Shown: piece by piece, positions 1 through 64,000 of the stretch | Position numbering within the stretch: the first letter of the stretch is position 1 | Layout of the letters: every line of letters starts with the position of its first letter | Assembly (NCBI GenBank): GCA_016932855.1 | Contig: JAFGCB010000025.1 | Coordinates: 13,868-77,867 of the forward strand | Origin: Candidatus Omnitrophota bacterium | GTDB lineage: Bacteria > Omnitrophota > Gorgyraeia > Duberdicusellales > Duberdicusellaceae | DNA length: 64,000 nucleotides | Reading direction: 5' to 3' | Position numbers and translations under genes: made by a program | Notes under the pieces: generated by a model | The model's database searches: none | The model's input: the letters and a program-made list of their open reading frames with translations, nothing else | Told to the model about the DNA's origin: nothing

Positions 1-127
1 CGAAAGGCGAAAGCACGCAGGCGTTTTTATCCAGGATATCCAAGAAAACCGCCAGGCCGAAAAGAGAAGATAATTTTAAACTGGATCCTGCTCAAGCTTT
101 GAAGGTTAACGAAGAGCTTAAGGGTAT

Positions 128-625
128 ATGGAAAGAAAAGTACTTGTAAGTTATTGTCTTTTAGGCAAAAATTGCCGCTTTGACGGAAAGAATCGTTTTA
201 ACGCAGGGCTTGTAAGATTTCTTAATAAAAACAAGGTAAAGCCCGTAGGCGTCTGTCCCGAAGAATTAGGCGGCCTTAAGGGAAAAAGAGGGCCGTTTGA
301 ATTTAAAGGCCGACCTTCTTCAGTTATAAACGGCAAGACCGCAGTTCGGGATATAAAAGGCGCGGACTTTACGGCTAATTTCATAAAAGGCGCTTACGGC
401 GCGCTGAGCATTGCCAGGAAAAACAGGATACGGCTGGCAATTCTTAAATCCAAAAGCCCTTCCTGCGGATGCGACTATACATACAACGGAAGCTTTAAGA
501 AGATTGTAAAAAAAGGCTTAGGTATCACCGCCTACATATTAAAAAAGAACAAAATAAGATTATTTTCCGATAACCAATATAAAAAATTAAGAAGTGCCAT
601 GTGTAATGTGCCGGGTGCGAGGTAG
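128..625 (+). CDS. DUF523-family protein (YbbK/TudS-like), function uncertain
   Basis: 165 aa ORF with a Cys-rich N-terminus (CLLGKNCRFDG) and an SPSCGCDY motif, which I recall from DUF523 proteins. Identification is by memory, not alignment. Confidence 0.45.
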   Translation: MERKVLVSYCLLGKNCRFDGKNRFNAGLVRFLNKNKVKPVGVCPEELGGLKGKRGPFEFKGRPSSVINGKTAVRDIKGADFTANFIKGAYGALSIARKNRIRLAILKSKSPSCGCDYTYNGSFKKIVKKGLGITAYILKKNKIRLFSDNQYKKLRSAMCNVPGAR

Positions 626-702
626 ATAAATATTATGGACGTGCGCACAGCATTAAATAGACAGCGTTTTATATAGGCACTTGGCACTAGACACTATATT
701 AA

Positions 703-1455
703 ATGGATTTCATAAAATTTCTGGGTACGGCCGGCGCGCGATTTGTGATGATAAGACAGCTTCGGGCATCCGGGGGCTTGTGGGTGTCGTATAAAGATAC
801 CAATATTCTCATTGACCCTGGTCCGGGAAGTCTTATTCGGGCTTTAAAATCCAGGCCTAAGCTTGACCCCTCCGCGCTAGACGGCATAATTCTTACTCAT
901 AAGCATCTCGACCATTCAAACGATATAAATCTTATGATTGAAGCAATGACCGGCGGCGGATTTAAGAAGAGGGGGGTAGTTTTTGCTCCCCGGGACTGTT
1001 TTGGAGAGGGCGGCGTTATATTTGATTACGCTTCTAAATTTCCGCAAGAAATCAGACATCTTAAAAAAGGCTCTTTTAAAGTAAAGGACTTTGAATTTGA
1101 AGTTCCTTTAAAGATGAGGCACCCGGTAGAGACTTACGGAATCCGTTTTGAAATAAACGGGAGGAAAGTTTCCTTGATTGCGGATACCGAGTATTTTCAG
1201 GATTTAAGCAAGTATTACAAGGCAGATATTTTAATAATAAATTTAGTTTTTCTGGAGAAGCGAAGTAATATCGCGCATCTTTGTCTTAGCGAGGCAAAGA
1301 AAATAATCTCCGCCATTAAGCCCAAAGAGGCGATTCTTACTCATTTCGGTATGACCATACTTAAAGCAAAACCCCATATTTTAGAGGAGTCGCTTAATAA
1401 AGAGCTAAACAGCAGGATAAGGCTTGCTTATGACGGCATGAGGCTTGATTTTTGA
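703..1455 (+). CDS. MBL-fold metallo-hydrolase
   Basis: HKHLDHSND motif (HxHxDH) and 250 aa size typical of the beta-lactamase-fold hydrolase superfamily. Confidence 0.7.
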   Translation: MDFIKFLGTAGARFVMIRQLRASGGLWVSYKDTNILIDPGPGSLIRALKSRPKLDPSALDGIILTHKHLDHSNDINLMIEAMTGGGFKKRGVVFAPRDCFGEGGVIFDYASKFPQEIRHLKKGSFKVKDFEFEVPLKMRHPVETYGIRFEINGRKVSLIADTEYFQDLSKYYKADILIINLVFLEKRSNIAHLCLSEAKKIISAIKPKEAILTHFGMTILKAKPHILEESLNKELNSRIRLAYDGMRLDF

Positions 1456-1514
1456 TTTTCATGCGGATCGGGGTTTAGGTTGAACTGGTTTTAAGCCGGT
1501 GATAGAATAAACAC

Positions 1515-1880
1515 ATGCCTGAGAGGAAATTTATATTTATAGTTGATGACGATGAGGGTTTTGTCGATATAATCGGCTCTTTTTTAGTTAGAAAAGGTTA
1601 CGCTGTAGAGATCGCCAAGAGCGTAGACAAAGCCCTGGAAAAGCTGCCTAGCCTGGAGCCCGACGCTTGCCTTGTTGATTTGCTTTTGGATGACGGCGAC
1701 GGATTGAAGGTGGTGGAGCAGATAAAGAAGATTCATCCTGCGGCATACATAATAGTTTTGAGCGGACACAGAGAAGACGAAGCGTCTAAGCAAGCTAAAG
1801 AGGCCGGGGCAGACGAGTTCGTCCCCAAGCCCCTAACCACTTCCCAATTAAAAGGCATACTTGATAAAATCTTTACTTGA
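1515..1880 (+). CDS. Stand-alone response-regulator receiver (REC) domain protein
   Basis: 121 aa with an acidic pocket (VDDDEG), a phospho-acceptor Asp context (LVDLLLDDGDG), a conserved Ser/Thr (VLSGH) and a Lys (VPKPL). Confidence 0.7.
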   Translation: MPERKFIFIVDDDEGFVDIIGSFLVRKGYAVEIAKSVDKALEKLPSLEPDACLVDLLLDDGDGLKVVEQIKKIHPAAYIIVLSGHREDEASKQAKEAGADEFVPKPLTTSQLKGILDKIFT

Positions 1881-1892
1881 TTTTCTGTATTT

Positions 1893-2264
1893 ATGAAGCA
1901 AGCGGATGGTTTTTATAAATATTGGTCCTTTTTGATAATTTATACGCTTTTTATTTTTTTTATTTCAACTTTTCCGGGAAATTATTTCCAAAAGGCGCCT
2001 CGGTTTATTTTTTTAGATAAAATAGCCCACATATTTATTTATTCGGTATTAGGCCTCATTTCGTTAAGAGCCTTTCGCGGGGAAAAGGGAATCACAGGGC
2101 GTAATTTATTGTTTTGTCTTATCTACTGTATGTTGGTGGGGGTTTTCGACGAGGCTTATCAAAGCCTTGTTCCTGAAAGGACGGTTGATTTCTTTGATTT
2201 GCTGTCTGATTTTTCGGGAGCATTAATCGGAAGCCTAATATATTATAAATCAGTGACTTTTTGA
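1893..2264 (+). CDS. VanZ-like small membrane protein
   Basis: 123 aa with hydrophobic segments and a DEAYQ...PER...D..D motif resembling the VanZ family. Confidence 0.45.
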   Translation: MKQADGFYKYWSFLIIYTLFIFFISTFPGNYFQKAPRFIFLDKIAHIFIYSVLGLISLRAFRGEKGITGRNLLFCLIYCMLVGVFDEAYQSLVPERTVDFFDLLSDFSGALIGSLIYYKSVTF

Positions 2265-3874
2265 TTAGAGCCATGTCGATAAGCAGATTATTAACCCGGA
2301 AAACGCGCCGAGAGTTTAAAGATTTAACCGAGGTATTGTCCTATCAGGCGGAATACAGCCCTAGTAAGCCTTTCATAATATTCGGCCAGAAGAGGATAAC
2401 TTTTAAAGAACTGGATTTTTCAGCCGGTCGACTCGCCGCTTTTTTATCTCTTCAAGGCGTAGCAAAAGGCGACAGGGTCTGCCTTTGGATGTACAACTGC
2501 CCGGAGTTTGTCATTTCTTATTTCGCGATTCTCAAATTAGGCGCGACTGTGGTCCCGATTAATAATATGTTTAAGCGGGAAGAAGCAAAATATATCATTG
2601 AAGATGCGGAGTGCGGAGTTCTGCTGTTTTCGCCGGAGAAAATCGAAGATTGCCTGAATTTAAACTTAAGGGTAGCAAGCCTTGATAAGATTATATCTTT
2701 TTCTTTCAGCAAGGAAGTTTACCCGGAGGTCGCCGACTTGTATGAGGCAATAGATAATAATGAGGTTCTTGGTGAAAAGGCCGAAATCGACCCTGATGAT
2801 CTTGCTGAAATCCTGTATACTTCCGGAACTACCGGAAAGCCTAAGGGAGCGTGTCTTAGCCACAAGAATCTGATTTCCAATGTTGAAGATTGCCGGGTTA
2901 TTATCAGGGCAACCGCCAAAGATACCTTTATATGTTTTTTGCCTTTATTCCATTCTTTTGCATCTACGGTCTGCATGCTTTTTCCTTTGTATGTAGGCAG
3001 TTCCACGGTAATCTTTAGGGCAATAAGGCCTTTTAAACGGGTCTTAAGAAGTATCCGTAAAAACCGGATAACTATATTCGTGGGAGTGCCTTCCATATAT
3101 TCCCTTTTGAAGGATATGAAGCTGCCTTGGATTTTAACGACGTTGCTTAGGCCTTTATTTATTCCTTTACGCGTATGTATTTCAGGAGCCGCCGCTCTTC
3201 CTGTTAATGTCGCACCTGTATTCGAAAGGAAATTAAAAGTCCCTCTTTTAGAAGGTTACGGCTTAACCGAGACCTCTCCGGTAGCTACTCTAAACCCTTT
3301 GAGGGGAGAGCGAAAACCCGGTTCGATCGGCCTGGCCTTACCTTCAGTAGAACTTAAGGTTGTAAATCGCAGCGGAGAGCCGCTTGAAAGAGGCGAAATC
3401 GGAGAGCTTTTAATAAAAGGGCCTAATGTAATGAAAGGTTATTTTAAGATGGAGCAGGCTTCAGCCGAGGTTATCGAGAAAGGCTTTCTTCATACCGGCG
3501 ATTTAGCCAGAATAGACAACCAGGGTTATGTTTATATTGAGGGCCGGATAAAAGAGATGATAAACGTAAGAGGTTTGAATGTCTACCCTAAAGAGATAGA
3601 GGATGTTTTGTATCAACTTACCTTTGTTAAAGAAGCCGCGGTCGTGGGCGTAAATCACCCTAAGAAAGGGGAGGTTCCTATAGGGTTCGTGGTTCTTAAG
3701 GATAACCAAACAAGCGACTCCGGACAGATTCTTAAGTTCTTAAGAGAGCATTTAGCTCCCTTTAAAGTGCCCTTAAGAATAGAATTCCGCGATAATCTTC
3801 CTAAAAACACCACCGGCAAGATTTTAAAATACGTTCTCAAGCAGCAGCTAGAAGCAGCGTTATTCAGCCGCTAA
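2261..3874 (+). CDS. AMP-dependent synthetase/ligase (acyl-CoA synthetase family)
   Basis: 537 aa with the YTSGTTGKPKG AMP-binding motif and a C-terminal GKILK motif. The start overlaps the upstream stop (ATGA). Confidence 0.85.
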   Translation: MIRAMSISRLLTRKTRREFKDLTEVLSYQAEYSPSKPFIIFGQKRITFKELDFSAGRLAAFLSLQGVAKGDRVCLWMYNCPEFVISYFAILKLGATVVPINNMFKREEAKYIIEDAECGVLLFSPEKIEDCLNLNLRVASLDKIISFSFSKEVYPEVADLYEAIDNNEVLGEKAEIDPDDLAEILYTSGTTGKPKGACLSHKNLISNVEDCRVIIRATAKDTFICFLPLFHSFASTVCMLFPLYVGSSTVIFRAIRPFKRVLRSIRKNRITIFVGVPSIYSLLKDMKLPWILTTLLRPLFIPLRVCISGAAALPVNVAPVFERKLKVPLLEGYGLTETSPVATLNPLRGERKPGSIGLALPSVELKVVNRSGEPLERGEIGELLIKGPNVMKGYFKMEQASAEVIEKGFLHTGDLARIDNQGYVYIEGRIKEMINVRGLNVYPKEIEDVLYQLTFVKEAAVVGVNHPKKGEVPIGFVVLKDNQTSDSGQILKFLREHLAPFKVPLRIEFRDNLPKNTTGKILKYVLKQQLEAALFSR

Positions 3875-4007
3875 ATAATACTTTAAATCCGCCTGCCGGA
3901 CTGCAAAAACTCTTGCAAAATTTCGGTAATTATGATAGATTAGCCTACCTAAAATTTAGTAATCTATTTAGGCATATTTATCTGGGTTAGCTGAGAATTT
4001 ATCAAAA

Positions 4008-5891
4008 ATGAATACCAATACACTTAATCTGCTGGAAAACAGGCTTGATTCGGCGAATGTTCAGAAGCTCAAGGCTTTGGAGAATCCTTCTCTTCTTGAT
4101 TTTGTAGCTGATTTTATTGAGCTTTGTAACCCGAAAGAAGTGTTTGTAAGGACTGATTCTTCATCCGACGCAGAGTATATACGGAAAAAAGCCCTTGAGT
4201 TTGGAGAAGAAAGAAAGCTTGGCTTACCCGGCCATAGTCTTCATTTTGACAGTTTTTTTGATCAGGGAAGGGATAAGAAAGCAACTCAGTATCTTCTGCC
4301 TAAAGGAAAGAGTCTAGGTCATTACGGTAACAGCATTGATCGCCAGGGGGGCCTGGAAGAAATTAGGACCCAGCTTAAAGATATCATGAAAGACAAGTTG
4401 ATGTTTATAGCTTTCTTTTGCCTTGGCCCTCTACATTCCGACTTTTCTATTTTAGCGGTTCAGATAACCGATTCTGCCTATGTGGCCCATTCCGAAGATA
4501 TTCTTTACCGGCCGGGATATGAGGAATTTAAGAACAAAAAGAGCCCGTCATTTTTTCGTTTTGTCCATAGCGCCGGAGAATTGGAGAGTAACGTATCGAA
4601 AAACATAGACAGCCGGAGGGTCTACATTGATTTGGAAGAAAGTACGGTTTACAGCGTTAATACCCAGTATGCCGGAAATACCGTCGGTCTTAAGAAGCTT
4701 GCCTTGCGTTTAGCGATAAATAAAGCTTCGAAAGAAGGCTGGCTCGCCGAGCATATGTTTGTAATGGGCATAAACGATGAAGGCGGCAAAAAAGCTTATT
4801 TTTGCGGAGCTTACCCAAGTATGTGCGGGAAGACCTCGACGGCGATGATTCAGGGAGAGTCTATTATTGGCGATGATATCGCTTATCTCTGGGCTAACAA
4901 TGGCAAAGCGGCCGCGGCTAATGTGGAAAGAGGTATTTTTGGTATTATAAAGGATGTTAATTCCAAAGATGACGCGATTTTATTTAAATCCTTAAGTCAG
5001 CCGGGAGAAGTAATCTTTTCTAATATTTTGGTCGATAAGCATCTTAAACCTTACTGGATAGGTAAAGATGCTGAGCTTCCTTCTTCGGGGATCAACTTCG
5101 CCGGAGAGTGGTTTCCCGGAAAAACCGATGAATGCGGAGAAGAAATCCCACCTTCTCACAAAAACGCCCGTTATACCATACGTCTTTCGGCTTTGGAGAA
5201 TGTCGATCCCAAGCTAGAGGATTCTAGGGGGGTTGAGGTAGAAGGCATTATTTACGGCGGTAGAGATTCAGATACTTCATGCCCGGTTGAAGAAGCGTTT
5301 TCCTGGCAGCACGGGATCATCACTAAGGCCGCAATCCTTGAGTCGGAGACTACTGCCGCTACTCTGGGGCAGGAAGGGGTGCGCGTTTTTAATCCTATGT
5401 CCAATATAGACTTTTTATCGATTCCTTTAGGCAAGTATCTGGATATGAATTTAGATTTTGGAAGAAAGGTTGAAAAACCGCCTTTTATTTTTTCAGTAAA
5501 TTATTTTTTGCGGGACAAGCATAAAGGCTTTTTGAACGATATGGAAGATAAGCGGGTCTGGCTTAAATGGATGCGCTTAAGGGTGGATAGAGCAGTTTCT
5601 TCACTGGCGACCCCTACAGGTTTGATTCCCAGGTACGAAGATTTAAAAGCTTTGTTTAAGAAAGTGCTGGGCAAGGATTATTTTAAAAAGGATTATATTG
5701 AGCAGTTTACTCTGCGTGTCCCTGAGAACTTAGCCAAGATAAAGCGGGTAGGAAACATTTACGCCGGGGCGCAGAATATCCCCCAGGTATTATTCGAGGA
5801 GTTAAAAAAGCAAGAGGAAAGGCTTATTGAGTGCCAGAAGAAATTCGGCGATTACGTAAGCCCGGATATGTTTAAGGAGGAGACTGCATGA
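4008..5891 (+). CDS. pckG: Phosphoenolpyruvate carboxykinase (GTP)
   Basis: 627 aa. GTP-PEPCK kinase-1a motif YPSMCGKTSTAM, IGDDIAYLW, and FIAFFCLGPLHSD matching the PEPCK-GTP family. Confidence 0.85.
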   Translation: MNTNTLNLLENRLDSANVQKLKALENPSLLDFVADFIELCNPKEVFVRTDSSSDAEYIRKKALEFGEERKLGLPGHSLHFDSFFDQGRDKKATQYLLPKGKSLGHYGNSIDRQGGLEEIRTQLKDIMKDKLMFIAFFCLGPLHSDFSILAVQITDSAYVAHSEDILYRPGYEEFKNKKSPSFFRFVHSAGELESNVSKNIDSRRVYIDLEESTVYSVNTQYAGNTVGLKKLALRLAINKASKEGWLAEHMFVMGINDEGGKKAYFCGAYPSMCGKTSTAMIQGESIIGDDIAYLWANNGKAAAANVERGIFGIIKDVNSKDDAILFKSLSQPGEVIFSNILVDKHLKPYWIGKDAELPSSGINFAGEWFPGKTDECGEEIPPSHKNARYTIRLSALENVDPKLEDSRGVEVEGIIYGGRDSDTSCPVEEAFSWQHGIITKAAILESETTAATLGQEGVRVFNPMSNIDFLSIPLGKYLDMNLDFGRKVEKPPFIFSVNYFLRDKHKGFLNDMEDKRVWLKWMRLRVDRAVSSLATPTGLIPRYEDLKALFKKVLGKDYFKKDYIEQFTLRVPENLAKIKRVGNIYAGAQNIPQVLFEELKKQEERLIECQKKFGDYVSPDMFKEETA

Positions 5892-6769
5892 TCTTGGATA
5901 AAGCCGAACTTAAGGGTTTTAAGCTGTTTAAAAGAGGTAAAGTACGAGATGTTTATGATTTAGATGATAAGCTTTTAATGATTGCCACCGACAGAATATC
6001 CTGTTTTGACGTGGTCTTGCCTACTCCGATTCCGGAGAAAGGCAAGATCTTAACCCGGATTTCTTTGTTTTGGTTTTCTTTTCTGAAGGATATAGTCGAT
6101 AACCATCTTATTTCCGACAATCTCCAAGATTTGCCCCCAGCTTTTAAGGAATTTAAAGAAACCTTAAGCGGAAGGTTCATGTTGACCAAAAAATGCAAGG
6201 TTATGCCTTTTGAATGCGTGGTAAGAGGCTATCTTTCCGGTTCAGGCTGGAAAGAGTATAAGGCCAGCAATAGTGTTTGCGGTATTAATTTACCCCGGGG
6301 ATTAGTCGAATCATCGAAGCTAAGGGAGCCTATATTTAGTCCGGCCACCAAGGCTGAATCAGGCCACGATGAAAATGTGGATTTTAACTATATGAAAAAT
6401 AAGATAGGAGCAGAGTTTGCCGAGAGAATGAAAAACTTAAGTTTGTCGTTATACGCGAAAGCCTCGGAATTTATAGAGGAAAAAGGAATAATAATCGCTG
6501 ACACCAAGTTTGAGTTTGGCTTCGACGGAGAAGAATTAATCTTAGTCGACGAGGCCCTGACCCCGGATTCTTCTCGTTTCTGGCCGAAAGAGGAATATGC
6601 CCCCGGAGGTCCCCAGGCAAGCTTTGATAAGCAATACGTAAGAGATTATCTTGAATCGTTAGATTGGGACAAGACCCCTCCCGGACCAGTACTGCCCGAT
6701 GAAGTTGTAACTAAAACCAGAGAAAAGTATTTGGCCGCACTTAAAATAGTTACCGGTAAAACCATTTAG
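5888..6769 (+). CDS. purC: Phosphoribosylaminoimidazole-succinocarboxamide synthase (SAICAR synthetase, long form)
   Basis: 293 aa with a RGKVRDVYDLDDKLLMIATDRISCFD N-terminus typical of PurC. Translationally coupled to the pckG stop. Confidence 0.9.
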   Translation: MILDKAELKGFKLFKRGKVRDVYDLDDKLLMIATDRISCFDVVLPTPIPEKGKILTRISLFWFSFLKDIVDNHLISDNLQDLPPAFKEFKETLSGRFMLTKKCKVMPFECVVRGYLSGSGWKEYKASNSVCGINLPRGLVESSKLREPIFSPATKAESGHDENVDFNYMKNKIGAEFAERMKNLSLSLYAKASEFIEEKGIIIADTKFEFGFDGEELILVDEALTPDSSRFWPKEEYAPGGPQASFDKQYVRDYLESLDWDKTPPGPVLPDEVVTKTREKYLAALKIVTGKTI

Positions 6770-6778
6770 AGATTCGGC

Positions 6779-7969
6779 ATGTTTTCAGAAATAGCCCAAA
6801 GTATAAGTCCTTCAATGACCCTTGCGATTTCAACTAAAGCCAAGGTTATGAAGGCCCAGGGTTTGGATGTTGTTGGATTCGGAGCAGGCGAACCTGATTT
6901 TGATACGCCTTTGCGCATAAAAGAAGCAGCTAAAAAAGCAATTGACCAGGGCTATACCAAATATACTCCGGCTTCAGGCATGCCCCAGCTTAAAGAAGCC
7001 ATAGTAAAGAAATTTAATAAAGAAAACGGTCTTAGCTACCAGCTTGATGAGATATTAGTCGGCTGCGGAGCAAAGCACGTTATTTCTGAAATAATCTTTT
7101 GTTTAGTCAATGCCGGCGACGAGGTAATAATCCCGGCTCCTTACTGGGTCAGTTATCCTGAGATGGTAAAGCTTTGCGGAGGAGTAAGTGTTTTTGTCAA
7201 ATCCACTCAAGAGGATAATTTTAAGATAACCGCCGGGATGCTTAAGGAGAAAATAACTAATAAAACAAAACTTTTAATCTTAAATTCGCCTTCCAATCCT
7301 ACCGGAGCGGTATATAGCCGGGCTGAGCTTAAGGCCCTAGCCCAAGTAATAGAGGAAGAAAAGATTTATTGTATTTCCGATGAGATATACGAAAAGTTAG
7401 TCTATGATAATGCAGAGCATGTAAGCATTGCTGGTTTTTCCAGGGGTTTAAAAGATAAGACCATCGTTATAAACGGAGTATCCAAGGCCTATTCTATGAC
7501 CGGTTGGCGCATAGGTTATGCCGGGGGTGCAAAACAGATAATAAAGATAGCTTCAAGCGTCCAATCTCATACAACTTCAAATCCTACGTCTATTTCGCAA
7601 ATTGCAGCCATTGAAGCCCTCCAAGGCCCGCAAGATGAAGTCGCTGAAATGAAGGGGGAATTCGAAAAGCGAAGAGGCTATTTAGTTGAGAAAATCGGCA
7701 GTATAAAAGGCTTAACCTGCATAAAACCCCAGGGTGCCTTTTACAGCTTTGTGGATATTTCCAAGCTGCTGGGTAAAAAATCTAATGGGGCTGAGATAAA
7801 AGGATCACTTTCCTTTTCCGAAATTCTTTTAAATGAAGCAAAGGTCGCGGTAGTTCCCGGGATTGCCTTCGGAGACGATAATTTCGTGAGGCTTTCCTAC
7901 GCGATTTCAATGGAAACGATGAAAAAAGGTTTGGATAGGATAGAGGAGTTTGTGGGAGGATTAAAATGA
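6779..7969 (+). CDS. Class I pyridoxal-phosphate aminotransferase (aspartate aminotransferase-like)
   Basis: 396 aa with SKAYSMTGWRIGY (PLP lysine context) and a NPTG motif. Confidence 0.85.
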   Translation: MFSEIAQSISPSMTLAISTKAKVMKAQGLDVVGFGAGEPDFDTPLRIKEAAKKAIDQGYTKYTPASGMPQLKEAIVKKFNKENGLSYQLDEILVGCGAKHVISEIIFCLVNAGDEVIIPAPYWVSYPEMVKLCGGVSVFVKSTQEDNFKITAGMLKEKITNKTKLLILNSPSNPTGAVYSRAELKALAQVIEEEKIYCISDEIYEKLVYDNAEHVSIAGFSRGLKDKTIVINGVSKAYSMTGWRIGYAGGAKQIIKIASSVQSHTTSNPTSISQIAAIEALQGPQDEVAEMKGEFEKRRGYLVEKIGSIKGLTCIKPQGAFYSFVDISKLLGKKSNGAEIKGSLSFSEILLNEAKVAVVPGIAFGDDNFVRLSYAISMETMKKGLDRIEEFVGGLK

Positions 7970-7970
7970 G

Positions 7971-8117
7971 GTCACAACTTACGGAATGAAATGACGTAAG
8001 CTGCTTGACCGAACTTAACCCCGCACCTTTGTCTTATTCGCTTCGCGATGAATAGTTCAAAGGCGCGGGGTTTAATCCGACCATATGATTTACGTCACCC
8101 TTAGGGTTCCGTAAAAC
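7971..8117. repeat. About 145-nt nested palindromic element filling the whole intergenic gap. Family termini TACGGAAT...TTACGTCACCC, with an inner 14-bp inverted repeat.
   Basis: Left arm tacggaatgaaatgacgtaagc (7980-8002) is the reverse complement of the right arm tttacgtcaccc...ttccgta (8088-8113). Inner inverted repeat aaccccgcaccttt / aaaggcgcggggttt (8027-8073). Motifs are shared with 42561-42617, 46561-46618 and the valS inserts. Confidence 0.5.
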
Positions 8118-8141
8118 ATGGTTTCATTAAAGGAGGTAATG

Positions 8142-9374
8142 ATGCCGAGGATTTATATTATTGATGTGACTAATCGGGACGGGGTGCAGACTTCCCGAAT
8201 TTGTTTATCCAAATTAGAAAAAACTATAATTAACATTTACCTTAATAACTTCGGAGTCTTCCAGAGCGAATTCGGTTTTCCCTTCACTCACCACGAGATT
8301 AACTATTTAAACGCTAATTTGGAGTTGGCTGAAATGAAAGTTATATCTCCCATGCGTTTGGGCGGCTGGGTAAGGGCTATTCCCGGGGATATCGAATTAG
8401 CCTTTAAGAATGTCCCTAAGATCAAGTATTTGAATCTTTCGATTTCTACATCGGCTCAGATGATAAAGCATAAATTTCAAGGTAAGCTTGCCGAGAAAGA
8501 TGTGATAAAGGCTATGCAAAAATCAGTCAACTTAGCCCTTCAAAAGGGCGGTCGTCAACTGGGCGTTAATGCCGAAGATGCCTCACGAACGGATTTAAAA
8601 TACTTAATCGAGTTTGCTCTGGCTGCGAAAGAAGCGGGAGCTAGTCGAATAAGATATTGTGACACATTGGGTTACGACTCACCATTCTCCATTTACCAAC
8701 GAGTAACGACTCTAGCCGAAAAAGTAAAAATCCCTATTGAGCTTCATTGTCACAATGATTTAGGCCTGGCTGTGGCTAATTCACTTTCAGGGGCAAAAGC
8801 TGCTCTTGATGCCGGAGTTGACGCTTACATAAATACCTGCGTAAACGGGGTTGGCGAAAGAGCCGGTAATGCTGATATTGTTTCGGTAGTACTCGCGATT
8901 ATGTACTCGCAGGGGATTGAAAAAAAATACAAGCTAGGCGAAGGAATAAAATTGGATGTGGCCTGGCGGATGTGCAAATATGCCTCATATGCTTTAAATA
9001 TTCCCATCCCCATAAATCAGCCGGGAATAGGCGCTAATGCTTTTGCTCATGAATCAGGCATTCACGCTGACGGCGCTTTAAAGAACCGGCGTAACTACGA
9101 GCTCTATGATTATGAAGATTTAGGACGCGGCGAGCCTGAGATTATTGATACCGGTAGACAAATTACTGTCGGTGAATACTCGGGGATTAAAGGTTTTAGA
9201 AACGTCTATGCGAAGCTGGCAGTAAAGTTTAGGGATGATAGAGAAGCCGCGGAGGTCTTAGAGCTTGCCCGATACGCCAACGTCCATAATCAAAAGCCTC
9301 TGGTTAATGAGGAGCTTAGATTTATTGCTAAATATCCGAAAATAGCCAAAAAGATTTTTCAGATGTCCTGTTGA
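8142..9374 (+). CDS. LeuA/HMG-CoA-lyase-like DRE-TIM metallolyase (2-isopropylmalate / homocitrate / citramalate synthase family, no regulatory domain)
   Basis: HCHNDLGLAVANS motif and N-terminal IIDVTNRDGVQ. Start moved from 8118 to the ATG 5 nt after the AAGGAGG site; the 8118 ATG lies inside the palindromic element. Confidence 0.6.
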   Translation: MPRIYIIDVTNRDGVQTSRICLSKLEKTIINIYLNNFGVFQSEFGFPFTHHEINYLNANLELAEMKVISPMRLGGWVRAIPGDIELAFKNVPKIKYLNLSISTSAQMIKHKFQGKLAEKDVIKAMQKSVNLALQKGGRQLGVNAEDASRTDLKYLIEFALAAKEAGASRIRYCDTLGYDSPFSIYQRVTTLAEKVKIPIELHCHNDLGLAVANSLSGAKAALDAGVDAYINTCVNGVGERAGNADIVSVVLAIMYSQGIEKKYKLGEGIKLDVAWRMCKYASYALNIPIPINQPGIGANAFAHESGIHADGALKNRRNYELYDYEDLGRGEPEIIDTGRQITVGEYSGIKGFRNVYAKLAVKFRDDREAAEVLELARYANVHNQKPLVNEELRFIAKYPKIAKKIFQMSC

Positions 9375-9444
9375 TGGGGCGCAAAAGGGTTTCCAGCGCC
9401 GGCTTAAGGTTTTTAAAAACTGCCTGTAAACTTCCAACCTCCCG

Positions 9445-10359
9445 TTGATGAAATTTAGAAAAGTATTCTTCATTTATTTTTTGTCTCTGGCGGTTTTCAT
9501 TTTTATCGCTTTTGAACTAAACCTCTGGCAGGCCGATCAACAATTACGTTCAGTAATGAGTTATTATATCCAAAAAAACCTGGAAAAAGGGGATTTTGAG
9601 GCCGCGGTAGTCATAAAGGATCTTACAAAGCGGCGCTTGGGCGATTTTCTTAGGAGACCTATTTATGTTTCTTTGAATGAAAACCAGTCTTTTCCGGCCG
9701 CCAGCTTGATTAAACTTCCTTTGATGGCTTGTTGTTTTAAGGCTGAAAGAGAAGGTAAGATAAATATTAACGATACCTATGTTTTAAAAAAGTCGGATAT
9801 TACCGGCGGCTCGGGAGTGCTTAAAGCTAAGAAGGCCGGTTCAGAATTTTCTTTGTTGGAGTTGATCGAGCTTATGATTTCCCAGAGCGATAATACCGCT
9901 TCCAATATTTTCATAAAGAAATTGGGCTTTGAATATCTTAACGCCTGCTTTAAGGATTTAGGTCTTAAACATACCGTGGTTAACCGGACGGTAATGGATT
10001 TAAATTCCCGAAAGAAAGGCATTGAGAATTTAACTTCGGCTTCGGATTTATCCTATCTTTACGAGGCTATTTATAAAAAAGATTTAGTGGATGCCGAAGC
10101 TTGCGAAACAATGCTTAAATTTTTATCCAATCAAAAAGTAAAGAACCGCCTGCCCCGCTATTTGCCTAAAGATATTACCATAGCTCATAAGACAGGCACG
10201 ATTCGCGGCATAGTACATGACGCCGGCATTGTTTTCAGTCCTAAAAGAGACTATATTATTTGTGTGCTTACCAAAGGTTCTAAAGGATATACCCTGCCCA
10301 AGGATTTCATAGCTGAAGTTTCCGAATTCGTGTATTATTTACTTGCTTATGGAAATTAA
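9445..10359 (+). CDS. Class A beta-lactamase-fold serine hydrolase (secreted or membrane-anchored)
   Basis: N-terminal TM/signal segment, SxxK-like ASLIK, and SDN (SQSDNTASN) and KTG (HKTGT) motifs. Confidence 0.65.
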   Translation: MMKFRKVFFIYFLSLAVFIFIAFELNLWQADQQLRSVMSYYIQKNLEKGDFEAAVVIKDLTKRRLGDFLRRPIYVSLNENQSFPAASLIKLPLMACCFKAEREGKININDTYVLKKSDITGGSGVLKAKKAGSEFSLLELIELMISQSDNTASNIFIKKLGFEYLNACFKDLGLKHTVVNRTVMDLNSRKKGIENLTSASDLSYLYEAIYKKDLVDAEACETMLKFLSNQKVKNRLPRYLPKDITIAHKTGTIRGIVHDAGIVFSPKRDYIICVLTKGSKGYTLPKDFIAEVSEFVYYLLAYGN

Positions 10360-11023
10360 GTATTTCGATGTAGTCTTTGAGGATGAATACCTGATAGTCG
10401 TGGATAAAAAATCCGGCCTCCTGGTCTTACCTACGCCCAAGAACGAAAAACACACCTTAACCAATCTTTTAAACGAGTATCTGAAAAATAAAAAAGAAAA
10501 AGCCTATCCTTGCCACCGTTTGGACCGGGATACTTCGGGTTTGATAGTCTATGCCAAAGATACCAATAGCCAGCAGGCTATCATGAATCAGTTTAAGGCT
10601 CGCACCTTCAGAAAGAAATACCTGGCTATTGTACAGGGGCGTTTAGTGGATTTTTACGGCGTGATTAAAGGTTATATAAAGGTAAAACAGAAGCCGGAAA
10701 AGTTCGCCGTTACTAAATACAGGGTTTTACGCCGCTTTAAGGGATTCAGTATTCTGGAAGTCGAACCTAAGACCGGAAGAACTAACCAGATCAGGATTCA
10801 TTTAAGCCAGATAGGCCATCCCGTGATAGGCGAGCGCAAGTACGCCTTTGCTAAAGATTGGCCGTTTAAATACAAAAGATTGTGTTTGCATTCCTGCTTT
10901 GCGGAATTTAGGCATCCCATAAGCAATGATTTAGTCAGACTTTTTCGTGATATCCCCGCTGATATGCGCGAATTTCTTAAAGAGCGGGGCCTGGATGTCA
11001 GGTTGAACAGAAGGCGGCGGTAA
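10343..11023 (+). CDS. RluA-family pseudouridine synthase
   Basis: HRLDRDTSGLIVYAK catalytic-Asp motif, 226 aa. Confidence 0.85.
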   Translation: MLMEIKYFDVVFEDEYLIVVDKKSGLLVLPTPKNEKHTLTNLLNEYLKNKKEKAYPCHRLDRDTSGLIVYAKDTNSQQAIMNQFKARTFRKKYLAIVQGRLVDFYGVIKGYIKVKQKPEKFAVTKYRVLRRFKGFSILEVEPKTGRTNQIRIHLSQIGHPVIGERKYAFAKDWPFKYKRLCLHSCFAEFRHPISNDLVRLFRDIPADMREFLKERGLDVRLNRRRR

Positions 11024-11033
11024 CTGCTATAGT

Positions 11034-11062
11034 TTGTTTAGGTGACGGTATTTTGTTATAAT
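11034..11062 (+). promoter_or_regulatory. Sigma70-like promoter (TTGTTT, 17 nt spacer, TATAAT) for the small-protein/peptidase/ATP-grasp operon
   Basis: A perfect TATAAT at 11057-11062 with TTGTTT 17 nt upstream. Confidence 0.45.
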
Positions 11063-11083
11063 ATTTAATGTGGGGTTCAATTC

Positions 11084-11119
11084 GCTCAAACAATCCCGAA
11101 GTATCGGGATTGTTTGAGC
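11084..11119 (+). promoter_or_regulatory. Perfect 16-bp stem hairpin (loop agta) in the 5-prime leader, immediately before the SD of the 68-aa ORF
   Basis: gctcaaacaatcccga agta tcgggattgtttgagc, with no mismatches and no downstream T-run. Confidence 0.4.
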
Positions 11120-11138
11120 TCATTGAAGGAGGTATCCA

Positions 11139-11345
11139 ATGAAGGAAGTAGCGTCTCGCAAGGTTAAGATTTTTAAGATTAAGAATCGGCGAGGCTACGC
11201 CGCTGCCTGCTTTAATCATCTTACCGAAGGCAGGACCCCTTACCAGGCCTATGCCAGGATGAGAAAAGCTTTAAAGCGAAGCGGCCTTTCTTTAAAAGAG
11301 GTCGACGCGGCCCGCGCCTCTCGTTTATTGACTACCTTAAGATAA
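11139..11345 (+). CDS. Small basic protein (68 aa), unknown function. Possible substrate or partner of the downstream ATP-grasp/peptidase pair.
   Basis: Strong SD GAAGGAGG 7 nt upstream. The protein is K/R-rich and is the first gene of a tightly packed operon. Confidence 0.45.
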   Translation: MKEVASRKVKIFKIKNRRGYAAACFNHLTEGRTPYQAYARMRKALKRSGLSLKEVDAARASRLLTTLR

Positions 11346-11375
11346 TTAAAAAGCTTTAGCTTAAGGAGGTTAGGA

Positions 11376-11561
11376 ATGGTTACGGGTATCGTATTTATTA
11401 TTGCCGGTATTTTAATCGCCATTTTTCCGGAACTTCTTTCTTTGATCGTGTCGGTTTTTCTGGTTACGCTGGGCGTGGGCATAGTGCTTACGAGCTATCA
11501 CCATAAACGTCTATCGCAGCATTTCGACAATCCTTTCGCAGATTTTATTTTTAGATTCTAA
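11376..11561 (+). CDS. Small two-helix membrane protein (61 aa)
   Basis: Strong SD TAAGGAGG. Hydrophobic IVFIIAGILIAIF and LIVSVFLVTLGVGIVL segments. Its stop overlaps the next start (TAATGA). Confidence 0.5.
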   Translation: MVTGIVFIIAGILIAIFPELLSLIVSVFLVTLGVGIVLTSYHHKRLSQHFDNPFADFIFRF

Positions 11562-12586
11562 TGACTGATAAAAAAATTAAACTCGCAAGAATCAGGGAAG
11601 ATAAATTGCTGAACTGCCGGATCTGCGATTTGCCTTTGCAGATAGAGGGGACTTGGATTGAAAGTTGCGTAAACCAGCTCTATAGTGAGCTTGAAGCCAA
11701 GGGCATAAAATTTAAACCTCTCTGCTATTTGGCTGATGAGTGGCTTACGCCTGACAACGAGCCGGTAGTAGGCATAGCTTTTTTCTTAGCTCACCCCCGG
11801 CTTGTGAAGCTAGAAAAGAAAATGATGCTTGAGGTTGAAGGAGGAACAAAGGATTGGTGCATGAAACTTTTGCGTCATGAAAGCGGCCATGCTTTAAATT
11901 ACGCTTTTAAATTATACAAACGCAGAAAATGGCAGGAGATTTTTGGCAGGTTTTCCCAGGAGTACGCTGATACCTACAGGTTTCGGCCTTATAGCAGAAG
12001 TTTTGTAAGACACTTAGAGGATTACTATGCTCAGTATCATCCCGATGAAGATTTTGCCGAGACCTTCGCGGTCTGGCTTGCTCCCAAGTCAAAATGGCCT
12101 AACCAGTATAAAGGCTGGAAAGCCCTCGGAAAGCTTAAGTATGTGGATAAACTCATGTCCGAAATAAGCAACAAAGAGCCGTTTAAGAAAAAAGGGGAAA
12201 AATACTGGTGTATTTCCCGCCTGAAAATAAAGCTAAAGAATTATTACAAAAAAAAGAAGCAATTCTGGGCCGAATATTTTCCTGATTTTCATGATTCTAA
12301 TTTAAAAAGGATATTTGTCGAGAAAGACCAGGAGCATAAAGATCTGCCTTTAGCTTGCGAGATTATAAAAAAGCACAAGAAGAACATATTAAGCAGCATT
12401 TCTACCTGGACCGGGGAACGCAGGTTTATTATCGATGATCTTTTAAGGATTATAATCGATCGCTGCAGAGATTTAAAGCTTGTCGCGGTTGATTTGGAGG
12501 TTCTCGCAGCTATTAAGATTTCGATCTACATTACGACTTTAATTATGAATTATAGCTATACCGGAAGATTCAGGAAGAAGAAATGA
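11561..12586 (+). CDS. Putative zinc metallopeptidase (HExxH; Peptidase_Mx-like family often paired with ATP-grasp enzymes)
   Basis: HESGH at residue ~106 followed by a downstream E (DEDFAETF) consistent with a zincin. Translationally coupled on both sides. Confidence 0.55.
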   Translation: MTDKKIKLARIREDKLLNCRICDLPLQIEGTWIESCVNQLYSELEAKGIKFKPLCYLADEWLTPDNEPVVGIAFFLAHPRLVKLEKKMMLEVEGGTKDWCMKLLRHESGHALNYAFKLYKRRKWQEIFGRFSQEYADTYRFRPYSRSFVRHLEDYYAQYHPDEDFAETFAVWLAPKSKWPNQYKGWKALGKLKYVDKLMSEISNKEPFKKKGEKYWCISRLKIKLKNYYKKKKQFWAEYFPDFHDSNLKRIFVEKDQEHKDLPLACEIIKKHKKNILSSISTWTGERRFIIDDLLRIIIDRCRDLKLVAVDLEVLAAIKISIYITTLIMNYSYTGRFRKKK

Positions 12587-13593
12587 GGAAACTGAAAATT
12601 CTTTTATTATTCGACAGTCCCTACGCCAAGCCCAGAGGCTACGACTTTAAGGAAGAGTTTAAGGATATTGATTGGGCCACCGAAGGCGACGTCCTGCAAG
12701 CCTTAAGAAAAAGAGGCCATGAAGTCAATATTCTAGGTCTTTATAAAGATATTAATCTTCTTTTGGAAGAAGTCAGGGAAAACAAGCCGGATGTCATATT
12801 CAATCTTGTTGAAGTCTTTGACCAGAAGTCCAGTCTTGATAAGAATGTTGTCTATTTACTGGAGCTGTTAGGAGTACCTTTTACAGGAGCCGATCCCGCC
12901 AGTCTTCTTGTCTGCAATAATAAAGCCTTAAGCAAAAAAATATTAAGTTTTCATAGAATAAAAGTCCCCCATTTTTATACTTTTTACAAGAAGCATAAGA
13001 TTTGGCTTCCCAAAAAGCTTAATCCGCCCTTAATAGTTAAACCTTTGTGTGAGGAAGCCTCGCGGGGGATAGCCCAGGCCTCTATAGTTGATAGCGAAGA
13101 GACCTTGGTTGAGAGGGTTAAGTTTATTCACCAGAGTTTGGATATGGACGCTATAGCCGAAGAATATATCGACGGAAGGGAGTTTTACGTAAGTATTCTG
13201 GGAAATAAGCGAATTAAGGTCTTGCCTTTAAGAGAGATGAAGTTCGGCCAGTTTCCCGAGGATGAGCCCAGGATAGCAACCTACAAAGCTAAGTGGGATT
13301 ATAATTATCGCCAGAAGTGGGGTATAAAAAATGTCTTTGCCGGAAGGCTTGCCAACGGCCTGGAGGCAAAGATATCTTATATATGCAAGAGAGCCTACCG
13401 GGCAATAGATATGAAATGCTATGCTCGCTTTGATATAAGAGTTACCGGCGGCGAAGTCTATATCATAGAAGCCAATGCTAACCCGTCGTTGTTTATGTAT
13501 GACGAGGTTGCCCAGTCCGCTGATAAGGCCGGTATTTCTTACGATAAGCTGCTGGAGATGATAATAAGTTTCGCTTTCCAGAGGCAAAAATAA
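12583..13593 (+). CDS. ATP-grasp ligase (D-Ala-D-Ala ligase / RimK-like fold)
   Basis: 336 aa. Pre-ATP-grasp N-domain and a central K-rich ATP-binding region (LIVKPL...EEYIDGREF...IIEANANPS), typical of Ddl/RimK-like ATP-grasp enzymes. Start overlaps the peptidase stop (ATGA). Confidence 0.75.
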   Translation: MRKLKILLLFDSPYAKPRGYDFKEEFKDIDWATEGDVLQALRKRGHEVNILGLYKDINLLLEEVRENKPDVIFNLVEVFDQKSSLDKNVVYLLELLGVPFTGADPASLLVCNNKALSKKILSFHRIKVPHFYTFYKKHKIWLPKKLNPPLIVKPLCEEASRGIAQASIVDSEETLVERVKFIHQSLDMDAIAEEYIDGREFYVSILGNKRIKVLPLREMKFGQFPEDEPRIATYKAKWDYNYRQKWGIKNVFAGRLANGLEAKISYICKRAYRAIDMKCYARFDIRVTGGEVYIIEANANPSLFMYDEVAQSADKAGISYDKLLEMIISFAFQRQK

Positions 13594-13642
13594 ATTCATT
13601 AGCGCTAATTTTATAAATCCGTAATATTTAGGGAGGTAAACC

Positions 13643-15103
13643 ATGAGCGGGATTTTTGGCGTAGTCTCAAAAAATGATTGTTCGCAGGATTTATTCTATG
13701 GGGTAGATTACCATTCGCACTTGGGAACCGAGTACGCCGGCATGGCTGTTTTGGGCGAGGATTTTGTCCGCCAGATACACAGCATACGCCAGGACCAATT
13801 CAAGTCAAAATTTTATGATGATCAGAAGCTCATGAAAGCGCCTAAGGGCATCGGCGTCATAAGCGCTTTTAACGAGCAGCCTATTTACTTAAATTCCAAT
13901 CTCGGGCCTTTCTATATTGTTACTAACGGTTTGGTGGAAAATAAAGAAAAGCTTGCTCAAGGATTATTTGAAAAGGGGGTATCTTTCAGCGAATTCAGCA
14001 AGAAAACAGTTAATACCACAGAGCTTATCGCCAAGCTCATAAGCCAGGAAGAGGATTTGCTAACGGGCATAGAGAAGATGTTCGAGGTAATCGAAGGCTC
14101 GTGTTCGCTGCTGATATTGAATAAGGACGGCATTTACGCAGCCAGAGACAGGTTAGGTTATACTCCTTTGGCCGTAGGAAAAAAGCTTGATTCCTGGGCG
14201 GTGACAACGGAGACCAGCGCTTTTCCTAATCTGGACTTCGAACTGGTAAAGTTTATCGAGCCAGGCGAAGTAGTGCTTTTGACTGAGCAGGGTATCTTTC
14301 AGAGAGCGCAAGGCAGGTCTGCGAATCAAATCTGTTCGTTTCTTTGGATATATACCGGTTTTCCCGCTTCGAGCTACGAAGGCGTTAACGTAGAAACAGT
14401 CCGGGAAAGATGCGGAAGGCTTTTAGCTAAGAGAGACGCCGATATAGAGGTGGATGTCGTAGCTGGCGTCCCGGATTCAGGAACCGCGCACGCCATAGGT
14501 TATGCCATGGAGTCGAAAAAACCCTATCGGCGGCCTTTGGTTAAATATACGCCCGGATACGGAAGAAGCTATACGCCTCCTTCTCAAGAGACCCGGGATT
14601 TAATCGCCAGGATGAAGCTTATTCCCATAAAAGATATCATTGCCGGCAATAGAATAGTAGTCTGCGAGGATTCTATAGTAAGAGGAACGCAGCTTAAGAA
14701 TTTTACTATCCGTAAGCTTTGGGACGCCGGGGCTAAGGAAATCCATGTCAGGCCCGCCTGCCCGCCTTTAATGTTTCCCTGCCGCTTTAATCTTTCTACC
14801 CGAAGTACCCATGAGCTTGCCGCCCGCCGGGCAATTAAGGCTTTGGAAGGCCGGGAAACAGAGGACGTCGGGGAGTATTTAGAGTACGGGTCTAAAAAAT
14901 ATAAGAAGATGGTAGAGTGGATAGCTAAAGATTTAGAAGTAACAACTTTGCGTTATCAAACTGTTGAGGATATGGTAAAGGCAATAGGCTTGCCGAAAGA
15001 AAAGCTTTGTCTATGCTGCTGGCAGGCAGAGGGCCTTAAAGAAAGTAAGGAAAAGAAGTCAGAAAAAAGTACGCAAAATTCATTTCTATATAAAGGCAAA
15101 TGA
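13643..15103 (+). CDS. Amidophosphoribosyltransferase (PurF)-like protein with Ser replacing the N-terminal catalytic Cys
   Basis: N-terminus MSGIFGV where PurF has MCGIVG. Ntn-GATase features (TNG oxyanion motif) and the C-terminal PRTase motif VVCEDSIVRGTQ. An in-frame TAA two codons upstream fixes the start. Confidence 0.7.
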   Translation: MSGIFGVVSKNDCSQDLFYGVDYHSHLGTEYAGMAVLGEDFVRQIHSIRQDQFKSKFYDDQKLMKAPKGIGVISAFNEQPIYLNSNLGPFYIVTNGLVENKEKLAQGLFEKGVSFSEFSKKTVNTTELIAKLISQEEDLLTGIEKMFEVIEGSCSLLILNKDGIYAARDRLGYTPLAVGKKLDSWAVTTETSAFPNLDFELVKFIEPGEVVLLTEQGIFQRAQGRSANQICSFLWIYTGFPASSYEGVNVETVRERCGRLLAKRDADIEVDVVAGVPDSGTAHAIGYAMESKKPYRRPLVKYTPGYGRSYTPPSQETRDLIARMKLIPIKDIIAGNRIVVCEDSIVRGTQLKNFTIRKLWDAGAKEIHVRPACPPLMFPCRFNLSTRSTHELAARRAIKALEGRETEDVGEYLEYGSKKYKKMVEWIAKDLEVTTLRYQTVEDMVKAIGLPKEKLCLCCWQAEGLKESKEKKSEKSTQNSFLYKGK

Positions 15104-16335
15104 ATATTTATCTTGTAGTAATTCTTTGCCTTATAATCGTCGATTGGCTTTTAGAAACATTTGTCGCGGTCCTTAACTTAAGGAATTTATCACCGCAGCT
15201 GCCTCCGGAATTTTCCGGACTCTACGAACCTTCCAGATATAAGAAATCCCAGGAATATTTAAAGGAATCCACCGGGTTTAGTCTTTTTAAAAACGCTGTA
15301 TTTACAGCAGTTGTCGTGATTTTTATTCTGGCCGGCGGATTTAATTTTGTGGATGTCTTTGTGCGGGGCTTTAAGCAGGGTCCGGTTGTCAGCGGTTTAT
15401 TTTTTGCCGCTATCCTGATGCTAGGCTTTCAGTTTTTTAATCTGCCCTTTGCGGCCTACCGGACATTTGTTATTGAGGAAAAGTACGGCTTTAACAAGAC
15501 CACCATAAAGACCTTTATTTTAGACATAATAAAATCCTTGATTTTAGGGGCCTTGATAGCAGGCACCGCATTTTCGGTTGTTCTATGGTTTTTTGGGAAG
15601 GTCGGCAGGCTCGCCTGGATTTACTGCTGGTTGGTTATCGCCGGATTCGAGCTTTTTCTGGTATTTGTTGCGCCGGTGGTTATTTTACCTCTTTTTAACA
15701 AATTTATTCCTCTTGAAGAAGGCCCGCTTAAGACGGCTATCGAAGAATATGCCAGAAGAGAAAAATTCGCTTTAGGCGGAATCTTTAAAATGGACGCCTC
15801 CCGGCGCTCCGCTAAATCCAACGCTTTTTTTACCGGTTTCGGGAGATACCGAAGAATTGCTTTATTCGATACCCTTATCGAAAAGCACGCGCCCGATGAG
15901 CTTGTAAGCGTTATTGCCCATGAGGTGGGTCACTACAAGAAAAAACATATTATTAAAGGCATAGCTTTATCGATTCTTACCAGCGGATTTATGTTTTTCC
16001 TGCTTTCGTTCTTTATTGAAAACCCGGGATTATTCAAAGCTTTTAAGATGGAAAATCTTTCCATTTATGCCAGCCTGTTCTTTTTCACCTTTTTATACTC
16101 ACCGATTAATCTTATTTTATCGATTTTCGGAAATTCTCTTTCAAGGAAGCACGAGTACGAAGCGGATAGTTTTGCGGTCAAAACCCATAATAAGCCGGAA
16201 GATTTCATAAGAGCTTTAAAGAAGTTGAGCGTGGATAATTTATCAAATCTTAATCCCCACCCTTTAAAGGTATTCTTGCACTACAGTCATCCCCCGGTGC
16301 TTAAGCGAATACAGGCTATAAGGAAAATCAACTAA
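15100..16335 (+). CDS. Ste24-type CAAX prenyl protease / M48A zinc metalloprotease
   Basis: Multi-TM N-terminus, HEVGHYKKKH zinc motif and 411 aa length. Confidence 0.8.
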   Translation: MNIYLVVILCLIIVDWLLETFVAVLNLRNLSPQLPPEFSGLYEPSRYKKSQEYLKESTGFSLFKNAVFTAVVVIFILAGGFNFVDVFVRGFKQGPVVSGLFFAAILMLGFQFFNLPFAAYRTFVIEEKYGFNKTTIKTFILDIIKSLILGALIAGTAFSVVLWFFGKVGRLAWIYCWLVIAGFELFLVFVAPVVILPLFNKFIPLEEGPLKTAIEEYARREKFALGGIFKMDASRRSAKSNAFFTGFGRYRRIALFDTLIEKHAPDELVSVIAHEVGHYKKKHIIKGIALSILTSGFMFFLLSFFIENPGLFKAFKMENLSIYASLFFFTFLYSPINLILSIFGNSLSRKHEYEADSFAVKTHNKPEDFIRALKKLSVDNLSNLNPHPLKVFLHYSHPPVLKRIQAIRKIN

Positions 16336-16420
16336 CCTTAAGTTCGGCATAATATTCTGTTCACAAATGCATCCAAGGAAGCCTCTTTATGATTAAAGGT
16401 ATGAATATGTTGACACTTGG

Positions 16421-16450
16421 TTTTTGTAGGTTAGAATAGTTAATAGATAA
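16421..16450 (+). promoter_or_regulatory. Sigma70-like promoter (TTGACA ... TAGAAT)
   Basis: ttgacacttggtttttgtaggttagaat upstream of the 16474 ORF. Confidence 0.4.
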
Positions 16451-16473
16451 GAGTCGCAAAAGACCCACGAAAG

Positions 16474-17154
16474 ATGAAAAATCGAAAGTCCAAAATAGCC
16501 TTTATGGTTTTTTTAATCAGCTTGGTTTGCGGTATCGCCTTTGCGATAAGGTTTCCTCAATTATTTTCTTTCAATAATAAAAAATCCTTGGATAAGTGGA
16601 GGGAAAAAGTGTTTACAGGCCGGGTTTTATACACAGTTAACCTGGTGGATTCAGGCGGTTATCTTAGCGCCCAGAGTGAAAAGTCAGCTTCGGGTATATT
16701 TTACCGTTTAAGCTTCCACGCCGTAAAAAAACCCATGGTAAGCTGGAAGTGGAAGGTTGTAAAATTCCCGGCCAAAAAGTCTACCGGGGATACGCAGGAA
16801 GGCTGGATAGAGAAGGATGATTATGCTGCTAGGGTCTACATTATTTTTCCCAGTTTTTTGTTTTCAAGGACTAAGTCTTTGGAATACGTCTGGGATAAAG
16901 ATTTGCCGGAAGGTCTCATTCTTACCAGTCCTTTTTTCGAGAATATAAAAATTATTGTCGCTGAATCAGGCGAAAATAATTTAGGTAACTGGGTTTTTGA
17001 GGAAAGAAATATACGCGAAGATTTTAAAAAAGCCTTCGGCAGAGAGCCGGGCGTGGTAGGGGCCGTGGCTATCATGACTGACTCCGATAATACCATAAGC
17101 ACTGCTGAAGCCTGGTATGATGAACTAAGGGTGGGGTATGCAAATGAAGAATAG
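16474..17154 (+). CDS. Hypothetical exported protein (possibly DUF3047-like)
   Basis: N-terminal signal/TM segment. Weak recalled resemblance to DUF3047 (WYDELRVGY C-terminus). Confidence 0.4.
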   Translation: MKNRKSKIAFMVFLISLVCGIAFAIRFPQLFSFNNKKSLDKWREKVFTGRVLYTVNLVDSGGYLSAQSEKSASGIFYRLSFHAVKKPMVSWKWKVVKFPAKKSTGDTQEGWIEKDDYAARVYIIFPSFLFSRTKSLEYVWDKDLPEGLILTSPFFENIKIIVAESGENNLGNWVFEERNIREDFKKAFGREPGVVGAVAIMTDSDNTISTAEAWYDELRVGYANEE

Positions 17155-17563
17155 AAGAACAAAAAAGCTATTGGGCACTCCTTTGCAGAAGAAGATATTG
17201 GTTTTGTTTTTTATTTCGGCAGTAACGCCGGCGGCAATCGTGGCAGTGTGTCTTTACTACCTTATATTTAATTTGTTCGCCGGCCAGCTGGCGATACCGG
17301 AGTTTATCGCCTACAATGTAATCCCGGTCGCAAGGAGGGTAAATTTAATTATCGTGATTTCTTTGCCGATTGTTTTAGGGGTTGCCTGGTTTTTCGCTCT
17401 TAAATTATCGCATAGAATAACCGGGCCTCTTCACAGGCTTGAAAAAGAACTGGATAGTAGAATTTCAGGAAAAAAAGAGGGTTCGATCCATTTGCGTAAA
17501 GAAGACGAGAAAAGCCTGGTTTCTCTGGTGGAAAAAATAAATAAGCTTATAGCTAAGAAATAG
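17138..17563 (+). CDS. Hypothetical membrane protein with a HAMP-like linker
   Basis: Two TM segments followed by an amphipathic HRITGPLHRLEKELD segment. Confidence 0.35.
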   Translation: MQMKNRRTKKLLGTPLQKKILVLFFISAVTPAAIVAVCLYYLIFNLFAGQLAIPEFIAYNVIPVARRVNLIIVISLPIVLGVAWFFALKLSHRITGPLHRLEKELDSRISGKKEGSIHLRKEDEKSLVSLVEKINKLIAKK

Positions 17564-17731
17564 TCAGCATACATCTTCCATTTATGCCTCCCGGCGAGCT
17601 TGACCGCATTTTTTAAAGCTTTATCGATGATTTCAAAGATTAACCAAGAGATTTTCGATCTTGGCGTAAAGTTGGCGCAGGTATGATACTGGGCAACAGC
17701 TAGTTATCCGAAATTAAAAGAGGTTAAACTC

Positions 17732-18229
17732 ATGGATATCAATAAGGCAATAAGAGAACGAAGGTCCATCCGTCAATACCAGGTTATGGTTCCTGGCGAC
17801 GAAGATATCAAGAAAATTATCGAGGCAGGCTTATGGGCTCCCTCCGGGCTAAATAACCAACCTTGGAAATTCAAGGTAGTTAAAGAAAAAGCCCAAAAAG
17901 ATTCTTTGGCCAGGTTTACAAAATATTCGGCTATAATCAGAGACGCCCCCGTGGTTATTTGCGTATTTTTAGACAATTCCTCCACCTATAACCGCGAAAA
18001 AGATATTCTGGCTATCGGTGCTTGTATACAGAACATGCTTCTTTCTGCCTGGGAGCTGGGTTTGGGCACATGCTGGCTTGGCGAAATTTTGAACAAGAAG
18101 GAAGATGTCCGGAAGTATCTTAAGATAGACTCTGATTGCGAGCTTATGGCAGTAGTTACGCTTGGCTATTCTGACGAAGAAGTAAGCCGGGGTTGCCGAA
18201 AAAACCTTAAGAGCTTTATCATAAAATAG
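17732..18229 (+). CDS. Nitroreductase-family protein
   Basis: RRSIRQY N-terminal motif, 165 aa, good SD. Confidence 0.8.
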   Translation: MDINKAIRERRSIRQYQVMVPGDEDIKKIIEAGLWAPSGLNNQPWKFKVVKEKAQKDSLARFTKYSAIIRDAPVVICVFLDNSSTYNREKDILAIGACIQNMLLSAWELGLGTCWLGEILNKKEDVRKYLKIDSDCELMAVVTLGYSDEEVSRGCRKNLKSFIIK

Positions 18230-18451
18230 CTTGAATCGCTGATTGATAAATTTGCAATTAATAATCTTATCAGATATTAAGCACCGCGGTTAAAGTTTGT
18301 CCTAGATAGCCATATTGACATTTTTCCGATACCGCGAGAAAATCAACTTACTCGATAGAGGGGTCGCCACTGAAAAGGGTCGTCTCCCAAGCCCGCTGCC
18401 CCTTCTTTTATTTTGCCACCCCGCCTTTAACGCCCCCATATTTTTAAAATT

Positions 18452-18485
18452 GACTAATTTTCGAGAAAGGGTAATATATTCTTGT
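18452..18485 (+). promoter_or_regulatory. Sigma70-like promoter (TTGACT, 17 nt, TAATAT) upstream of the orphan receiver gene
   Basis: ttgactaattttcgagaaagggtaatat within a 320-bp noncoding region. Confidence 0.35.
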
Positions 18486-18552
18486 TGATAGATAATGTAA
18501 CTTTAATTCAAACGGCCTGTATTTAGGATAAAACCTTTGATTTCACCGGGTT

Positions 18553-18921
18553 ATGCTCAAGCCTAAGATACTTCTTATAGATAATGAGCCGGATTTTGTG
18601 GAACTTACTAAAGTTAATCTGCAGAATTCAGGCTTTGAAGTTTTCGGGGCGTTTAGCGGAAAAGAAGGCATAGATAAATTCGGCCAGGTTCAGCCGGACT
18701 TAGTTCTTCTTGATATCTTAATGCCCGAGATGGATGGCTTTGAGGTGCTGCATAGAATACGCAAGATTTATCCTCAGGCGAAAAATACTCCTATAATCAT
18801 GCTTACCGCAATAAGAGATTCTGATTCCATATTTAAGTCCCTGGACCGTAAGGCAACAGATTATATTATGAAGCCTTTTGTTCTGCAAGACTTGCTGGGA
18901 TTAATAAACAAATATATATAA
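18553..18921 (+). CDS. Stand-alone response-regulator receiver (CheY-like)
   Basis: 122 aa with LLIDNEPDF and DLVLLDILMPEMDG (phospho-acceptor Asp), IIMLTA and a K near the C-terminus. Confidence 0.7.
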   Translation: MLKPKILLIDNEPDFVELTKVNLQNSGFEVFGAFSGKEGIDKFGQVQPDLVLLDILMPEMDGFEVLHRIRKIYPQAKNTPIIMLTAIRDSDSIFKSLDRKATDYIMKPFVLQDLLGLINKYI

Positions 18922-18925
18922 GCTT

Positions 18926-19132
18926 ATGAAGCCTTTGATTTACTTGGTGTTTTTAATTTTTCTATTTTTCTTTGTTTTCTTCGCGAGCAACACCTGGCAG
19001 ACTGAGCATTCAACAGAAACCCGAGAGGGCATCGAGTACGTGGTAACCAGGCACAGCCTAGACTGGGATAATTTTTTTGACTATTTAAAAGATCTACCCA
19101 GAAATATACGCCTGCGTCTACCCACAAGATAA
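18926..19132 (+). CDS. Hypothetical small membrane protein
   Basis: 68 aa with a very hydrophobic N-terminus. Weak support. Confidence 0.3.
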   Translation: MKPLIYLVFLIFLFFFVFFASNTWQTEHSTETREGIEYVVTRHSLDWDNFFDYLKDLPRNIRLRLPTR

Positions 19133-19154
19133 GAGCCGTATACTAAAGGCAGAT

Positions 19155-19505
19155 ATGAAATACTTGGTTTTCGGTTTTCTGTTTATTTTTGTTTTTTATT
19201 CTCGCGGTTTCTCAGCCGAAGAAGGACGTATTGAACGAGCCCTTAACGAAGTTTTAGAGCTTCAAGCCCCTGAATATGAATGGATTCAGACCCTTAGCCC
19301 CGGCGCCGCCTCAATAGTAGTGGCTTTAGGTGAAATTGATGAAAACACTCCCGAAGCCACGGTTAAAATCAAGATTGAGGAAATTCTGGCTAAGATGCAA
19401 AAGATGAGGAAAGAATTAAAGTCTTATGGCATTACCATTGAGAGTTTTTCGCTTAATATAGGATTCCCGCCCTCTCTTACTATTAATTGCAAGTTCGAAG
19501 ATTAA
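19155..19505 (+). CDS. Hypothetical secreted protein
   Basis: Signal-peptide-like N-terminus (MKYLVFGFLFIFVFYSRGFSA). Confidence 0.4.
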   Translation: MKYLVFGFLFIFVFYSRGFSAEEGRIERALNEVLELQAPEYEWIQTLSPGAASIVVALGEIDENTPEATVKIKIEEILAKMQKMRKELKSYGITIESFSLNIGFPPSLTINCKFED

Positions 19506-19552
19506 ATGGTAAAATTCTAGTAATATACCTAATCCTTTTGAGGCTTAGATTT

Positions 19553-20020
19553 ATGAGAGATAAAAAGGCACTCGCTATAAAGGCTTTAGTTTTATTTATT
19601 GCCGTTTTTGTTTTTTATTGGGCAGCCAAGGCAGATGACAGCCATTGGTATTCAAAAAATCTTTTTGAAGTTACATCCGGCGGCGGGAAGAAATACCAAA
19701 TGGCTATTATTACTAAAACCAATGATAAAGACACCTGCGAGCAGATTCTTAACGCCAAAGGCATGGATGTAGGACGCTGGAAGAATATCGGTAATGATTG
19801 TTCTTCCGGTGAGACTAGCGACGAGGCTTTTGTTTCGATTTTTGATAATAAAGAAGTCGCAACTATTTATGTTTCTTTTGTCGATAATTACGGTTATCCT
19901 ACCCGGATTAACTTTATAGAAGCTCCCAAAGAATTTGCTAATCCCATTGCGGAAAATCTTGCCCAATCCCTGAAAGAGCAGGGCATAGAAAACGCCCAGG
20001 TCATTTATCCTCAGGATTAG
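19553..20020 (+). CDS. Hypothetical secreted protein
   Basis: Internal ATG chosen where a signal peptide begins (MRDKKALAIKALVLFIAVFVFYWAAKA). Confidence 0.4.
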   Translation: MRDKKALAIKALVLFIAVFVFYWAAKADDSHWYSKNLFEVTSGGGKKYQMAIITKTNDKDTCEQILNAKGMDVGRWKNIGNDCSSGETSDEAFVSIFDNKEVATIYVSFVDNYGYPTRINFIEAPKEFANPIAENLAQSLKEQGIENAQVIYPQD

Positions 20021-20177
20021 TCTTCGCAGCACAATCAATATCATCCCTATTTTTAAGCGATAAAATACAAAGATTTGCTTGCGGCCGGAGGGTATATATG
20101 CTATACTTATTCAACTGGATTTATCGCTGGGAGGCGGAAAATCCAGTTTTTTATTGTCTTTTGAGACTTTTTTAACT

Positions 20178-21515
20178 ATGCGGAAAATAGCGAAAAAATA
20201 CCCTGTTATTATTGTTTTATGTAATATTTTTCTCGGGTTTTCTTTTTCTGTTAAGGCCGGTTCTTTAGAGGGGTTTTCCGGTATCAAATTAGATATGGCA
20301 GCTGATAGTTTTCCGGTAGGCAGGCTGAATAGGGCCAGGGATATTCTCGATCCGGAAATCGCTGTATTCAAACAGGAACTGTTGAATTTCTCCGAATTTC
20401 ATTTAAAGACGGTGTTTAAGGAGCAGGGCTATTCAGAGGAGAAGATTTCCGAGATTTCAGATTCTTTCCAGGAACTTTTAAGCTTGATAGCCTCCCGCGT
20501 AGATATAGCTGAGATTAAGAACAGGCTGGGCTCATCCGATATAGAAATAGTTAACGACGCTTGTTTAGAGTTAATGTCGATATTAGGAGATTTGGGCTAT
20601 CTTCGCTCAGTTAAGCCGAAAGCACTGATTACAGATATAACTTATGGAATCAGAGGCGGTCAGGAATTTATCGGTTTTCTTGAAGATTCCGAGGTGTATT
20701 CCAAGCAACAAATTTCGAATCGCTTTGTCCGCTGTGTTTCCAAGACTTTTCTGGGCACTTTGCTCTTTGATTTTCTGGGAATCGAGGTAGAGTCGGCTTA
20801 TTTAAACCTGCATTCTTTTATAGCCATGCAGATAGGCAGTGAGATTTTACTTATTGACTTTGATGGCAGAAGAACGGATGTTATTAACACTTATAACTAT
20901 GAAACCAGGGGTAATTTTTTGGTTTTAAAGAGGCTGTTAGATGAAAATGGGTTAAGTACGGCTAAGGTGCCCGGCTTGTCTTATCCTTTTATTTATTTGG
21001 GAAACAGGAGCATGATTACCGCATTTCTAAACTATAATATGGGCCAGGCCTACCGCTGGGCAGGGTGTTTAGATAAGGCAGAAGAACATTTTCATCGAGC
21101 CATTGAATGCAATCCGGAGTGCGCGGAGAGTTATTACGGCCTGGGGCGTATTTACGGAGAATTACAGGATTTTAAAAAAGCTGAGCTTTATTATCAGCAG
21201 GCAGTAGATAAGAGCCCCTGGAATTTTCTTTTCTACGCCGGACTAGGACATGCGCTTTGTAAACTGAACCAGTATCACCGGGGTTTAGAGGCTTTTATGG
21301 AGGCGGTTAGTTTAAACCCCAAGTTCGCCAGAGGTTATTTCGCTATCGGCACTATTTATCAGAGGCTTGGAAGGCAGGATGAGGCTATTTTTTACTGGGC
21401 AAAGGCAGTTTCCCTGGATTTTCATCTGTTTTCATTGCTTTCTTCCTTCGATATTAAAGCTTATGTCATAGAGCAAATGCTAAAATCGCCTGAGCCGGCG
21501 TCTTTTAGCGGCTAG
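20178..21515 (+). CDS. TPR-repeat protein with signal peptide
   Basis: Internal ATG at the signal peptide (MRKIAKKYPVIIVLC...). C-terminal tandem TPRs (AESYYGLGRIYGELQDFKKAELYYQQAVDKSP etc.). Confidence 0.55.
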   Translation: MRKIAKKYPVIIVLCNIFLGFSFSVKAGSLEGFSGIKLDMAADSFPVGRLNRARDILDPEIAVFKQELLNFSEFHLKTVFKEQGYSEEKISEISDSFQELLSLIASRVDIAEIKNRLGSSDIEIVNDACLELMSILGDLGYLRSVKPKALITDITYGIRGGQEFIGFLEDSEVYSKQQISNRFVRCVSKTFLGTLLFDFLGIEVESAYLNLHSFIAMQIGSEILLIDFDGRRTDVINTYNYETRGNFLVLKRLLDENGLSTAKVPGLSYPFIYLGNRSMITAFLNYNMGQAYRWAGCLDKAEEHFHRAIECNPECAESYYGLGRIYGELQDFKKAELYYQQAVDKSPWNFLFYAGLGHALCKLNQYHRGLEAFMEAVSLNPKFARGYFAIGTIYQRLGRQDEAIFYWAKAVSLDFHLFSLLSSFDIKAYVIEQMLKSPEPASFSG

Positions 21516-21609
21516 AAAACGTTTTCATAAAAGTGTATGCACCCCTTGATTTTTCCTTAACGGTATGTTACACTAGTATGGTTAGCTTTTACCACGGTTA
21601 ACCAAAAAA

Positions 21610-21656
21610 TTTAGCAGGATAAAGGAAGTAGAAATACTTCCTTTTTTTATTGCCTT
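21610..21656 (+). terminator. Terminator-like repeat copy 1 (caggataaagg, 8-bp hairpin, T7, attgcct)
   Basis: aggaagta gaaa tacttcct followed by ttttttt. Direct repeat of 21748-21792. Confidence 0.45.
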
Positions 21657-21747
21657 GATTATCTTAAGGCTGGGTAGTTTCGGCAGGTAGAGTAAAGAAA
21701 GCCTTTACAGCCGCCTTTAATAAGGCTGGCCGAATTGAAAACAGGGA

Positions 21748-21792
21748 TTTAACAGGATAAAGGCAGAAGAACTCTGCCTTTTTTTATTGCCT
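21748..21792 (+). terminator. Terminator-like repeat copy 2
   Basis: aggcaga agaac tctgcct followed by ttttttt. Flanks are the same as copy 1, but the stem differs by compensatory changes. Confidence 0.45.
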
Positions 21793-21853
21793 AGCCTATG
21801 GGTAGAGGTTAGGTCCTTTAAATAGATGTTTTCGGAAAAAAAAGGAGGCGAAG

Positions 21854-24800
21854 ATGAAGACGGGGAAAACAAAGACTAAAAAGAATATTTTTTTATGGGG
21901 AATTATTTTTACGGGATTTCTTTTGGCGAATTTAAACTATGCTTATGCCTGGATGCCTAATTCTTTAGGCAATCCTGAGCTTCTTCAGGAAACCAACCAG
22001 CTTGCCCGCATGCAGCAAGTCATGGTTGATCTAGGTTATTTTAGAGTCATAGAAATAAAAAATCACCATATTCAATTGGGTGATAAGCAGCTGGAGGTTA
22101 TAGAAGCCTACAAGCGCGGCGAGGACGGCAAATTACATCATGTTTTGATTTCATCATTGAACGACGATTGCAGGAATCCGTCTCGTTTAGTTCAGGCGGT
22201 TCTTGCTAATGAGGATTTGCGCAATCTCATTACAGGCGCGCGGGGAAATAATGAAATTAAATTTTGGCTTGAGGTAGCATCTGCGTTAGTGGCTAGCAGC
22301 GACGAAGCTCTTATGGCTGAGTATGGTTCAAAACCAATACCTAAGCTTTACAGGGATATCTTAACCCAGAACGGAAAACCGGCACCGGATTATATTCTTA
22401 ATGAAAACAGGCTTCCTAGAGGAGCAATTTTGGTGGCGGTAGCTGATTTAGGGGTTGTAGACGAGGATGTAATTAATTTAGACGATACAGAAGTGGAAAC
22501 AGATTATAATTTCCCGCCTATAATTATTACCGGTAATCGGGAGCCTTTACCTGAAAATAAAGGCGGCTTGCGCCAGAGACACCCCGGGCCTACTCCGAAT
22601 ATTTTAATAGAAGAAATAGCCTTGACCGATTGGAACGTGGAAGCGCAAACCTATACGGTTGAGGTAGGATTTAAGAGCCAGGCTTTAGTATTTTCCAATC
22701 TAAAGGCAAGTGAAATACCCGAATTTGTCGAATTTGCAGAAGTCTATCTTGACTATCTTAACAATAAACAGAATTATATACAGCGAGGAAGAGAAATGCT
22801 GGGTGACAAAACCGATTTTACCAACGCTAAGATTGAAGGCATAATCGGGCTTGTTGATCATCTTAATCAGACAGGCAATGAATTTTTCGCTTCCAGGAAA
22901 GAAAACTTACTTTCGATTTTAGAGGGAAGTTCTGTGCATGACGGTGATTATACTGTCGGTCAATTTTACACTTCTGTTGATCAGACCGATAAGGTTTTCG
23001 CGGTATTTGAAGGCGAAATTCAACTTGTTTTCACCGGCGATGACGGCCAGCAGAAAAAAGTTTCGGTAAGCAGGGAATATGTAGTAGGCCTTCTTGCTCT
23101 TTGCGATATATCCGGCCGGGCAGCGTATCAGAACGATAATTTCTTCACCCAGGATGCCGGAAGAATTGCTGAAGGCCTTTTCGAGAGAGCTAAAGACGGG
23201 GATTATGCGTCTTTAAGCGAGCTCAGTGAGTTATATCATGATCCTGATACGCAGTACCTGGAAAGGCCGGGCGGCCAGGCCAGCGGTGCAGCAGATGGCA
23301 GTTTTCGCGTAGACGGCTCAGGCGCGACAGAAGACAGATGGCAGATTGACTTAGAGAATATAGGTTTTGATGGAATTGCTCTTTACAGAGTCGAAGCTAG
23401 AAGCGCCGGGGACGCAAATCACTTGGATGTGGCAATTGAGGCTGACGCACAGAGTAATATCCCTGCCGGCGCTAACGCGGAAGAGGGAGATTACTTAGGT
23501 AAGGCAGTCCTTACAGCTTCAGGCGCGCTTAACGGCCATGAAATTGTCACAAAAATTAACGGCTTAAGAATTACTGAACAGGGATTTACCTTTGAAGCAT
23601 TCCAAAGAGAAACCCAAGGCTATGTGGATAATGATTATTTTTGGGTAAATGCTCAGGTAGACCGTTCGACTAACCCCGAGAACTTTACCGGTCATGCGAC
23701 AGGCGAGTATAACGTGGGTCACATAAGCCGTGTTTTTGACGTAAGCGTTAATGCTGACAGCGGAGCAATCGAGGAAGTTAAAGAATTCTTAAGAGACAAT
23801 CTTCCTGATATAGATGAGGAAACAGCCATACAGATAGCAGAGGATGCTTACTCGAATATTGCAGCTTTAGTTGAGCGTAAATGGGAAAGCGGCGCTAATA
23901 TAACTTCCGAGGATATATACAATTGTATAGTTAACGCTATTGTGGATAACACTGACTACACCCGCAGCGAAGTCGGGGATATGGCGTCTGATCTTCGGCA
24001 GTTTGCCGACGCCATGTTTGAGCGGATAGTAACAACTAACTATGTTGAGACCCCCCGAGACAGCCGCACTTTACTTGATGATAAAAGAGATATAGGTATT
24101 GTGCTTGGTAAAGCATTTTCCGGAGAGTTAGAAATTCACGCCGTAGGCATTGAGGTAGACGGACGGGTGCAGGTCGGCTTTACAGTTGCAGAGGGAGGAG
24201 TTAAAGTCGGTCCTATGCAAGTAGTTGCCGCACCTACCATTACTTTACCGAAACCGGATATGAGTTTTACAGCTTTTCTTGAAAACGCTCATTTAACCGG
24301 CGCGGTTATAGGCTGGAACAGAAGTGAAAATATCGGTGACTTGAGTCAGAGTTTACTTGCCAGTTCGCAGGGTAAATTTAGTTCATCGCAGCTAGCAACT
24401 TACAGCCGATATTTGCGTGATTACATTGATGAAGCTAAGAATCCATCTTTTGGCTGGTCTGGCTTTGTAGGGTATTTAGGCAGGCCTGCTGAGGGTGATT
24501 ACGGTGTTTCCGGAGACAGGATGTTAAGTCAAGGCCTTGCCAAGGATGCCTATATAGCCACGCTTATCTACGGAAAATCAGCGGGTCTTAACAAAGAGAC
24601 TAAAGAGGGGCTTACTACCTTTTTAAGCTTTTGTTTAAACGATGAACTTGATTTTTCCGTTCCTCATGCGGATATAATAGCTCAGGTAGAGCAGCGACTT
24701 GAGAACCTCAATCGCGAGATAACCCTAAAGGATGTAAAGCAGGCTTTTAGTGAAGCTTTGGTGAATTTAGGTTTAGAAGGTCATGAGGCAGAGCTTTTTG

Positions 24801-25150
24801 AATCAGAGGCTTTTTCGCCTATGGCAAATTTAATTATTAAAGATATAAACACCCTGGTATACTTCGGGGTTAGTTTCATAAACCGGGATAATTCTAATTC
24901 CTTGCAGTTTAACGCGGGTTCTTCAAAAGCTTTTGGAAGCTTACTTCTTTCAACCAACCCCAGAGATAATTTCAACTTCTCAGCAGGGTTTGGCGTAAAA
25001 TTCAGTGATACTACGATCAGGTTTGGGTTGAATAAAGAAGGCAAGGGCCAGATTGATGCAGCAAGAAGTTTTGATAATGGAACAGTTTTAAGCGGCACAG
25101 CAACGCCCGGTCTTTATATGCTTCGTCTCGGTATACCCCTCAATCCATAA
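21854..25150 (+). CDS. Large (1098 aa) secreted/surface protein, unknown function
   Basis: Clean ORF with an SD (AAAGGAGG) and a signal peptide. It is Asp/Gly-rich, and its C-terminal ~200 aa have alternating amphipathic strands, possibly a beta-barrel or anchoring domain. No motif I can name. Confidence 0.6.
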   Translation: MKTGKTKTKKNIFLWGIIFTGFLLANLNYAYAWMPNSLGNPELLQETNQLARMQQVMVDLGYFRVIEIKNHHIQLGDKQLEVIEAYKRGEDGKLHHVLISSLNDDCRNPSRLVQAVLANEDLRNLITGARGNNEIKFWLEVASALVASSDEALMAEYGSKPIPKLYRDILTQNGKPAPDYILNENRLPRGAILVAVADLGVVDEDVINLDDTEVETDYNFPPIIITGNREPLPENKGGLRQRHPGPTPNILIEEIALTDWNVEAQTYTVEVGFKSQALVFSNLKASEIPEFVEFAEVYLDYLNNKQNYIQRGREMLGDKTDFTNAKIEGIIGLVDHLNQTGNEFFASRKENLLSILEGSSVHDGDYTVGQFYTSVDQTDKVFAVFEGEIQLVFTGDDGQQKKVSVSREYVVGLLALCDISGRAAYQNDNFFTQDAGRIAEGLFERAKDGDYASLSELSELYHDPDTQYLERPGGQASGAADGSFRVDGSGATEDRWQIDLENIGFDGIALYRVEARSAGDANHLDVAIEADAQSNIPAGANAEEGDYLGKAVLTASGALNGHEIVTKINGLRITEQGFTFEAFQRETQGYVDNDYFWVNAQVDRSTNPENFTGHATGEYNVGHISRVFDVSVNADSGAIEEVKEFLRDNLPDIDEETAIQIAEDAYSNIAALVERKWESGANITSEDIYNCIVNAIVDNTDYTRSEVGDMASDLRQFADAMFERIVTTNYVETPRDSRTLLDDKRDIGIVLGKAFSGELEIHAVGIEVDGRVQVGFTVAEGGVKVGPMQVVAAPTITLPKPDMSFTAFLENAHLTGAVIGWNRSENIGDLSQSLLASSQGKFSSSQLATYSRYLRDYIDEAKNPSFGWSGFVGYLGRPAEGDYGVSGDRMLSQGLAKDAYIATLIYGKSAGLNKETKEGLTTFLSFCLNDELDFSVPHADIIAQVEQRLENLNREITLKDVKQAFSEALVNLGLEGHEAELFESEAFSPMANLIIKDINTLVYFGVSFINRDNSNSLQFNAGSSKAFGSLLLSTNPRDNFNFSAGFGVKFSDTTIRFGLNKEGKGQIDAARSFDNGTVLSGTATPGLYMLRLGIPLNP

Positions 25151-25564
25151 GCTGGATAAAGGCGTGTAATTATCGCAGCCAGAATCAGCTTGAAAAGGGT
25201 TAAGGCCTGTGAAACAGGATGTTCTCGCAGGCCTTAAACCATTGTTAATTAAAGGGGACGCTTCTATTTTTTCACAATGAATATAAGCGCCCCCTTTTAC
25301 AAAATCCTTCTTTACACCCCCAAAAAAACCATATATAATAAATTTTCGCAAATATTCCCAAGGGTTTTCGTGTCTTTCGATGAATTCCGGAGGTTTTTAG
25401 CAATTGCAGGCACCTCGGCTTTAATAGCCTTAGTGCCGTCACTTGCCAGCGATAACTTAGTAGGCAAGTGATCCCGAGCAAAGCGAGGGAACTTTGAAAG
25501 GCATCTCGCTTCGCTCGATGCCGAAAAAAATAAAGGAAAGGGAACCTGATATTCTTCATTTTTT

Positions 25565-25640
25565 TCGGGAGGTGGCGCAGTCTGGATTAGCGCACTTGAA
25601 TGGGGTTCAAGGGGTCGTGGGTTCGAATCCCACCCTCCCG
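25565..25640 (+). tRNA. tRNA-Pro (anticodon GGG)
   Basis: Manual fold: acceptor CGGGAGG/CCTCCCG, D-stem GCGC, anticodon stem CTTGA/TCAAG with loop ATGGGGT (U33, GGG, G37), T-arm GTGGG TTCGAAT CCCAC, discriminator A. CCA is not encoded. Confidence 0.8.
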
Positions 25641-25726
25641 ACATAGAAAATAAATATTAAAAATCAAAAATCAAAAACTGATTTTTGAGTTTGTCCTTTA
25701 AGGGACATAGCGCAAGGGAGGTTGTT

Positions 25727-26083
25727 ATGGCTTACGAAGGTCAGGAAAGGAGAAAACATAAGCGGATAAAGGTTAGTTTCGTGGTAAGCTACAGGCCGTT
25801 GGAGAAAGAAGATGACGCGGATTTGTCACAGACAAAAAACTTTTCGCAAGGCGGGATGCTGCTTACTACTAATAAGGCCTTTGGTCCGGGAACACTCCTT
25901 AAGATATTTATACGAGTGCCGCTGGTCAAGGGAAAGATTTACCTTATCGGCCAGGTTTTAGAATCAAAGGAAATAGTTAAAAATCTCATTTACGAAACAA
26001 GGATTGCCTTTCAGAATCTTGAAGATGAGATTGAGCGGATACTGCATGAAACCGTAGGGTCGTTTTTAGAAGGGAAAAAGTAA
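25727..26083 (+). CDS. Single-domain PilZ protein (c-di-GMP receptor family)
   Basis: RKHKR (RxxxR) and NFSQGG (D/NxSxxG) PilZ signature motifs. Internal ATG after an AAGGGAGG SD. Its stop abuts the hom start. Confidence 0.55.
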   Translation: MAYEGQERRKHKRIKVSFVVSYRPLEKEDDADLSQTKNFSQGGMLLTTNKAFGPGTLLKIFIRVPLVKGKIYLIGQVLESKEIVKNLIYETRIAFQNLEDEIERILHETVGSFLEGKK

Positions 26084-26084
26084 C

Positions 26085-27374
26085 ATGCTTAAGAAGAGGA
26101 TAGGCATAATAGGCATAGGTACCGTGGGCAAGCCTTTTTTGGTGCAGCTTAAAAAAAGCCTTTCTTACATAAAAGCTAATCTGGAATTGGATATCAAGAT
26201 ATCTAAGGTTTGCGACATAAATCCCGAAATCAAAAAACTTTCCGGCAAGCTTAATATACCTTTTGTTTCTAGGGCAGAGGATCTTATTTCCGATCCTCAG
26301 ATAGACATCGTGATCGAGCTTATCGGCGGGCTTCACCCGGCCAAAGAATACGTTATTTCCGCCCTCTACCAAGGCAAGGACGTAATCACGGCAAATAAAG
26401 CTCTTTTAGCTAATTACGGGGCTGAGATTTTTAACCTTGCATATAAATTAGGACGGACGGTGAAGTTCGAGGCAGCGGTAGCCGGAGGGGTGCCTTTAAT
26501 AAAGAATGTTTCGGAGGTTTTAAGGTTTGGGAAGATCAGAAATGTTTACGGCATCTTAAACGGCACCACTAATTTTATACTCAGCCAGATGAGCAGGTAT
26601 AGCAAGTCTTTTAGTGAGGTTTTAGAAGAAGCAAAGCAGAAAGGCTTTGCCGAAAAGGATTCATCTCTGGATATAAACGGAACAGACTCTCTCCATAAGA
26701 TATCAATTCTTTGTTTTCTCTGTTTCGGCGCTTTTGTCAAATTGAAAGACGTTATAGTCGAAGGCATAGATAAAATCACTCTTGCAGATATCCTTTATGC
26801 CCAAGAGCTGGGTTTTTCCATAAAGTTGCTGGCAATAGCAAAGAAGGATACTTCAAAAATAGAAGTGCGGGTCCATCCTACTTTGATTTCTCAAGATCAC
26901 CCTTTAGCTAAGACCGGCGGCGTGCTTAACGCCATATTTATCAATACCGACATTGCCGGGAATTTTCTCCTTTCGGGTCTAGGCGCCGGCGGTAAGTCTA
27001 CTTCGCTTTCAGTCTTAAGCGATGTTTTAAGCATATGCAATCAGAAAAACCCTTGGGTTTTAAAAGGACAGAAAAAAAGGAGTTTTTTCAGACGCAAGGA
27101 GGATTTAAGCTGTCGGTACTACCTGCGATTTCAAGCCTTAGACCGTCCCGGTGTTTTGGCCAAGATATCCAAGATTTTAGCTGATTTGGGAATAAGCATT
27201 GCTTCGGTGACCCAGAAGGAAAGGGGTCTGCCTTTATCTAAGTCGAAGTTTGTCCCTATAGTCATGCTTACTCATAAGGCCAAAGAGTCCAGTATCGTTA
27301 AAGCCAGGCAAAGAATAGATAAGCTTTCAGATCTGAAACCCCCTATTCAAATAATTCGGATAGAAAGCCTGTAA
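26085..27374 (+). CDS. hom: Homoserine dehydrogenase
   Basis: 429 aa with an N-terminal NAD-binding GIIGIGTVG, NGTTNFIL and a C-terminal ACT-like domain. Confidence 0.85.
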   Translation: MLKKRIGIIGIGTVGKPFLVQLKKSLSYIKANLELDIKISKVCDINPEIKKLSGKLNIPFVSRAEDLISDPQIDIVIELIGGLHPAKEYVISALYQGKDVITANKALLANYGAEIFNLAYKLGRTVKFEAAVAGGVPLIKNVSEVLRFGKIRNVYGILNGTTNFILSQMSRYSKSFSEVLEEAKQKGFAEKDSSLDINGTDSLHKISILCFLCFGAFVKLKDVIVEGIDKITLADILYAQELGFSIKLLAIAKKDTSKIEVRVHPTLISQDHPLAKTGGVLNAIFINTDIAGNFLLSGLGAGGKSTSLSVLSDVLSICNQKNPWVLKGQKKRSFFRRKEDLSCRYYLRFQALDRPGVLAKISKILADLGISIASVTQKERGLPLSKSKFVPIVMLTHKAKESSIVKARQRIDKLSDLKPPIQIIRIESL

Positions 27375-27426
27375 AAGGCTAAAAATTAAAAACCGGCAGA
27401 TAACTTTAAAAAGGCAAAAGTTTAGT

Positions 27427-28530
27427 ATGTCTATGAAGATAGAGGAGTATAAGGGAGTCATAGATAGATATTTCAAATATCTGCCCGTATCCAATAAGAC
27501 CCCGGTGATAAGTCTTTTGGAAGGCGATACCCCTTTAATCCCGGCCTACAAACTATCAAATCAATTAGGCAAGAAGTTTGAGGTTTTTTTAAAGTACGAA
27601 GGTTTAAATCCTACCGGCTCATTTAAGGATAGAGGCATGACCGTCGCTGTGTCAAAGGCTAAAGAGCAGGGTTCGAAAGCGGTAATCTGCGCTTCTACGG
27701 GCAATACCTCAGCTTCAGCTTCAGCCTATGCGGCCAGAGCAAATTTAAAATCAATAGTTCTTATACCTAAAGGCGCGATTGCTTTGGGGAAGCTTGCTCA
27801 GGCCCTGATACACGGAGCGTGTGTCTTGCCGGTAAAGGGAAACTTCGATGACGCTTTCAGGCTTGTCAAAGAGATTTCTCAGGATTATCCGGTACGTCTG
27901 GTCAATTCTATAAACCCCCATCGGATAGAAGGTCAAAAAACCGCCTCCTTCGAGATTTGCGATGCCTTAAAAGACGCTCCTGATTTTCAGATACTGCCGG
28001 TCGGTAATGCCGGCAATATTACCGCTTATTGGAAAGGATATAAAGAATATAAATCCTTGGGAAAAATCCGAAAACTTCCTGTGATGTGCGGTTTTCAAGC
28101 CCAAGGTTCAGCTCCTATAGTCAAAGGACACCCGATTAAAAATCCCAAAACAATTGCAACTGCCATAAAAATCGGAAACCCCGCCAGCTGGAAAAGCGCA
28201 GAAGCGGCAAGGGACGAGTCCAAAGGCCTTATCGATACGGTCAGCGACAGAGATATTATAGAAGCTTATAAGTTTTTAAGCTCTCAAGAAGGTGTTTTTG
28301 TTGAACCGGCTTCAGCCGCGTCAGTAGCCGGGCTTTTTAAGCTTAAAAAGTTAGGTTATTTTTCTAAGAAAAGTAAGTTTTATTTGAGTTATTCGAAAAC
28401 TATTAAGATTGTATGCATTTTAACCGGCCATGGTTTAAAAGACCCCGATATCGCTATTAAAAATATAAAAGAGCCGAAAGCAGTCGAACCCGATTTGAAA
28501 AAAATCGTAAAACTCCTTAAATTGAAATGA
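27427..28530 (+). CDS. thrC: Threonine synthase
   Basis: PLP-lysine motif GSFKDRGM and a GNTSAS glycine loop, 367 aa. Confidence 0.9.
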   Translation: MSMKIEEYKGVIDRYFKYLPVSNKTPVISLLEGDTPLIPAYKLSNQLGKKFEVFLKYEGLNPTGSFKDRGMTVAVSKAKEQGSKAVICASTGNTSASASAYAARANLKSIVLIPKGAIALGKLAQALIHGACVLPVKGNFDDAFRLVKEISQDYPVRLVNSINPHRIEGQKTASFEICDALKDAPDFQILPVGNAGNITAYWKGYKEYKSLGKIRKLPVMCGFQAQGSAPIVKGHPIKNPKTIATAIKIGNPASWKSAEAARDESKGLIDTVSDRDIIEAYKFLSSQEGVFVEPASAASVAGLFKLKKLGYFSKKSKFYLSYSKTIKIVCILTGHGLKDPDIAIKNIKEPKAVEPDLKKIVKLLKLK

Positions 28531-28609
28531 CGATGTCTAGAGTGCAGTTTTTAAACATTTCCCTTTTCTGTTATCTGTGCTCTATTTTCTGTAATCTAAC
28601 GAAGTTATC

Positions 28610-29803
28610 ATGAAGTACATAATTGTTGTTCCTGACGGCGCGGCTGATTATCCTTGCCCGGAGCTTGACGGAAAGACCCCCTTAGAGGTTGCTGATACCC
28701 CTAACATGGATTATCTTTCCAAGGAAGGAATTATCGGGCGGGTAAAAACCATCCCTAAAGGCTTTCCGGCTTCAAGTGACGTAGCCAATCTTTCTCTTTT
28801 AGGATTCGATCCTCAAAAATACTATACCGGTCGCGGCCCGCTTGAAGCAGCGAATATGGGCATAGAGCTCGGATCTAAAGATATAGCCTTCAGGTGCAAT
28901 TTGGTAACCGAGGTTGACGGCAAGCTGGCAGATTACAGTGCCGGTCACATAACCAACAGAGAAGCCCACATATTAATAGATGCTCTTAATAAGGAACTGG
29001 GAACTAAACAGATAGAATTCTTTCCGGGAGTAAGCTACAGGCATTTGATGATTTTCAGAGACGGATACGAGCTTGGTTTTCAGGATGTAAGGACATTCCC
29101 GCCTCATGATATCATGGGGTCTTTGGTAAAAAAACACTTACCTTCCGGAAAAAACGCTAATCTATTGGTAGAACTCATTGATAAATCAAAGCAGGTTTTA
29201 TTTAAGCACGAGATAAATACTGTAAGGGTTGATTTAAAAGAAAACCCGGCTAATTCTATCTGGCTTTGGGGCCAGGGAATAAAGCCTCAAATTCCCTTGT
29301 TTAAAGATAAGTTTGGAAAAACCGGAGCGGTTATTTCAGCGGTGGACTTAATTAAGGGAATCGGAAAGATTATCGGCTTTAAGGTGTTAGAAGTCGAAGG
29401 AGCAACTGGTTTTTATGATACAAATTATGAAGGAAAAGCAAAAGCCGCCCTTAAGGTTTTAGAAGAAGTGGATCTGGTTTATGTCCACATCGAAGCCACT
29501 GATGAGGCAGGTCATAACCAGGATTTGAGAATGAAAATAACCTGCCTTGAGCGGATAGACAGGTTTGTTTTAGGGACCATACTTAAAGAGAGAGATTTGG
29601 AATCTACCAGAATACTCGTTGTCCCCGATCATTTTACGCCTTTATCAAAAAGAACTCATACGCCGGAACCGGTTCCGTTTGTTATAGCGGGAGGCAAGAT
29701 ACCAAAGTCAATAACCGCAAAATTTTCTGAAGAAGAAGCCCAGCGTTCAAGCCTCTATTTTGAACAGACTTCGCTTCTTATGGAATATCTGGTTAAAGAA
29801 TAG
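28610..29803 (+). CDS. ApgM-type cofactor-independent phosphoglycerate mutase family protein. Its position suggests the predicted non-orthologous homoserine kinase.
   Basis: N-terminus IIVVPDGAADYPCPELDGKTPLEVADTPNMDYL is typical of the archaeal-type iPGM / metalloenzyme superfamily. It sits between thrC and lysC. Confidence 0.7.
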   Translation: MKYIIVVPDGAADYPCPELDGKTPLEVADTPNMDYLSKEGIIGRVKTIPKGFPASSDVANLSLLGFDPQKYYTGRGPLEAANMGIELGSKDIAFRCNLVTEVDGKLADYSAGHITNREAHILIDALNKELGTKQIEFFPGVSYRHLMIFRDGYELGFQDVRTFPPHDIMGSLVKKHLPSGKNANLLVELIDKSKQVLFKHEINTVRVDLKENPANSIWLWGQGIKPQIPLFKDKFGKTGAVISAVDLIKGIGKIIGFKVLEVEGATGFYDTNYEGKAKAALKVLEEVDLVYVHIEATDEAGHNQDLRMKITCLERIDRFVLGTILKERDLESTRILVVPDHFTPLSKRTHTPEPVPFVIAGGKIPKSITAKFSEEEAQRSSLYFEQTSLLMEYLVKE

Positions 29804-29876
29804 CGAAGCGCCAGATAGGCCGGTACCGACAACTTAACATATAGCACTAAACATATAAAATAGTTAGAGTAGCATA

Positions 29877-31451
29877 ATGAACAGCGCATTTTTACTTTTA
29901 ATTGTTCTGGCGGCTCTTTTCTTGGGCTATAAAATTTACGGAAGCGTAATCTTTCGGCTTTTCGGTCTAAATGACGCAAGGCCTACCCCGGCCCACGCTA
30001 AAAATGACGGCTTTGATTACGTTCCGGCTAAAAACTGGTTTATTCTTTTCGGGCACCATTTCTCTTCTATTGCCGGCGCCGGGCCGATAGTAGGTCCGAT
30101 ACTTGCTGTTTCGCTTTGGGGCTGGGTGCCTTCGGTGATATGGATTGTTTTCGGTTCGATTTTTATCGGAGCAGTGCATGATTTTTCGGCTTTGATAGTT
30201 TCAGTAAGGTCCGGCGGCCGTTCCATCGCCGATGTTTCCCGGGAAACTGTTTCCAAAAGAGCCCGGGTCCTTTTTTTGATTTTTGTCTGGATCGCCTTAG
30301 CTCTTGTTATTACAGTATTCGCCAGTATATGCGCCGATACTTTTGTTGCCGAGCCGAAAATAGCAACCTCCAGCCTGGGACTTATACCTTTGGCCCTTAT
30401 TGTAGGGTTTTTGATTTACAGAGCTAGACTGCCGCTTTTCCCGGCGACTATCATCGGCATTACCGGCATAATTCTTCTTATTTTTCTGGGGGAGAGGGTT
30501 CATTTTACTTTAGGTATAGATAACTCTAAGAATCTTTGGATGATAATTCTTTTTGTTTATGCCTTTTTCGCTTCAATTATTCCGGTAAATATTTTACTTC
30601 AGCCCAGAGACTATATTTCCAGTTTTCTTTTATTCGCCGGTTTGATTCTGGGCAGCGCAGGCATACTTATAACCAGGCCGCCAATGGTTGGCCCGGCTTT
30701 CGTTTCTTTTAAGAGCTCTCAAGGCAATCTTGTGCCCATGCTTTTTGTTACTGTTGCTTGCGGGGCTATTTCGGGATTCCACTCTTTGGTTGCTTCAGGG
30801 ACGACTTCTAAACAGCTTCCTAATGAATCCGCGGCTAAAAAAGTGGGTTTTGGGGGGATGCTCCTTGAGGGTTTTTTGGCAACAATAGCCCTTATAACTG
30901 TAAGCGTAGCTTTTAGCAAGGCTGGTCCGGTTACTGTTTTTTCGCAAGGGTTCGGCCAGATAACCCGGCCTTTGCTGGGTAATTACGGGGCATTTTTAGC
31001 CACGCTTATTTTAAACGCTTTTATATTAACTACTCTTGATACCGCTACCAGAATAAACCGTTATATAACAGAAGAGCTTCTGGGATTAAAGAACTATTTT
31101 CTTTCCACTCTTTTGGTTGTTTTATTCAGCGCCTATTTGGCCTTTTCAGGGGGATGGAAGATTCTCTGGCAGATGTTCGGTATTTCCAACCAGTTAGTCG
31201 CGGCTTTAGCTTTAATTGTTTTGACGGTCTGGCTTATGAATAAAGGAAAGAATTTCTTTTATCTGTTAATCCCGGCCGTATTCATGCTCTTCGTTACTTT
31301 AAGCGCCTTGTTTTTAAAGCTTTCAGGCTTTATCGCCGATAAGAATGCGGGCTTAATTGTTGTTACTTTATGCTTACTTTTATTAGGAATTTTTGTGGCA
31401 GTAGAAGGAGCCCTGGCTATCGGAAGAAAAAAGAAGGGGATTTATGCCTAA
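29877..31451 (+). CDS. cstA: Carbon starvation protein A family transporter (CstA, short form)
   Basis: N-terminal DGFDYVPAKNW...FGHHFSSIAGAGPIVGPILA...GAVHDF matches the conserved CstA block. Multi-TM. Confidence 0.75.
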   Translation: MNSAFLLLIVLAALFLGYKIYGSVIFRLFGLNDARPTPAHAKNDGFDYVPAKNWFILFGHHFSSIAGAGPIVGPILAVSLWGWVPSVIWIVFGSIFIGAVHDFSALIVSVRSGGRSIADVSRETVSKRARVLFLIFVWIALALVITVFASICADTFVAEPKIATSSLGLIPLALIVGFLIYRARLPLFPATIIGITGIILLIFLGERVHFTLGIDNSKNLWMIILFVYAFFASIIPVNILLQPRDYISSFLLFAGLILGSAGILITRPPMVGPAFVSFKSSQGNLVPMLFVTVACGAISGFHSLVASGTTSKQLPNESAAKKVGFGGMLLEGFLATIALITVSVAFSKAGPVTVFSQGFGQITRPLLGNYGAFLATLILNAFILTTLDTATRINRYITEELLGLKNYFLSTLLVVLFSAYLAFSGGWKILWQMFGISNQLVAALALIVLTVWLMNKGKNFFYLLIPAVFMLFVTLSALFLKLSGFIADKNAGLIVVTLCLLLLGIFVAVEGALAIGRKKKGIYA

Positions 31452-32670
31452 ACATAAGCTTGTTGTCCAAAAATACGGAGGAACGTCTTTAGCTACTCCG
31501 GCGAGAATCGAGAAAGTAGCCGACAGGATAATTTCTTATATAAAGAGAGGCTATGATATTATGACGGTAGTTTCAGCAATGGGCCATACAACTGATGAGC
31601 TTATCGAGCTTGCGAGAAAAATAAATCCTTATCCCAGCGAAAGGGAGCTAGATATGCTGATTTCTACCGGAGAGCAGATTTCTTCATCTCTTTTAGCCAT
31701 GGCTTTGCATAAGCGAAAAGCTGACGCGGTTTCTTTTACCGGCGTGCAAGTAGGGATTCTTACCGACAAATATCATACTAAAGCCAGGATAATTGAAATA
31801 GATGCTTCGCGGATTAAAAAAGCCTTAAGGCAGAACAGGATAGTGGTGGTTGCCGGTTTTCAGGGCAGGACTTGTGATGAAGATATAGCTACTTTGGGAA
31901 GAGGCGGTTCTGATCTTTCCGCGGTTGCCTTGGCTTCAGTTCTTAAAGCGGATGTCTGCGAAATATATACTGATGTTGAAGGTATATATACCGCTGATCC
32001 GCGGGTTGTAAAAGGGGCCAGGAAATTAGATTGCATAAGCTTTGACGAGATGTTAGAATTAGCCTCAAGAGGCGCCCAGGTTATGCAGACCAGGGCCGTA
32101 GAGGTCGCGAAAAAATACAATATCCCTTTGCATGTTCGCTCGAGTCTTTCAAACAAGGAGGGGACCATAATCATGGAAAGAAAGCCTTCATTGGAGGAGC
32201 CGGTAGTAAGAGGGGTGACTTTGACCGAGAGAGAAGCAAAGATTACGGTTTGCCAGGTTCCTGATAAGGCCGGGATGGCCGCCAAGATATTCTCCGAATT
32301 AGCGGCGAGTAATCTAAACATAGATATGATTGTCCAGAACGTAAGCCACAAGAGGATCACCGATATATCGTTTACCGTCGGAAAAGATGAAGCTTACGCG
32401 AGTTTAGCTACCACAAAGAGAGTCGCCAAGAAAATAGGCGCAGCTAATGTATTATATGACGAGGATATAGCTAAAGTTTCTATTGTAGGCATTGGAATGA
32501 AGGCTCACTCGGGAGTCGCTAATGCGATGTTTAAGGCTTTAGCCAAAGCAAAGATAAATATTGAGATGATATCTACTTCGGAGATAAGTATTTCCTGCGT
32601 TGTCAGGCGAAAACAAGGTAAATCCGCGGCAAGGGCTCTGCACAGGGCTTTCGGGCTTGGTTCGTCATGA
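31444..32670 (+). CDS. lysC: Aspartate kinase
   Basis: KYGGTSL N-terminus, 408 aa with C-terminal ACT domains. Start overlaps the cstA stop. Confidence 0.9.
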   Translation: MPKHKLVVQKYGGTSLATPARIEKVADRIISYIKRGYDIMTVVSAMGHTTDELIELARKINPYPSERELDMLISTGEQISSSLLAMALHKRKADAVSFTGVQVGILTDKYHTKARIIEIDASRIKKALRQNRIVVVAGFQGRTCDEDIATLGRGGSDLSAVALASVLKADVCEIYTDVEGIYTADPRVVKGARKLDCISFDEMLELASRGAQVMQTRAVEVAKKYNIPLHVRSSLSNKEGTIIMERKPSLEEPVVRGVTLTEREAKITVCQVPDKAGMAAKIFSELAASNLNIDMIVQNVSHKRITDISFTVGKDEAYASLATTKRVAKKIGAANVLYDEDIAKVSIVGIGMKAHSGVANAMFKALAKAKINIEMISTSEISISCVVRRKQGKSAARALHRAFGLGSS

Positions 32671-34244
32671 AGAGTAAAATTTTGTTGTACGACACTACCT
32701 TAAGGGATGGGGCCCAGTCAGAAGGGATATCTTATTCTTTAAAGGATAAGGTCCGCATTGCCAAAAGACTGGATTCTTTCGGAATTGACTTTGTCGAAGG
32801 GGGCTGGCCTTACTCTAATCCTAAAGACAAGGAGTTTTTCGAATATTTCAAAAAAAGAGGCTTAAGAAAAGCCAAGCTGGTAGCTTTCGGCTCAACGGCT
32901 TATCCTCATGTCAGGGCGAATAAGGACAAGAACCTTTTGAGCCTGCTTAAGTCAGGCACCGAGTTCATTACTCTATTTGGAAAAAGCTGGGATTTGCAGG
33001 TTAAAGACGTATTAAGGACATCTTTGGAGGAGAATTTAAGGATTATACATGATTCAATAAGTTTTCTTAAGAAAAAAGGGCGTCATGTTTTTTTTGACGC
33101 CGAGCATTTCTTTGACGGCTATAAAGAGAATCCTTCCTACGCTATTAAGTCGTTGAAAGTAGCCCAGGAAGCCGGAGCGGATTTCATTATCTTATGCGAT
33201 ACCAACGGCGGCAGCTTAACTTCTCAGGTAACGGCAGTTATAGGAAAGGTTAAAGAAGGGATTAAGGTTGATTTAGGTATTCATACTCACAATGATTGCG
33301 GTCTTGCAGTGGCTAATTCCATAGCGGCGATTGAATGCGGCTGCACTCAGGTGCAAGGGACATTTAACGGCTACGGAGAGCGTTGCGGAAACGCTGATTT
33401 GTCAACGATAATTCCTATTCTGAGAATAAAATTGAATAAAAGCACGATTTCAGACCGGCAGCTAAGAAAGCTTACCGAAGTTTCGCATTTTGTAAGCGAG
33501 GTAAGCAATATGAAGCATCCTGATAATCACCCTTATGTGGGAAGGAGCGCTTTTGCCCACAAAGGAGGAGTCCACATAAATGCTATGGTAAAAAACCCCA
33601 AGGCCTACGAGCATATTGACCCGGACCTGGTAGGAAATCAACGAAGGCTTTTGGTTTCCGAGGTTTCAGGCAAGACCTCGATTGTCATGGCCGCTAAGAC
33701 TATGTTCCATGAACTAGATAAGAAATCAAAGAAGACCGAGAAGATCCACCGCCTTCTTCAAAGATTGGAGAAGCAAGGATACCAGTTTGAGGTTGCCGAT
33801 GCTTCTTTTAAGATTATTCTGGAGAGGCAGCTTAAGAAATATAAAAAGTTTTTTAGTCTTCAGGGTTTCAGGGTGATTATCGAGAAGAGGCAAGACGGCG
33901 CCATTATTTCCGAGGCGGCTATTAAAATGAAAGTTGCCGGCAAGCTGCAGCATACCGCTGCCGAAGGAGACGGTCCGGTCAACGCCCTGGACAACGCCTT
34001 AAGAAAGGCCTTGCTTAAATCTTATCCGGCTTTAGCAAGAATGCATCTGTCCGATTTTAAAGTCCGGGTTTTAGACGAGGAGAGAGGGACGGCTGCCAAG
34101 GTAAGGGTTTTGATTGAGTCCCAGGATGAAGAGGAATCTTGGTCAACCGTAGGGGTTTCCGAGAATATTATTGAAGCTTCCTGGCAGGCTCTTGCAGATT
34201 CCGTGGAGTATAAGCTTCTTAAGGAATCCAAGAAGTTAGAGTAA
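32667..34244 (+). CDS. (R)-citramalate synthase / 2-isopropylmalate synthase family (LeuA-CimA) with C-terminal LeuA-dimer regulatory domain
   Basis: LYDTTLRDGAQ, HTHNDCGLAVANS and 525 aa length are typical of CimA. Confidence 0.8.
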   Translation: MKSKILLYDTTLRDGAQSEGISYSLKDKVRIAKRLDSFGIDFVEGGWPYSNPKDKEFFEYFKKRGLRKAKLVAFGSTAYPHVRANKDKNLLSLLKSGTEFITLFGKSWDLQVKDVLRTSLEENLRIIHDSISFLKKKGRHVFFDAEHFFDGYKENPSYAIKSLKVAQEAGADFIILCDTNGGSLTSQVTAVIGKVKEGIKVDLGIHTHNDCGLAVANSIAAIECGCTQVQGTFNGYGERCGNADLSTIIPILRIKLNKSTISDRQLRKLTEVSHFVSEVSNMKHPDNHPYVGRSAFAHKGGVHINAMVKNPKAYEHIDPDLVGNQRRLLVSEVSGKTSIVMAAKTMFHELDKKSKKTEKIHRLLQRLEKQGYQFEVADASFKIILERQLKKYKKFFSLQGFRVIIEKRQDGAIISEAAIKMKVAGKLQHTAAEGDGPVNALDNALRKALLKSYPALARMHLSDFKVRVLDEERGTAAKVRVLIESQDEEESWSTVGVSENIIEASWQALADSVEYKLLKESKKLE

Positions 34245-34247
34245 GAC

Positions 34248-34598
34248 ATGCCTAACCGACGAAAATTTGTCCGTTTTGAGGTTGAGGATATCCTGGAGGT
34301 AAGGCCGCTTTCGGAAGTCGCCAGGAAATTTAAAAGCGTATCAAAAGACTTCAGCGTAATCGGCATATGCTTTTTTTCCGACTTTAAATGGGAAAAAGGC
34401 CAGGTGCTTTTAATTGAATATTTTTTACCGGAGGATCTTGAGGCCGTAAAGCTCAAAGCCGGCGTTGTTTGGTCTGAGTTTATCGATGATAAAAAAGGAT
34501 TTCTTGTGGGCGTAGAGATCCTGGACCTTGAAGACAAACACGCTGATAAATTCACCAATTACTACTTTCGAAAAGTAAGAGAACGTTTTTTTGAGTAA
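34248..34598 (+). CDS. Single-domain PilZ protein
   Basis: RKFVR (RxxxR) and DFSVIG (DxSxxG) motifs. Starts 3 nt after the cimA stop. Confidence 0.5.
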   Translation: MPNRRKFVRFEVEDILEVRPLSEVARKFKSVSKDFSVIGICFFSDFKWEKGQVLLIEYFLPEDLEAVKLKAGVVWSEFIDDKKGFLVGVEILDLEDKHADKFTNYYFRKVRERFFE

Positions 34599-34664
34599 TT
34601 AGAAATTTCAGCTTTTCAAAAGTCTCCCGCCGCCTGAACAGATAAACCTATTTTAAGCTAAAAA

Positions 34665-35468
34665 ATGTTTATAAGAATAACAGTCTTATTGTTAGTTTTT
34701 CTGGTTATTCTCTTGGGATATTTTAGGTATTATGAAAAGAAATGCATATATTTTCCTACCAAAGAGATTTCAGCTACCCCCAGGGATTTAGGGCTTGAAT
34801 ACGAAGATATTTATTTTCATACCTCCGACGGCATAGGGCTTAACGCCTGGTTCATTACCCGGCCCGATGCTTCTCTTACCATCCTTTTTCTCCACGGCAA
34901 TGCCGGGAATTTGAGCCATAGATTAGAGGTATTGCAAATATTGCATCCTTTGCAAACTAATATATTTATTGTTGACTGGCGGGGCTACGGCAAGAGTCAA
35001 GGCACTCCTTCGGAAGAAGGACTTTATCTTGACGCCTTAGCTTCTTATGATTATTTGGTGAAAGAAAAAGGCATACCCGCGGACTCCATTATAGTCTACG
35101 GTAAGTCCCTGGGCGCCAATATTGCCGTTGATTTAGCTTCGCGGGTCAAGATAAAAGCTTTGATTAGCGATAGCGGATTTACCAGCGCCTATGATATGGC
35201 CAGGCATATTTTCCCTTTCATACCGGTTAAGCTCTTTATTACCGTTAAATTCGACGCCTTAACCAAGATAAAAAACATTTATTGTCCTAAGTTGATAGTT
35301 CATTCTCCGCATGATGAGATGATTCCTTTTTGGATGGCAAAAAAACTTTTTGAAGCCGCTGCGGCCCCTAAAGAGCTTTACCAGCTCGGCGGCTCTCATA
35401 ACGAGATGATGTTTATAAACAGAAAAGAGTTTATAGAGCGGCTCGGTAAGTTCCTGTGCAGTCTCTAA
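34665..35468 (+). CDS. Alpha/beta-hydrolase fold protein
   Basis: N-terminal TM segment, GKSLG nucleophile elbow and an HGNAGN oxyanion region. Confidence 0.7.
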   Translation: MFIRITVLLLVFLVILLGYFRYYEKKCIYFPTKEISATPRDLGLEYEDIYFHTSDGIGLNAWFITRPDASLTILFLHGNAGNLSHRLEVLQILHPLQTNIFIVDWRGYGKSQGTPSEEGLYLDALASYDYLVKEKGIPADSIIVYGKSLGANIAVDLASRVKIKALISDSGFTSAYDMARHIFPFIPVKLFITVKFDALTKIKNIYCPKLIVHSPHDEMIPFWMAKKLFEAAAAPKELYQLGGSHNEMMFINRKEFIERLGKFLCSL

Positions 35469-35523
35469 ATAGCCAGTCCTAAAAACCTTGACTAGGCCTA
35501 CCTTATATTGTAAAGTATTTCCT

Positions 35524-38304
35524 ATGCAATCCCAATACGAACCCAAGAAAACCGAGGAAAAGTGGTATAGTTTCTGGCAGGAGAAGAGTCTGTTCGACGC
35601 TAAGATAAACCCCAAGAAAAAACCTTACTGCATAGTTATACCTCCTCCTAACATCACCGGAATCTTGCATATGGGCCATGCTTTAAATAACACTATCCAG
35701 GACGTACTTATACGCTATAAGAGGATGAAAGGATACGAGTCTTTGTGGATGCCGGGAACAGACCATGCCGGAATCGCCACTCAAAATGTCGTGGAGAGGT
35801 CTTTAGCCCAGGAAGGCCTCAGGAAAGAGGATATCGGCAGAGATAAATTCTTAGAGCGTTTATGGGGCTGGACTGATGAATATGGCTCAACCATAATAAA
35901 TCAGCTTAAGAAATTAGGCACCAGCTGCGACTTTAAAAGAACCCGCTTTACTATGGACGAAGGTTATTCCGAGGCAGTAAAAGAAGTATTTGTCAGGCTT
36001 TACGAGAAAGGCCTTATTTACAAGGGTAATTATATAATAAATTGGTGCCCTAGATGCAAGACTGCCCTGGCTGATGAAGAGGCCCCTCATAAAGAGATCG
36101 ACGGTTGGCTTTATTATATTAAATATCCTGTAAAGGCACAAGGTCGCCCCGTAAAACCGCCTCGCGGCCAGGCGGCAAGCAAAGTCACAAAGTCACCGGT
36201 TCCGGATTATATCGTGGTTGCTACGACCAGGCCGGAGACAATGCTCGGGGATACAGCAGTCGCTATAAACCCTAAAGATAAAAGATATAAATTTTTAAAG
36301 AATTGCGAAGTCACTCTTCCGATAATCGAGAGAAATCTTAAGGTAGTTGAGGATAATATGGTTGAGGTTTCTTTCGGGACAGGTGTGGTTAAGGTTACCC
36401 CGGCTCACGATAAAAATGACTATCTTATGGCGAGGAAGCATGATCTTGAATTTGTGAATATAATGCGGGATGACGCCGTATTAAACGAAAATGCGGCTGA
36501 GTTTGCCGGAATGGACCGCTTCGAAGGACGCCAGGCACTTTTGGAGGTACTTCAAGCCAAGGGACTTTTAGATAAAAAGGAGCCTTATAAGTTGAGCGCC
36601 GGCCATTGCTACAGATGTCATACTATAATTGAGCCCAGGCTTTCAACTCAGTGGTTCGTCCGGATGAAGCCTTTGGCAAAGCCGGCAATAAAGGCAGTCA
36701 GGGATAATAAGGTAAGGTTTTATCCCCAACGCTGGAGAAAAGTTTATCTTAATTGGATGCAGAATATAGAAGATTGGTGTATATCCCGTCAGATATGGTG
36801 GGGGCATAGGCTGCCGGTTTATTACTGTAATAACTGCTTAGGGCAAACCGGCAGTAAATCCCAAATCCCAAAAGGTAATAAGAAAGGGGTTATCGTTTCC
36901 GGGATAAGGCCGGAGAAATGTCCGGAGTGCGGTTCGAAGAAGCTGGTTCAGGAAGAGGATGTTTTGGACACTTGGTTTTCTTCCTGGCTTTGGCCTTTTG
37001 CTACCTTCGGCTGGCCCTTCAATGAGTCACAAAGTCACCCCGTAAAACCGCCTCAGGGCCAGGCGGCAAGTAAAGTCACAAAGTCACAGGATATAAAAAG
37101 GCAGAGAGAAGAGTTTAATTACTTTTATCCTACGGATGTGCTGGTGACTGCGTCGGAGATTCTTTTTTTCTGGGTCGCCAGAATGATTATGGCCGGTCTT
37201 CAGTTTATAGGCAAGGTGCCTTTCAAGGATGTATTAATTCACGGGACCGTAAGGGACATACGGGGGGTAAAGATGTCCAAATCCCTGGGCAATGTAATTG
37301 ACCCTCTTGAAATAATAGATAAATTCGGGGCTGATGCTCTTCGTTTTTCTTTAATGCTTCTGGTTTCCTCCGGGCAGGATGCCTATTTGTCCGAAGAGAA
37401 GTTTCTGGTAGGAAGAAATTTCGCCAATAAACTCTGGAATGCTACACGCTATATTCTTTCCCGCGTACCGCGTACCGCGTGCCGCGTGCCGAGACTAAAT
37501 AGAAAAGATTTAAGTCTGGCTGATAAATGGATACTTAGTGAATTAAATATTCTTATAAAAGAGACAACTTCTAATTTCGAGAAATTCAGGATGGATGAGG
37601 TAGCCAAGTCTATTTACGATTTTTTCTGGCACAAGCTCTGCGATTGGTATATCGAAATAAGCAAGGTAGAAAAAGACAAGAATAAAGAAAATCTGCTTAT
37701 TTTTGTTCTGGATACGGTTCTGCGGCTTTTGCATCCGGTAATGCCGTTTATCACTGAGGAAGTTTGGCAGAAAATAAACTCCTCTAAAAAACAGGGAAGT
37801 CTAATGGTATCGGAGTGGCCGGCCGGGCTAAAAATAAAGGCGCTTAAGTCGGAAATAGACAGCTTTTTAGCGCTTAAGGAGCTTATTATTTCCCTAAGGT
37901 CTTTTAAGAAAGATTTGGGCCTTTACGAGCGCATAGAGATGATGGTAGGTTCAGGGGATAAGAGACGCTCGCGCGTCTTAAAGGACAATCTAGAGTGGGT
38001 GTCATTTCTTGCCCGGGCAAATATCGTTATAGGAAAAACTTCCTGTAAAGAATCTATTTCAACCGCAAATAAGGACTTTGATATTTCCCTGTCCCGTGAA
38101 TTTATAAAAGATGCGGATATTCACAAGAGGAAGATTGAGAAGAAAATAGAAGAGCTGTCAGGAGTAATCACCTCTCAGAAGAATAAGCTTTCTAATTCAT
38201 CATTCGTAAAAAAGGCACCCCAGGAAGTTGTAAGCGGGGTTAGAGAGAAAGTTAAGGTTTGTTTAGACGAAAGAGAAAGGCTTAAGAGGATACGATGGTC
38301 ATAA
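35524..38304 (+). CDS. valS: Valyl-tRNA synthetase, carrying in-frame repeat insertions
   Basis: HIGH-type PPPNITGILHMGH, KMSKS, editing domain and C-terminal coiled coil. Start set at MQSQYEPKK by comparison with the canonical ValS N-terminus. Confidence 0.95.
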   Translation: MQSQYEPKKTEEKWYSFWQEKSLFDAKINPKKKPYCIVIPPPNITGILHMGHALNNTIQDVLIRYKRMKGYESLWMPGTDHAGIATQNVVERSLAQEGLRKEDIGRDKFLERLWGWTDEYGSTIINQLKKLGTSCDFKRTRFTMDEGYSEAVKEVFVRLYEKGLIYKGNYIINWCPRCKTALADEEAPHKEIDGWLYYIKYPVKAQGRPVKPPRGQAASKVTKSPVPDYIVVATTRPETMLGDTAVAINPKDKRYKFLKNCEVTLPIIERNLKVVEDNMVEVSFGTGVVKVTPAHDKNDYLMARKHDLEFVNIMRDDAVLNENAAEFAGMDRFEGRQALLEVLQAKGLLDKKEPYKLSAGHCYRCHTIIEPRLSTQWFVRMKPLAKPAIKAVRDNKVRFYPQRWRKVYLNWMQNIEDWCISRQIWWGHRLPVYYCNNCLGQTGSKSQIPKGNKKGVIVSGIRPEKCPECGSKKLVQEEDVLDTWFSSWLWPFATFGWPFNESQSHPVKPPQGQAASKVTKSQDIKRQREEFNYFYPTDVLVTASEILFFWVARMIMAGLQFIGKVPFKDVLIHGTVRDIRGVKMSKSLGNVIDPLEIIDKFGADALRFSLMLLVSSGQDAYLSEEKFLVGRNFANKLWNATRYILSRVPRTACRVPRLNRKDLSLADKWILSELNILIKETTSNFEKFRMDEVAKSIYDFFWHKLCDWYIEISKVEKDKNKENLLIFVLDTVLRLLHPVMPFITEEVWQKINSSKKQGSLMVSEWPAGLKIKALKSEIDSFLALKELIISLRSFKKDLGLYERIEMMVGSGDKRRSRVLKDNLEWVSFLARANIVIGKTSCKESISTANKDFDISLSREFIKDADIHKRKIEKKIEELSGVITSQKNKLSNSSFVKKAPQEVVSGVREKVKVCLDERERLKRIRWS
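36141..36197 (+). repeat. In-frame palindromic repeat copy A inside valS (encodes RPVKPPRGQAASKVTKSP)
   Basis: Differs from copy B (37024-37088) at roughly 5 of 55 positions. Internal hairpin ccgcct..aggcgg. Ends with aaagtcacaaagtcacc. Confidence 0.55.
37024..37088 (+). repeat. In-frame palindromic repeat copy B inside valS (encodes SHPVKPPQGQAASKVTKSQ), flanked by direct agtcacaaagtcac repeats
   Basis: Same 55-nt core as copy A. Shares gtcaccc and ccgtaaaac with the intergenic element at 8088-8117. Confidence 0.55.
37461..37491 (+). repeat. Coding tandem heptamer repeat (ccgcgtr x4) within valS
   Basis: ccgcgta ccgcgta ccgcgtg ccgcgtg, encoding SRVPRTACRVPRL in a loop that is variable in ValS. 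Confidence 0.6.
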
Positions 38305-39167
38305 ATCGCGAAGTAAAGCAAATAATACAAAGGGCTATCGAGGAAGATTTGGGAAAAAGAGATATCACCACGTTTTACCTGGTAGATCCGGCAATTAAAA
38401 TAAAAGCGAAAATAATTGCCAAGGAAGATCTCGTTTTGTGCGGCTTAGACGTATGCCGTCAGACCTTTAAGCAGGTGGACAACGGCGTAAAATTCAGGAC
38501 CGTCAGGAAAGAAGGTTCGCTGGTGAAGAAGGGCCAAGTCCTGGCAGCTTTAGAAGGCAGAGCCTTTTCTATAATAAAGGCCGAAAGGGTGGCTTTGAAT
38601 TTTCTGATGCATTTAAGCGGCATTGCATCTAAGACAAGGAAGTTTGTGAATATAGCCGCAAAGTACAAGGTTAAGGTATTGGATACCAGGAAGACAATCC
38701 CCATGCTCCGCGTTCTTCAGAAGTCCGCGGTAAAAGCCGCAGGAGGTTTTAACCATCGTAAGGGTCTTTGGGACGAGGTTATAATCAAAGAGAACCATCT
38801 TAAAGCCTGCGGAATAAACATTCATGACAATCGATTCGAAGAAAGCTTAAGGAATATTATTAAGAATATTAAAAAAGCCACGGCAAAGAGGGTGGAGGTG
38901 GAAGTCGAAACATTTCAAGAATTTAAAGTTGCCTGCCGCTGCCGGCCGGACGTAATACTCCTTGATAATTTTACTCCCAAGAAAGCGCGAAAGGCAGTGC
39001 AGTTGAGAAACAAATATTTTCCCGGAATAAAGCTTGAGGCTTCGGGAGGTATTAATCTTGGCAATATAGAAAAATTCGCAAAGACAAGAGTAGATTATAT
39101 TTCCATAGGAAGCCTTACCCATTCGGTTCAAACCAAAGATATGTCGCTGGAAATAGCGCGGGCTTAA
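38295..39167 (+). CDS. nadC: Nicotinate-nucleotide pyrophosphorylase (quinolinate phosphoribosyltransferase)
   Basis: N-terminus IQRAIEEDLGKRDITT, 290 aa, C-terminal LEASGGINL. Confidence 0.85.
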   Translation: MVINREVKQIIQRAIEEDLGKRDITTFYLVDPAIKIKAKIIAKEDLVLCGLDVCRQTFKQVDNGVKFRTVRKEGSLVKKGQVLAALEGRAFSIIKAERVALNFLMHLSGIASKTRKFVNIAAKYKVKVLDTRKTIPMLRVLQKSAVKAAGGFNHRKGLWDEVIIKENHLKACGINIHDNRFEESLRNIIKNIKKATAKRVEVEVETFQEFKVACRCRPDVILLDNFTPKKARKAVQLRNKYFPGIKLEASGGINLGNIEKFAKTRVDYISIGSLTHSVQTKDMSLEIARA

Positions 39168-39244
39168 CCGGTTTTCGGCTGTCGGCTAACGGTTTTCGTT
39201 TTATTGTTGCGGCAACCGGTAAGCCTTAAGTCGTTAACCCCAAT

Positions 39245-41230
39245 ATGGCAGATAAATTTAAATTAGTCACGAGCTTAAAGCCCAAAGGTGATCAGCCTCA
39301 AGCAATAAGCAAGCTAGCCGAAGGCGCAAGTTCCGGGGAGAAGTTTCAGACTCTTTTAGGCGTAACCGGTTCGGGAAAAACTTTCAGTTTAGCCTGTGTT
39401 ATTGAAAAGATAAACCGCCCCACCTTAGTTATTTCGCATAACAAGACCTTAGCCGCCCAGTTATATGCTGAATTTAAGGATTTTTTCCCGAAAAACGCTA
39501 TAGAATATTTTGTAAGCTACTACGATTACTATCAACCGGAAGCCTACATACCGGCTACTGATACCTATATCGAGAAAGACGCTTCCATTAATGAAAGAAT
39601 TGACCGCTTGCGTCTTTCCGCCTCGAGTTCCTTAATGGCAAGACGCGACGTACTGGTCGTAGCTTCGGTTTCCTGCATATATAACTTAGGCTCCCCGGAT
39701 GACTACAAGCAGCTTGTTTTATCTCTTCAACGAGGCCAGGTTCTTTATCGGGATTCTCTTTTGCGGCGTTTGGTGACTCTTCAGTATTCAAGAGCAGATT
39801 TCGAATTTAAAAGAGGCCTTTTCCGTTGTCGAGGCGATATCGTTGATATTTACCCCACCTATAAAGAAACAGCCTTTAGGCTTGAATTCTTTGATGATAC
39901 TCTTGAGGAGATTTCCGAAATAGACCCTATTACATCAAAGAAGATTTTAAGTCTTGATAAGTTGGCTCTTTATCCGGCAAAGCATTTCCTGGTCTCTCAG
40001 GACAGGATAGACCAGGCCCTAAAGACTATTGAGTGGGAGCTCGAGGACAGACTGGGATTTCTCAACAAGCAGAATAAGCTTCTTGAAGCAGAGCGTCTTA
40101 AAAGAAAAACCCGTTATGACATGGAGATGTTGAGAGAATGCGGTTGGTGCCATGGTATTGAGAATTATTCCCGCCATATTTCACAGAGACAGCCGGGCTC
40201 GCGGCCTTACTGTCTCTTGGATTATTTTCCCAGAGATTTCCTGATGATTATTGATGAGTCGCACGCAACCGTCCCTCAGATACGCGGTATGTATAACGGG
40301 GACAGGGCCCGCAAGGAAGTCTTGGTTGAGTTCGGGTTTCGGCTGCCTTCCTGTTTGGATAACCGGCCTTTACGATTCGATGAATTCAAGGGACTTATGA
40401 ATCAGGTTGTTTTTGTATCGGCTACGCCTTCGGAGTATGAAATAAAACTTTCCGGCGGCAAGGTGGTTGAACAGATAATAAGGCCGACCGGCCTTCTTGA
40501 TCCGCAGATAGAGATAAGAACAACCGCTAATCAGATTGACAATTTAATTAAAGAGATAACCCGGCGGGCGAAAAAAAGCCAAAGGACGCTGGTAACCACT
40601 TTGACTAAACGAATGGCTGAGGATTTAACTTTTTATTTAAAGGACGAAGGCATAAGAGTTACCTATCTGCATTCAGATATCGATACAATAGAAAGAGCCA
40701 AGATCCTCACAGATTTAAGAAAGAAAGAATTTGATTGTTTAGTGGGCATTAATCTTCTGCGAGAAGGTTTGGACTTGCCTGAAGTGTCCTTGGTGGCAAT
40801 ACTTGATGCCGATAAGGAGGGTTTTCTGCGGTCCCGTACGTCGCTTATTCAGGTCGTTGGCCGGGCCGCCCGAAACCTGGAAGGCAGGGTAATCATGTAT
40901 GCCGACAGGGTTACCGAGTCTATGCGCATAACCATAGATGAAAGCGCAAGGCGCAGAAAAATTCAAAATGAATACAATAAAAAGTATAAGATTACACCCA
41001 GAACAATAAATAAAGCTATCCGGCAAGGTATAGAAGCTTATTTTAAGGCCGAGGAAATCGTTCAGGATGTCCTGGGGGAAGGAAAGGAAGGCTTCGATTT
41101 ACGCAAACTTATCGACGAACTAAGAAAGCAGATGCTTATTGAGGCCAAAAATCTGCATTTTGAAAAAGCCGCCCAGCTTCGTGATAAGATTTCGCAGCTT
41201 GAGCAATATTTGAAAACTAAAATTAAATGA
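39245..41230 (+). CDS. uvrB: Excinuclease ABC subunit B
   Basis: GVTGSGKT Walker A, beta-hairpin region, C-terminal UVR domain (EKAAQLRDKISQLE). Confidence 0.95.
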   Translation: MADKFKLVTSLKPKGDQPQAISKLAEGASSGEKFQTLLGVTGSGKTFSLACVIEKINRPTLVISHNKTLAAQLYAEFKDFFPKNAIEYFVSYYDYYQPEAYIPATDTYIEKDASINERIDRLRLSASSSLMARRDVLVVASVSCIYNLGSPDDYKQLVLSLQRGQVLYRDSLLRRLVTLQYSRADFEFKRGLFRCRGDIVDIYPTYKETAFRLEFFDDTLEEISEIDPITSKKILSLDKLALYPAKHFLVSQDRIDQALKTIEWELEDRLGFLNKQNKLLEAERLKRKTRYDMEMLRECGWCHGIENYSRHISQRQPGSRPYCLLDYFPRDFLMIIDESHATVPQIRGMYNGDRARKEVLVEFGFRLPSCLDNRPLRFDEFKGLMNQVVFVSATPSEYEIKLSGGKVVEQIIRPTGLLDPQIEIRTTANQIDNLIKEITRRAKKSQRTLVTTLTKRMAEDLTFYLKDEGIRVTYLHSDIDTIERAKILTDLRKKEFDCLVGINLLREGLDLPEVSLVAILDADKEGFLRSRTSLIQVVGRAARNLEGRVIMYADRVTESMRITIDESARRRKIQNEYNKKYKITPRTINKAIRQGIEAYFKAEEIVQDVLGEGKEGFDLRKLIDELRKQMLIEAKNLHFEKAAQLRDKISQLEQYLKTKIK

Positions 41231-41292
41231 TTTATAATTATCGTTTAAGGCCAATTAAGCGCGGGGCGGTGGCCTGAACTTTGAATTTAGCC

Positions 41293-42027
41293 ATGAAATG
41301 TTTATTAATTGATATCGGAAATACCAATGTTAGTCTTGGGTCGACAATAAAAGGCGAATTATTTCGAGCGGAACGAGTGCCGTCCAAGAATATCCTGAAA
41401 AGTTTAAAAGGGTTTATTAAGAAAGAGAAGCCCGGCGCAGCCGTTATCTGTTCGGTAGTGCCGCCTCTTTCCAAAAAAATAAGAAAGTTATTAAAACAAA
41501 AAAGAATAAAACTTTACGAGTGCGGCAGAGAAATTCAGATACCCGTAAAGAATCTTTATAAAATACCCAAAGAAGTCGGGCAGGACAGGCTTATTAATGT
41601 CTATGCCGTAAATCATCTTTACAAGAACGTAAGGCTGGTGATTGATTTAGGCACGGCTCTTACCTTTGATTTTATCTCCAAAGACGGAGAGTATTTAGGG
41701 GGCCTTATTTTTCCGGGATTAAGAGTTTCCTTGGCGGGTCTGCTTAAAGACTGCGCTCTTCTTCCCAAGAAGGTTATTTTGAAGCGTCGCCATACTTTAT
41801 ACGGCCGTTCAACTTCGGAATGCATTACCTCAGGTATGGTTTTAGGCTACAGTTTCTTAATCCGCGGCCTGGCTGAACATTTAAGAAAGAAGAAACGGTC
41901 CTTTAAGATCCTTATCACTGGTGGAGATTGCCGCCTGATTCGCAATGATATTGCCAGGTTTGATTATGTCCAGCCCAATCTTTCCTTAAAAGGCCTGGGT
42001 ATTTTGTGGAAAAACTTGGCAAAATAA
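41293..42027 (+). CDS. coaX: Type III pantothenate kinase
   Basis: LLIDIGNTNV N-terminus. Internal ATG chosen by comparison with CoaX. Confidence 0.8.
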   Translation: MKCLLIDIGNTNVSLGSTIKGELFRAERVPSKNILKSLKGFIKKEKPGAAVICSVVPPLSKKIRKLLKQKRIKLYECGREIQIPVKNLYKIPKEVGQDRLINVYAVNHLYKNVRLVIDLGTALTFDFISKDGEYLGGLIFPGLRVSLAGLLKDCALLPKKVILKRRHTLYGRSTSECITSGMVLGYSFLIRGLAEHLRKKKRSFKILITGGDCRLIRNDIARFDYVQPNLSLKGLGILWKNLAK

Positions 42028-42141
42028 GTATTTTAGCCGCGAAATAATGTAAAATCTGCATAATCCTGCCTAATAAGGCCATAATTATCCGAAATTAACC
42101 AAAATTTACACTTGATTTTATATTTTTTTTGGGTAGAATAG

Positions 42142-42168
42142 TTAGCACTCAAAGCTCAAGAGTGCTAA
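42142..42168 (+). promoter_or_regulatory. CIRCE operator (HrcA binding site) upstream of groES
   Basis: TTAGCACTC-N9-GAGTGCTAA is a perfect match to the CIRCE consensus. A TAGAAT -10 lies immediately upstream. Confidence 0.85.
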
Positions 42169-42266
42169 GATAAATTATTTGATTATCGGGTAAGAAGCAA
42201 CGATGAAGCGATTTACCTGTTCATTATAAACTTGTTTAAATTAAACTTTTATCTAGGAGGTGAAAG

Positions 42267-42554
42267 ATGAATATCCAACCATTAGGAGACCGAGTTTTGG
42301 TCAAGCCGTTAGAGGCGGAGGAGAGAACAAAGGGAGGTATTGTAATACCTGATACAGCCAAGGAGAAGCCCCAGGAGGCAAAAGTAGTCGCGGTGGGCAA
42401 GGGTCGCCGGGACGGCGACAAGGTATTGCCGTTAGAAGTTAAAGTCGGTGATAAAGTTTTATACGGAAAGTATTCGGGGACCGAAATCAGAGATAAAGAG
42501 GGCGAAGATTATCTAATCTTACGCGAAGAAGATATTTTAGCCATCGTAAAATAA
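42267..42554 (+). CDS. groES: Co-chaperonin GroES
   Basis: [14 protein letters not shown]...[13 protein letters not shown], 95 aa. Confidence 0.95.
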
Positions 42555-42560
42555 CAAGGA

Positions 42561-44274
<1,714 letters not shown>

Positions 44275-44286
44275 GAAAGTATATAA

Positions 44287-44317
44287 CTTTAAAAAAGCCC
44301 TCTAGATTTGTCTAGAG
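44287..44317 (+). terminator. Rho-independent terminator after groEL
   Basis: gccctctaga tttg tctagagggc followed by tttttt. A-run upstream, so possibly bidirectional. Confidence 0.8.
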
Positions 44318-44442
44318 GGCTTTTTTATTACCGCGGCTTTTCCGCCTTTTTTCATTGAAAAAATCTATATTTATGCTAAAGTAAGTTTTAATTTAATGTA
44401 ACTTCCTAAGTCAAAAGACCGTTTCTAATTAACCCGTCAGAC

Positions 44443-45300
44443 ATGAATGCAGGGCAAAGCCTTATAACAAATCTTTTAACCTTAGTCTTGGTAGTCGTAG
44501 TAATTTTCTTTGTTGTCGGTGTCAATCTTTCTTTTGAAGGTAAGCCCTGGTTTTTAAAAGACACTCAAGCTGTCGTAATGCAGGATATTTTGGCGGAAGA
44601 GGATAAGTCTGTGGTTGAGAACGAGCCCGAAGAAACTCTGCCTTTTTACCCCGGCGAGAGGCTTACCTACGGGGTAAAGCTTAAAGAGATGCGCATAGGA
44701 AGTGCCGTGCTTACTTTTTTGGGAGAGACAGATCTTGACGGCCGTCCGGCATATTTTATTACTTTCGATACTTTCACTCCTTATTTTAGAGATTCAGAAA
44801 AAATTTATGCTTCCAAAGAAAATTTTCTGCCTTTGAGAGTATCGCGTGAGATTAAACGCAAGGTGGGCTTTAGCACCGAGATTGATGAAGAATATGACCA
44901 AAAAGAGTATAAAGTCAAAATAAGAAAAAAAGGTATACTGGGGACAAAAACCTTTACTATTGATAAATCGTCAGAGATTCATAACGCAATTACAGTAAGC
45001 TATTATTACCGGACCGGCCAAGGTTTTAAAGAAAACCAGAAGTTTTCAATAAATCTGCCGACTAAAGAACTTGAATTGGTGTTTAAGGGAAAGGAAAAAG
45101 TTTCAACTCATTTCGGTCAATGCCGCGCCTACATATTTGAAGGAAACCCTTCGTCGTTTAAGCTCTGGCTTAAAGATGATAAAAATAGAACTCCCTTAAG
45201 AATAGAAGATTCCAATGTTTTCGGATATTCTTTGGTGCTGGAGTCAGTGGAGCAGTTGGAGATTGACGATGTAGGGTCGGGGATTGAGGAAGACCGATAA
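44443..45300 (+). CDS. Hypothetical membrane-anchored protein
   Basis: N-terminal TM segment, otherwise beta-rich. No recognisable motif. Confidence 0.4.
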   Translation: MNAGQSLITNLLTLVLVVVVIFFVVGVNLSFEGKPWFLKDTQAVVMQDILAEEDKSVVENEPEETLPFYPGERLTYGVKLKEMRIGSAVLTFLGETDLDGRPAYFITFDTFTPYFRDSEKIYASKENFLPLRVSREIKRKVGFSTEIDEEYDQKEYKVKIRKKGILGTKTFTIDKSSEIHNAITVSYYYRTGQGFKENQKFSINLPTKELELVFKGKEKVSTHFGQCRAYIFEGNPSSFKLWLKDDKNRTPLRIEDSNVFGYSLVLESVEQLEIDDVGSGIEEDR

Positions 45301-45397
45301 TACAAGGCAGTGTATTTAAGGTTTTTAGCCCCGAATTAGCCGGGGCGAAAGATTAATTCTCCCCGCTGTCGCGGGGGTTATTGAGGAGGTTTTAAAG

Positions 45398-46558
45398 ATG
45401 GCGGAGTGGATAGGTAAAGGCAGACGCGCGCGACGTTGTTATGGATTTGACGAGATAGCTTTAGTTCCCGGGAAAATAACCATAAACCCTGAGGAGGTTG
45501 AGACTTCCTGGCAGTTCGCCGGCAAAAAGTTTGCAGTGCCAATAATCGCAGCGGCAATGGACGGCGTGGTAGATGTCGAGTTTGCAGCGGAAATGTCGCG
45601 GTTAGGGGGGATGGCTATTCTAAATCTGGACGGAGTCCAAACCCGATATGATAATCCCGAGGAAGTGTTAGGGCAAATTATTAAAGCCTCGCCTGAGGAG
45701 GCTACTAACTTGATTCAAAAAATATATACTGCCCCGATAAAAGAGAAGTTGATCTCTAAAAGGATTTCCCAAATTAAAGAAAAAAACGGATTTACCTGTG
45801 TCAGCTGCATTCCCCAGAATGCCCAGAGGTTTGGAGAAATCAGCCAGGAGGCCGGGGTGGATGTTTTTGTTGTTCAATCCACGGTAACCACCAAGACGCA
45901 TATCGCAAAACAATATAAGCCCTTAGACCTTTCAAAATTATGCAGAGAAATGAAAGCCCCGGTAATAATCGGTAATTGCGTAACCTTCGAGGTCACTTTA
46001 GAATTATTGGAGACGGGCTGTGCCGGTGTTTTAATCGGTGTAGGGCCGGGCGCGTCATGTACTACCAGGGGTGTGTTGGGTGTTGGAGTTCCTCAGGTTA
46101 CCGCTACGATTGATTGTTCGGCGGCAAGGGATATTTTTTATAGAAAGACAGGCAAGTACATACCCATTATCACTGACGGCGGCATGCGTACCGGGGGAGA
46201 TGTTTGTAAAGCTTTTGCCTGCGGAGCAGACGCGGTCATGATCGGTTCCAGCCTTGCCAGAGCCAAAGAAGCTCCAGCCAGCGGCTTTCACTGGGGCATG
46301 GCTACTTCGCATTCTAATTTGCCTCGGGGAACAAGAATAAACGTAGGGATTTCCGGTACCCTGGAGCAGATACTTTTTGGTCCAGCCCAGGTCGACGACG
46401 GCTCCCAGAACTTAATGGGAGCTTTAGCCACTTCTATGGGGTGTTTGGGCGTGCGAACGATAAAAGAAATGCATTTTGCCGAAATAATACTTGCTCCTTC
46501 GATACAAACAGAGGGAAAGATATTTCAAGTTGTTCAAAGAGTGGGAATGGGCAAATAA
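45398..46558 (+). CDS. IMP dehydrogenase / GMP reductase family protein lacking the CBS subdomain
   Basis: Catalytic-loop GVGPGASCTTR and 386 aa length. Resembles the CBS-less GuaB-related paralogs. Confidence 0.65.
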   Translation: MAEWIGKGRRARRCYGFDEIALVPGKITINPEEVETSWQFAGKKFAVPIIAAAMDGVVDVEFAAEMSRLGGMAILNLDGVQTRYDNPEEVLGQIIKASPEEATNLIQKIYTAPIKEKLISKRISQIKEKNGFTCVSCIPQNAQRFGEISQEAGVDVFVVQSTVTTKTHIAKQYKPLDLSKLCREMKAPVIIGNCVTFEVTLELLETGCAGVLIGVGPGASCTTRGVLGVGVPQVTATIDCSAARDIFYRKTGKYIPIITDGGMRTGGDVCKAFACGADAVMIGSSLARAKEAPASGFHWGMATSHSNLPRGTRINVGISGTLEQILFGPAQVDDGSQNLMGALATSMGCLGVRTIKEMHFAEIILAPSIQTEGKIFQVVQRVGMGK

Positions 46559-46560
46559 AA

Positions 46561-46618
46561 TCACGGAATTTCTAAACTGCCCTGATCGAAAAAAAAGACA
46601 CTTATTCACGTCACCCCC
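46561..46618. repeat. Short repeat-family copy (cacggaat ... cacgtcaccccc)
   Basis: Termini match the ends of the 7971-8117 element at 8/9 and 9/10 positions, with a different A-rich interior. Confidence 0.4.
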
Positions 46619-46630
46619 TGAATTATCGCA

Positions 46631-46659
46631 TATAACAATATAACAATATAACAATATAT
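46631..46659 (+). repeat. Tandem octamer ataacaat x3 immediately upstream of the dnaE ATG
   Basis: tataacaatataacaatataacaatatat. No SD is visible. Confidence 0.6.
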
Positions 46660-46662
46660 TCG

Positions 46663-49600
46663 ATGGAACATTCAGATTTCGTTCATTTGCACGTCCACAC
46701 ACAATACAGCCTTTTAGACGGAGCCTGTCTTTTAAGCAGATTGCTGCAAAGAGCAAGCGAGCTTAAATTCCCTTCTTTGGCGATAACCGATCACGGAAAC
46801 CTTTTCGGAGCAATAGAATTCTATAGCTTGTGTTTTGAATACGGCATTAAGCCTATTATCGGAGCGGAATGTTATCTCGCGCCGAATTCGAGATTTGAGA
46901 AGAATTCACGAAGCCTGGAGGAGAACCAGTACCACATAGTTCTTTTGGTCAAAGATCACCAGGGCTATAAGAATCTTATTAAGTTGGTGAGCCTCGGCTA
47001 CTTGGAGGGTTTTTACTACAAGCCCCGGATAGACAAGGAGCTGCTTTCTCAGTATCACCAGGGGCTTATTTGTTTATCAAGCTGTCTTAAAGGCGAGATA
47101 CCCCGGAACATTCTTCAAAATAAATTCAGCCAAGCTTTAAAGACCGCCGACGATTATCTTCAAATTTTCGGCAAAGGGAATTTTTATTTGGAGGTTATGG
47201 AGAACGGAATACCCGAGCAGAAGACAGTAAACCACCAAATTTTGAAGATTTCCAAAGATTTAGGTTTGCCCTTGGTAGCCACCAATGACGTACATTACAT
47301 TAATCGCCAGGCTTCTTTTGCGCATGAGGTCCTTGTCTGCATTCAGACCCAGACTACTTTGACTGATCCCACGAGAATGAAGCTTAACAGCGATCAGTTT
47401 TATCTGCGCAGCGCTGAAGAGATGAAAGAGCTTTTCAAGGACTTGCCGCAGGCAGTATCCAATACTCTCGAGATAGCTGATAAGTGTAACTTGGAGCTTG
47501 ATTTTTCCCAGCTTCATCTCCCCAAATTTCCCTTGCCTGAATCAGTTGATGAAAATGTTTACTTGGAGAAACTTTGTGAGGAAAACTTACCTAGGCGCTT
47601 CAAGACGATAACCGCCCAAATGAAGGAAAGACTTTCAGCGGAGCTTAATATTATAAAAAAGACCGGTTTCGCCAGTTACTTTCTTATTATTTGGGATTTA
47701 ATAAAATATGCCAAAGAAAACCATATCCCTGTCGGTCCCGGCAGAGGTTCGGCCGCCGGAAGTTTGGTCAGTTTCACCTTAGGGATAACCGATGTAAACC
47801 CCTTGGCCTACAATCTCATATTCGAAAGATTCCTTAATCCTCAAAGAGTTACCATGCCTGATATCGATATAGACTTTTGTTATGAAAAGAGGCCGCAGGT
47901 CCTGCAGTATGTAGCGAATAGATACGGGGCCGGAAATGTAGCCCAGATTATCACTTTCGGGACCATGCTTTCCCGGGCTGTGGTAAGGGATGTGGGAAGA
48001 GTAATGGATTTCAGCTATTCTGAGGTCGACAGGATCGCCAAGCTCATACCTCACGAGAGCGGTATGACCTTACAGAGAGCGTTAGAGGTTAATCCCGAGC
48101 TTAAATCGATTTACGATAAAGATCAGAGGATAAAAGAGCTTATCGATACTGCTTTTTACTTAGAAGGCCTTTCCCGGCATGCTTCAGTCCACGCAGCCGG
48201 AGTGGTCATAAGCGATAAACCTTTGGTTGAATATGTTCCTTTATTCAGAACTCCCGATGACCAGGTGGTAACCGGTTTTGATATGAAATCTTTGGAAAAG
48301 ATAGGCCTCTTGAAGATGGATTTCTTAGGTCTTAAAACGCTTACTGTAATAGAGGAGACGGTAAAGATAATAAGGCGCACCCAGGGAAAAGCGATAGACA
48401 TAGATTCGATGTTCCTTTCCGATAAGAAAACTTATCAGCTGTTAACTATCGGAAATACCGCCGGGGTGTTCCAGGTAGAAAGTACAGGCATGAAAGAGCT
48501 TCTTAAGAGGCTTAAGCCCGAGAAGTTCGAGGATTTGATAGCGGTACTTGCTTTATACAGACCCGGTCCCATCGGAAGCGGCATGCTGGAGGATTTTATA
48601 CAGAGACGGCATAATCATAAGCCGGTCAATTATTTTCATCCCAGGCTTGAGCCTATCCTTAAAGAAACTTACGGAATAATTGTTTTCCAGGAGCAAGTTA
48701 TGCAGATCGCTTCGGCTCTTGCCGGCTTTACCTTCGCTGAAGCAGATTTATTAAGACGGGCTATGGGCAAGAAAATTTCCGAAGTAATGGAGGAGCAGAG
48801 AAAGCATTTTGTCGATGGTTGTATAAAAAATAAGATTCCGGAATCAATAGCTCAGAAGATATTCGATTTGATGGAATATTTCGCCGGTTACGGTTTTAAT
48901 AAAAGTCATTCTACCGCTTACGCCCTTATTTCATATAGAACAGCATATCTTAAGGCGAACTTTCCGGTTGAATTTATGTGCGCTCTTTTAACCTCAGAGA
49001 AGGATAATACCGATAAATTGGTTGAATACATAAACGAGGCTAAGCGTATGAATATAGAAATCTTACCTCCTGATATTAATCAGAGTTTTGCCGATTTTAC
49101 CGCCGTAGGCAAAACACGTATTAGGTTCGGGCTTCTGGCGATAAAAAATCTGGGAGATGCGGCGGTAAGAAATATTATTGAAAATCGTAGAAATGAAGGA
49201 AAATTCAAAGATATCTTTGATTTCTGCAGCAGGCTTGATTCTAAGGCAACAAATAAGAAGGTAATTGAAAGTCTTATAAAATGCGGGGCAATGGATGATT
49301 TCGGAAAAAGGGCTCAACTTCTGCAGGTTGTGCCGAAAATTTTAGAGTTAGCAAACCGGCTTTCTCGGGAGAAGGCTTCAGGCCAACTATCGATTTTTGG
49401 CGACGCGTTTTTATCAGGAGGCATAGATAAAAAGATGCTCCAGCTGCCGGATATTGAAGAGTGGCCTAAGCAGCAGATTCTCCAATTCGAAAAAGACCTT
49501 TTGGGTTTCTACATTACCGGCCATCCTCTAGCCAAATACCAGCAGCTTATAAAAAGGGCTAGAATTTTAAAGATCCGCGATGTATTCAGCCAATCTTTGC

Positions 49601-50115
49601 CTCGGCAGGATGAGCCGGTTGTCGCCGGTCTTATTGACAAGATTATTTTGACTACTACCCGAAAGTCTAAAGAGTTAATGGCGATTTTACGGATTGAGGA
49701 TGAGGATTCTTTTTTGGAGGCTTTTATTTTTCCTAAGGCATTCGAACAGGTAAGGGATCGTCTTAAGAAAGGAAGTATAATAGCAGCCCAGGGAAGAGTC
49801 AGTCTTAAGGAAGGCGCGCCCCGGCTTCTGGTGAGTAAAATAATCGATCTTGAGGAGGTTTATAGGTGGGTTTCCAAAATCGACCTGTATATAGAAAATC
49901 CAACTCAAGAGGTAGTCGATGAACTCAAAGCAATTCTTAAGACCTCTGTTGGCAGCACTCCCGTTGTTTTTCATTTCCTGCACCCTGAGATTAAATTCGT
50001 AAAGGTAAAACCCGGCAAGGATTTCTATGTTGAGCCTCGGGAGGGTTTACTTGGTCAGCTTTCTTCTTTGCTGGGTGAGAAAAATCTTTCTCTTACCCTG
50101 TCCGCTTCCGGCTGA
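46663..50115 (+). CDS. dnaE: DNA polymerase III alpha subunit
   Basis: PHP-domain N-terminus HLHVHTQYSLLDGA, polymerase core, OB fold, 1150 aa. Confidence 0.95.
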   Translation: MEHSDFVHLHVHTQYSLLDGACLLSRLLQRASELKFPSLAITDHGNLFGAIEFYSLCFEYGIKPIIGAECYLAPNSRFEKNSRSLEENQYHIVLLVKDHQGYKNLIKLVSLGYLEGFYYKPRIDKELLSQYHQGLICLSSCLKGEIPRNILQNKFSQALKTADDYLQIFGKGNFYLEVMENGIPEQKTVNHQILKISKDLGLPLVATNDVHYINRQASFAHEVLVCIQTQTTLTDPTRMKLNSDQFYLRSAEEMKELFKDLPQAVSNTLEIADKCNLELDFSQLHLPKFPLPESVDENVYLEKLCEENLPRRFKTITAQMKERLSAELNIIKKTGFASYFLIIWDLIKYAKENHIPVGPGRGSAAGSLVSFTLGITDVNPLAYNLIFERFLNPQRVTMPDIDIDFCYEKRPQVLQYVANRYGAGNVAQIITFGTMLSRAVVRDVGRVMDFSYSEVDRIAKLIPHESGMTLQRALEVNPELKSIYDKDQRIKELIDTAFYLEGLSRHASVHAAGVVISDKPLVEYVPLFRTPDDQVVTGFDMKSLEKIGLLKMDFLGLKTLTVIEETVKIIRRTQGKAIDIDSMFLSDKKTYQLLTIGNTAGVFQVESTGMKELLKRLKPEKFEDLIAVLALYRPGPIGSGMLEDFIQRRHNHKPVNYFHPRLEPILKETYGIIVFQEQVMQIASALAGFTFAEADLLRRAMGKKISEVMEEQRKHFVDGCIKNKIPESIAQKIFDLMEYFAGYGFNKSHSTAYALISYRTAYLKANFPVEFMCALLTSEKDNTDKLVEYINEAKRMNIEILPPDINQSFADFTAVGKTRIRFGLLAIKNLGDAAVRNIIENRRNEGKFKDIFDFCSRLDSKATNKKVIESLIKCGAMDDFGKRAQLLQVVPKILELANRLSREKASGQLSIFGDAFLSGGIDKKMLQLPDIEEWPKQQILQFEKDLLGFYITGHPLAKYQQLIKRARILKIRDVFSQSLPRQDEPVVAGLIDKIILTTTRKSKELMAILRIEDEDSFLEAFIFPKAFEQVRDRLKKGSIIAAQGRVSLKEGAPRLLVSKIIDLEEVYRWVSKIDLYIENPTQEVVDELKAILKTSVGSTPVVFHFLHPEIKFVKVKPGKDFYVEPREGLLGQLSSLLGEKNLSLTLSASG

Positions 50116-50449
50116 GCCAGCCTTTTCTCTAAAGGTTTCATAAAGAATAATTTTTACGCATCCGTATAACTTCCTATTGTTCAACATGTTATGATTAATA
50201 TTTTTTTCGGTGGTCGGTTAATAGGCGGCTGAATATGAAAAAATCCTTGAAAATAAAAGATTTTCTGCGTTGAAGCACTTTAAATTTGTTATAAGGCAGT
50301 CTGTTTTTTGGGGATAAAAACTTTTTCTTGACATCAATTTAATTAAGTGATATAAAACCTAAGTATTTAATTACCAATGGGTAACATACGATTTCCTGCC
50401 TAGTTTAAAGTCAAGAAATTGCTTTTTCTTTAAGAATAGGGGGTAGAAG

Positions 50450-50722
50450 ATGACTAAAAAAGAGATTGTGCTCAAAATCGCTGATGAGACTAAGTTTAAG
50501 CAGGTTGTTGTCAAAAAGGTAGTGCACCGGGTTTTCGATGTTATGCTTGGTTCGCTTCTTAGGGGTGAGAAAATCGAGATTAGAAACTTCGGAGTTTTTA
50601 AGGTAAAAAAGAGAAAACCCCGTATAGGCAGAAACCCTAGGACAAATCAGCCTGTTCCCGTGCCGGAGCGAAAGACTGTAGTATTTAAACCAGGCTTGGA
50701 AATGAAGCAAAAGATAAAGTAG
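50450..50722 (+). CDS. HU/IHF-family DNA-binding protein
   Basis: 90 aa with the arm motif RNFGVFKV...RIGRNPRTN, and a promoter-like TTGACA ... TGATATAAA upstream. Confidence 0.85.
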   Translation: MTKKEIVLKIADETKFKQVVVKKVVHRVFDVMLGSLLRGEKIEIRNFGVFKVKKRKPRIGRNPRTNQPVPVPERKTVVFKPGLEMKQKIK

Positions 50723-50743
50723 GTCTTTAAAGATAGGCCCTTA

Positions 50744-51991
50744 ATGTCCGCAAGATATAGACTTCCCAGAGGCACAAAAGATTTCCTTCCCCAAGAGGCT
50801 TATGCAGTAAGTTTATTGGAGAATAACTCCCGCAAGATTTTCCGTATCTACGGATACGAAGAAGTAAGACTCCCTTTTATAGAGAATAGCGAAGTTTTCA
50901 TACGCAGCCTCGGCCAAACCAGCGAGATAATCGAAAGGCAGATTTTTAAAATAGAAGCAAAGGATAATCTTTGTTTACGTCCAGAGGCAACGGCCCAGGT
51001 GGTGCGCAGCTATATAGAGAACGCTTTTTATCAGCACAAGCTTTCCAAGCTGTTTTACATAGGGGCGATGTTTAGAGGTGAACGTCCCCAGAAGGGAAGG
51101 CTTAGGCAATTTCATCATATCGGCGCCGAAGCAATAGGACAAAGTTCACCTTTTCTGGATGTTGAAGTCATAAGCTTAGCTAGGGATTTATTGCTGGAAT
51201 TAGGGGTAGATAAATTCGAGCTAAAAATAAATTCTCTAGGCTGCGTCGAGGATAAGGAGAGGTTAAAAGCTCTCTTGCGCGAAAAGTTGTCCAGTAAGCA
51301 TGGGCGTTTATGCGAAGATTGCCAAAAGAGGTTTTCGGTTAATATATTACGGGTTCTTGATTGCAAAAAGCCTGCCTGTAAGGAGCTAGTGGCTTCGCTC
51401 GATATTGGCAGAAGCTATTTATGCAAGGATTGCAGCGGATATTTTGACACGATTTTGGATATGCTAAAATCGCTTTCTATAGATTACAGCCATGTGGCAA
51501 CTTTGGTAAGAGGTCTTGATTACTATACTCGGACAGTGTTTGAATTTACTTCCCCGCTTTTAGGGGCTCAAGATGCTGTGGGCGCCGGCGGCAGGTACGA
51601 TAACCTGGTTCAAGAGCTCGGCGGTCCTTCCAGGCCGGCTTGCGGTTTTGCTTTAGGCTTAGAAAGAATACTTTTGCTTCGGGGCAAAGAACCAAAGCCC
51701 CGCCTCAGAGCTTTTGTTGTCTATGCCGCCCAAGATTTGCAGAAACAAGCCTTTATGGTTTTGAGATCCCTGCGACAGGCAGGAATTTCTTCGGATATGA
51801 GCTTTGATTTTACCTCTCTTAAATCCCAGCTGCGCTTGTGCCAAAAACTTGAGGCTGATTTTGCGGTTATTCTTGGTCCGGATGAGATGCGGGATAAAAT
51901 ACTTATATTAAGGGATATGAAGGCTTCGGTTCAGGATAAGATTGAGATTAACGATTTAATTAAACGGCTTAAGCCTAAAGAACAGGATTAG
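50744..51991 (+). CDS. hisS: Histidyl-tRNA synthetase
   Basis: Class II motifs (RGTKDFLP, FRGERPQKGRLRQFHH) and a C-terminal anticodon-binding domain. Confidence 0.9.
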   Translation: MSARYRLPRGTKDFLPQEAYAVSLLENNSRKIFRIYGYEEVRLPFIENSEVFIRSLGQTSEIIERQIFKIEAKDNLCLRPEATAQVVRSYIENAFYQHKLSKLFYIGAMFRGERPQKGRLRQFHHIGAEAIGQSSPFLDVEVISLARDLLLELGVDKFELKINSLGCVEDKERLKALLREKLSSKHGRLCEDCQKRFSVNILRVLDCKKPACKELVASLDIGRSYLCKDCSGYFDTILDMLKSLSIDYSHVATLVRGLDYYTRTVFEFTSPLLGAQDAVGAGGRYDNLVQELGGPSRPACGFALGLERILLLRGKEPKPRLRAFVVYAAQDLQKQAFMVLRSLRQAGISSDMSFDFTSLKSQLRLCQKLEADFAVILGPDEMRDKILILRDMKASVQDKIEINDLIKRLKPKEQD

Positions 51992-51996
51992 AATAA

Positions 51997-53385
51997 ATGT
52001 TAAGAACGCATACTTGCGGTCAATTAAAAAAGGAAGACCTGAATAATGAAGTGGTTCTTTGCGGTTGGGTAGCAGCCCGTCGGGATCACGGAAAAATAAT
52101 TTTTATTGATATTAGGGATAGATTCGGTTTAACTCAGCTTGTTTTCGTAAAGGGCGTTTCTTTAGAGTCTTACCAAGAAGCCGAGAAGCTAAGAAATGAA
52201 GATGTTATAAGGGTTGAAGGAAAAGTGGCCTTACGTCCAAAGGGCACAATTAATCCTAAGCTGCCTACCGGTGAGGTCGAAGTCACGGCTTCGAAATTGA
52301 CAATTTTGAATAGAGCAGAGGATATGCCTTTTCTGGTAGAGGATGAAGTGGAAGCTTCGGAGGAGATACGGCTTGCTCACCGGTTTTTGGATTTAAGGCG
52401 GAAGAAACTGATTGATAATTTGACCCTTCGGCACGAGGTTATCCAGAGTATGAGAGGTTTTTTGAACCAGAATGCTTTTTTGGAGATTGAAACACCTTTT
52501 CTTACTAAGTCTACCCCTGAAGGGGCCAGAGATTTTTTGGTTCCCTCGCGCTTAAACCCGGGTTGTTTTTACGCCCTCCCCCAGTCGCCTCAGCTTTTCA
52601 AGCAGATACTTATGGTTTCAGGCATGGACCGGTATTATCAGGTTGCCAGGTGCTTTAGGGACGAAGATTTACGAAAGGACCGGCAGCCCGAGTTTACTCA
52701 GATAGATTTGGAGATGTCTTTTATTGAAGAAGATGACGTTTATGCTGTAATGGAGAAGCTTTTACATTCTGTATTCAAGAATGTTTTAGGCGAAGAGCTT
52801 AAGATTCCTTTTCCCAGGATGACTTACCACCAAGCCCAGGATAAGTATTCCAGCGATAAGCCGGACTTGGAGTCAGGGGAGAAATTCCGTTTTCTTTGGG
52901 TTGTGGAGTTCCCTCTTTTTAAATATAACGAAGAGGAGAAGCGCTGGGACAGCGAGCACCACCCTTTCACCGCCCCCTTTAGGGAGGATGAACCTTTGCT
53001 GGGAGAGGATCCCTCAAGAATAAGGTCACGTTCTTACGATCTAGTTTTAAACGGACAAGAAATAGGCAGCGGTTCAATAAGGATACATACCCTTGATTTA
53101 CAGAAAAAGATATTTGAACTTCTTAATATAAGTCAAAACGAAGCTCAGGAAAAGTTCGGTTTTTTGCTTAAAGCCTTAAAGTATGGCGCTCCTCCTCATG
53201 GAGGGTTTGCTTTAGGCCTGGACAGGCTTTTGGCAATATTAACCGATTCTTCTTCTATAAGAGAAGTAATCGCTTTTCCCAAAACACAAAAAGGGGCTTG
53301 TCTTTTAACTGAGGCTCCTTCCAGAGTTTCTGGCTGGCAGTTGAAGGAGCTTAATATTGAGACGATTAATACAGATCAAGGCTGA
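51997..53385 (+). CDS. aspS: Aspartyl-tRNA synthetase, short archaeal/eukaryal-type form lacking the bacterial GAD insertion
   Basis: 462 aa with an OB anticodon-binding domain and class II motifs (FRDEDLRKDRQPEFTQIDLEM, GSGSIRIH, GLDRL). Confidence 0.9.
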   Translation: MLRTHTCGQLKKEDLNNEVVLCGWVAARRDHGKIIFIDIRDRFGLTQLVFVKGVSLESYQEAEKLRNEDVIRVEGKVALRPKGTINPKLPTGEVEVTASKLTILNRAEDMPFLVEDEVEASEEIRLAHRFLDLRRKKLIDNLTLRHEVIQSMRGFLNQNAFLEIETPFLTKSTPEGARDFLVPSRLNPGCFYALPQSPQLFKQILMVSGMDRYYQVARCFRDEDLRKDRQPEFTQIDLEMSFIEEDDVYAVMEKLLHSVFKNVLGEELKIPFPRMTYHQAQDKYSSDKPDLESGEKFRFLWVVEFPLFKYNEEEKRWDSEHHPFTAPFREDEPLLGEDPSRIRSRSYDLVLNGQEIGSGSIRIHTLDLQKKIFELLNISQNEAQEKFGFLLKALKYGAPPHGGFALGLDRLLAILTDSSSIREVIAFPKTQKGACLLTEAPSRVSGWQLKELNIETINTDQG

Positions 53386-53440
53386 AAGCCGGTAAATTTA
53401 ATAGCGTAAGTACAGGCGTTGGTTTAACCAAGGAGGTAAT

Positions 53441-53977
53441 ATGAAGAGACTAGTGATTTTTTCGGTAGCGGGTATTTGTTTTTTCCTGCTTTGGGGTTGC
53501 CGGGTCAGGACTTATACCGTCGAGAAGCCCAGGGTTGATCTGGAAATAACCGGAAACCAAGGTTATCTCCAGGGCCAAGGCCAGGAAGGTCAGGCTGAAA
53601 AGAGGACCCGGCTTGGACCGACGCGCAAGATTAGCGTCGTTGAAGTGGAGCTGAAAGAGCCTAAAACCGAACAGGAAGTGGATACAGCACCGGTTGAAGT
53701 CCAAGAAACCGCTTTAGACGAGTCAATTATCTTAGAAGAGCCTGAGTCTTTTGTTCTTGAGGAGGAAATCGAAGAGGATGCGGAATATGCGCCGGCGGAA
53801 AAGGCGCCGGAGTACAAGATTTATACCGTAGAAAAAAACGATACGCTTCAAAAAATATCTTATAAATTTTATAATACCACCCGGCGCTGGGAGAAAATAT
53901 ACAAGGCTAATAAGGATGTTTTGAAGGGCCCGGATAAAATTTATCCCGGCCAGGTACTTAAGATACCCGTTGAATAA
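53441..53977 (+). CDS. LysM-domain lipoprotein
   Basis: Lipobox-like LLWGC, a low-complexity acidic linker and a C-terminal LysM (YTVEKNDTLQKIS...IYPGQVLKIP). Confidence 0.6.
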   Translation: MKRLVIFSVAGICFFLLWGCRVRTYTVEKPRVDLEITGNQGYLQGQGQEGQAEKRTRLGPTRKISVVEVELKEPKTEQEVDTAPVEVQETALDESIILEEPESFVLEEEIEEDAEYAPAEKAPEYKIYTVEKNDTLQKISYKFYNTTRRWEKIYKANKDVLKGPDKIYPGQVLKIPVE

Positions 53978-53983
53978 CGACTA

Positions 53984-54919
53984 ATGGAAGAGTTCGTAAA
54001 GATTGAGGATGCTTCGCGTTTGGCTGCGATAGTCGGGCCCTACGATACGAATATAAAGATAATTGAAAAGAATTTCGATGTCGAGATCTTTCTCGATAAA
54101 GAAGGGCTTTCGATAAGATCAAATTCACCTGAGGCAATTAAAAAAACCAAAAAGCTTTTAAGTCGAGTTCTAAGCCTTAACGGCGAGATTACCCAAGAAA
54201 CCGTATTTAGCTATATTAAGGCAGTCAAAAATAACGATTCGGAGGAGTCAGTCCAGAGGATCGAAGTTCCTTCTAAACGAAAGTTTGTGTATCCTAAGAC
54301 CCAGGCTCAGCAGGTTTATGTCGAGGCGATTAAGAGCTTTGACCTTGTTTTTTCTATAGGTCCGGCCGGCACGGGCAAGACTTATTTAGCGATGGCTATG
54401 GCGGTCAATTATTTGACCGGGGGTAAAGTCCGAAGGATTATTTTAACTCGACCGGCTATTGAAGCCGGTGAATCCTTGGGGTTTTTGCCCGGGGATATGT
54501 ATGAGAAGCTAGGGCCGTATTTGAGGCCTCTTTACGACGCTCTTTATGACATGATGGAAATCGACTCTATTGAGGATTATCTGGAAAGCGGGGTAATTGA
54601 AGTGGTGCCCCTGGCTTATATGAGGGGAAGGACTTTAAATAATGCCTTTATTATTCTTGATGAGGCCCAAAACTGTTCTTCTGAGCAACTGAAAATGTTT
54701 TTGACCAGGCTGGGTTTCGATTCGAAGACAGTAATAACCGGTGATATCACCCAGTCGGATTTACCGGGAGGAAAGCCTTCAGGCCTGATTGATACTTTGG
54801 ATATCCTTAAGTCAATAAAACAAATAAAGTTTATAAATCTTTCAAATAAAGACGTAGTGCGCCATGATCTTGTCCAGAAAATAATAAAAGCCTACGAGAA
54901 GCTTACGAAACGCAATTAG
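53984..54919 (+). CDS. phoH: PhoH-family ATPase
   Basis: GPAGTGKTYLA Walker A, 311 aa. Confidence 0.9.
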   Translation: MEEFVKIEDASRLAAIVGPYDTNIKIIEKNFDVEIFLDKEGLSIRSNSPEAIKKTKKLLSRVLSLNGEITQETVFSYIKAVKNNDSEESVQRIEVPSKRKFVYPKTQAQQVYVEAIKSFDLVFSIGPAGTGKTYLAMAMAVNYLTGGKVRRIILTRPAIEAGESLGFLPGDMYEKLGPYLRPLYDALYDMMEIDSIEDYLESGVIEVVPLAYMRGRTLNNAFIILDEAQNCSSEQLKMFLTRLGFDSKTVITGDITQSDLPGGKPSGLIDTLDILKSIKQIKFINLSNKDVVRHDLVQKIIKAYEKLTKRN

Positions 54920-54927
54920 CTTAGCTG

Positions 54928-56295
54928 ATGAAAAGAATTAAAAATATCGCGATCGGGAGAATGATTATTGCCGGTTTATTTATTTTAAGCGCGGGGGTAG
55001 TATTCTATCTTAACGATATTAATATAACTTTTCTTATTGTTTTATTTTTCCTGACCTATTATATCAAAGGCCTGCGCAAAAAGACGGATCCCGATTATTT
55101 AGCCTTAAGTTTCTTATTTACGTTGAGTTTTGCCTGTTTGATTTGGGGTAAAAACTTAGGTCTTGATCCTTATTCTTCAACGGTCATAGCCTTGGCTATC
55201 TTGGTTAATGTTTTATATATGGATTCAGAGTTCAGCTTCGCTTATTTATTTTTTATCTGTATCCTTTCCAGCGTTATCTTCGAATACGACTTTAAAATCT
55301 TTATTATTTATCTGGTTGCCGGATCTACGGCAATTTTCTTAAGTATTAATGTCCGCAAGAGATTCGACATCATTAAGGCCGGATTTCTAGCCGGGTTTAT
55401 GCAGTTTTTGATGGTTGCCGGCTTTATGTCTTTTTCTGCGCCTTTTAGTTTTGTTCAGCCTTTGCGCTTAAGCCTTTTAACCGGCATGATTTCTTCAGTG
55501 GTAGTGATTGGATTCCTTACGATATTCGAGCATTTATTAGGTGTGGTTACTAATATTTCTCTTTTAGAGCTATCGGATTTTAACCATCCTTTGCTTAGAC
55601 GGATGATTTTGGAGGCCCCGGGGACATATCAGCATTCGTTGGTAGTGGCGAATTTAGCAGAAGCAGCCGCTGAAGCAGTGGGAGCTAATTCCCTTTTGGC
55701 CCGAGTCGGCGCTTATTATCATGACATAGGCAAGATTTCCAAATCCGAGTATTTTTCAGAGAATCAAATGCTTTCGGGGTATAAGGATAAGCACAAAAAT
55801 TTGACACCAGCCATGAGTAAGCTGATAATAATGAATCATGTAAAAGAAGGTGTTGAGCTTGCCAAGAAGTATAACTTAAACAAAAAGATAATTGATTTTA
55901 TAAGTCAGCATCACGGCACGACCCTGGTTTACTATTTCTTTCGGCGGGCTCAGGAAATAAAGCCCACCGAGACAGAGTCGGAAGATGTTTACCGATATCC
56001 CGGTCCTAAGCCTATGTCAAAAGAAGTGGCTTTGGTCCATCTAGCTGACACTATTGAGGCAAGTTCCCGGGCTTTAGAAGAGGCGACCCCGGCCAGGATA
56101 AAGGAAATGGTTAGGGAGGCTATCTTGAATAAGTTTTTAGACGGCCAGCTTGACGAGACCGAGCTTACCTTAAGAGATTTAGAGAAAGTGGCTGAAATTT
56201 TCACCCGGATGCTTAACGCCATGTTTCATACAAGAGTTGACTACCCTAAGCCCCAGGACCCCGATGCCAACAACAAGCCTTCTTCGAGTGAGTGA
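54928..56295 (+). CDS. 7TM receptor with intracellular HD-GYP-type (HDIG) phosphohydrolase domain (YqfF-like)
   Basis: Seven hydrophobic segments, then HSLVVANLAE...YYHDIGK (HD motif). Confidence 0.8.
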   Translation: MKRIKNIAIGRMIIAGLFILSAGVVFYLNDINITFLIVLFFLTYYIKGLRKKTDPDYLALSFLFTLSFACLIWGKNLGLDPYSSTVIALAILVNVLYMDSEFSFAYLFFICILSSVIFEYDFKIFIIYLVAGSTAIFLSINVRKRFDIIKAGFLAGFMQFLMVAGFMSFSAPFSFVQPLRLSLLTGMISSVVVIGFLTIFEHLLGVVTNISLLELSDFNHPLLRRMILEAPGTYQHSLVVANLAEAAAEAVGANSLLARVGAYYHDIGKISKSEYFSENQMLSGYKDKHKNLTPAMSKLIIMNHVKEGVELAKKYNLNKKIIDFISQHHGTTLVYYFFRRAQEIKPTETESEDVYRYPGPKPMSKEVALVHLADTIEASSRALEEATPARIKEMVREAILNKFLDGQLDETELTLRDLEKVAEIFTRMLNAMFHTRVDYPKPQDPDANNKPSSSE

Positions 56296-56317
56296 ATAAT
56301 CAATCCTAAATTTATTC

Positions 56318-56797
56318 TTGTCTTCAGTGAAAGTCGAAATAATAAATAGCCAGAGAATAATAAAGATACGTAAATCCAGCCTTAAACGATTTATCGCCAG
56401 GATTTCCGACGCTTTGGGTTTTAAAGAAGGCCGAATTTCGTTCGTTTTTACCGACAATAAGAATATCCGGTCCTTAAACAAGAAATATTTCGGCAGAGAC
56501 CATCCCACCGACGTAATCGCCTTTTCCTTAGACGATGCATGCGATCCCCTTAATACCCTGGGTGAGATAGTTATTTCAACCGAGCAAGCCCGGGAGAACT
56601 CAGGAAAGTTCCGAACGAGCATTGAAGAAGAATTATTGCTTTACGTCTTGCACGGATTGCTGCATATCTTGGGATTCGAGGATAAGACTAAAAGCGGAAA
56701 AAATAAAATGAAGAGAATCCAAAAGCATCTTTTTAATTTTCTAAATCTTAAAGAAGAAGTCATCTCCGATTCCTTTATAGCGGGCTCTTCGCTCTAG
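56318..56797 (+). CDS. ybeY: rRNA maturation endoribonuclease YbeY
   Basis: HGLLHILGFED zinc-binding motif, 159 aa. The phoH-7TMHD-ybeY gene order is conserved. Confidence 0.9.
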   Translation: MSSVKVEIINSQRIIKIRKSSLKRFIARISDALGFKEGRISFVFTDNKNIRSLNKKYFGRDHPTDVIAFSLDDACDPLNTLGEIVISTEQARENSGKFRTSIEEELLLYVLHGLLHILGFEDKTKSGKNKMKRIQKHLFNFLNLKEEVISDSFIAGSSL

Positions 56798-56879
56798 TTT
56801 ATAAATTATTTTCTTCATTTATCTCACCGTAAACGTTTCATTTTTTTTTCGAATATTTGAGAAAAAGGGTTGACAGGTT

Positions 56880-56908
56880 TTTTAAAATTTGTTACATTAA
56901 ATATTGTA
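56880..56908 (+). promoter_or_regulatory. Sigma70-like promoter TTGACA, 17 nt, TACATT
   Basis: ttgacaggttttttaaaatttgttacatt lies about 45 nt upstream of a strong SD and the lysine-rich micro-ORF. Confidence 0.5.
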
Positions 56909-56953
56909 AGGAAAATGTTTTAAAAGTTATTCATCCAACAAAAAGGAGGTGAG

Positions 56954-57004
56954 AATGGCAAAGAAGAAAGCAAAGAAAAAGGCAACAAAGAAAAAGAAGA
57001 AATA
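56954..57004 (+). CDS. Lysine-rich micro-ORF MAKKKAKKKATKKKKK (16 aa)
   Basis: AAAGGAGGTGAGA ATG with ideal spacing, its own promoter upstream and an intrinsic terminator about 90 nt downstream. Confidence 0.35.
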
Positions 57005-57091
57005 AGACAGCGATCACCTTGAGTTAGAAGCACTAGAAAAAGACAGCGACGAAAAAAAAAGAGAAGACAACAAAGAAAGTTATTAATAAAA

Positions 57092-57120
57092 GCCTGCCTG
57101 TAAAACGGCAGGCTTTTGTT
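57092..57120 (+). terminator. Rho-independent terminator closing the micro-ORF unit
   Basis: gcctgcc tgtaaaac ggcaggc followed by ttttgtt. Confidence 0.7.
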
Positions 57121-57482
57121 ATCAGATCTACCGAAAAGGGAACGCTTTATTTTTAATTGTGTAAATGAAAAAGTAAACTCCTTAAAGACAGAAGGCTTCG
57201 GTATAAAGGCCAATAATATTCAGGTTTGTAACTATCTGTTCAGCAAGTAGTTGCGAAGACTGTTTCCATAGGGTTTCCTGTTGATTTCAAATCGGGCTTT
57301 TTTCGAATTTCGCGGCGTTTTGGACTTCTCTGCAGCATTCTTATTTGTGTTTCAGTTTTGCTTAATTTTCAATTGACTTATACCTCAGCAATAGGTATTC
57401 TAGTATTCGTTCTTATCAGATTGAGGAATCTTAACACACCTTTTTGAATGCTTTTCATGACAAATTTACCGGCGAGATTGCT

Positions 57483-60284
57483 ATGAATTCGAGCTATATA
57501 TTGATTAAAGGCGCAAAAGAGCACAACTTAAAGAACTTAGATCTAAAAATCCCTAAGGATAAGCTTATTGTATTTACGGGGCTTTCGGGTTCGGGAAAGT
57601 CTTCCTTGGCTTTTGACACGATTTATGCGGAAGGGCAGCGCCGCTATGTGGAAAGCCTATCCAGCTATGCCCGGCAATTTCTAGAGAAGCTGCAAAAGCC
57701 CGACGTGGACCATATAGACGGTCTTTCACCGGCCATAGCTATTGAGCAGCGTTCATCTTCGGGATCTCCCCGGTCTATCGTTGCCACTCAAACCGAAATT
57801 TACGATTATCTTCGTTTGTTTTTCGCCCGGGTCGGCAAGCCCTATTGCTGGAAGTGCAAGATCCCAGTCGACGCCCAAAGCCCGCAGGAAATCATAAATC
57901 GGGTTCTTGATTACCCTAATAAAACAAAGATCCATATTTTATCTCCCGTTGTAAAAGGCAAAAAAGGTAAATTCAAAGAACTTTTTACCCGCTTTAAAAA
58001 AGACGGATTTGTGCGGGTAAGGATCGACGGAAAAATTTATAATTTGGAAGAGGACATCGAACTCGAAAGATATAAGCTACATACCATAGAACTGGTAGTT
58101 GACCGGGTCGTCATAAGCCCGGTTGCAAAAAATAGAATTGCTTCGTCGATTGAGATGGCCTTAAAGATTAGCAAAGGCGAGCTTATTATATTGCGGCAGG
58201 ATCAGGACCGGGAGGAACTTTTTAATACCAAATTTACCTGCCCGAAATGTAAGACAGCCATGCCAGAACTGCAGCCTCGAACATTTTCTTTTAACTCGCC
58301 GTACGGAGCCTGCGAGGCTTGCAATGGATTGGGCACGAAGTTAGAATTTGATCCCTACCTCATAGTCCCGGATAGAAAAAAGACCTTACGCGAAGGGGCA
58401 ATAGAGGCTTGGAAAAGGGGCGGTCGGGGCTATATCTTATATTACAGGAGTCTTTTAAGAGAATTAGCCAGTGAACTTGAATTTAGTCTTGACGTTCCCT
58501 TTTATAAGTTACCCAAGGGGATAAAGAACGCCATTCTTTACGGAGCCAAGGTCGAAGTCTGGGGTAAGCCTTTTGAAGGCGTTATACCTCACCTTAATCG
58601 GCTGTTCAATAACTCAGACAGTGATTACCTCAAGGCAGAGATTTCAAGATTTATGAATAAAACCGCCTGTCCGGCGTGTCAAGGGGGGCGGCTTAAAAAA
58701 GAAAGTTTATCAGTATATGTCGGAAACAAAAACATCTGGGATATAATGAAGATGTCGATAGCCAGGGCTTTTGAATTTTTTGACGGTTTTGTCTTGACTA
58801 AAACCCAGGAAGTGATAGCAAGCGGCGTCGTAAAAGAAATCAAAAAAAGGCTTAACTTTTGTCTGGCGGTGGGCTTAGGTTACATTACTTTAGATAGATT
58901 GAGTTCCACTCTTTCCGGAGGAGAAGCGCAGCGTATACGTCTTGCGACCCAGGTCGGCTCAGCTCTTTCGGGAGTGCTTTACGTCTTGGACGAGCCTACA
59001 ATCGGCCTTCACCAGCGGGATAACCAGAAGCTGATAAATATCTTTAAGCAATTACGAGACTTAGGCAATACGGTTATTGTGGTTGAGCATGACGAGCTTA
59101 TTATAAAGAATTCTGATTGGATTGTTGATCTCGGCCCGGGAGCAGGCAAGCGCGGAGGTTCGGTTGTTTACTCCGGACCGACTTCCAAGATAGATTCTTC
59201 TTCGTCGCTTACGGCCTCTTACCTCAAAAATGAGCGGTCTATACCGCTTCCTTCGGAAAGGAAAGACTATCGAAGCAGGCCATTTATTTTTATAAAAGGC
59301 GCCCGTCAGCACAATCTTAAAAGCATCGATGTTAAGATTCCCTTAGGGGTTTTTGTTTGTGTCACCGGAGTTTCAGGTTCAGGCAAGTCTACGCTAATTG
59401 AAGAGGTGCTTTTTAAAGCGATGAGTAAGTTTCTCTATGGTTCGCGGGAGCAGCCCGGCAGCCATGGTGATATTAAACATAAAGAACTGATAGATAAAGT
59501 TGTGATTGTTGACCAGTCTCCTATCGGCCGCACGCCCCGTTCAAACCCCGCGACTTACACCGGAGTATTTACCTATATACGGGATATTTTTAGCAAACTT
59601 AGCGAGGCAAAAATCCGGGGTTTCAAGCCCGGCCGGTTCAGTTTTAATGTTAAAGGCGGAAGATGCGAGGCTTGCGAGGGGGACGGGGTTAAGAAAATCG
59701 ATATGCATTTTTTACCGCCGGTTTATGTAAGGTGTCAGGTTTGTGGGGGTAAAAGATTTAACGAGCAGACCTTGAGCGTAAAATTTAAGGGCTATTCTAT
59801 TGCTGATGTTTTGGAGATGTCGGTAGACGATGCGGTGGAGCTTTTCGAGAATATCCCCCAAGTAAAAAATATACTCGATACTCTTAAGAGCGTAGGCCTA
59901 GGTTATGTTGAATTGGGCCAGTCGGCAACAACCCTTTCGGGCGGGGAAGCCCAAAGGGTTAAGCTTTCCCGATATTTACGACTCAGGTCTACCGGCCGGA
60001 CTCTTTATATTTTAGATGAACCTACAACCGGTCTGCATTTTGAGGATGTAGAGAAATTGCTTTACGTTTTAAGCCGCTTGGTAGATAAAGGCAATACAGT
60101 AGTTTTGATTGAACACAATCCGGATGTTATAAAATGCGCGGATTATATAGTTGATTTAGGCCCCGAAGGGGGAGATGCAGGGGGCTATCTTTTAGCCAGC
60201 GGTTCCCCGGAAGAACTAATAAAGGTAAAAAATTCCTATACCGCCAAGTTTCTTAAGGCCAAGTTGTCAGGTAAGATAAAATAA
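57483..60284 (+). CDS. uvrA: Excinuclease ABC subunit A
   Basis: Start set at [18 protein letters not shown] by comparison with the UvrA N-terminus. Two ABC modules ([24 protein letters not shown]) and zinc fingers. Confidence 0.95.
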
Positions 60285-60475
60285 AGGGCCGAGTTTATTT
60301 TGAGGCAATTTTCAGTAATTTTCAGAAGGTCTTCGGCAGAATTAGCCGGCTTTCGAGGTTTTAGTTTTTAGTATTGAACCGATATTTTAATAGGAGTAAA
60401 ATTTAAGCATTGCCTGGAAGGTTTTAGAAGCCAGGCAGAAGTCTCGCAGGCAGGATAAGAAACCTAATCTTTGTA

Positions 60476-62902
60476 ATGAATAGACTAAAATTAATAGGGC
60501 TGGTAATCGTAGCGTTTTTGGCTATAGAAACGAGCGGGGTTTTTGCAAATGAAGATGAAGATTTTTATGTCGCTCAGAAAGCTTTTAGTGAAGGTTTCTA
60601 TGACGCCGCCGAAGGCCTTTTCCGGAAATTCATCTCGATGTATCCTCAGAGCACAAAGGGTGATGAAGCTAAATTGATTATTGCTAAAAGTTTGTTTTAC
60701 AAAGAACGCTTCAGCGATGCCGAAAAGATTTTACAGGAATTAATCGCTTCCGAAACAGCCGGTTCAGCAAAGAGCAAAGCCCTTCATTGGCTGGGAGAGA
60801 TTAATTTTCAGGCGAAAAAGTACGAAACTGCTGTGGAGTTTTTTAAAAAGGCCAGAGAAGACAAAAGTGACCCGTCGACATTTTGGTGGTCTACTTATTC
60901 GTTGGGATTCTCCTATCTGGAGCTGGATGACAAGGATGAGGCCTACGAAGTTTTTACGGACATTATAAAAAATTCACCTGAGGGCGAGGTGCGGCAGAAG
61001 GCCTTTTACGCTCTTTGCAAATCGTATTATAAAGATAAAAAATACGATTCCCTCCAAGAGTTAGCCGTATCCTGGCTTGAAGAGTTTCCCGCTTCAGCGC
61101 TCCGCGATTATATCTATTTTTATCTAGGTGAATCACAATATTTTTTCCGAGAATTCTTAAAAGCCAGCGAGTATTACAAGCAGGCTCTCGCTGTTTCCAA
61201 AGACGAGAGCTTAAAGGATTCAATTTTTCAAGGTTTGGGATGGAGTTGTCTTGAAAAGGAGAATTTTTCCGAAGCAAAAGATTGGTTTTTTAAAATTTCT
61301 TCTCAGGAGATTAAGCTTTATTCTTTAGGAAGTCTTTATTTTAAGCTACACGATTATAAAGAGGCCCACGACTATTTCGATAAGTTTATTGAAAGTTATC
61401 CCCAAAGCTCCTTTATTTATAAGGCATATTTGGGTGAAGCCGAATCATTGTACAATTTGGGCAGGATTAATGACGCTTTTTCTTATTACAACAAGATAAC
61501 CGAGGCAAAAGATTCGCTTGTCGATAAGAAGATCCTTGAAGAAGCCTACTATAGCCTCGGCTGGTGCTATCTTAAAATGAATGATTATCGAAAAGCGATT
61601 GATCAGTTCAAAAAACTTACTTTTTCGAAAGAAGCTATCATAAAAATAAGTGCTCAAATAAATATCGGCGATGTTTATCAGGAGTCGGGAAATCTAAACG
61701 AGGCTTTGGAAGTCTATGAACAAGTTCTTAGGGAATTTTCCGATAATCTTTATTCGGATTATATCCAGCTTCAGATCGGTCTATGTTTATTAAAGAAAGA
61801 CGACCTTGAAGCCGCACTTTTAGCCTTTGATAGTTTGGTAAAGAATTTCCCGTCATCCAAACTCGAGCCCGAAGCTCTTTATTATGCTGCTTTATGTCAT
61901 GCTTCTTTGGGGAATTTTCAGGAGGCAGCAAGAATTTTAGAGGATTCGATCGCCAGGTTCGGTCAGAGCAAAACACTTAAAAAAATGTATCTGCTTATCA
62001 CGCAGGTTTATATAGAAAACGGGGACAGCGATAACGTCTTGCGGGTTTTCAGCGAGGCAGCCAAGAAGTTTTCCGGCGATAGTGAATTTTTAGAGAGAAT
62101 GCAGGTTCAAAAAGGATTATTTTATATTGATCAAGGCCAGGAAGACTTGGCCAAAAAAGAGTTCGAGAAATTCTTAAAGACTTTTCCCGATTCAGAGTTA
62201 AAAGAGAGAATCTTCCTTTATTTAGCAAATATCTATCACAAAGAGCAAGATTATTCACGGGCCAAAACTTATTATAATCAGATCCTTAAAAAGGGTTCTG
62301 CCAGTAAGTATTCCTATCAAGCTCGCTTGGATTTGGCTCAAATTATTTGGGAAGAAGGAAACCATGAAGACGCTCAGGCTATTTTAAAAGATAATTTGTC
62401 TTTATCTTCTTCCAAGGAAGTTATTGTGCAGACAAAGCTGATGCTTATCGAGTTTATGTTAAGTCAGGGCAGTTTCACCAAGGCTCTAGAGTTCTGCGAT
62501 AATTTAATAGAAGCCTATCCAGATTCAAAAGGTTTTTTTTATTTTAAAAAGGCGCAGATTTACGAAGATAACGAGGATTACCAGCAGGCTTACCAGAACT
62601 ATCTAAAGGCTCAGGAAGCTCAATTTGATTCGCCCCAACTGCGGTTTTCCAAGGGTTACGCTTTAGAGAAGATGGGAAATTCAGGGGAGGCAATTAAGAA
62701 TTTCTTGGAGGGTATATATATATTTCCCGATGATAAGAAAAACATCATAAAAAGTTATTTGAGGATAGCAAAATTATATGAAAAGCTTGGTCAGCCTCGG
62801 GAGGCATCCAAAGCTTATAGGAAAATAATAGATATGGATGTCGAAGAGGCTAAGTATGCCCGGGAGAAGCTGGAAGAATTGGAAGAATCCAAGAAAGACT
62901 AG
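60476..62902 (+). CDS. Large TPR-repeat protein with signal peptide (YbgF/Tol-Pal-associated-like)
   Basis: Signal peptide, then more than 15 TPR-like repeats over 808 aa, directly upstream of tolQ/exbD. Confidence 0.6.
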   Translation: MNRLKLIGLVIVAFLAIETSGVFANEDEDFYVAQKAFSEGFYDAAEGLFRKFISMYPQSTKGDEAKLIIAKSLFYKERFSDAEKILQELIASETAGSAKSKALHWLGEINFQAKKYETAVEFFKKAREDKSDPSTFWWSTYSLGFSYLELDDKDEAYEVFTDIIKNSPEGEVRQKAFYALCKSYYKDKKYDSLQELAVSWLEEFPASALRDYIYFYLGESQYFFREFLKASEYYKQALAVSKDESLKDSIFQGLGWSCLEKENFSEAKDWFFKISSQEIKLYSLGSLYFKLHDYKEAHDYFDKFIESYPQSSFIYKAYLGEAESLYNLGRINDAFSYYNKITEAKDSLVDKKILEEAYYSLGWCYLKMNDYRKAIDQFKKLTFSKEAIIKISAQINIGDVYQESGNLNEALEVYEQVLREFSDNLYSDYIQLQIGLCLLKKDDLEAALLAFDSLVKNFPSSKLEPEALYYAALCHASLGNFQEAARILEDSIARFGQSKTLKKMYLLITQVYIENGDSDNVLRVFSEAAKKFSGDSEFLERMQVQKGLFYIDQGQEDLAKKEFEKFLKTFPDSELKERIFLYLANIYHKEQDYSRAKTYYNQILKKGSASKYSYQARLDLAQIIWEEGNHEDAQAILKDNLSLSSSKEVIVQTKLMLIEFMLSQGSFTKALEFCDNLIEAYPDSKGFFYFKKAQIYEDNEDYQQAYQNYLKAQEAQFDSPQLRFSKGYALEKMGNSGEAIKNFLEGIYIFPDDKKNIIKSYLRIAKLYEKLGQPREASKAYRKIIDMDVEEAKYAREKLEELEESKKD

Positions 62903-63129
62903 TCTTGTCGAGGAAATCAGACAGTTTCTGCCGGCAGTCACGCCATTGGCGTGAATAAGCGGTCCTTACTTGAATTCTTCGGGGTTAAAGATTAATTTGG
63001 TTCTATCCCGAAAATCAAGGATATTTAAAAAAGGTTTCTCGTTTAGGAGGCAGATTAGCCCGCTTAAATGGGTTATGGCGGTCAGTTTATTTATTTTTTA
63101 AGTTATGAGTTCATTAAAGGAGGTTTGAG

Positions 63130-63762
63130 ATGTTTAATCTAGTGTTAAAAGGCGGTTGGCTCATGTGGCCCATAGTGTTATGTTCTATATTTTCCCTGGC
63201 AATTATAATTGATAAATTTCTATACTTCGTAAAAGCAAAGGTTAATTCCGAAGATCTATTTTCAAGTATATTAAGCTTGATAAAACGAGCCAATTTCAAG
63301 GAGGCTATAGAGTTATGTGAGGAAAAGCAGACGCCTCTAACCAACACTTTAAAGGTAGCCCTTCTCAATTATGATCAACCTAAAGAGTTGATCAAGGAAT
63401 CGGTAGAGGAAGTTTCTCTATATGAAATTCCTAAGCTTGAGAAAAATCTGAATTTTTTAGCTACCATCGCCCACATATCTCCGCTTTTAGGCCTTTTAGG
63501 GACTGTTACCGGCATGATACGCTGTTTTTATATAATTCAGGAAAAAACAGCTGCTTATGGGTCTGTTAATCCCGCGGATTTAGCCGGCGGAATTTGGGAA
63601 GCCCTTCTGACTACGGCTTTCGGGTTAGCAGTAGCTATACCTTCATATATTGCCTATAATTATTTCGTAAGCCGGGTTAATTTCAGTGTTTTGGAGATGG
63701 AGAAAACCGCAACCGAGCTGGTCAGCGTATTGACGGAACGAAAGGACAGTTATGAAGTTTAG
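63130..63762 (+). CDS. MotA/TolQ/ExbB proton-channel protein
   Basis: Three TM segments, GLLGTVTGMI motif, 210 aa, SD AAAGGAGG. Confidence 0.85.
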   Translation: MFNLVLKGGWLMWPIVLCSIFSLAIIIDKFLYFVKAKVNSEDLFSSILSLIKRANFKEAIELCEEKQTPLTNTLKVALLNYDQPKELIKESVEEVSLYEIPKLEKNLNFLATIAHISPLLGLLGTVTGMIRCFYIIQEKTAAYGSVNPADLAGGIWEALLTTAFGLAVAIPSYIAYNYFVSRVNFSVLEMEKTATELVSVLTERKDSYEV

Positions 63763-64000
63763 AAAGCACATCAAAGAAGAATTCGGCTTGCGGCAGTTTG
63801 ACATTGCCCCCCTTATCGACATAATTTTTATTCTTCTTATATTCTTTATGCTTACTTCTAGTTTCATGATCCAGCCCGGGATAAGGGTTGATTTGCCAAG
63901 AACAGTAACCCATCAGGCGCTTCAAGTAAAGAGGGTAAGTATAACCGTATCTTCCGAGGATGTATTGTATTTGGGAAGCAAGGTCGTAACTGACAAGGAG
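63752..64000 (+). CDS. ExbD/TolR biopolymer transport protein (truncated by window end)
   Basis: ATG overlaps the TolQ stop. N-terminus IAPLIDIIFILLIFFMLTSSF is typical of ExbD/TolR. Confidence 0.8.
   Translation, partial: MKFRKHIKEEFGLRQFDIAPLIDIIFILLIFFMLTSSFMIQPGIRVDLPRTVTHQALQVKRVSITVSSEDVLYLGSKVVTDKE

What the first reader, a model, noticed from the sequence alone, without database searches (positions are those of the whole stretch)
25727..34598. Thr/Lys/Ile biosynthetic operon bracketed by two stand-alone PilZ-domain genes
The two PilZ ORFs (RxxxR plus D/NxSxxG motifs) are, respectively, fused stop-to-start with hom at the 5-prime end and 3 nt after cimA at the 3-prime end. The apparent transcription unit is therefore PilZ-hom-thrC-apgM-cstA-lysC-cimA-PilZ. 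Coupling c-di-GMP receptor proteins to an amino-acid biosynthetic operon is not a standard arrangement. It could indicate c-di-GMP-responsive control of aspartate-family flux, or PilZ-like proteins acting as protein-level regulators of Hom or LysC.
Basis: partly seen in the sequence, partly recalled or inferred. Interest (0 to 1): 0.5.

Follow-up and report, generated by a model that had tools for sequence, protein, structure and literature searches.

The report
PilZ gene welded to homoserine dehydrogenase
In this uncultured Omnitrophota bacterium, a small c-di-GMP-sensor-type (PilZ) gene sits directly in front of the homoserine dehydrogenase gene, and this pairing is kept in nearly all relatives, which suggests an unreported link between this signalling molecule and amino-acid synthesis; the second PilZ gene at the far end of the operon is only a recent neighbour.

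Summary
Two stand-alone PilZ genes (25727-26083 and 34248-34598) pass the Pfam PilZ threshold. Both carry RxxxR and D/NxSxxG, model as PilZ barrels, and flank hom-thrC-homK-cstA-lysC-cimA with gaps of 1 and 3 nt.

The two ends are not equivalent.

PilZ1 belongs to a distinct PilZ family that is almost always followed at once by hom:
- 68 of 70 metagenome loci show this, usually with overlapping or near-abutting stop and start codons.
- The pairing holds where the rest of the operon differs.
- PilZ-linked Hom proteins form one clade, with a single nested loss.
- The conserved core is tRNA-Pro(GGG)-PilZ1-hom-thrC.

PilZ2 is a different PilZ lineage. It follows cimA only in close relatives (59% identity or more). 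All five context look-ups of 45-59% identical relatives place it upstream of DUF362 and AddAB-like genes instead.

Best reading, inferred and not shown: PilZ1 is a c-di-GMP-dependent protein partner of Hom, possibly of Hom and ThrC, analogous to GlnK-AmtB. PilZ2 has no specific tie to CimA.

The gene called "apgM" is HomK/ThrB2, a homoserine phosphotransferase.

I found no paper describing a PilZ-hom link. This is a new variant of a known kind, of moderate interest, and testable in vitro.

The parts
25311..25339 (+). Sigma-70-like promoter (TTTACA, 17 nt spacer, TATAAT), about 225 nt upstream of tRNA-Pro. It is the candidate promoter for tRNA-Pro and the PilZ1-hom operon.
   Evidence: It is the best promoter-like site in 25000-35600, matching 11 of 12 positions. 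Both hexamers align with L043 and L048. Its function is not shown.
25566..25642 (+). tRNA-Pro (anticodon GGG), 84 nt upstream of the PilZ1 start codon.
   Evidence: Detected by ARAGORN and by Rfam RF00005 at 59.8 bits. A tRNA-Pro(GGG) lies just upstream of the PilZ1-family gene in 57 of 87 loci, mostly 13-35 nt away.
25727..26083 (+). PilZ1: a stand-alone PilZ-domain protein of 118 aa from the hom-linked PilZ family. It is the first cistron of the operon.
   Evidence: Pfam PilZ 34.9 bits against a threshold of 22.5. A GGGAGG Shine-Dalgarno sequence lies 5 nt before the ATG. R9xxxR13 is invariant and N38xS40xxG43 nearly invariant. Family-specific invariant blocks are FVVSYR, DLSQTKN, GGMLLTTN and LIYETRI. 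The AF2 model has 6 strands plus a C-terminal helix at pLDDT 69. Foldseek top hits are MotI, Alg44 and MrkH PilZ domains.
26085..27374 (+). hom: homoserine dehydrogenase with a C-terminal ACT domain. Its start codon is 1 nt after the PilZ1 stop.
   Evidence: Pfam Homoserine_dh 186.5 bits, NAD_binding_3 and ACT. NCBIfam NF004976 433.9 bits.
27427..28530 (+). thrC: threonine synthase.
   Evidence: TIGR00260 322 bits against a cut-off of 167. It follows hom directly in 40 of 41 related loci.
28610..29803 (+). homK (ThrB2): a homoserine phosphotransferase.
   Evidence: TIGR02535 526 bits against a cut-off of 446.3. The family complements E. coli thrB (preprint 10.1101/2024.10.14.618325; earlier status in PMC7311316).
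29877..31451 (+). CstA-family transporter of 524 aa. It overlaps the lysC start by 8 nt.
   Evidence: Pfam CstA 473 bits. It scores only 252.8 bits against the 1188 cut-off of the E. coli CstA equivalog. It occupies the same position in L001, L002, L003, L032, L036, L042, L043, L048, L054, L096 and L097.
31444..32670 (+). lysC: monofunctional aspartate kinase with ACT domains.
   Evidence: NF005155 569.5 bits. Pfam AA_kinase and ACT_9.
32667..34244 (+). cimA: citramalate synthase, the pyruvate route to isoleucine.
   Evidence: TIGR00977 734 bits against a cut-off of 450.
34248..34598 (+). PilZ2: a stand-alone PilZ-domain protein of 116 aa from a different PilZ lineage. It starts 3 nt after the cimA stop.

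Best explanation
PilZ1 is a canonical single-domain PilZ protein and a probable c-di-GMP receptor. Its gene is the first cistron of a conserved core, tRNA-Pro(GGG)-PilZ1-hom-thrC, that a large clade of Omnitrophota has kept intact.

The most likely mechanism is this. PilZ1 is made together with homoserine dehydrogenase through tightly coupled translation. When loaded with c-di-GMP it binds Hom, or a Hom/ThrC assembly. It then changes flux from aspartate semialdehyde into the threonine, methionine and isoleucine branch.

The logic is the same as for other small signal proteins encoded next to their targets, such as GlnK-AmtB. It also matches stand-alone PilZ adaptors such as MapZ-CheR1, but with a biosynthetic enzyme as the target.

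PilZ2 is a separate c-di-GMP-receptor-type protein. Its position after cimA is a recent, lineage-specific placement at the operon end, not evidence of a CimA or LysC partnership.

Shown here: domain identity, motif conservation, gene order and its recurrence.
Inferred, not shown: c-di-GMP binding, co-transcription, the physical contact and the direction of regulation.
For: Identity:
- Both ORFs exceed the Pfam PilZ threshold.
- Both have PilZ-like models.
- RxxxR and the G of the second motif are invariant in the 20-member PilZ1 alignment, and N38 and S40 are conserved in at least 90% of members.
- Across 85 unique family members, RxxxR is kept in all but one and N/DxSxxG in 70.

Linkage:
- A metagenome scan anchored on PilZ1 found 383 relatives. 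Of the best 80, 70 had at least 200 nt of downstream DNA.
- In 67 of those, hom follows. L078 adds a 68th by its Hom N-terminus.
- The gaps are mostly -4 to +8 nt.
- hom is followed by thrC in 40 of 41 loci, whereas thrC is followed directly by homK in only 1 of 31.
- The pair persists when the downstream genes change: 2-hydroxyacid dehydrogenase and glnA in L035, argS-recJ in L037 and L040, a non-thrC gene in L038, and coaB, TPM and LemA inserts elsewhere.
- The pair also persists when the upstream genes change.

Hom-anchored, unbiased sample:
- PilZ1 lies directly upstream of hom in L001, L002, L004 and L008.
- In an NJ tree, all PilZ-linked Homs form one clade. The PilZ-less L003/L032 lineage is nested inside it, where an integrase now sits upstream in L003.

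Co-evolution:
- PilZ1 distances track Hom distances: r = 0.93, and partial r given ThrC = 0.67.
- They do not track ThrC once Hom is controlled for: partial r given Hom = 0.12. This is weak evidence.

Background:
- GGDEF domains and many small pilZ genes are reported in Omnitrophota (10.1101/2023.11.21.568195).
Against:
- Every gene in the 64 kb window is on the + strand with short gaps, so adjacency alone is cheap in this genome.
- Adjacency could partly reflect inherited synteny. gpsA and tRNA-Pro also tend to stay upstream.
- Two related loci, L059 and L093, have a SAM hydroxide adenosyltransferase instead of hom after the PilZ1-family gene.
- One lineage (L003/L032) keeps the whole operon without PilZ1, so PilZ1 is dispensable for the pathway.
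- About 17% of family members replace the motif serine with Gly, Ala or Cys, which may weaken c-di-GMP binding.
- No diguanylate cyclase gene is visible in the window.
- The mirror-tree result can arise from similar evolutionary rates alone.
- The 80 loci are the closest of 383 hits. The remaining 303 contexts were not seen.
Confidence: 0.42

Rival explanations
1. PilZ1 is a c-di-GMP receptor that acts on an unrelated target, such as type II/IV secretion or pilus ATPases, or the giant surface proteins typical of Omnitrophota. Its gene is kept at the head of the hom operon only because that position gives a suitable expression level, driven by a tRNA promoter and linked to growth rate.
For: Small pilZ genes are common in Omnitrophota and are reported next to giant genes and secretion loci. 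In L036 a T2SSE ATPase lies upstream. All known stand-alone PilZ adaptors act on motility, secretion or signalling proteins (established knowledge). tRNA-Pro and a conserved promoter precede PilZ1.
Against: The only invariant neighbour is hom. Upstream genes vary: gpsA in 46 of 69 loci and about 15 other families. The stop/start overlaps with hom point to co-ordinated production. PilZ1 distances follow Hom rather than ThrC.
Confidence: 0.27
2. The adjacency is inherited synteny with no functional meaning. A PilZ gene was inserted once between tRNA-Pro and hom in an ancestor, and it has simply not been separated in these compact, co-directional genomes.
For: PilZ-linked Homs are monophyletic, implying a single origin. 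The genome is compact and entirely co-directional. The neighbouring gpsA and tRNA-Pro are also often retained.
Against: Within the same loci, other junctions broke repeatedly. thrC-homK is direct in only 1 of 31 loci, and cstA and coaB come and go. PilZ1-hom held in 68 of 70 loci across Hom divergence down to about 43% identity. PilZ1 itself is under strong constraint, with 26 invariant columns among 20 sequences.
Confidence: 0.13
3. PilZ1 is a c-di-GMP-independent accessory or regulatory subunit of Hom. The PilZ fold would have been co-opted purely as a protein-binding module, as in the non-binding PilZ of Xanthomonas and Pseudomonas.
For: The motif serine is replaced by Gly, Ala or Cys in about 15 of 85 members. 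Family-specific invariant blocks outside the nucleotide motifs (SYR, LLTTN, YETR) suggest a conserved protein interface. No GGDEF gene is in the window.
Against: RxxxR is retained in all but one member, and N/DxSxxG is canonical in 70 of 85, including the window copy. Non-binding PilZ proteins typically lack these motifs (established knowledge). GGDEF domains exist in the phylum.
Confidence: 0.1
4. Both PilZ proteins work together on the operon, with PilZ2 regulating CimA or LysC and PilZ1 regulating Hom, so that c-di-GMP controls the whole aspartate family and isoleucine pathway.
For: The full eight-gene arrangement recurs in L036, L042 and L043. cimA-PilZ2 overlaps or abuts in L036 and L041-L046 while the downstream genes differ. 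PilZ2 motifs are intact.
Against: PilZ2-family members at 45-59% identity lie between his/rib genes and DUF362 plus UvrD/PDDEXK genes, far from cimA. This holds in all five look-ups of that range (L127-L132). L032 and L019 have cimA followed directly by valS. PilZ1 and PilZ2 are unrelated lineages. Many PilZ1-hom loci have no lysC or cimA nearby.
Confidence: 0.08

Closest known systems
Stand-alone PilZ adaptor proteins: MapZ/PA4608-CheR1, HapZ/PA2799-SagS, FlgZ-MotC, and MotI/DgrA-MotA (the last has two domains)
   Same: A small PilZ barrel with a C-terminal helix, intact RxxxR and D/NxSxxG motifs, no output domain, and a presumed action by binding a partner protein when loaded with c-di-GMP. 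The closest solved structures for both models are MotI (5vx6) and other PilZ domains such as Alg44, MrkH, PA0012 and PA4608.
   Different: Known partners are motility, chemotaxis, secretion or signalling proteins. Here the conserved genomic partner is an amino-acid biosynthetic dehydrogenase. Sequence similarity to any solved PilZ is marginal, with best E = 0.11 to MotI. The partner and ligand binding are inferred only.
The glnK-amtB gene pair, and PII-NAGK
   Same: A roughly 12 kDa signal-transduction protein is encoded next to, and co-expressed with, the protein it regulates, and the pairing is conserved across wide divergence. PII-NAGK shows that a small signal protein can gate an amino-acid biosynthetic enzyme (established knowledge).
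   Different: The fold and the ligand differ: PII binds ATP, ADP and 2-oxoglutarate, whereas PilZ binds c-di-GMP. The GlnK-AmtB interaction is experimentally proven, whereas PilZ1-Hom is not.
Feedback control of Hom and LysC through ACT domains
   Same: It acts at the same pathway node. The window's Hom and LysC carry ACT domains, which is the standard allosteric control by threonine and lysine.
   Different: ACT control is built into the enzyme and is driven by the end product. PilZ1 would add an external input from a second messenger.
Small pilZ genes downstream of giant 'archaeovorin' genes in Omnitrophota (West-Roberts et al., bioRxiv 10.1101/2023.11.21.568195)
   Same: The same phylum, the same kind of small stand-alone pilZ genes, and the same proposal that they sense c-di-GMP made by GGDEF domains in the phylum.
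   Different: Those pilZ genes sit next to giant surface or secretion genes. The hom-linked family and its tRNA-Pro-PilZ-hom-thrC core are not mentioned in the passages retrieved.

Membership tests
PilZ domain (Pfam PF07238), c-di-GMP receptor | Scores above the Pfam gathering threshold | tested here: met
   PilZ1 scores 34.9 bits and PilZ2 38.9 bits against a threshold of 22.5, each covering nearly the whole model.
PilZ domain (Pfam PF07238), c-di-GMP receptor | An N-terminal RxxxR motif and a D/NxSxxG motif | tested here: met
   PilZ1 has R9xxxR13 and N38xS40xxG43. PilZ2 has R5xxxR9 and D34xS36xxG39. The arginines and the motif glycine are invariant in both ortholog alignments; S36 is also invariant in PilZ2, and N38 and S40 of PilZ1 are conserved in at least 90%. 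In the wider PilZ1 family the serine is Gly, Ala or Cys in about 15 of 85 members.
PilZ domain (Pfam PF07238), c-di-GMP receptor | A six-stranded beta-barrel fold, usually with a C-terminal helix | tested here: met
PilZ domain (Pfam PF07238), c-di-GMP receptor | Binds c-di-GMP | not testable with these tools
   This needs DRaCALA, ITC or MST on purified protein, with R-to-A motif mutants as controls.
Stand-alone PilZ adaptor acting on a partner protein (MapZ or HapZ type) | c-di-GMP-dependent physical binding to a defined partner | not testable with these tools
   Only genomic evidence exists: hom follows in 68 of 70 loci, and PilZ1 distances correlate with Hom distances. No complex prediction tool was available.
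Single operon PilZ1-hom-...-cimA-PilZ2 | Co-transcription, with no internal terminator and one promoter | tested here: inconclusive
   The gaps are 1, 52, 79, 73, -8, -4 and 3 nt. Terminator-like hits number 12, no more than the shuffled expectation of 12.0, and none lies in the intergenic gaps between operon genes. A promoter-like site at 29834-29861 precedes cstA. All genes in the window share one strand. RNA data are needed.
HomK/ThrB2 homoserine phosphotransferase (TIGR02535) | Scores above the TIGR02535 cut-off and lies in a hom/thrC gene context | tested here: met
   It scores 526.2 bits against a cut-off of 446.3 and lies directly after thrC. The activity of the family is shown by thrB complementation in preprint 10.1101/2024.10.14.618325. 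It also passes NF003242, 'cofactor-independent phosphoglycerate mutase', so the name rests on context plus TIGR02535.
Citramalate synthase CimA (TIGR00977) | Scores above the equivalog cut-off | tested here: met
   It scores 734.2 bits against a cut-off of 450. The isopropylmalate synthase models all fall below their cut-offs.

The most novel reading that the evidence does not exclude
PilZ1 forms a c-di-GMP-dependent complex with homoserine dehydrogenase, or with a Hom-ThrC assembly, and gates entry into threonine, methionine and isoleucine synthesis. That would be the first PilZ-mediated control of an amino-acid biosynthetic enzyme. It would tie the attachment or lifestyle messenger of these ultra-small, possibly host-dependent bacteria directly to anabolic flux. 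Expression would come from a tRNA-Pro promoter shared with the operon.
Probability: 0.35. Interest if true: 0.75.

Novelty: new variant of a known kind. Interest (0 to 1): 0.55.

Why it matters
c-di-GMP is known mainly as a switch for motility, adhesion, secretion and the cell cycle. Direct control of core amino-acid biosynthesis through a PilZ adaptor has not been described; full-text searches for PilZ with homoserine dehydrogenase, threonine biosynthesis or amino-acid biosynthesis found nothing relevant.

A gene pair kept in about 97% of sampled relatives gives a concrete and cheap hypothesis. Two small soluble proteins can be expressed in E. coli and tested for ligand binding, complex formation and enzyme kinetics. 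This matters because the phylum is uncultured and its regulation is otherwise inaccessible.

The work also warns that the eye-catching 'bracket' is half coincidence. It corrects the apgM label to HomK. It exposes a conserved tRNA-Pro-PilZ-hom-thrC core.

Tried and rejected
- I looked for a riboswitch or leader RNA, including c-di-GMP riboswitches, in 25100-25760. Rfam found only the tRNA at gathering thresholds, and only chance-level hits at E up to 10.
- I looked for c-di-GMP turnover genes in the window. No GG[DE]EF ORF was found. The HDIGK hit at 54928-56295 reads by eye as a multi-pass membrane protein with an HD-type motif; it was not scanned against Pfam on its own. The window therefore says nothing about c-di-GMP synthesis.
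- I tested whether PilZ1 and PilZ2 are paralogues from a local duplication. This is rejected: 25% identity and hhalign probability 15.6%.
- I tested whether PilZ-less Omnitrophota have a cryptic PilZ upstream of hom. They do not. Those genomes have trpA, then a coiled-coil membrane protein, then hom. L003 has an integrase and L032 has unrelated genes.
- I looked for Hom residues that changed in the lineage that lost PilZ1. Five positions changed (P85K, G97K, A109S, G112K, A301S). This is one lineage only, so it is kept as a lead and not used as evidence.
- The mirror-tree partial correlation is reported only as weak support.
- A Foldseek search against afdb50 was not available.
- The sequence search of the PDB with the PilZ1 profile gave only MotI at E = 0.11.
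- The terminator and promoter scans gave counts equal to shuffled expectation, so they cannot define the transcription unit.

Full report
**What is in the window**

The region lies in a 64 kb stretch in which every ORF of 100 aa or more that is not overlapped by a longer ORF is on the + strand. The two flanking proteins are 100% identical to proteins annotated from a Candidatus Omnitrophica/Omnitrophota MAG contig of 184,839 bp.

Gene order:

| Coordinates | Feature |
|---|---|
| 25566-25642 | tRNA-Pro(GGG) |
| 25727-26083 | PilZ1 |
| 26085-27374 | hom, with ACT domain |
| 27427-28530 | thrC |
| 28610-29803 | PhosphMutase-family gene |
| 29877-31451 | cstA-family transporter |
| 31444-32670 | lysC |
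| 32667-34244 | cimA |
| 34248-34598 | PilZ2 |
| 34665-35468 | alpha/beta hydrolase |
| 35488-38304 | valS |

The gaps between PilZ1 and PilZ2 are 1, 52, 79, 73, -8, -4 and 3 nt.

**Are they PilZ domains?**

Both score above the Pfam threshold: 34.9 and 38.9 bits against 22.5.

PilZ1 has R9xxxR13 and N38xS40xxG43. PilZ2 has R5xxxR9 and D34xS36xxG39. The arginines and the motif glycine are invariant in alignments of 20 and 14 homologues; S36 of PilZ2 is invariant too, N38 and S40 of PilZ1 are conserved in at least 90%, and PilZ2 position 34 is D or N.

Sequence similarity to any solved structure is marginal, at E = 0.11 to MotI.

PilZ1 and PilZ2 are not recent duplicates: 25% identity and hhalign probability 15.6%.

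The PilZ1 family has strongly conserved blocks beyond the nucleotide motifs: FVVSYR, DLSQTKN, GGMLLTTN and LIYETRI. These suggest a second conserved surface.

**Correction to one gene name**

The gene called 'apgM' passes TIGR02535 at 526 bits against a cut-off of 446.3. GapMind papers describe this family as the alternative to homoserine kinase. The evidence was first genetic only (PMC7311316). E. coli thrB complementation has since been shown, and the name HomK proposed (10.1101/2024.10.14.618325).

The operon therefore encodes a complete route from aspartate to threonine (lysC, hom, homK, thrC; asd is not here), plus the citramalate entry to isoleucine.

**Does PilZ1-hom recur?**

*Sample anchored on hom (unbiased for PilZ).* I took GTDB species representatives and scanned them with HMMs built from the PilZ homologues.
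- L001, L002, L004 and L008 have a PilZ1-family gene directly before hom.
- L003 and L032 carry the same hom-thrC-homK-cstA-lysC-cimA operon without it.
- A second, distant group labelled Omnitrophota has trpA, then a coiled-coil protein, then hom.

*Samples anchored on PilZ1.* Context look-ups show the pair surviving changes in everything else:
- L035: PilZ-hom-thrC-2-hydroxyacid dehydrogenase-glnA.
- L037 and L040: PilZ-hom-thrC-argS-recJ.
- L038 and L039: PilZ-hom-(unknown)-homK.

*Metagenome scan with the family alignment.* It found 383 coding relatives, of which the best 80 were kept.
- Of 70 loci with at least 200 nt downstream, 67 have hom next. L078 adds one more on inspection of the Hom N-terminus.
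- Two closely related loci, L059 and L093, have a SAM hydroxide adenosyltransferase instead.
- The gaps are mostly -4 to +8 nt.

*Other junctions in the same loci.* hom is followed by thrC in 40 of 41 loci. thrC is followed directly by homK in only 1 of 31, because coaB-like, nucleotidyltransferase-like, TPM and LemA genes are inserted. PilZ1-hom-thrC is therefore the stable core, and the rest is fluid.

*Phylogeny.* In an NJ tree of 87 Hom sequences, all PilZ-linked Homs form one clade with L003/L032 nested inside (L008 was printed as PilZ-less by a 35%-identity cut-off in the script, but it carries a PilZ1-family gene by HMM, E = 3.9e-26). This implies a single gain and one observed loss.

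*Family size.* There are 28 representatives at 50% identity with E <= 1e-30, and 304 with E <= 1e-10. Some are tandem double-PilZ proteins.

**Does cimA-PilZ2 recur?**

It does in close relatives. In L036 and L041-L046, PilZ2 overlaps or abuts the cimA stop while the downstream genes differ: hydrolase-valS, tRNA-Arg with DUF748, or HxsD with radical SAM.

A profile search extended the family to 85 clusters at 43-81% identity. All five look-ups of members at 45-59% identity place the gene elsewhere. It sits after his, rib, MazG or radical-SAM genes and before DUF362 and a UvrD-helicase/PDDEXK pair, with no cimA nearby.

L032 and L019 run from cimA straight into valS.

The cimA-PilZ2 junction is thus shallow and lineage-specific. 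One caveat: I cannot prove that the distant members are orthologues rather than paralogues.

**Upstream of PilZ1**

A tRNA-Pro(GGG) lies just before the PilZ1-family gene in 57 of 87 loci, mostly 13-35 nt away. gpsA is the next gene upstream in 46 of 69 loci.

In the window, a strong sigma-70-like site (TTTACA, 17 nt, TATAAT; 25311-25339) lies about 225 nt before the tRNA. Its hexamers align in L043 and L048. No comparable site lies between the tRNA and PilZ1.

One transcript carrying tRNA-Pro, PilZ1, hom and the following genes is plausible but untested.

No Rfam family matches the leader.

**Mechanism**

*Shown:* two canonical-looking PilZ proteins, and a near-obligate, translationally tight PilZ1-hom(-thrC) unit maintained across Hom divergence to about 43% identity.

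*Inferred:* PilZ1 binds c-di-GMP and then Hom, by analogy with stand-alone PilZ adaptors and with the glnK-amtB logic, in which conserved pairing of a small signal protein with its target foretold a physical complex (established knowledge).

*Weak extra support:* PilZ1 pairwise distances correlate with Hom distances (r = 0.93; partial r = 0.67 controlling for ThrC) but not with ThrC once Hom is controlled for (0.12). Similar evolutionary rates could produce this on their own.

*Background:* GGDEF domains and many small pilZ genes are reported for the phylum.

*Against:*
- No cyclase gene is in the window.
- The motif serine is replaced in about 17% of family members.
- One lineage dispenses with PilZ1.
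- Two loci pair it with another gene.
- Compact co-directional genomes make adjacency cheap.

**Comparison with what is known, and novelty**

Both proteins are members of the PilZ domain family; all sequence and fold criteria were tested and met, while ligand binding was not testable here.

They resemble single-domain adaptors such as MapZ and HapZ. However, the conserved genomic partner is a biosynthetic enzyme, which I did not find described.

The only Omnitrophota pilZ observation I found concerns genes next to giant proteins.

I rate this a new variant of a known kind. The hom-linked PilZ family is a genuine and testable lead. The 'bracketing' by two PilZ genes is a feature of a small sub-clade and should not be over-read.

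**Verdict**

- Interest is 0.55.

Noticed in passing
window 25566-25642 and 25311-25339; L002, L035, L036, L038, L040, L043, L048: tRNA-Pro(GGG) sits immediately upstream of the PilZ1-family gene in 57 of 87 related loci, typically 13-35 nt away. A sigma-70-like promoter about 225 nt before the tRNA has hexamers that align in the two relatives L043 and L048. The tRNA and the amino-acid operon may share one transcript.
   Followed up: partly
window 28610-29803: The gene read as apgM belongs to TIGR02535 (HomK/ThrB2), the non-orthologous replacement of homoserine kinase. It also passes an NCBIfam model named cofactor-independent phosphoglycerate mutase, so automatic names will conflict.
   Followed up: yes
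window 29877-31451; same position in L001, L002, L003, L032, L036, L042, L043, L048, L054, L096, L097: A short CstA-family transporter (524 aa, far below the E. coli CstA equivalog cut-off) is embedded between homK and lysC and overlaps lysC by 8 nt. It recurs there in many relatives and is absent in others. CstA-type proteins import pyruvate or peptides, and cimA consumes pyruvate, so a substrate-supply link is conceivable.
   Followed up: partly
L065 220-990, L108 5241-5999, L109 5602-5985, L124 1990-2349 and about 8 other loci: Some relatives carry an extra PilZ gene, with one or two PilZ domains and 25-33% identity to PilZ1, inserted between the tRNA and the hom-linked PilZ. This gives tandem PilZ genes in front of hom.
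   Followed up: partly
L059 1560-2365 and L093 210-1015: In two closely related metagenome contigs, the PilZ1-family gene is followed with a 4 nt overlap by a SAM hydroxide adenosyltransferase (PF01887) instead of hom. These are the only clear exceptions among 70 loci, and the gene is still connected to methionine/SAM metabolism.
   Followed up: partly
L127-L132, around locus position 10001-10357: More distant PilZ2-family genes sit in a conserved block: alaS, hisD, hisB, hisH, hisA, then rib genes in some loci (L128-L130), then PilZ, DUF362 (Fe-S) and a UvrD-helicase/PDDEXK (AddAB-like) pair. Some overlap the DUF362 start, which points to a different possible partner for that lineage.
   Followed up: partly
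L054, L056, L057, L068, L081, L115, L118, between thrC and homK: A coaB-like (DFP) gene is inserted between thrC and homK in many relatives. It is often accompanied by a nucleotidyltransferase-like gene, a TPM-domain membrane protein with a glycine-rich tail, and LemA.
   Followed up: no
window 21854-25150: The gene before the tRNA encodes a 1098 aa protein with no significant Pfam match; the best hit is a sub-threshold phage baseplate-wedge match at E = 0.04. Omnitrophota are reported to carry very large unannotated proteins followed by pilZ genes, but I did not test any relation.
   Followed up: no
window 54928-56295: A 455 aa ORF whose sequence reads by eye as a multi-pass membrane protein carries an HD-type motif (HDIGK). 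I take it to resemble the PgpH family, which in Listeria degrades c-di-AMP, but I did not scan it against Pfam on its own. No GGDEF-motif ORF is present anywhere in the window.
   Followed up: partly
L036 2272-3906: In the closest relative, the T2SSE-type secretion ATPase upstream of the tRNA has an N-terminal extension with RxxxR-like and SxSSSG-like strings that looks PilZ-like by eye. Pfam reported only the ATPase domain.
   Followed up: no
Hom alignment, window Hom residues 85, 97, 109, 112, 301 (L003 and L032): In the lineage that lost PilZ1, five Hom positions that are otherwise at least 93% conserved in PilZ-linked Homs are changed. Four of them lie within residues 85-112 of the NAD-binding domain, and three become lysine. 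This is a single lineage, so it is only a lead for a possible contact patch.
   Followed up: partly

What the first reader, a model, noticed from the sequence alone, without database searches (positions are those of the whole stretch)
36141..37088. Two in-frame copies of a ~55-nt palindromic repeat inserted into valS, a Rickettsia-RPE-like situation
The segments 36141-36197 and 37024-37088 share a 55-nt core that is roughly 90% identical: gtc(a/g)ccccgtaaaaccgcctc(g/a)g(c/g)gccaggcggcaag(c/t)aaagtcacaaagtcac. The core contains a hairpin (ccgcct..aggcgg), and copy B is flanked by direct agtcacaaagtcac repeats. Both are in frame and encode near-identical peptides (PVKPPRGQAASKVTKSP and PVKPPQGQAASKVTKSQ). 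They sit at two different surface loops of ValS: before the CP1 editing domain after YIKYPV, and between the GWP and YPTDV segments. Compared with E. coli ValS these are pure insertions of about 17 and 24 residues, and the protein is 938 aa against a typical ~880. The copies share the gtcaccc, ccgtaaaac and gtcacaa motifs with the intergenic palindromic elements at 7971-8117 and 46561-46618. This indicates a single repeat family that can land both between genes and, in frame, inside an essential gene. Selfish palindromic elements that survive inside coding sequence are well documented essentially only in Rickettsia (RPEs) and a few other lineages.
Basis: seen in the sequence. Interest (0 to 1): 0.8.

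Follow-up and report, generated by a model that had tools for sequence, protein, structure and literature searches.

The report
In-frame micro-repeat pair inside valS
Two nearly identical 66-base repeats sit in frame in two floppy surface loops of the essential valine-tRNA ligase of an Omnitrophota bacterium. They are built like tiny repeats that pepper housekeeping genes across this phylum, but this particular version was found nowhere else.

Summary
Positions 36134-36199 and 37025-37090 are a 66-nt direct repeat (59/66 identical), in frame in valS (35524-38304, Candidatus Omnitrophica MAG). Both copies are pure insertions relative to Thermus ValRS and map to predicted disordered loops (pLDDT<50).

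Each copy is a composite. GTCAC-type octamer units (AGTCACAAAGTCAC) flank a 35-nt GC-rich core that has only a 6-bp hairpin. It is therefore barely "palindromic" and does not resemble a Rickettsia RPE in size or fold.

The claimed kinship with the intergenic elements at 7971-8117 and 46561-46618 is at chance level. No third copy of the core was found in:
- the 64-kb window
- 185,579 reference genomes
- JGI metagenomes
- viral contigs
- 5.8 billion proteins

The architecture, however, is phylum-wide. The closest relative carries octamer-core-octamer with a different core at the same ValS loop. A distant Omnitrophota genome carries three such composites in valS plus copies in queC, folP and folC (dprA and a glycosyltransferase in other samples). 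Plain (GTCACAAA)n arrays lie in sense frame in 17 of 26 Omnitrophota loci.

Best reading: a recently copied, translated, tolerated micro-repeat in permissive loops, a new variant of "selfish DNA in coding genes". The copying mechanism is unknown.

The parts
35524..38304 (+). valS (valine--tRNA ligase), 926 aa from ATG 35524 (an upstream in-frame TTG at 35488 would give 938 aa). This is the host gene of all the repeats below.
   Evidence: phmmer to 1GAX ValRS, E = 8.8e-213. 100% identical to P0001, 'valine--tRNA ligase [Candidatus Omnitrophica bacterium]'. The AF2 model matches 1gax_A with TM 0.79/0.85.
36134..36199 (+). Copy A of the 66-nt composite repeat. It consists of a degenerate left octamer flank (AGGCACAAGGTCGC, 36134-36147), a 35-nt GC-rich core and a right flank (AGTCACAAAGTCAC, 36183-36196). 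It encodes residues ~204-226 (AQGRPVKPPRGQAASKVTKSP) at the N-terminal boundary of the CP1 editing domain.
   Evidence: It falls in a gap in the alignment to 1GAX after chain residue 208. The editing-domain fragment 1wka aligns from query residue 229. pLDDT<50 at 208-223.
37025..37090 (+). Copy B of the composite repeat. It has perfect AGTCACAAAGTCAC flanks (37025-37038 and 37074-37087) around the core. It encodes residues ~501-523 (SQSHPVKPPQGQAASKVTKSQ) between the GWP motif and the YFYPTDV strand.
   Evidence: Query 499-528 has no counterpart in 1GAX (chain 471-473). The insert is absent from the closest relative L130. pLDDT<50 at 500-520.
36157..36175 (+). Core hairpin of copy A: CCGCCT-cgcggcc-AGGCGG (6-bp stem, 7-nt loop).
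   Evidence: DNA fold (MFE -7.7 kcal/mol, z = 0.06, i.e. not exceptional).
37048..37066 (+). Core hairpin of copy B: CCGCCT-cagggcc-AGGCGG. The two copies differ only in the loop, so there is no covariation evidence for the stem.
   Evidence: DNA fold (MFE -6.3 kcal/mol, z = -2.4).
36856..36872 (+). (AAATCCC)x2.4 heptamer array in a third ValS loop (peptide SKSQIPK). It belongs to the same class of repeat-seeded loop insert.
   Evidence: TRF. pLDDT<50 at 442-452. L130 has an AAATCC-type array at the same loop. 11 of 120 orthologs contain KSQIP.
37461..37491 (+). (CCGCGTA)x4.4 heptamer array in a fourth ValS loop (peptide RVPRTACRVPR).
   Evidence: TRF score 48, 95% matches. It lies in a hypervariable alignment column block. 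L130 has an unrelated palindromic insert there.

Best explanation
**What it is**
The two segments are paralogous copies of a small composite DNA repeat. Short runs of a GTCAC-type octamer microsatellite (AGTCACAA) bracket a ~35-nt GC-rich core with a weak 6-bp hairpin.

**Shown**
- The copies sit in frame, in sense orientation, in two intrinsically disordered, insertion-tolerant surface loops of ValS.
- The similarity is due to recent copying at the DNA level in this lineage, not to protein-level conservation.
- The same architecture occurs in other Omnitrophota, in valS and in other housekeeping genes.

**Inferred**
- The copies are translated as a flexible Lys/Ser/Thr/Pro/Gln-rich peptide.
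- The copying is non-autonomous and homology- or microhomology-driven: gene conversion or replication template switching, seeded by the octamer runs and possibly helped by the hairpin. It is not a cut-and-paste transposition.
- Selection then acts as a filter. Only the sense orientation (the antisense octamer has TGA in all frames), stop-free frames and permissive loops survive.
- In this genome the core variant appears confined to valS, so the second copy most likely arose by spread within the gene or from a master copy that has since been lost.
- The peptide itself is probably near-neutral.
For: **Repeat and frame:**

**Insertions in disordered loops:**

**Recent DNA-level copying.** The copies are 59/66 identical, with one synonymous difference. 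valS third positions are only 41% identical to the closest relative, and 34% at four-fold-type sites. That relative lacks copy B and has a different core at site A, between GTCACCAGGTCAC flanks.

**Architecture is a family**
- Composites with cores of 35-44 nt and GC 0.59-0.64 occur in the window, L130, L001 and L127.
- The SPRUCE_286 genome has three copies in valS, 88-96% identical. It also has copies in QueC, FolP and FolC. The same core is found in DprA and a glycosyltransferase in other metagenomes. Three different reading frames are used.

**Orientation and frame filter.** All sense frames of (GTCACAAA)n are open and all antisense frames have stops. Copy B is open only in the frame that is used. 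Arrays lie in long sense ORFs in 17/26 Omnitrophota loci.

**valS as hot spot**
- It is the only gene with indels of 6 aa or more among 18 syntenic genes.
- It holds 4 of the 16 period-7/8 TRF rows in 4.4% of the window (my binomial estimate is p about 0.004).
- 16/120 Omnitrophota ValS repeat an exact 6-mer in two loops.

**Confinement of this core.** No hits in genome contigs, metagenome contigs, viral contigs, 1.0 Mb of fetched loci, or protein searches in both open frames.
Against: - The copying mechanism is not observed. No intermediate, polymorphism or enzyme was examined.
- Only 64 kb of a MAG whose contig is 184,839 bp was available. Intergenic copies elsewhere in the genome cannot be excluded.
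- No relative shows a pre-existing GTCAC array at the copy-B loop, which weakens the 'conversion between arrays' step. Copy B may instead have arrived as a whole unit.
- The left flank of copy A carries 3 substitutions while copy B is canonical, so A is not obviously the donor.
- Translation of the inserts is inferred from frame and orientation statistics, not shown.
- The protein word index needs several shared 5-mers, so diverged in-frame copies could be missed.
Confidence: 0.6

Rival explanations
1. It is a true miniature mobile element (RPE/MITE/REPIN-like). It is mobilised in trans by a transposase and dispersed through this genome, and it has hit valS twice independently.
For: In the distant SPRUCE_286 genome the analogous composite is dispersed in at least 4 unrelated genes at 88-96% identity. 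This requires some copy mechanism acting genome-wide. The two window copies have the same ends.
Against: - There is no third copy in 64 kb.
- No other protein among 5.8 billion shares the peptide in either open frame.
- The core has no DNA match in reference genomes, JGI metagenomes or viral contigs.
- There are no terminal inverted repeats, and the flanks are direct repeats that are identical at both sites, so they are not target-site duplications.
- There is only a 6-bp stem.
- No transposase was looked for.
Confidence: 0.22
2. It is a one-off intragenic duplication within valS, unrelated to any repeat family.
For: This core is known only from the two valS copies.
Against: - The same octamer-core-octamer layout sits at the same ValS loop in L130 and L001, with different cores.
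- It also occurs in other genes elsewhere.
- 16/120 orthologs independently repeat a peptide in two loops.
- The flanking octamer is a phylum-wide array unit.
Confidence: 0.1
3. The inserted peptide is a selected functional module (for example an extra tRNA- or partner-binding, positively charged arm) that was recruited twice.
For: The peptide is basic (K/R-rich) and lies in a nucleic-acid-binding enzyme. Nearly all Omnitrophota ValS keep some insert at these loops.
Against: - The inserts at the same loops differ completely in sequence and length between orthologs, and one loop is empty in the closest relative.
- The same DNA is read in three frames, giving different peptides in other hosts.
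- Near-identity at synonymous sites points to DNA copying, not protein selection.
- The segments are predicted to be disordered.
Confidence: 0.08
4. The segments are not part of the mature protein. They would be removed or skipped, for example by translational bypassing between the matching flanks as in T4 gene 60 or yeast mitochondrial byps, or as an RNA-level intervening sequence.
For: Direct repeats flank a hairpin, which is the formal layout of take-off and landing sites.
Against: - The inserts are always multiples of three, stop-free in the frame used and sense-oriented.
- Copy B is open only in the frame used.
- Family members obey the same rule in three frames.
- Bypassed or spliced elements would not need this.
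- There is no Rfam intron or ribozyme hit.
Confidence: 0.03
5. It is an assembly artefact of a metagenome-assembled genome.
For: Short repeats can confuse assemblers, and the source is a MAG.
Against: - Both flanks of each copy are colinear with ValS orthologs, and the frame is intact.
- The copies differ at 7 positions.
- The same phenomenon appears in independent assemblies from JGI, NCBI and ENA.
Confidence: 0.02

Closest known systems
Rickettsia palindromic elements (RPEs; Ogata et al. 2000, as summarised in PMC10969869)
   Same: Repeated DNA is inserted in frame into unrelated, often essential, metabolic and housekeeping genes. It is translated as an extra peptide that sits on the protein surface and is compatible with the fold.
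   Different: - RPEs are ~150 bp, fold as a whole into a long palindrome, and fall into ten sequence families with dozens of ORF insertions per genome (PMC10969869).
- Here the unit is 66 nt, has direct-repeat (octamer) ends, only a 6-bp internal stem and two known copies.
- The phylum is different and there is no sequence relationship.
Cyanobacterial tandem heptamer arrays (STRR) and small dispersed repeats (SDR) nested in them (Elhai et al. 2008, Genome Res 18:1484). Cited from my own knowledge: the paper is listed as ref. 43 of PMC3116915 but is not held in the library.
   Same: Very small (about 20-30 nt) hairpin-bearing units are found embedded in arrays of 7-nt tandem repeats, so that array units flank the core on both sides. 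They are dispersed without an obvious transposase.
   Different: - The cyanobacterial elements are mainly intergenic.
- Here the units are octamers, the cores are ~35-44 nt, and the elements live mainly inside coding sequence in Omnitrophota.
- Homology was not tested.
Cross-phylum short tandem direct repeats such as TAACTGA heptamers in Beggiatoaceae, Cyanobacteria and Bacteroidetes (PMC4679880)
   Same: One specific 7-8-nt unit forms arrays in distantly related phyla without a known transfer mechanism. Stop-codon content of the unit dictates which orientation is tolerated in genes. (GTCACAAA)n is likewise found in Omnitrophota, Planctomycetota, Bacteroidota and others.
   Different: TAACTGA contains stops and is intergenic, sitting upstream of start codons. 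GTCACAAA is stop-free in sense orientation and is mostly inside ORFs in Omnitrophota.
REP/REPIN elements mobilised by RAYT transposases (PMC3116915, PMC3733652)
   Same: Both are short GC-rich hairpin repeats that multiply within a genome.
   Different: REPs are extragenic, occur in hundreds of copies, often as inverted doublets, and carry GTAG/CGTC tags. None of this is seen here.
Lineage-specific insertion loops of aminoacyl-tRNA synthetases (general knowledge)
   Same: Extra segments lie at the CP1 boundary and between the Rossmann halves, without loss of the core fold.
   Different: Ordinary idiosyncratic insertions are unique sequences. Here they are built from genomic repeat units and are duplicated between loops.

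Membership tests
Rickettsia palindromic element (RPE) | Length about 100-150 bp | tested here: not met
   The unit is 66 nt. RPE size is taken from PMC10969869.
Rickettsia palindromic element (RPE) | The whole element is an imperfect palindrome that folds into a long stable hairpin | tested here: not met
   There is only a 6-bp stem. DNA folding z = 0.06 (A) and -2.4 (B). The ends are direct repeats, not inverted repeats.
Rickettsia palindromic element (RPE) | Many dispersed copies per genome, both inside and between genes | tested here: inconclusive
   There are two copies in 64 kb and none elsewhere in the window. No match was found in any collection. The rest of the genome was not available.
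Rickettsia palindromic element (RPE) | In-frame insertion giving a surface peptide compatible with the fold | tested here: met
REP / REPIN (RAYT-associated) | Extragenic location, high copy number, inverted doublets | tested here: not met
   Both copies are intragenic direct repeats 891 nt apart. There are no further copies.
REP / REPIN (RAYT-associated) | Linked RAYT (Y1 transposase) gene | not tested
   The window ORFs were not scanned for transposases, and the genome is incomplete.
MITE | Terminal inverted repeats and site-specific target-site duplications | tested here: not met
   The termini are direct repeats (AGTCACAAAGTCAC) that are identical at both insertion sites, so they are part of the element rather than target-site duplications.
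Octamer-array/core composite of Omnitrophota (class defined here) | GTCAC-type octamer units on both sides of a 35-44-nt core with GC of about 0.6 | tested here: met
   The window copy is listed with L130, L001 (x3), L123 and L127 by one pattern. Core GC is 0.63 against 0.44 for the gene.
Octamer-array/core composite of Omnitrophota (class defined here) | Sense-strand, stop-free residence in loops of housekeeping proteins | tested here: met
Octamer-array/core composite of Omnitrophota (class defined here) | Dispersal of one core variant over several genes of one genome | tested here: not met
   This is met in SPRUCE_286. For the window's core, only the valS copies were found.
Small dispersed repeats in heptamer arrays (cyanobacteria) | Core nested within a tandem array, so that array units flank it | tested here: met
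   This is a resemblance of layout only.
Small dispersed repeats in heptamer arrays (cyanobacteria) | Sequence homology to SDR families; cyanobacterial host | not testable with these tools
   The reference sequences and the paper are not held. The host here is Omnitrophota.

The most novel reading that the evidence does not exclude
Omnitrophota (and to a lesser degree Planctomycetota) harbour an undescribed class of tiny composite repeats. Each is a stop-free 7-8-nt microsatellite unit bracketing interchangeable ~35-44-nt GC-rich cores. They preferentially live inside coding sequence, colonise the disordered loops of essential proteins such as ValS, QueC, FolP and FolC, and are copied between loci, with cores swapped at fixed hot spots, by a mechanism unlike known transposition. 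The window's valS pair would be one private variant of this system.
Probability: 0.4. Interest if true: 0.75.

Novelty: new variant of a known kind. Interest (0 to 1): 0.6.

Why it matters
Repeats that multiply inside essential genes without breaking them are textbook-rare, with Rickettsia as the standard example. Here the same outcome appears in an uncultivated phylum with a different and much smaller element.

Two features stand out. The ends are a microsatellite whose unit length (8 nt) makes every slippage event a potential frameshift in an essential gene. The cores differ between genomes at the very same protein loop.

If the class is real, it would offer three things:
- a natural map of insertion-tolerant sites in conserved enzymes
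- a source of rapid, lineage-specific disordered segments
- a tractable case for asking how very short DNA is copied without a transposase

For annotation, it explains why Omnitrophota ValS lengths scatter from 871 to 980 aa.

Tried and rejected
1. **Kinship with 7971-8117 and 46561-46618.** Local alignment, blastn-short and a collinear word-chain test are all at the level of shuffles. 7965-8125 is a separate three-hairpin element.
2. **Known RNA family.** The Rfam gathering scan of the window finds only a tRNA.
3. **Exact or degenerate core patterns.** Zero hits in genome contigs, metagenome contigs and viral contigs. My first local pattern had a typing error (one base dropped) and is void.
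4. **Peptide searches.** Concatenated peptides of both open frames gave one candidate each and no scored hit.
5. **Exact-protein lookup of the window's ValS.** Not on record, so the rest of the source contig could not be fetched.
6. **KVTKS as a duplicated KMSKS-like motif.** Rejected, because the same octamer-encoded peptide occurs in QueC and FolC hosts.
7. **Fuzzy regex scan.** Timed out and was replaced by blastn-short.
8. **Literature.** No description for Omnitrophota was found in the held library. Elhai 2008 is not held.
Full report
**1. What is there**

The ORF 35488/35524-38304 (+) is valS.
- It matches Thermus thermophilus ValRS (1GAX) with E = 8.8e-213.
- It is 100% identical over 926 aa to a deposited 'valine--tRNA ligase [Candidatus Omnitrophica bacterium]' from a 184,839-bp contig.

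Inside it, the repeat finder reports the longest direct repeat of the whole window: 36134-36199 and 37025-37090, 66 nt, 89% identical (59/66).

Each copy has three parts:
- a left flank AGTCACAAAGTCAC, which is degenerate in copy A (AGGCACAAGGTCGC)
- a 35-nt core, CCCGTAAAACCGCCTC(gc/ag)GGCCAGGCGGCAAG(c/t)AA, with GC 0.63 against 0.44 for the gene
- a right flank AGTCACAAAGTCAC

Both copies are in the valS frame and encode AQGRPVKPPRGQAASKVTKSP and SQSHPVKPPQGQAASKVTKSQ. Shuffled 66-mers score 24.7 +/- 2.6 against the window, and a 59/66 match scores about 97 in the same scheme.

**2. Where the copies sit in the protein**

In the HMMER alignment to 1GAX both segments are pure gaps in the Thermus chain.
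- The first falls after chain residue 208, just before the CP1 editing domain. The isolated editing-domain fragment 1wka aligns from query residue 229.
- The second falls between chain residues 471 and 473, between the GWP motif and the YFYP strand.

An AlphaFold2 model built on 30 Omnitrophota orthologs is confident overall (mean pLDDT 81.8). It superposes on 1gax_A with TM 0.79/0.85. Its longest pLDDT<50 coil segments are 208-223 (copy A), 442-452 and 500-520 (copy B); four shorter ones (41-44, 79-82, 586-590) lie elsewhere. The inserts are predicted to be disordered loops that extrude from an otherwise canonical ValRS.

**3. How 'palindromic' and how widespread in the window**

The only self-complementarity is CCGCCT/AGGCGG, a 6-bp stem with a 7-nt loop. 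Folding energies are ordinary (z = 0.06 and -2.4). The two copies differ only in the loop, so nothing argues for selection on the stem.

With the two copies masked, no other place in the 64 kb resembles the unit:
- the best local score is 26, against a null of 24.7 +/- 2.6
- blastn-short gives nothing longer than 11 nt in the window

However, a test for collinear word chains gives 17 in the real window and 17.0 +/- 1.1 in block shuffles. The region 7965-8125 is a separate, strongly structured three-hairpin intergenic element (z = -5.8). It has no Rfam match.

**4. Is this core anywhere else?**

No. The following searches found nothing:
- degenerate core patterns in one genome per 185,579 species
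- 241 million JGI metagenome records
- IMG/VR
- blastn-short against 1.0 Mb of fetched loci
- protein searches with the peptides of both stop-free frames, which found only one candidate sharing words among 5.8 billion clusters, with none scoring

The source MAG is not in the exact-protein index, so the remaining 120 kb of its contig and its other contigs could not be read. Intergenic copies elsewhere in that genome remain possible.

**5. Age**

The closest relative found is L130 (ValS 68% identical). It is syntenic over about 20 kb. valS third codon positions are only 41% identical between the two genomes, and 34% at four-fold-type sites, which is essentially saturated. The two repeat copies, by contrast, are 89% identical with a single synonymous difference.

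L130 has no insert at all at the copy-B loop. At the copy-A loop it has GTCACCAGGTCAC-caggtgatccttcgacttcgctcaggacacgccag-GTCACCAGGTCAC. That is the same layout and the same length class, with a related octamer and an unrelated core.

Two conclusions follow:
- The similarity of A and B reflects recent DNA copying or homogenisation in this lineage.
- The copy-A site is an older, shared hot spot.

**6. The wider pattern**

An alignment of 30 Omnitrophota ValS shows about five hypervariable blocks at the same loops in almost every ortholog. Protein lengths run from 871 to 980 aa.

Many inserts read like translations of 7- or 8-nt tandem units:
- AAAGTCAC gives KVTKSQSH
- AAATCCC gives KSQIPNP
- ACAGTCC gives TVHSPQS
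- ATGGACT gives MDYGLWT

DNA confirms this for the window (TRF: period-8 at 36180 and 37072, period-7 at 36856 and 37461) and for L001.

16 of 120 orthologs repeat an exact 6-mer in two different loops. The families involved differ between lineages. My estimate of the chance expectation is well below 1%.

In the distant genome SPRUCE_286 (ValS 53% identical), valS carries three 68-nt composites that are 88-96% identical. Each is (AGTCACAA)2.6 + GTGCGGAGCGAAGCGAAGCCTCCCCGGAGGGGGC + AAAGTCAC.

It found the core again, in frame, in:
- QueC, FolP (Pterin_bind) and a FolC-type Mur ligase of the same sample
- DprA and a GT1 glycosyltransferase in other samples

All three sense frames are used. A copy mechanism that acts between unrelated genes therefore exists in this phylum.

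**7. The octamer itself**

GTCACAAAGTCACAAAGTCAC occurs in more than 120 loci of the reference-genome collection, against an expectation of about 0.3 (my estimate from collection size).

Counts of arrays inside a long sense-strand ORF:

| Group | In long sense ORF | Loci |
|---|---|---|
| Omnitrophota | 17 | 26 |
| Planctomycetota | 4 | 11 |
| Bacteroidota | 8 | 78 |
| Other phyla | 1 | 15 |

The intergenic copies often form inverted arrays that fold into strong hairpins, for example L001:485-575 with z = -5.7.

The orientation rule follows from the sequence. All three sense frames of the array are open and all three antisense frames contain TGA. Copy B of the window is open only in the frame that valS uses.

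**8. valS as a hot spot in this genome**

Across 18 syntenic genes shared with L130, only valS has indels of 6 aa or more. Four of the 16 period-7/8 TRF rows of the window fall in valS, which is 4.4% of the sequence. My binomial estimate is p about 0.004.

**9. Interpretation**

Shown:
- a two-copy, recently copied composite repeat
- in frame, in disordered loops of an essential enzyme
- an architecture shared across Omnitrophota

Inferred:
- The insert is translated. The frame, stop and orientation filters would be unnecessary for a spliced or bypassed segment.
- The peptide is near-neutral. Sequences at the same loops are unrelated between orthologs, and one loop is empty in the sister genome.
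- It spreads by homology- or microhomology-driven copying seeded by the octamer runs, rather than by transposition. There are no inverted termini and no target-site duplications, the flanks are identical at both sites, and the copy number is very low.

Because this core is not found outside valS, I favour spread within the gene, or from a lost master copy, over a currently dispersed family. This step is the weakest. No relative shows a GTCAC array at the copy-B loop, and the left flank of copy A is more degenerate than that of copy B.

**10. Comparison with known systems**

Functionally this is the RPE situation, selfish or slippage-derived DNA tolerated inside proteins (PMC10969869). It fails the RPE membership tests on size, global palindromy and, so far, copy number.

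- The layout (a core nested in a short-unit tandem array) is closest to what I recall of cyanobacterial small dispersed repeats in heptamer arrays (Elhai et al. 2008; not held, so not verified here).
- The cross-phylum distribution of one specific short unit parallels the TAACTGA heptamers (PMC4679880).
- It is not a REP/REPIN or a MITE by the features tested.

I found no description of such elements in Omnitrophota in the held literature. That is an absence in one library, not proof of novelty.

**11. Verdict**

The specific pair is a modest curiosity. The class it points to, stop-free microsatellite-flanked cores colonising loops of housekeeping proteins across a phylum, is the interesting part and deserves a systematic census.

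Noticed in passing
window 7965-8125: Strongly structured intergenic element with three consecutive hairpins (RNA MFE -58.7 kcal/mol, z = -5.8). It lies between a stop codon and the RBS of an HMGL-like (LeuA/CimA-type) ORF at 8118-9374. There is no Rfam family at gathering score. It is unrelated to the valS repeat.
   Followed up: partly
window 36856-36872 and 37461-37491: Two further tandem heptamer arrays lie inside valS loops: (AAATCCC)x2.4 and (CCGCGTA)x4.4. The first is shared in kind with the sister genome L130, and its peptide KSQIP occurs in 11 of 120 orthologs.
   Followed up: partly
window 25647-25677 and 46630-46658: Intergenic tandem arrays: (AAAATCA)x4.6 immediately 3' of the tRNA at 25566-25641, and (ATATAACA)x3.6 downstream of the gene ending at 46558.
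   Followed up: no
L001 8024-8056 and 8220-8253 (nadC of SPRUCE_286): Two mutually reverse-complementary tandem arrays lie inside the nadC coding sequence, about 165 nt apart: TGCGTTATGCGCCG x2.4 and AACGCAAAACGCAT x2.4. Together they form an in-gene inverted array pair.
   Followed up: no
L130 10607-10670; L125 about 2500-2620 (- strand); protein P0095: A second core family, CCTTCGACTT(C/G)GCTCAGG(A/G)CA, is shared by distant Omnitrophota. It occurs in L130 valS loop 1, in the DprA N-terminus in L125, and as the peptide HPSFSLRTSKV in P0095. This suggests that cores are exchanged or conserved across lineages.
   Followed up: partly
L003-L122 (genome-contig hits): The exact array GTCACAAAGTCACAAAGTCAC occurs in many Bacteroidota. 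One LacPavin MAG has at least 10 loci, and L115, an Ignavibacteriae MAG, has a 117-nt array. It also occurs in Planctomycetota, Gemmatimonadota, Acidobacteriota and others, mostly between genes. The cross-phylum distribution is unexplained.
   Followed up: partly
L130 about 11900-11940 (valS loop 4): The sister genome carries a palindromic GC-rich insert (GCCTGCCTGCCG...CAGGCAGGGCAGGC) where the window has the CCGCGTA array. This is another loop with lineage-specific repeat-like filling.
   Followed up: no
window 21609-21647 and 21747-21785: Two 77%-identical terminator-like hairpins followed by T-runs lie 138 nt apart (families D10/D16 of the repeat scan).
   Followed up: no

What the first reader, a model, noticed from the sequence alone, without database searches (positions are those of the whole stretch)
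56880..57120. Self-contained transcription unit encoding a lysine-only micro-peptide, MAKKKAKKKATKKKKK
A near-consensus promoter (TTGACA, 17 nt spacer, TACATT) is followed by a 45-nt leader and then the strongest SD in the window (AAAGGAGGTGAGA) feeding a 16-codon ORF that is 69% Lys (AAG/AAA runs). About 90 nt further on there is a clean intrinsic terminator. If the TAA were read through, the in-frame continuation is strongly acidic (DSDHLELEALEKDSDEKKREDNKESY) and ends at a second TAA just before the terminator. I offer three possibilities: a poly-basic peptide such as a ribosome-associated or nucleic-acid-binding micropeptide (compare bS22-like tiny basic proteins); a lysine-codon-sensing leader or stalling element, since poly-A tracts provoke ribosome sliding; or an sRNA whose ORF is incidental. 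The unit sits between ybeY and uvrA, but its own terminator argues it is independent.
Basis: seen in the sequence. Interest (0 to 1): 0.55.

Follow-up and report, generated by a model that had tools for sequence, protein, structure and literature searches.

The report
Conserved gene for an oligolysine micropeptide
Between ybeY and uvrA of an Omnitrophota bacterium lies a tiny gene, with its own strong promoter, ribosome-binding site and terminator, that encodes a 16-residue peptide made almost entirely of lysine. The same unannotated gene sits next to uvrA in five related genomes and similar ones occur in many phyla, which suggests an overlooked class of genetically encoded polycations.

Summary
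Window 56870-57117 holds a TTGACA-17-(TG)TACATT promoter, the only exact AAGGAGGTGA in 64 kb, a 16-codon ORF (56955-57005, MAKKKAKKKATKKKKK) and an 11-bp terminator.

The window is from a Candidatus Omnitrophica/Omnitrophota MAG. Five distinct relatives (UvrA 72-76% identical) carry the same unit just upstream of uvrA. Their ORFs are 15-22 codons and use only M, A, K, T and V. Promoter, SD, ORF and terminator are conserved (identity 0.65-0.91). Both UTRs are not (0.33-0.39). The terminator shows six compensatory pairs.

It is therefore a conserved small coding gene. It is not an sRNA, not a riboswitch and not a classical attenuator: no antiterminator exists and uvrA has its own promoter. Readthrough into the acidic frame is unsupported.

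A pattern scan found many similar stand-alone poly-K micro-ORFs (10-60 aa) in Planctomycetota, Verrucomicrobiota, CPR, DPANN archaea and phages. They have strong SDs and avoid long A-runs. None that I looked up is in a 15-billion-protein collection. The same MAKKKAKKK motif forms N-terminal tails on HU, SWIB and bacterial histone-fold proteins.

Best reading, which is inferred: an abundant free oligolysine polycation that binds nucleic acids. Function is untested.

The parts
56859..56866 (+). A-rich element (GAGAAAAA) just upstream of the -35 hexamer. It may be a UP-like element.
   Evidence: GAAAA is invariant in all six Omnitrophota copies (alignment A3). Its function is inferred.
56870..56898 (+). 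Sigma-70-type promoter: -35 TTGACA (56870-75), a 17-nt spacer with conserved TTTTNAAAATTTG, an extended -10 TG (56890-91), and -10 TACATT (56893-98).
   Evidence: 10/12 match, TG present. Mean pairwise identity is 0.85 across six genomes.
56905..56942 (+). 5' UTR. The transcription start near 56905 is inferred. The sequence is not conserved.
   Evidence: Mean pairwise identity is 0.39. The fold is weak.
56943..56952 (+). Extended Shine-Dalgarno AAGGAGGTGA. The GGAGG core lies 5 nt before the ATG.
   Evidence: It is the only exact copy in the 64 kb window. AAAGGAGGTG is invariant in six genomes, and the SD-to-ATG segment has identity 0.91.
56955..57005 (+). 16-codon ORF encoding MAKKKAKKKATKKKKK, ending in TAA. 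It uses 7 AAG and 4 AAA codons, and its longest A-run is 5.
   Evidence: Syntenic ORFs of 15-22 codons in L200, L201/L202, L203, L204 and L205 use only M, A, K, T and V. Long A-runs are avoided.
57006..57087 (+). 3' UTR. It is purine-rich, unstructured and not conserved. It contains a 9-A run (57052-57060) and repeats of ORF-like words (CAACAAAGAAA, AAGACAGCGA). It may be a decayed second poly-K ORF.
   Evidence: Identity is 0.33. The other frames read KKTATKKKEKTTKK but have no start codon. L205 has an intact second basic micro-ORF at this position.
57088..57121 (+). Intrinsic terminator. The stem pairs 57088-57098 with 57107-57117, followed by a U-rich tail. Its symmetric A/T flanks give it a bidirectional look.
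   Evidence: -18.5 kcal/mol. Covariation across six genomes: 11 pairs, 100% paired, 6 pairs with changes on both sides, 0 of 500 shuffles as good.

Best explanation
This is a genuine, independently transcribed micro-gene. A strong promoter makes a transcript of about 215 nt. A full-length anti-SD complement loads ribosomes efficiently onto a 16-codon ORF. The product is a roughly +12-charged, unstructured oligolysine peptide, AKKKAKKKATKKKKK, after the removal of Met that is expected before Ala.

Shown:
- The unit and its ORF are conserved next to uvrA in a family of Omnitrophota.
- The conservation pattern is that of a coding gene.

Inferred:
- The peptide is abundant and acts as a diffusible polycation that binds nucleic acids (nucleoid DNA and/or RNA) non-specifically, neutralising charge and compacting or protecting them.
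- In effect it would be a free-standing, minimal version of the lysine-rich tails of H1-like (Hc2/BpH1), HU, SWIB and bacterial histone proteins.
- What is selected is composition and charge, not sequence. That would explain why length and residue order drift while K content, start context and expression signals stay fixed.
For: - Anatomy is as described.
- Synteny: the order dnaE-hup-hisS-aspS-LysM-phoH-HD-ybeY-[unit]-uvrA-TPR-exbB is kept in L200, L201/L202, L203 and L204 (UvrA 74-76% identical). In L205 (72%) the upstream genes differ but the unit is still upstream of uvrA.
- Segment conservation: promoter 0.85, SD..ATG 0.91, ORF 0.65 and terminator 0.71, against 5'UTR 0.39 and 3'UTR 0.33.
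- Composition: six peptides of 15-22 aa contain 72 K and only A, T or V otherwise, with no E, D, R or G, and all keep frame. K-only composition stops exactly at the stop codon.
- Codon order: K codons are arranged to avoid long A-runs. Across the six ORFs the summed maxima are 34 against 44.8 in shuffles (P=0.002). In 71 class members observed<shuffled in 63 and > in 4 (p=4e-12). Long A-runs are known to cause ribosome sliding (PMC4363877).
- Terminator covariation.
- Wider class of stand-alone poly-K micro-ORFs. An SD match of at least 5 nt occurs in 79%, against 14% of control ORFs. Neighbour orientation is random and 24 of 54 downstream genes are convergent, so most are not leaders. In one CPR pair the ORFs differ by about eight synonymous changes and an in-frame 12-nt insertion, with no amino-acid replacement.
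- The same MAKKKAKKK motif is the N-terminal tail of HU (PF00216), SWIB (PF02201) and bacterial histone-fold proteins that match PDB 8cmp, 8fvx and 9qt0.
- Hc2 is a DNA/RNA-binding protein built of lysine-rich pentamers and varies in length (PMC2848022).
Against: - There is no direct evidence of transcription, translation, peptide stability or nucleic-acid binding.
- A peptide of 15-22 aa may be degraded quickly.
- Lysine is not replaced by arginine, even in GC-rich class members. That could equally point to a lysine-specific (tRNA-Lys-sensing) role.
- In twelve loci, most labelled Planctomycetota, the poly-K unit sits next to lysA.
- Neighbouring genes show no consistent link to nucleoid functions. 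UvrA, RecG, RmuC, ParA and HU appear only sporadically.
- Homology between the Omnitrophota unit and poly-K ORFs of other phyla cannot be established for such low-complexity sequences. They may be convergent and have different functions.
- The class survey was seeded with MAKKKAKKK and was cut at 120 rows, so it is biased.
Confidence: 0.5

Rival explanations
1. A lysine or Lys-tRNA-sensing regulatory transcript. Translation speed through the Lys codons would control termination, mRNA fate, or a trans-acting attenuator-derived RNA. This would be like an orphan leader peptide, comparable to rnTrpL/peTrpL of Sinorhizobium.
For: - The ORF is a run of Lys codons followed by an intrinsic terminator.
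- K is never replaced by R, in the six Omnitrophota ORFs or in GC-rich class members.
- Twelve loci (most labelled Planctomycetota) place a poly-K unit with a structured, conserved 3'UTR directly upstream of lysA (TIGR01048, 472 bits).
- There is a precedent for leader transcripts acting in trans (PMC10117765).
Against: - No antiterminator exists. The only alternative partner for the terminator's 5' arm is a 5-bp pairing 115 nt away.
- The stretch between stop codon and terminator is the least conserved part of the unit (0.33).
- The downstream gene is uvrA, about 365 nt away, with its own conserved TTGACT-17-TATTCT promoter.
- No lysine-related gene lies nearby.
- Even in the lysA-linked loci, lysA has its own conserved promoter after the terminator.
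- 24 of 54 class members face a convergent gene.
Confidence: 0.15
2. A stoichiometric ribosome component or ribosome-associated factor, of the kind of the tiny basic proteins bS22, bL37 and bTHX that were found only by cryo-EM.
For: - The peptide is very small and very basic, with expression signals stronger than those of groES.
- It is conserved within a bacterial family.
- Such genes are typically unannotated.
Against: - Peptide length (15-22 aa) and residue order vary among genomes whose UvrA is 72-76% identical, with no fixed positions beyond MAKK. Ribosomal proteins are normally conserved in sequence.
- There is no linkage to ribosomal-protein operons.
- Class members gave no match to any solved chain, though low-complexity filters make this weak evidence.
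Confidence: 0.15
3. An exported or toxic cationic peptide, either antimicrobial or predation-related, or a type-I-toxin-like product.
For: - Oligolysines are membrane-active polycations (general knowledge).
- Omnitrophota are proposed predators or parasites (general knowledge, not tested here).
- Phage contigs also carry poly-K micro-ORFs.
Against: - There is no signal peptide and no hydrophobic segment (the sequence itself).
- No adjacent transporter, immunity or antitoxin gene or antisense RNA was seen.
- Type I toxins are hydrophobic.
Confidence: 0.05
4. A non-coding sRNA whose ORF is incidental.
For: - The transcript would be short with its own terminator.
- It is purine-rich and unstructured, with ARN-like triplets.
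Against: - Only the promoter, SD, ATG, ORF and terminator are conserved. Both UTRs are near background.
- There is no Rfam match.
- The strict codon periodicity (G only at third positions, no E/R/G codons) ends at the stop codon.
Confidence: 0.03
5. Programmed readthrough or frameshifting that yields a longer basic-acidic protein.
For: - The in-frame continuation of 26 codons is acidic and ends at TAA TAA just before the terminator.
- A-rich codons can be slippery.
Against: - The continuation is not conserved in sequence, length or frame in any relative.
- A-runs inside the ORF are kept at 6 or fewer, which is the opposite of a slippery site.
- TAA is a normal stop in this genome (19 of 45 long ORFs).
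- The other two frames contain stops.
Confidence: 0.02

Closest known systems
Histone H1-like lysine-rich repeat proteins: Chlamydia Hc2/HctB, Bordetella BpH1 and Burkholderia Hc2-like proteins (PMC2848022; Pfam PF07382)
   Same: - Short-period repeats of lysines spaced by A, V, T or P.
- No acidic residues.
- Frequent in-frame length variation.
- Non-specific DNA/RNA binding.
- A long class member (L015) weakly hits PF07382 (20.4 bits, below the cutoff of 40).
   Different: - Hc2 is 165-237 aa, has two positive charges per pentamer, and has conserved non-repeat ends.
- The window peptide is 16 aa with 3-5 K per unit and nothing else.
- No detectable homology.
Lysine-rich low-complexity tails on nucleoid and repair proteins: HU, SWIB and bacterial histone-fold proteins, and the PAKKA repeats of mycobacterial Ku (PMC3553676)
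   Same: The identical MAKKKAKKK... motif and composition, occurring in the phyla that carry the free-standing micro-ORFs. These tails modulate DNA binding.
   Different: In those proteins the tail is fused to a folded DNA-binding domain. In the window it is the entire gene product.
Small basic DNA-condensing peptides: protamines, adenovirus mu peptide, Coxiella ScvA (from my own knowledge, not tested here)
   Same: Tens of residues, extreme positive charge, nucleic-acid condensation by charge neutralisation.
   Different: Those are Arg-rich or Arg/Gln-rich and are tied to development or virions. No bacterial Lys-only peptide of 15-22 aa is known to me, and none turned up in nine literature searches that ran.
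Amino-acid biosynthesis leader peptides and attenuators (thrL, hisL, trpL; Rfam Thr_leader and others)
   Same: A tiny ORF made of a run of one amino acid's codons, with a strong SD, followed by an intrinsic terminator.
   Different: - No alternative antiterminator and no cognate operon downstream.
- The spacer between stop and terminator is not conserved.
- The weak Rfam Thr_leader hit covers only the terminator hairpin (26.6 bits against a threshold of 55).
Tiny basic ribosomal proteins bS22, bL37 and bTHX (own knowledge)
   Same: Fewer than 35 aa, highly basic, and missed by gene callers.
   Different: Those are mixed R/K sequences conserved in order and length. Here only composition is conserved.

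Membership tests
Self-contained bacterial small-protein gene | Own sigma-70-type promoter | tested here: met
   TTGACA-17-TG-n-TACATT. Identity 0.85 across six genomes.
Self-contained bacterial small-protein gene | Shine-Dalgarno at functional spacing from a start codon | tested here: met
   AAGGAGGTGA is unique in 64 kb and lies 2 nt before the ATG (GGAGG core 5 nt before). It is invariant in relatives.
Self-contained bacterial small-protein gene | ORF conserved in relatives with a coding-type pattern of change | tested here: met
   Six syntenic ORFs of 15-22 codons are all in frame and use only M, A, K, T and V. AAA/AAG vary and A-runs are avoided. UTRs are not conserved.
Self-contained bacterial small-protein gene | Own intrinsic terminator | tested here: met
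   -18.5 kcal/mol hairpin. 6 of 11 pairs show compensatory changes.
Self-contained bacterial small-protein gene | Peptide actually produced | not testable with these tools
   No transcriptome, Ribo-seq or proteome is available. Trypsin-based proteomics would not detect it anyway.
Leader peptide / transcription attenuator | Run of codons for the regulatory amino acid | tested here: met
   11 Lys codons out of 16.
Leader peptide / transcription attenuator | Mutually exclusive antiterminator and terminator structures coupled to ribosome position | tested here: not met
   Only a 5-bp long-range alternative exists. The segment between stop and terminator is not conserved.
Leader peptide / transcription attenuator | Cognate biosynthetic or transport operon immediately downstream on the same transcript | tested here: not met
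   Downstream are uvrA, with its own conserved promoter, then a TPR protein and exbB.
Lysine riboswitch and other Rfam families | Match to a covariance model at or near its gathering score | tested here: not met
   Nothing above threshold. The best hits cover only the terminator.
Hc2/BpH1 H1-like proteins | Lysine-rich short-period repeats with A/V/T/P spacers and no acidic residues | tested here: met
   AKKK-AKKK-ATKKKKK. Relatives show the same pattern. Compare PMC2848022.
Hc2/BpH1 H1-like proteins | Protein of about 150-240 aa with conserved non-repeat regions and detectable homology (PF07382) | tested here: not met
   The peptide is 16 aa. Class members gave no Pfam or NCBIfam hits. Only a sub-threshold HC2 hit was found, for the 159-aa L015 protein.
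Hc2/BpH1 H1-like proteins | Binds and condenses DNA/RNA | not testable with these tools
   Requires biochemistry.
Tiny basic ribosomal proteins (bS22/bL37/bTHX) | Sequence and length conserved among relatives | tested here: not met
   15, 15, 16, 19, 20 and 22 aa, with different residue order.
Tiny basic ribosomal proteins (bS22/bL37/bTHX) | Similarity to a ribosomal chain of a solved structure | tested here: inconclusive
   The 16-aa peptide is too short to submit. Class members of 20 and 36 aa gave no PDB match, but HMMER filters low-complexity sequence.
Type I toxins / small membrane proteins | Hydrophobic transmembrane segment | tested here: not met
   The sequence has no hydrophobic residues other than Ala.

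The most novel reading that the evidence does not exclude
Free-standing, ribosomally made oligolysine peptides of 10-60 aa form a widespread class of genetically encoded polycations. They would be 'proteinaceous polyamines' or minimal protamines, used by Omnitrophota, Planctomycetota, Verrucomicrobiota, CPR bacteria, DPANN archaea and some phages to neutralise and compact nucleic acids. The class has gone unrecognised because gene callers skip low-complexity micro-ORFs and trypsin destroys the peptides.
Probability: 0.35. Interest if true: 0.85.

Novelty: new variant of a known kind. Interest (0 to 1): 0.7.

Why it matters
If the peptide is made, this would be one of the smallest conserved protein-coding genes known to me, and its product is essentially pure charge.

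It exposes a double blind spot.
- Annotation: none of 26 related peptides of 20-144 aa is present in a 15-billion-protein collection. NCBI annotates only the SWIB domain of a protein whose N-terminal half is poly-K.
- Proteomics: trypsin cuts after every lysine, so these peptides would not be seen.

It also offers a simple, testable idea for how ultra-small or nucleoid-condensing microbes balance nucleic-acid charge. In addition, it gives a natural example of how cells encode long lysine runs without ribosome sliding, by interleaving AAG with AAA.

Tried and rejected
- Rfam, at both gathering and permissive thresholds, on the region and the whole window: only terminator-level noise. Rfam on twelve lysA-linked loci: nothing.
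- ybeY-based search for relatives: only an identical contig (L001, uninformative) and a distant one without the unit (L002). The UvrA-based search was the one that found syntenic relatives.
- Exact look-up of the 7TM-HD protein failed.
- Pfam, NCBIfam and PDB searches with poly-K peptides returned no hits, probably because of low-complexity filtering.
- Exact look-ups of 26 class peptides found only the SWIB fusion.
- Nine literature searches that ran found no description of stand-alone poly-K micro-ORFs or of a lysine leader peptide.
- An ORF-unbiased metagenome scan with the conserved promoter motif was too unspecific.
- Attenuator hypothesis for the window: rejected for lack of an antiterminator and of a cognate downstream gene.
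- Cis-attenuator reading of the lysA-linked units: weakened by a conserved lysA promoter downstream of their terminator.
- Pseudogene or N-terminal-remnant reading, for example of a K-tailed HU or histone: rejected, because only about 80 nt separate the stop from the terminator and relatives show the same short ORF.
- Minus-strand ORF 56920-57213 (97 aa, F/L-rich): this is the antisense shadow of the purine tract and is not considered real.

Full report
**What is in the window.**
- A -35 TTGACA (56870-75), a 17-nt spacer and a -10 TACATT (56893-98) preceded by TG. This is the best promoter-like site in the 2 kb scanned (10/12).
- The extended Shine-Dalgarno AAGGAGGTGA (56943-52).
- ATG at 56955 opening MAKKKAKKKATKKKKK, closed by TAA at 57003-05.
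- A purine-rich 82-nt trailer.
- An 11-bp hairpin, AAAAGCCTGCC/GGCAGGCTTTT (57088-57117; -18.5 kcal/mol).

The flanks are phoH, a 7TM-HD gene and ybeY upstream. Downstream is uvrA (ATG 57483), followed by a TPR protein and exbB.

**Is it more than chance?**
- The 10-mer SD occurs once in 64 kb. The runner-up, TAGGAGGTGA at 42254, serves groES.
- This is the only K-rich micro-ORF with an SD in the window.
- It lies in the most purine-rich 150 nt of the window (0.80).
- The K-only reading is not a by-product of purine richness. Purine-only codons are 11 K and 0 E/R inside the ORF, but 4 K, 6 E and 1 R in the same frame after the stop (p=0.004).

**What it is not.**
- Rfam finds nothing but weak terminator look-alikes.
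- Apart from the terminator the transcript is nearly unstructured. With the 3' arm withheld, the terminator's 5' arm finds only a 5-bp partner 115 nt away, so there is no antiterminator.
- The other two frames carry stops. The acidic in-frame continuation ends at TAA TAA.

**Organism and relatives.** A ybeY search gave only an identical contig and a distant genome lacking the unit. A UvrA search identified the source as a Candidatus Omnitrophica/Omnitrophota MAG (100% match to an NCBI protein). It also gave relatives at 69-76% identity.

Fetching their contigs showed the gene order dnaE-hup-hisS-aspS-LysM-phoH-HD-ybeY-gap-uvrA-TPR-exbB in L200, L201/L202, L203 and L204. In every gap there is a poly-K unit.

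| Locus | Peptide | Length |
|---|---|---|
| window | MAKKKAKKKATKKKKK | 16 |
| L200 | MAKKKKKAAKKKVAKKKKK | 19 |
| L201/L202 | MAKKKAAKKKTTKKKTAKKKKK | 22 |
| L203 | MAKKKKKKAAKKKAAKKKKK | 20 |
| L204 | MAKKKKKAAKKKKKK | 15 |
| L205 | MAKKTTKKTAKKKKK | 15 |

- In L201 a pipeline even called a 24-aa gene at this position.
- In L205 (72% UvrA identity) the upstream genes differ, but the unit still precedes uvrA.
- Two genomes at 69-70% (L206, L207) and L002 have another gene abutting uvrA and no unit there.

**Pattern of conservation.** In the six-way alignment (A3) the mean pairwise identities are as follows.

| Segment | Identity |
|---|---|
| Promoter | 0.85 |
| SD..ATG | 0.91 |
| ORF | 0.65 |
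| Terminator | 0.71 |
| 5'UTR | 0.39 |
| 3'UTR | 0.33 |

- The six ORFs differ in length by whole codons. They use only M, A, K, T and V: 72 Lys and no Glu, Asp, Arg or Gly. AAA and AAG vary freely among them.
- The terminator helix is 100% paired. Six of its 11 pairs changed on both sides, and 0 of 500 shuffles did as well.
- The order of K codons keeps A-runs at 6 or fewer. Summed maxima are 34 against 44.8 in shuffles (P=0.002). Inside the window ORF the longest run is 5, while the untranslated trailer tolerates 9 A's. Long A-runs make ribosomes slide (PMC4363877), and cationic nascent chains slow elongation (PMC9207662). The codon pattern therefore fits selection for faithful translation.
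- Together this is the signature of a small coding gene, not of an sRNA.

- 71 hits are stand-alone ORFs of at most 60 aa with at least 45% K. They grade into 70-144-aa proteins made of (V/A/T)(A/T)KKK units.
- They come mostly from Planctomycetota, Verrucomicrobiota, Sumerlaeota, Bdellovibrionota-like lineages, Rokubacteria, CPR and DPANN archaea.
- An SD match of at least 5 nt occurs in 79%, against 14% of control ORFs in the same loci. For matches of at least 7 nt the figures are 41% against 1.8%.
- A-run avoidance is strong: observed<shuffled in 63 loci and > in 4 (p=4e-12).
- 38 of 71 have a simple terminator within 220 nt.
- Neighbour orientation is random, and 24 of 54 downstream genes are convergent.
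- A CPR pair differs by about eight synonymous changes and an in-frame 12-nt insertion, with no amino-acid replacement. Three betaproteobacterial copies are identical in peptide while their flanks diverge.
- Phage contigs carry some as well.
- None of 26 such peptides (20-144 aa) is in a 15-billion-protein collection. Pfam and NCBIfam give nothing.
- Caveats: the scan was seeded with the motif and was truncated. Low complexity also prevents any claim of homology across phyla.

**Clues to function.**
- The same N-terminal MAKKKAKKK... motif is fused to HU (PF00216). It is also fused to SWIB domains (PF02201). It is further fused to bacterial histone-fold proteins that match the solved bacterial histones 8cmp, 8fvx and 9qt0. 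All of these are nucleoid proteins.
- Chlamydial Hc2 and its relatives are built of lysine-rich pentamers with A/V/T/P spacers. They vary in length by in-frame repeat changes and bind DNA and RNA (PMC2848022).
- The PAKKA tail of mycobacterial Ku likewise tunes DNA binding (PMC3553676).
- I therefore infer that the 16-aa product is a free, highly expressed oligolysine polycation that binds nucleic acids non-specifically.
- What is shown is the conserved coding unit. The binding role is inference.

**Rivals.**
- *Lysine-sensing leader.* This is attractive because twelve loci (most labelled Planctomycetota) place a poly-K unit with a conserved, structured 3'UTR next to lysA. However, lysA keeps its own conserved promoter after the unit's terminator. 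In the window there is no antiterminator and no lysine gene, and uvrA has its own conserved promoter.
- *Stoichiometric ribosomal protein.* This is disfavoured by the variable length and residue order.
- *Toxin or export.* There is no hydrophobic or signal segment.
- *Readthrough or frameshift.* This is contradicted by the non-conserved trailer and by A-run avoidance.

**Novelty and limits.** I found no description of stand-alone oligolysine micro-genes, or of a lysine leader peptide, in nine full-text searches that ran. Those searches cover only open-access papers. I file the unit as a new variant of the known kind 'lysine-rich nucleoid polycations', and not as a member of the Hc2 family, because it fails that family's size and homology criteria. 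No expression or biochemical data exist, so function remains a hypothesis at about 0.5 confidence. The existence of a conserved coding micro-gene I hold at about 0.85.

Noticed in passing
L117, L031, L078, L022, L108, L075, L039, L021, L088, L070, L065 and L100 (for example L117:3243-3438, minus strand): Most of these MAGs are labelled Planctomycetota. They carry a poly-K micro-ORF of 22-53 aa with a conserved 5'UTR and SD (CCAAAAGGAGGTGAC). The 3'UTR is conserved and structured: compensatory hairpins, a helix pairing the stop-codon region UAGCGUAAC with GUUACGCG, and a terminator ATGGAAGGTT..AACCTTCCATTTTTT. The unit always lies upstream of, and in the same orientation as, lysA (TIGR01048, 472 bits). 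lysA has its own conserved promoter, TTCTTGCAAT-N17-TATACT. There is no Rfam match. This could be a lysine-responsive element or a dual-function RNA.
   Followed up: partly
L043 about 3031-3130; L057 about 3551-3640; L205:3440-3556: Tandem pairs of basic micro-ORFs sit on what looks like one transcript, each with its own SD. Rokubacteria: MAKKKAKKKKK followed by MAKKKAAKKKKKK, and MAKKKAKKKGKKR followed by MAKKKATKKKKK. Omnitrophota L205: MAKKTTKKTAKKKKK followed by MRKCTARKKTTKRATKKK.
   Followed up: no
window 57006-57087: The 3'UTR repeats words from the ORF: CAACAAAGAAA at 56983 and 57068, and AAGACAGCGA at 57004 and 57040. In another frame it reads KKTATKKKEKTTKK but has no start codon. 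It looks like a decayed second poly-K ORF.
   Followed up: partly
L008, L052 (HU); L029, L081, L090, L096 (histone fold); L015, L089 (SWIB): MAKKKAKKK-type lysine tails are fused to the N-termini of nucleoid proteins in Planctomycetota and Bdellovibrionota-like MAGs. NCBI annotates only 73 aa (the SWIB domain) of the 159-aa L015 protein and drops the poly-K half.
   Followed up: partly
L198, L124, L180, L191; L158, L178 (IMG/VR contigs): Phage or viral contigs carry poly-K micro-ORFs of 22-25 aa (MAKKKAKKKKKTKKKRKTKKKRK and similar) with an AAAGGAGGT SD. In other viral hits MAKKKAKKK* is the C-terminal tail of a longer protein.
   Followed up: no
L033 and L113 (Paceibacterota / Parcubacteria): Micro-ORFs that combine a lysine head with a cysteine cluster: MAKKKAKKKACCCCKK and MAKKKAKKKSGCCGCS.
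   Followed up: no
L094, L095, L120 (Betaproteobacteria, including a Nitrosovibrio MAG): The 14-aa ORF MAKKKAKKKGKKKK is conserved even in its choice of K codons, with a single synonymous change, while the flanking DNA diverges. This lineage has cultivable relatives and could serve for experiments.
   Followed up: no
window 57122-57482: About 360 nt of apparently non-coding DNA separate the terminator from uvrA. It includes a TTGACT-17-TATTCT promoter (57373-57401) that recurs upstream of uvrA in L200, L201 and L204. The rest is unexplained.
   Followed up: partly
window 56870-56898 and the equivalent sites in L200-L205: The promoter spacer (TTTTNAAAATTTG) is as conserved as the hexamers, which hints at an additional binding site or at DNA-shape constraints. 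The motif alone is too common in metagenomes to be diagnostic.
   Followed up: partly
L019 about 3766 (minus strand): A 10-aa MAKKKAKKKK ORF lies 526 nt upstream of a deoxyhypusine-synthase-like gene (PF01916), an enzyme family that modifies a lysine using spermidine. This may be coincidence.
   Followed up: no
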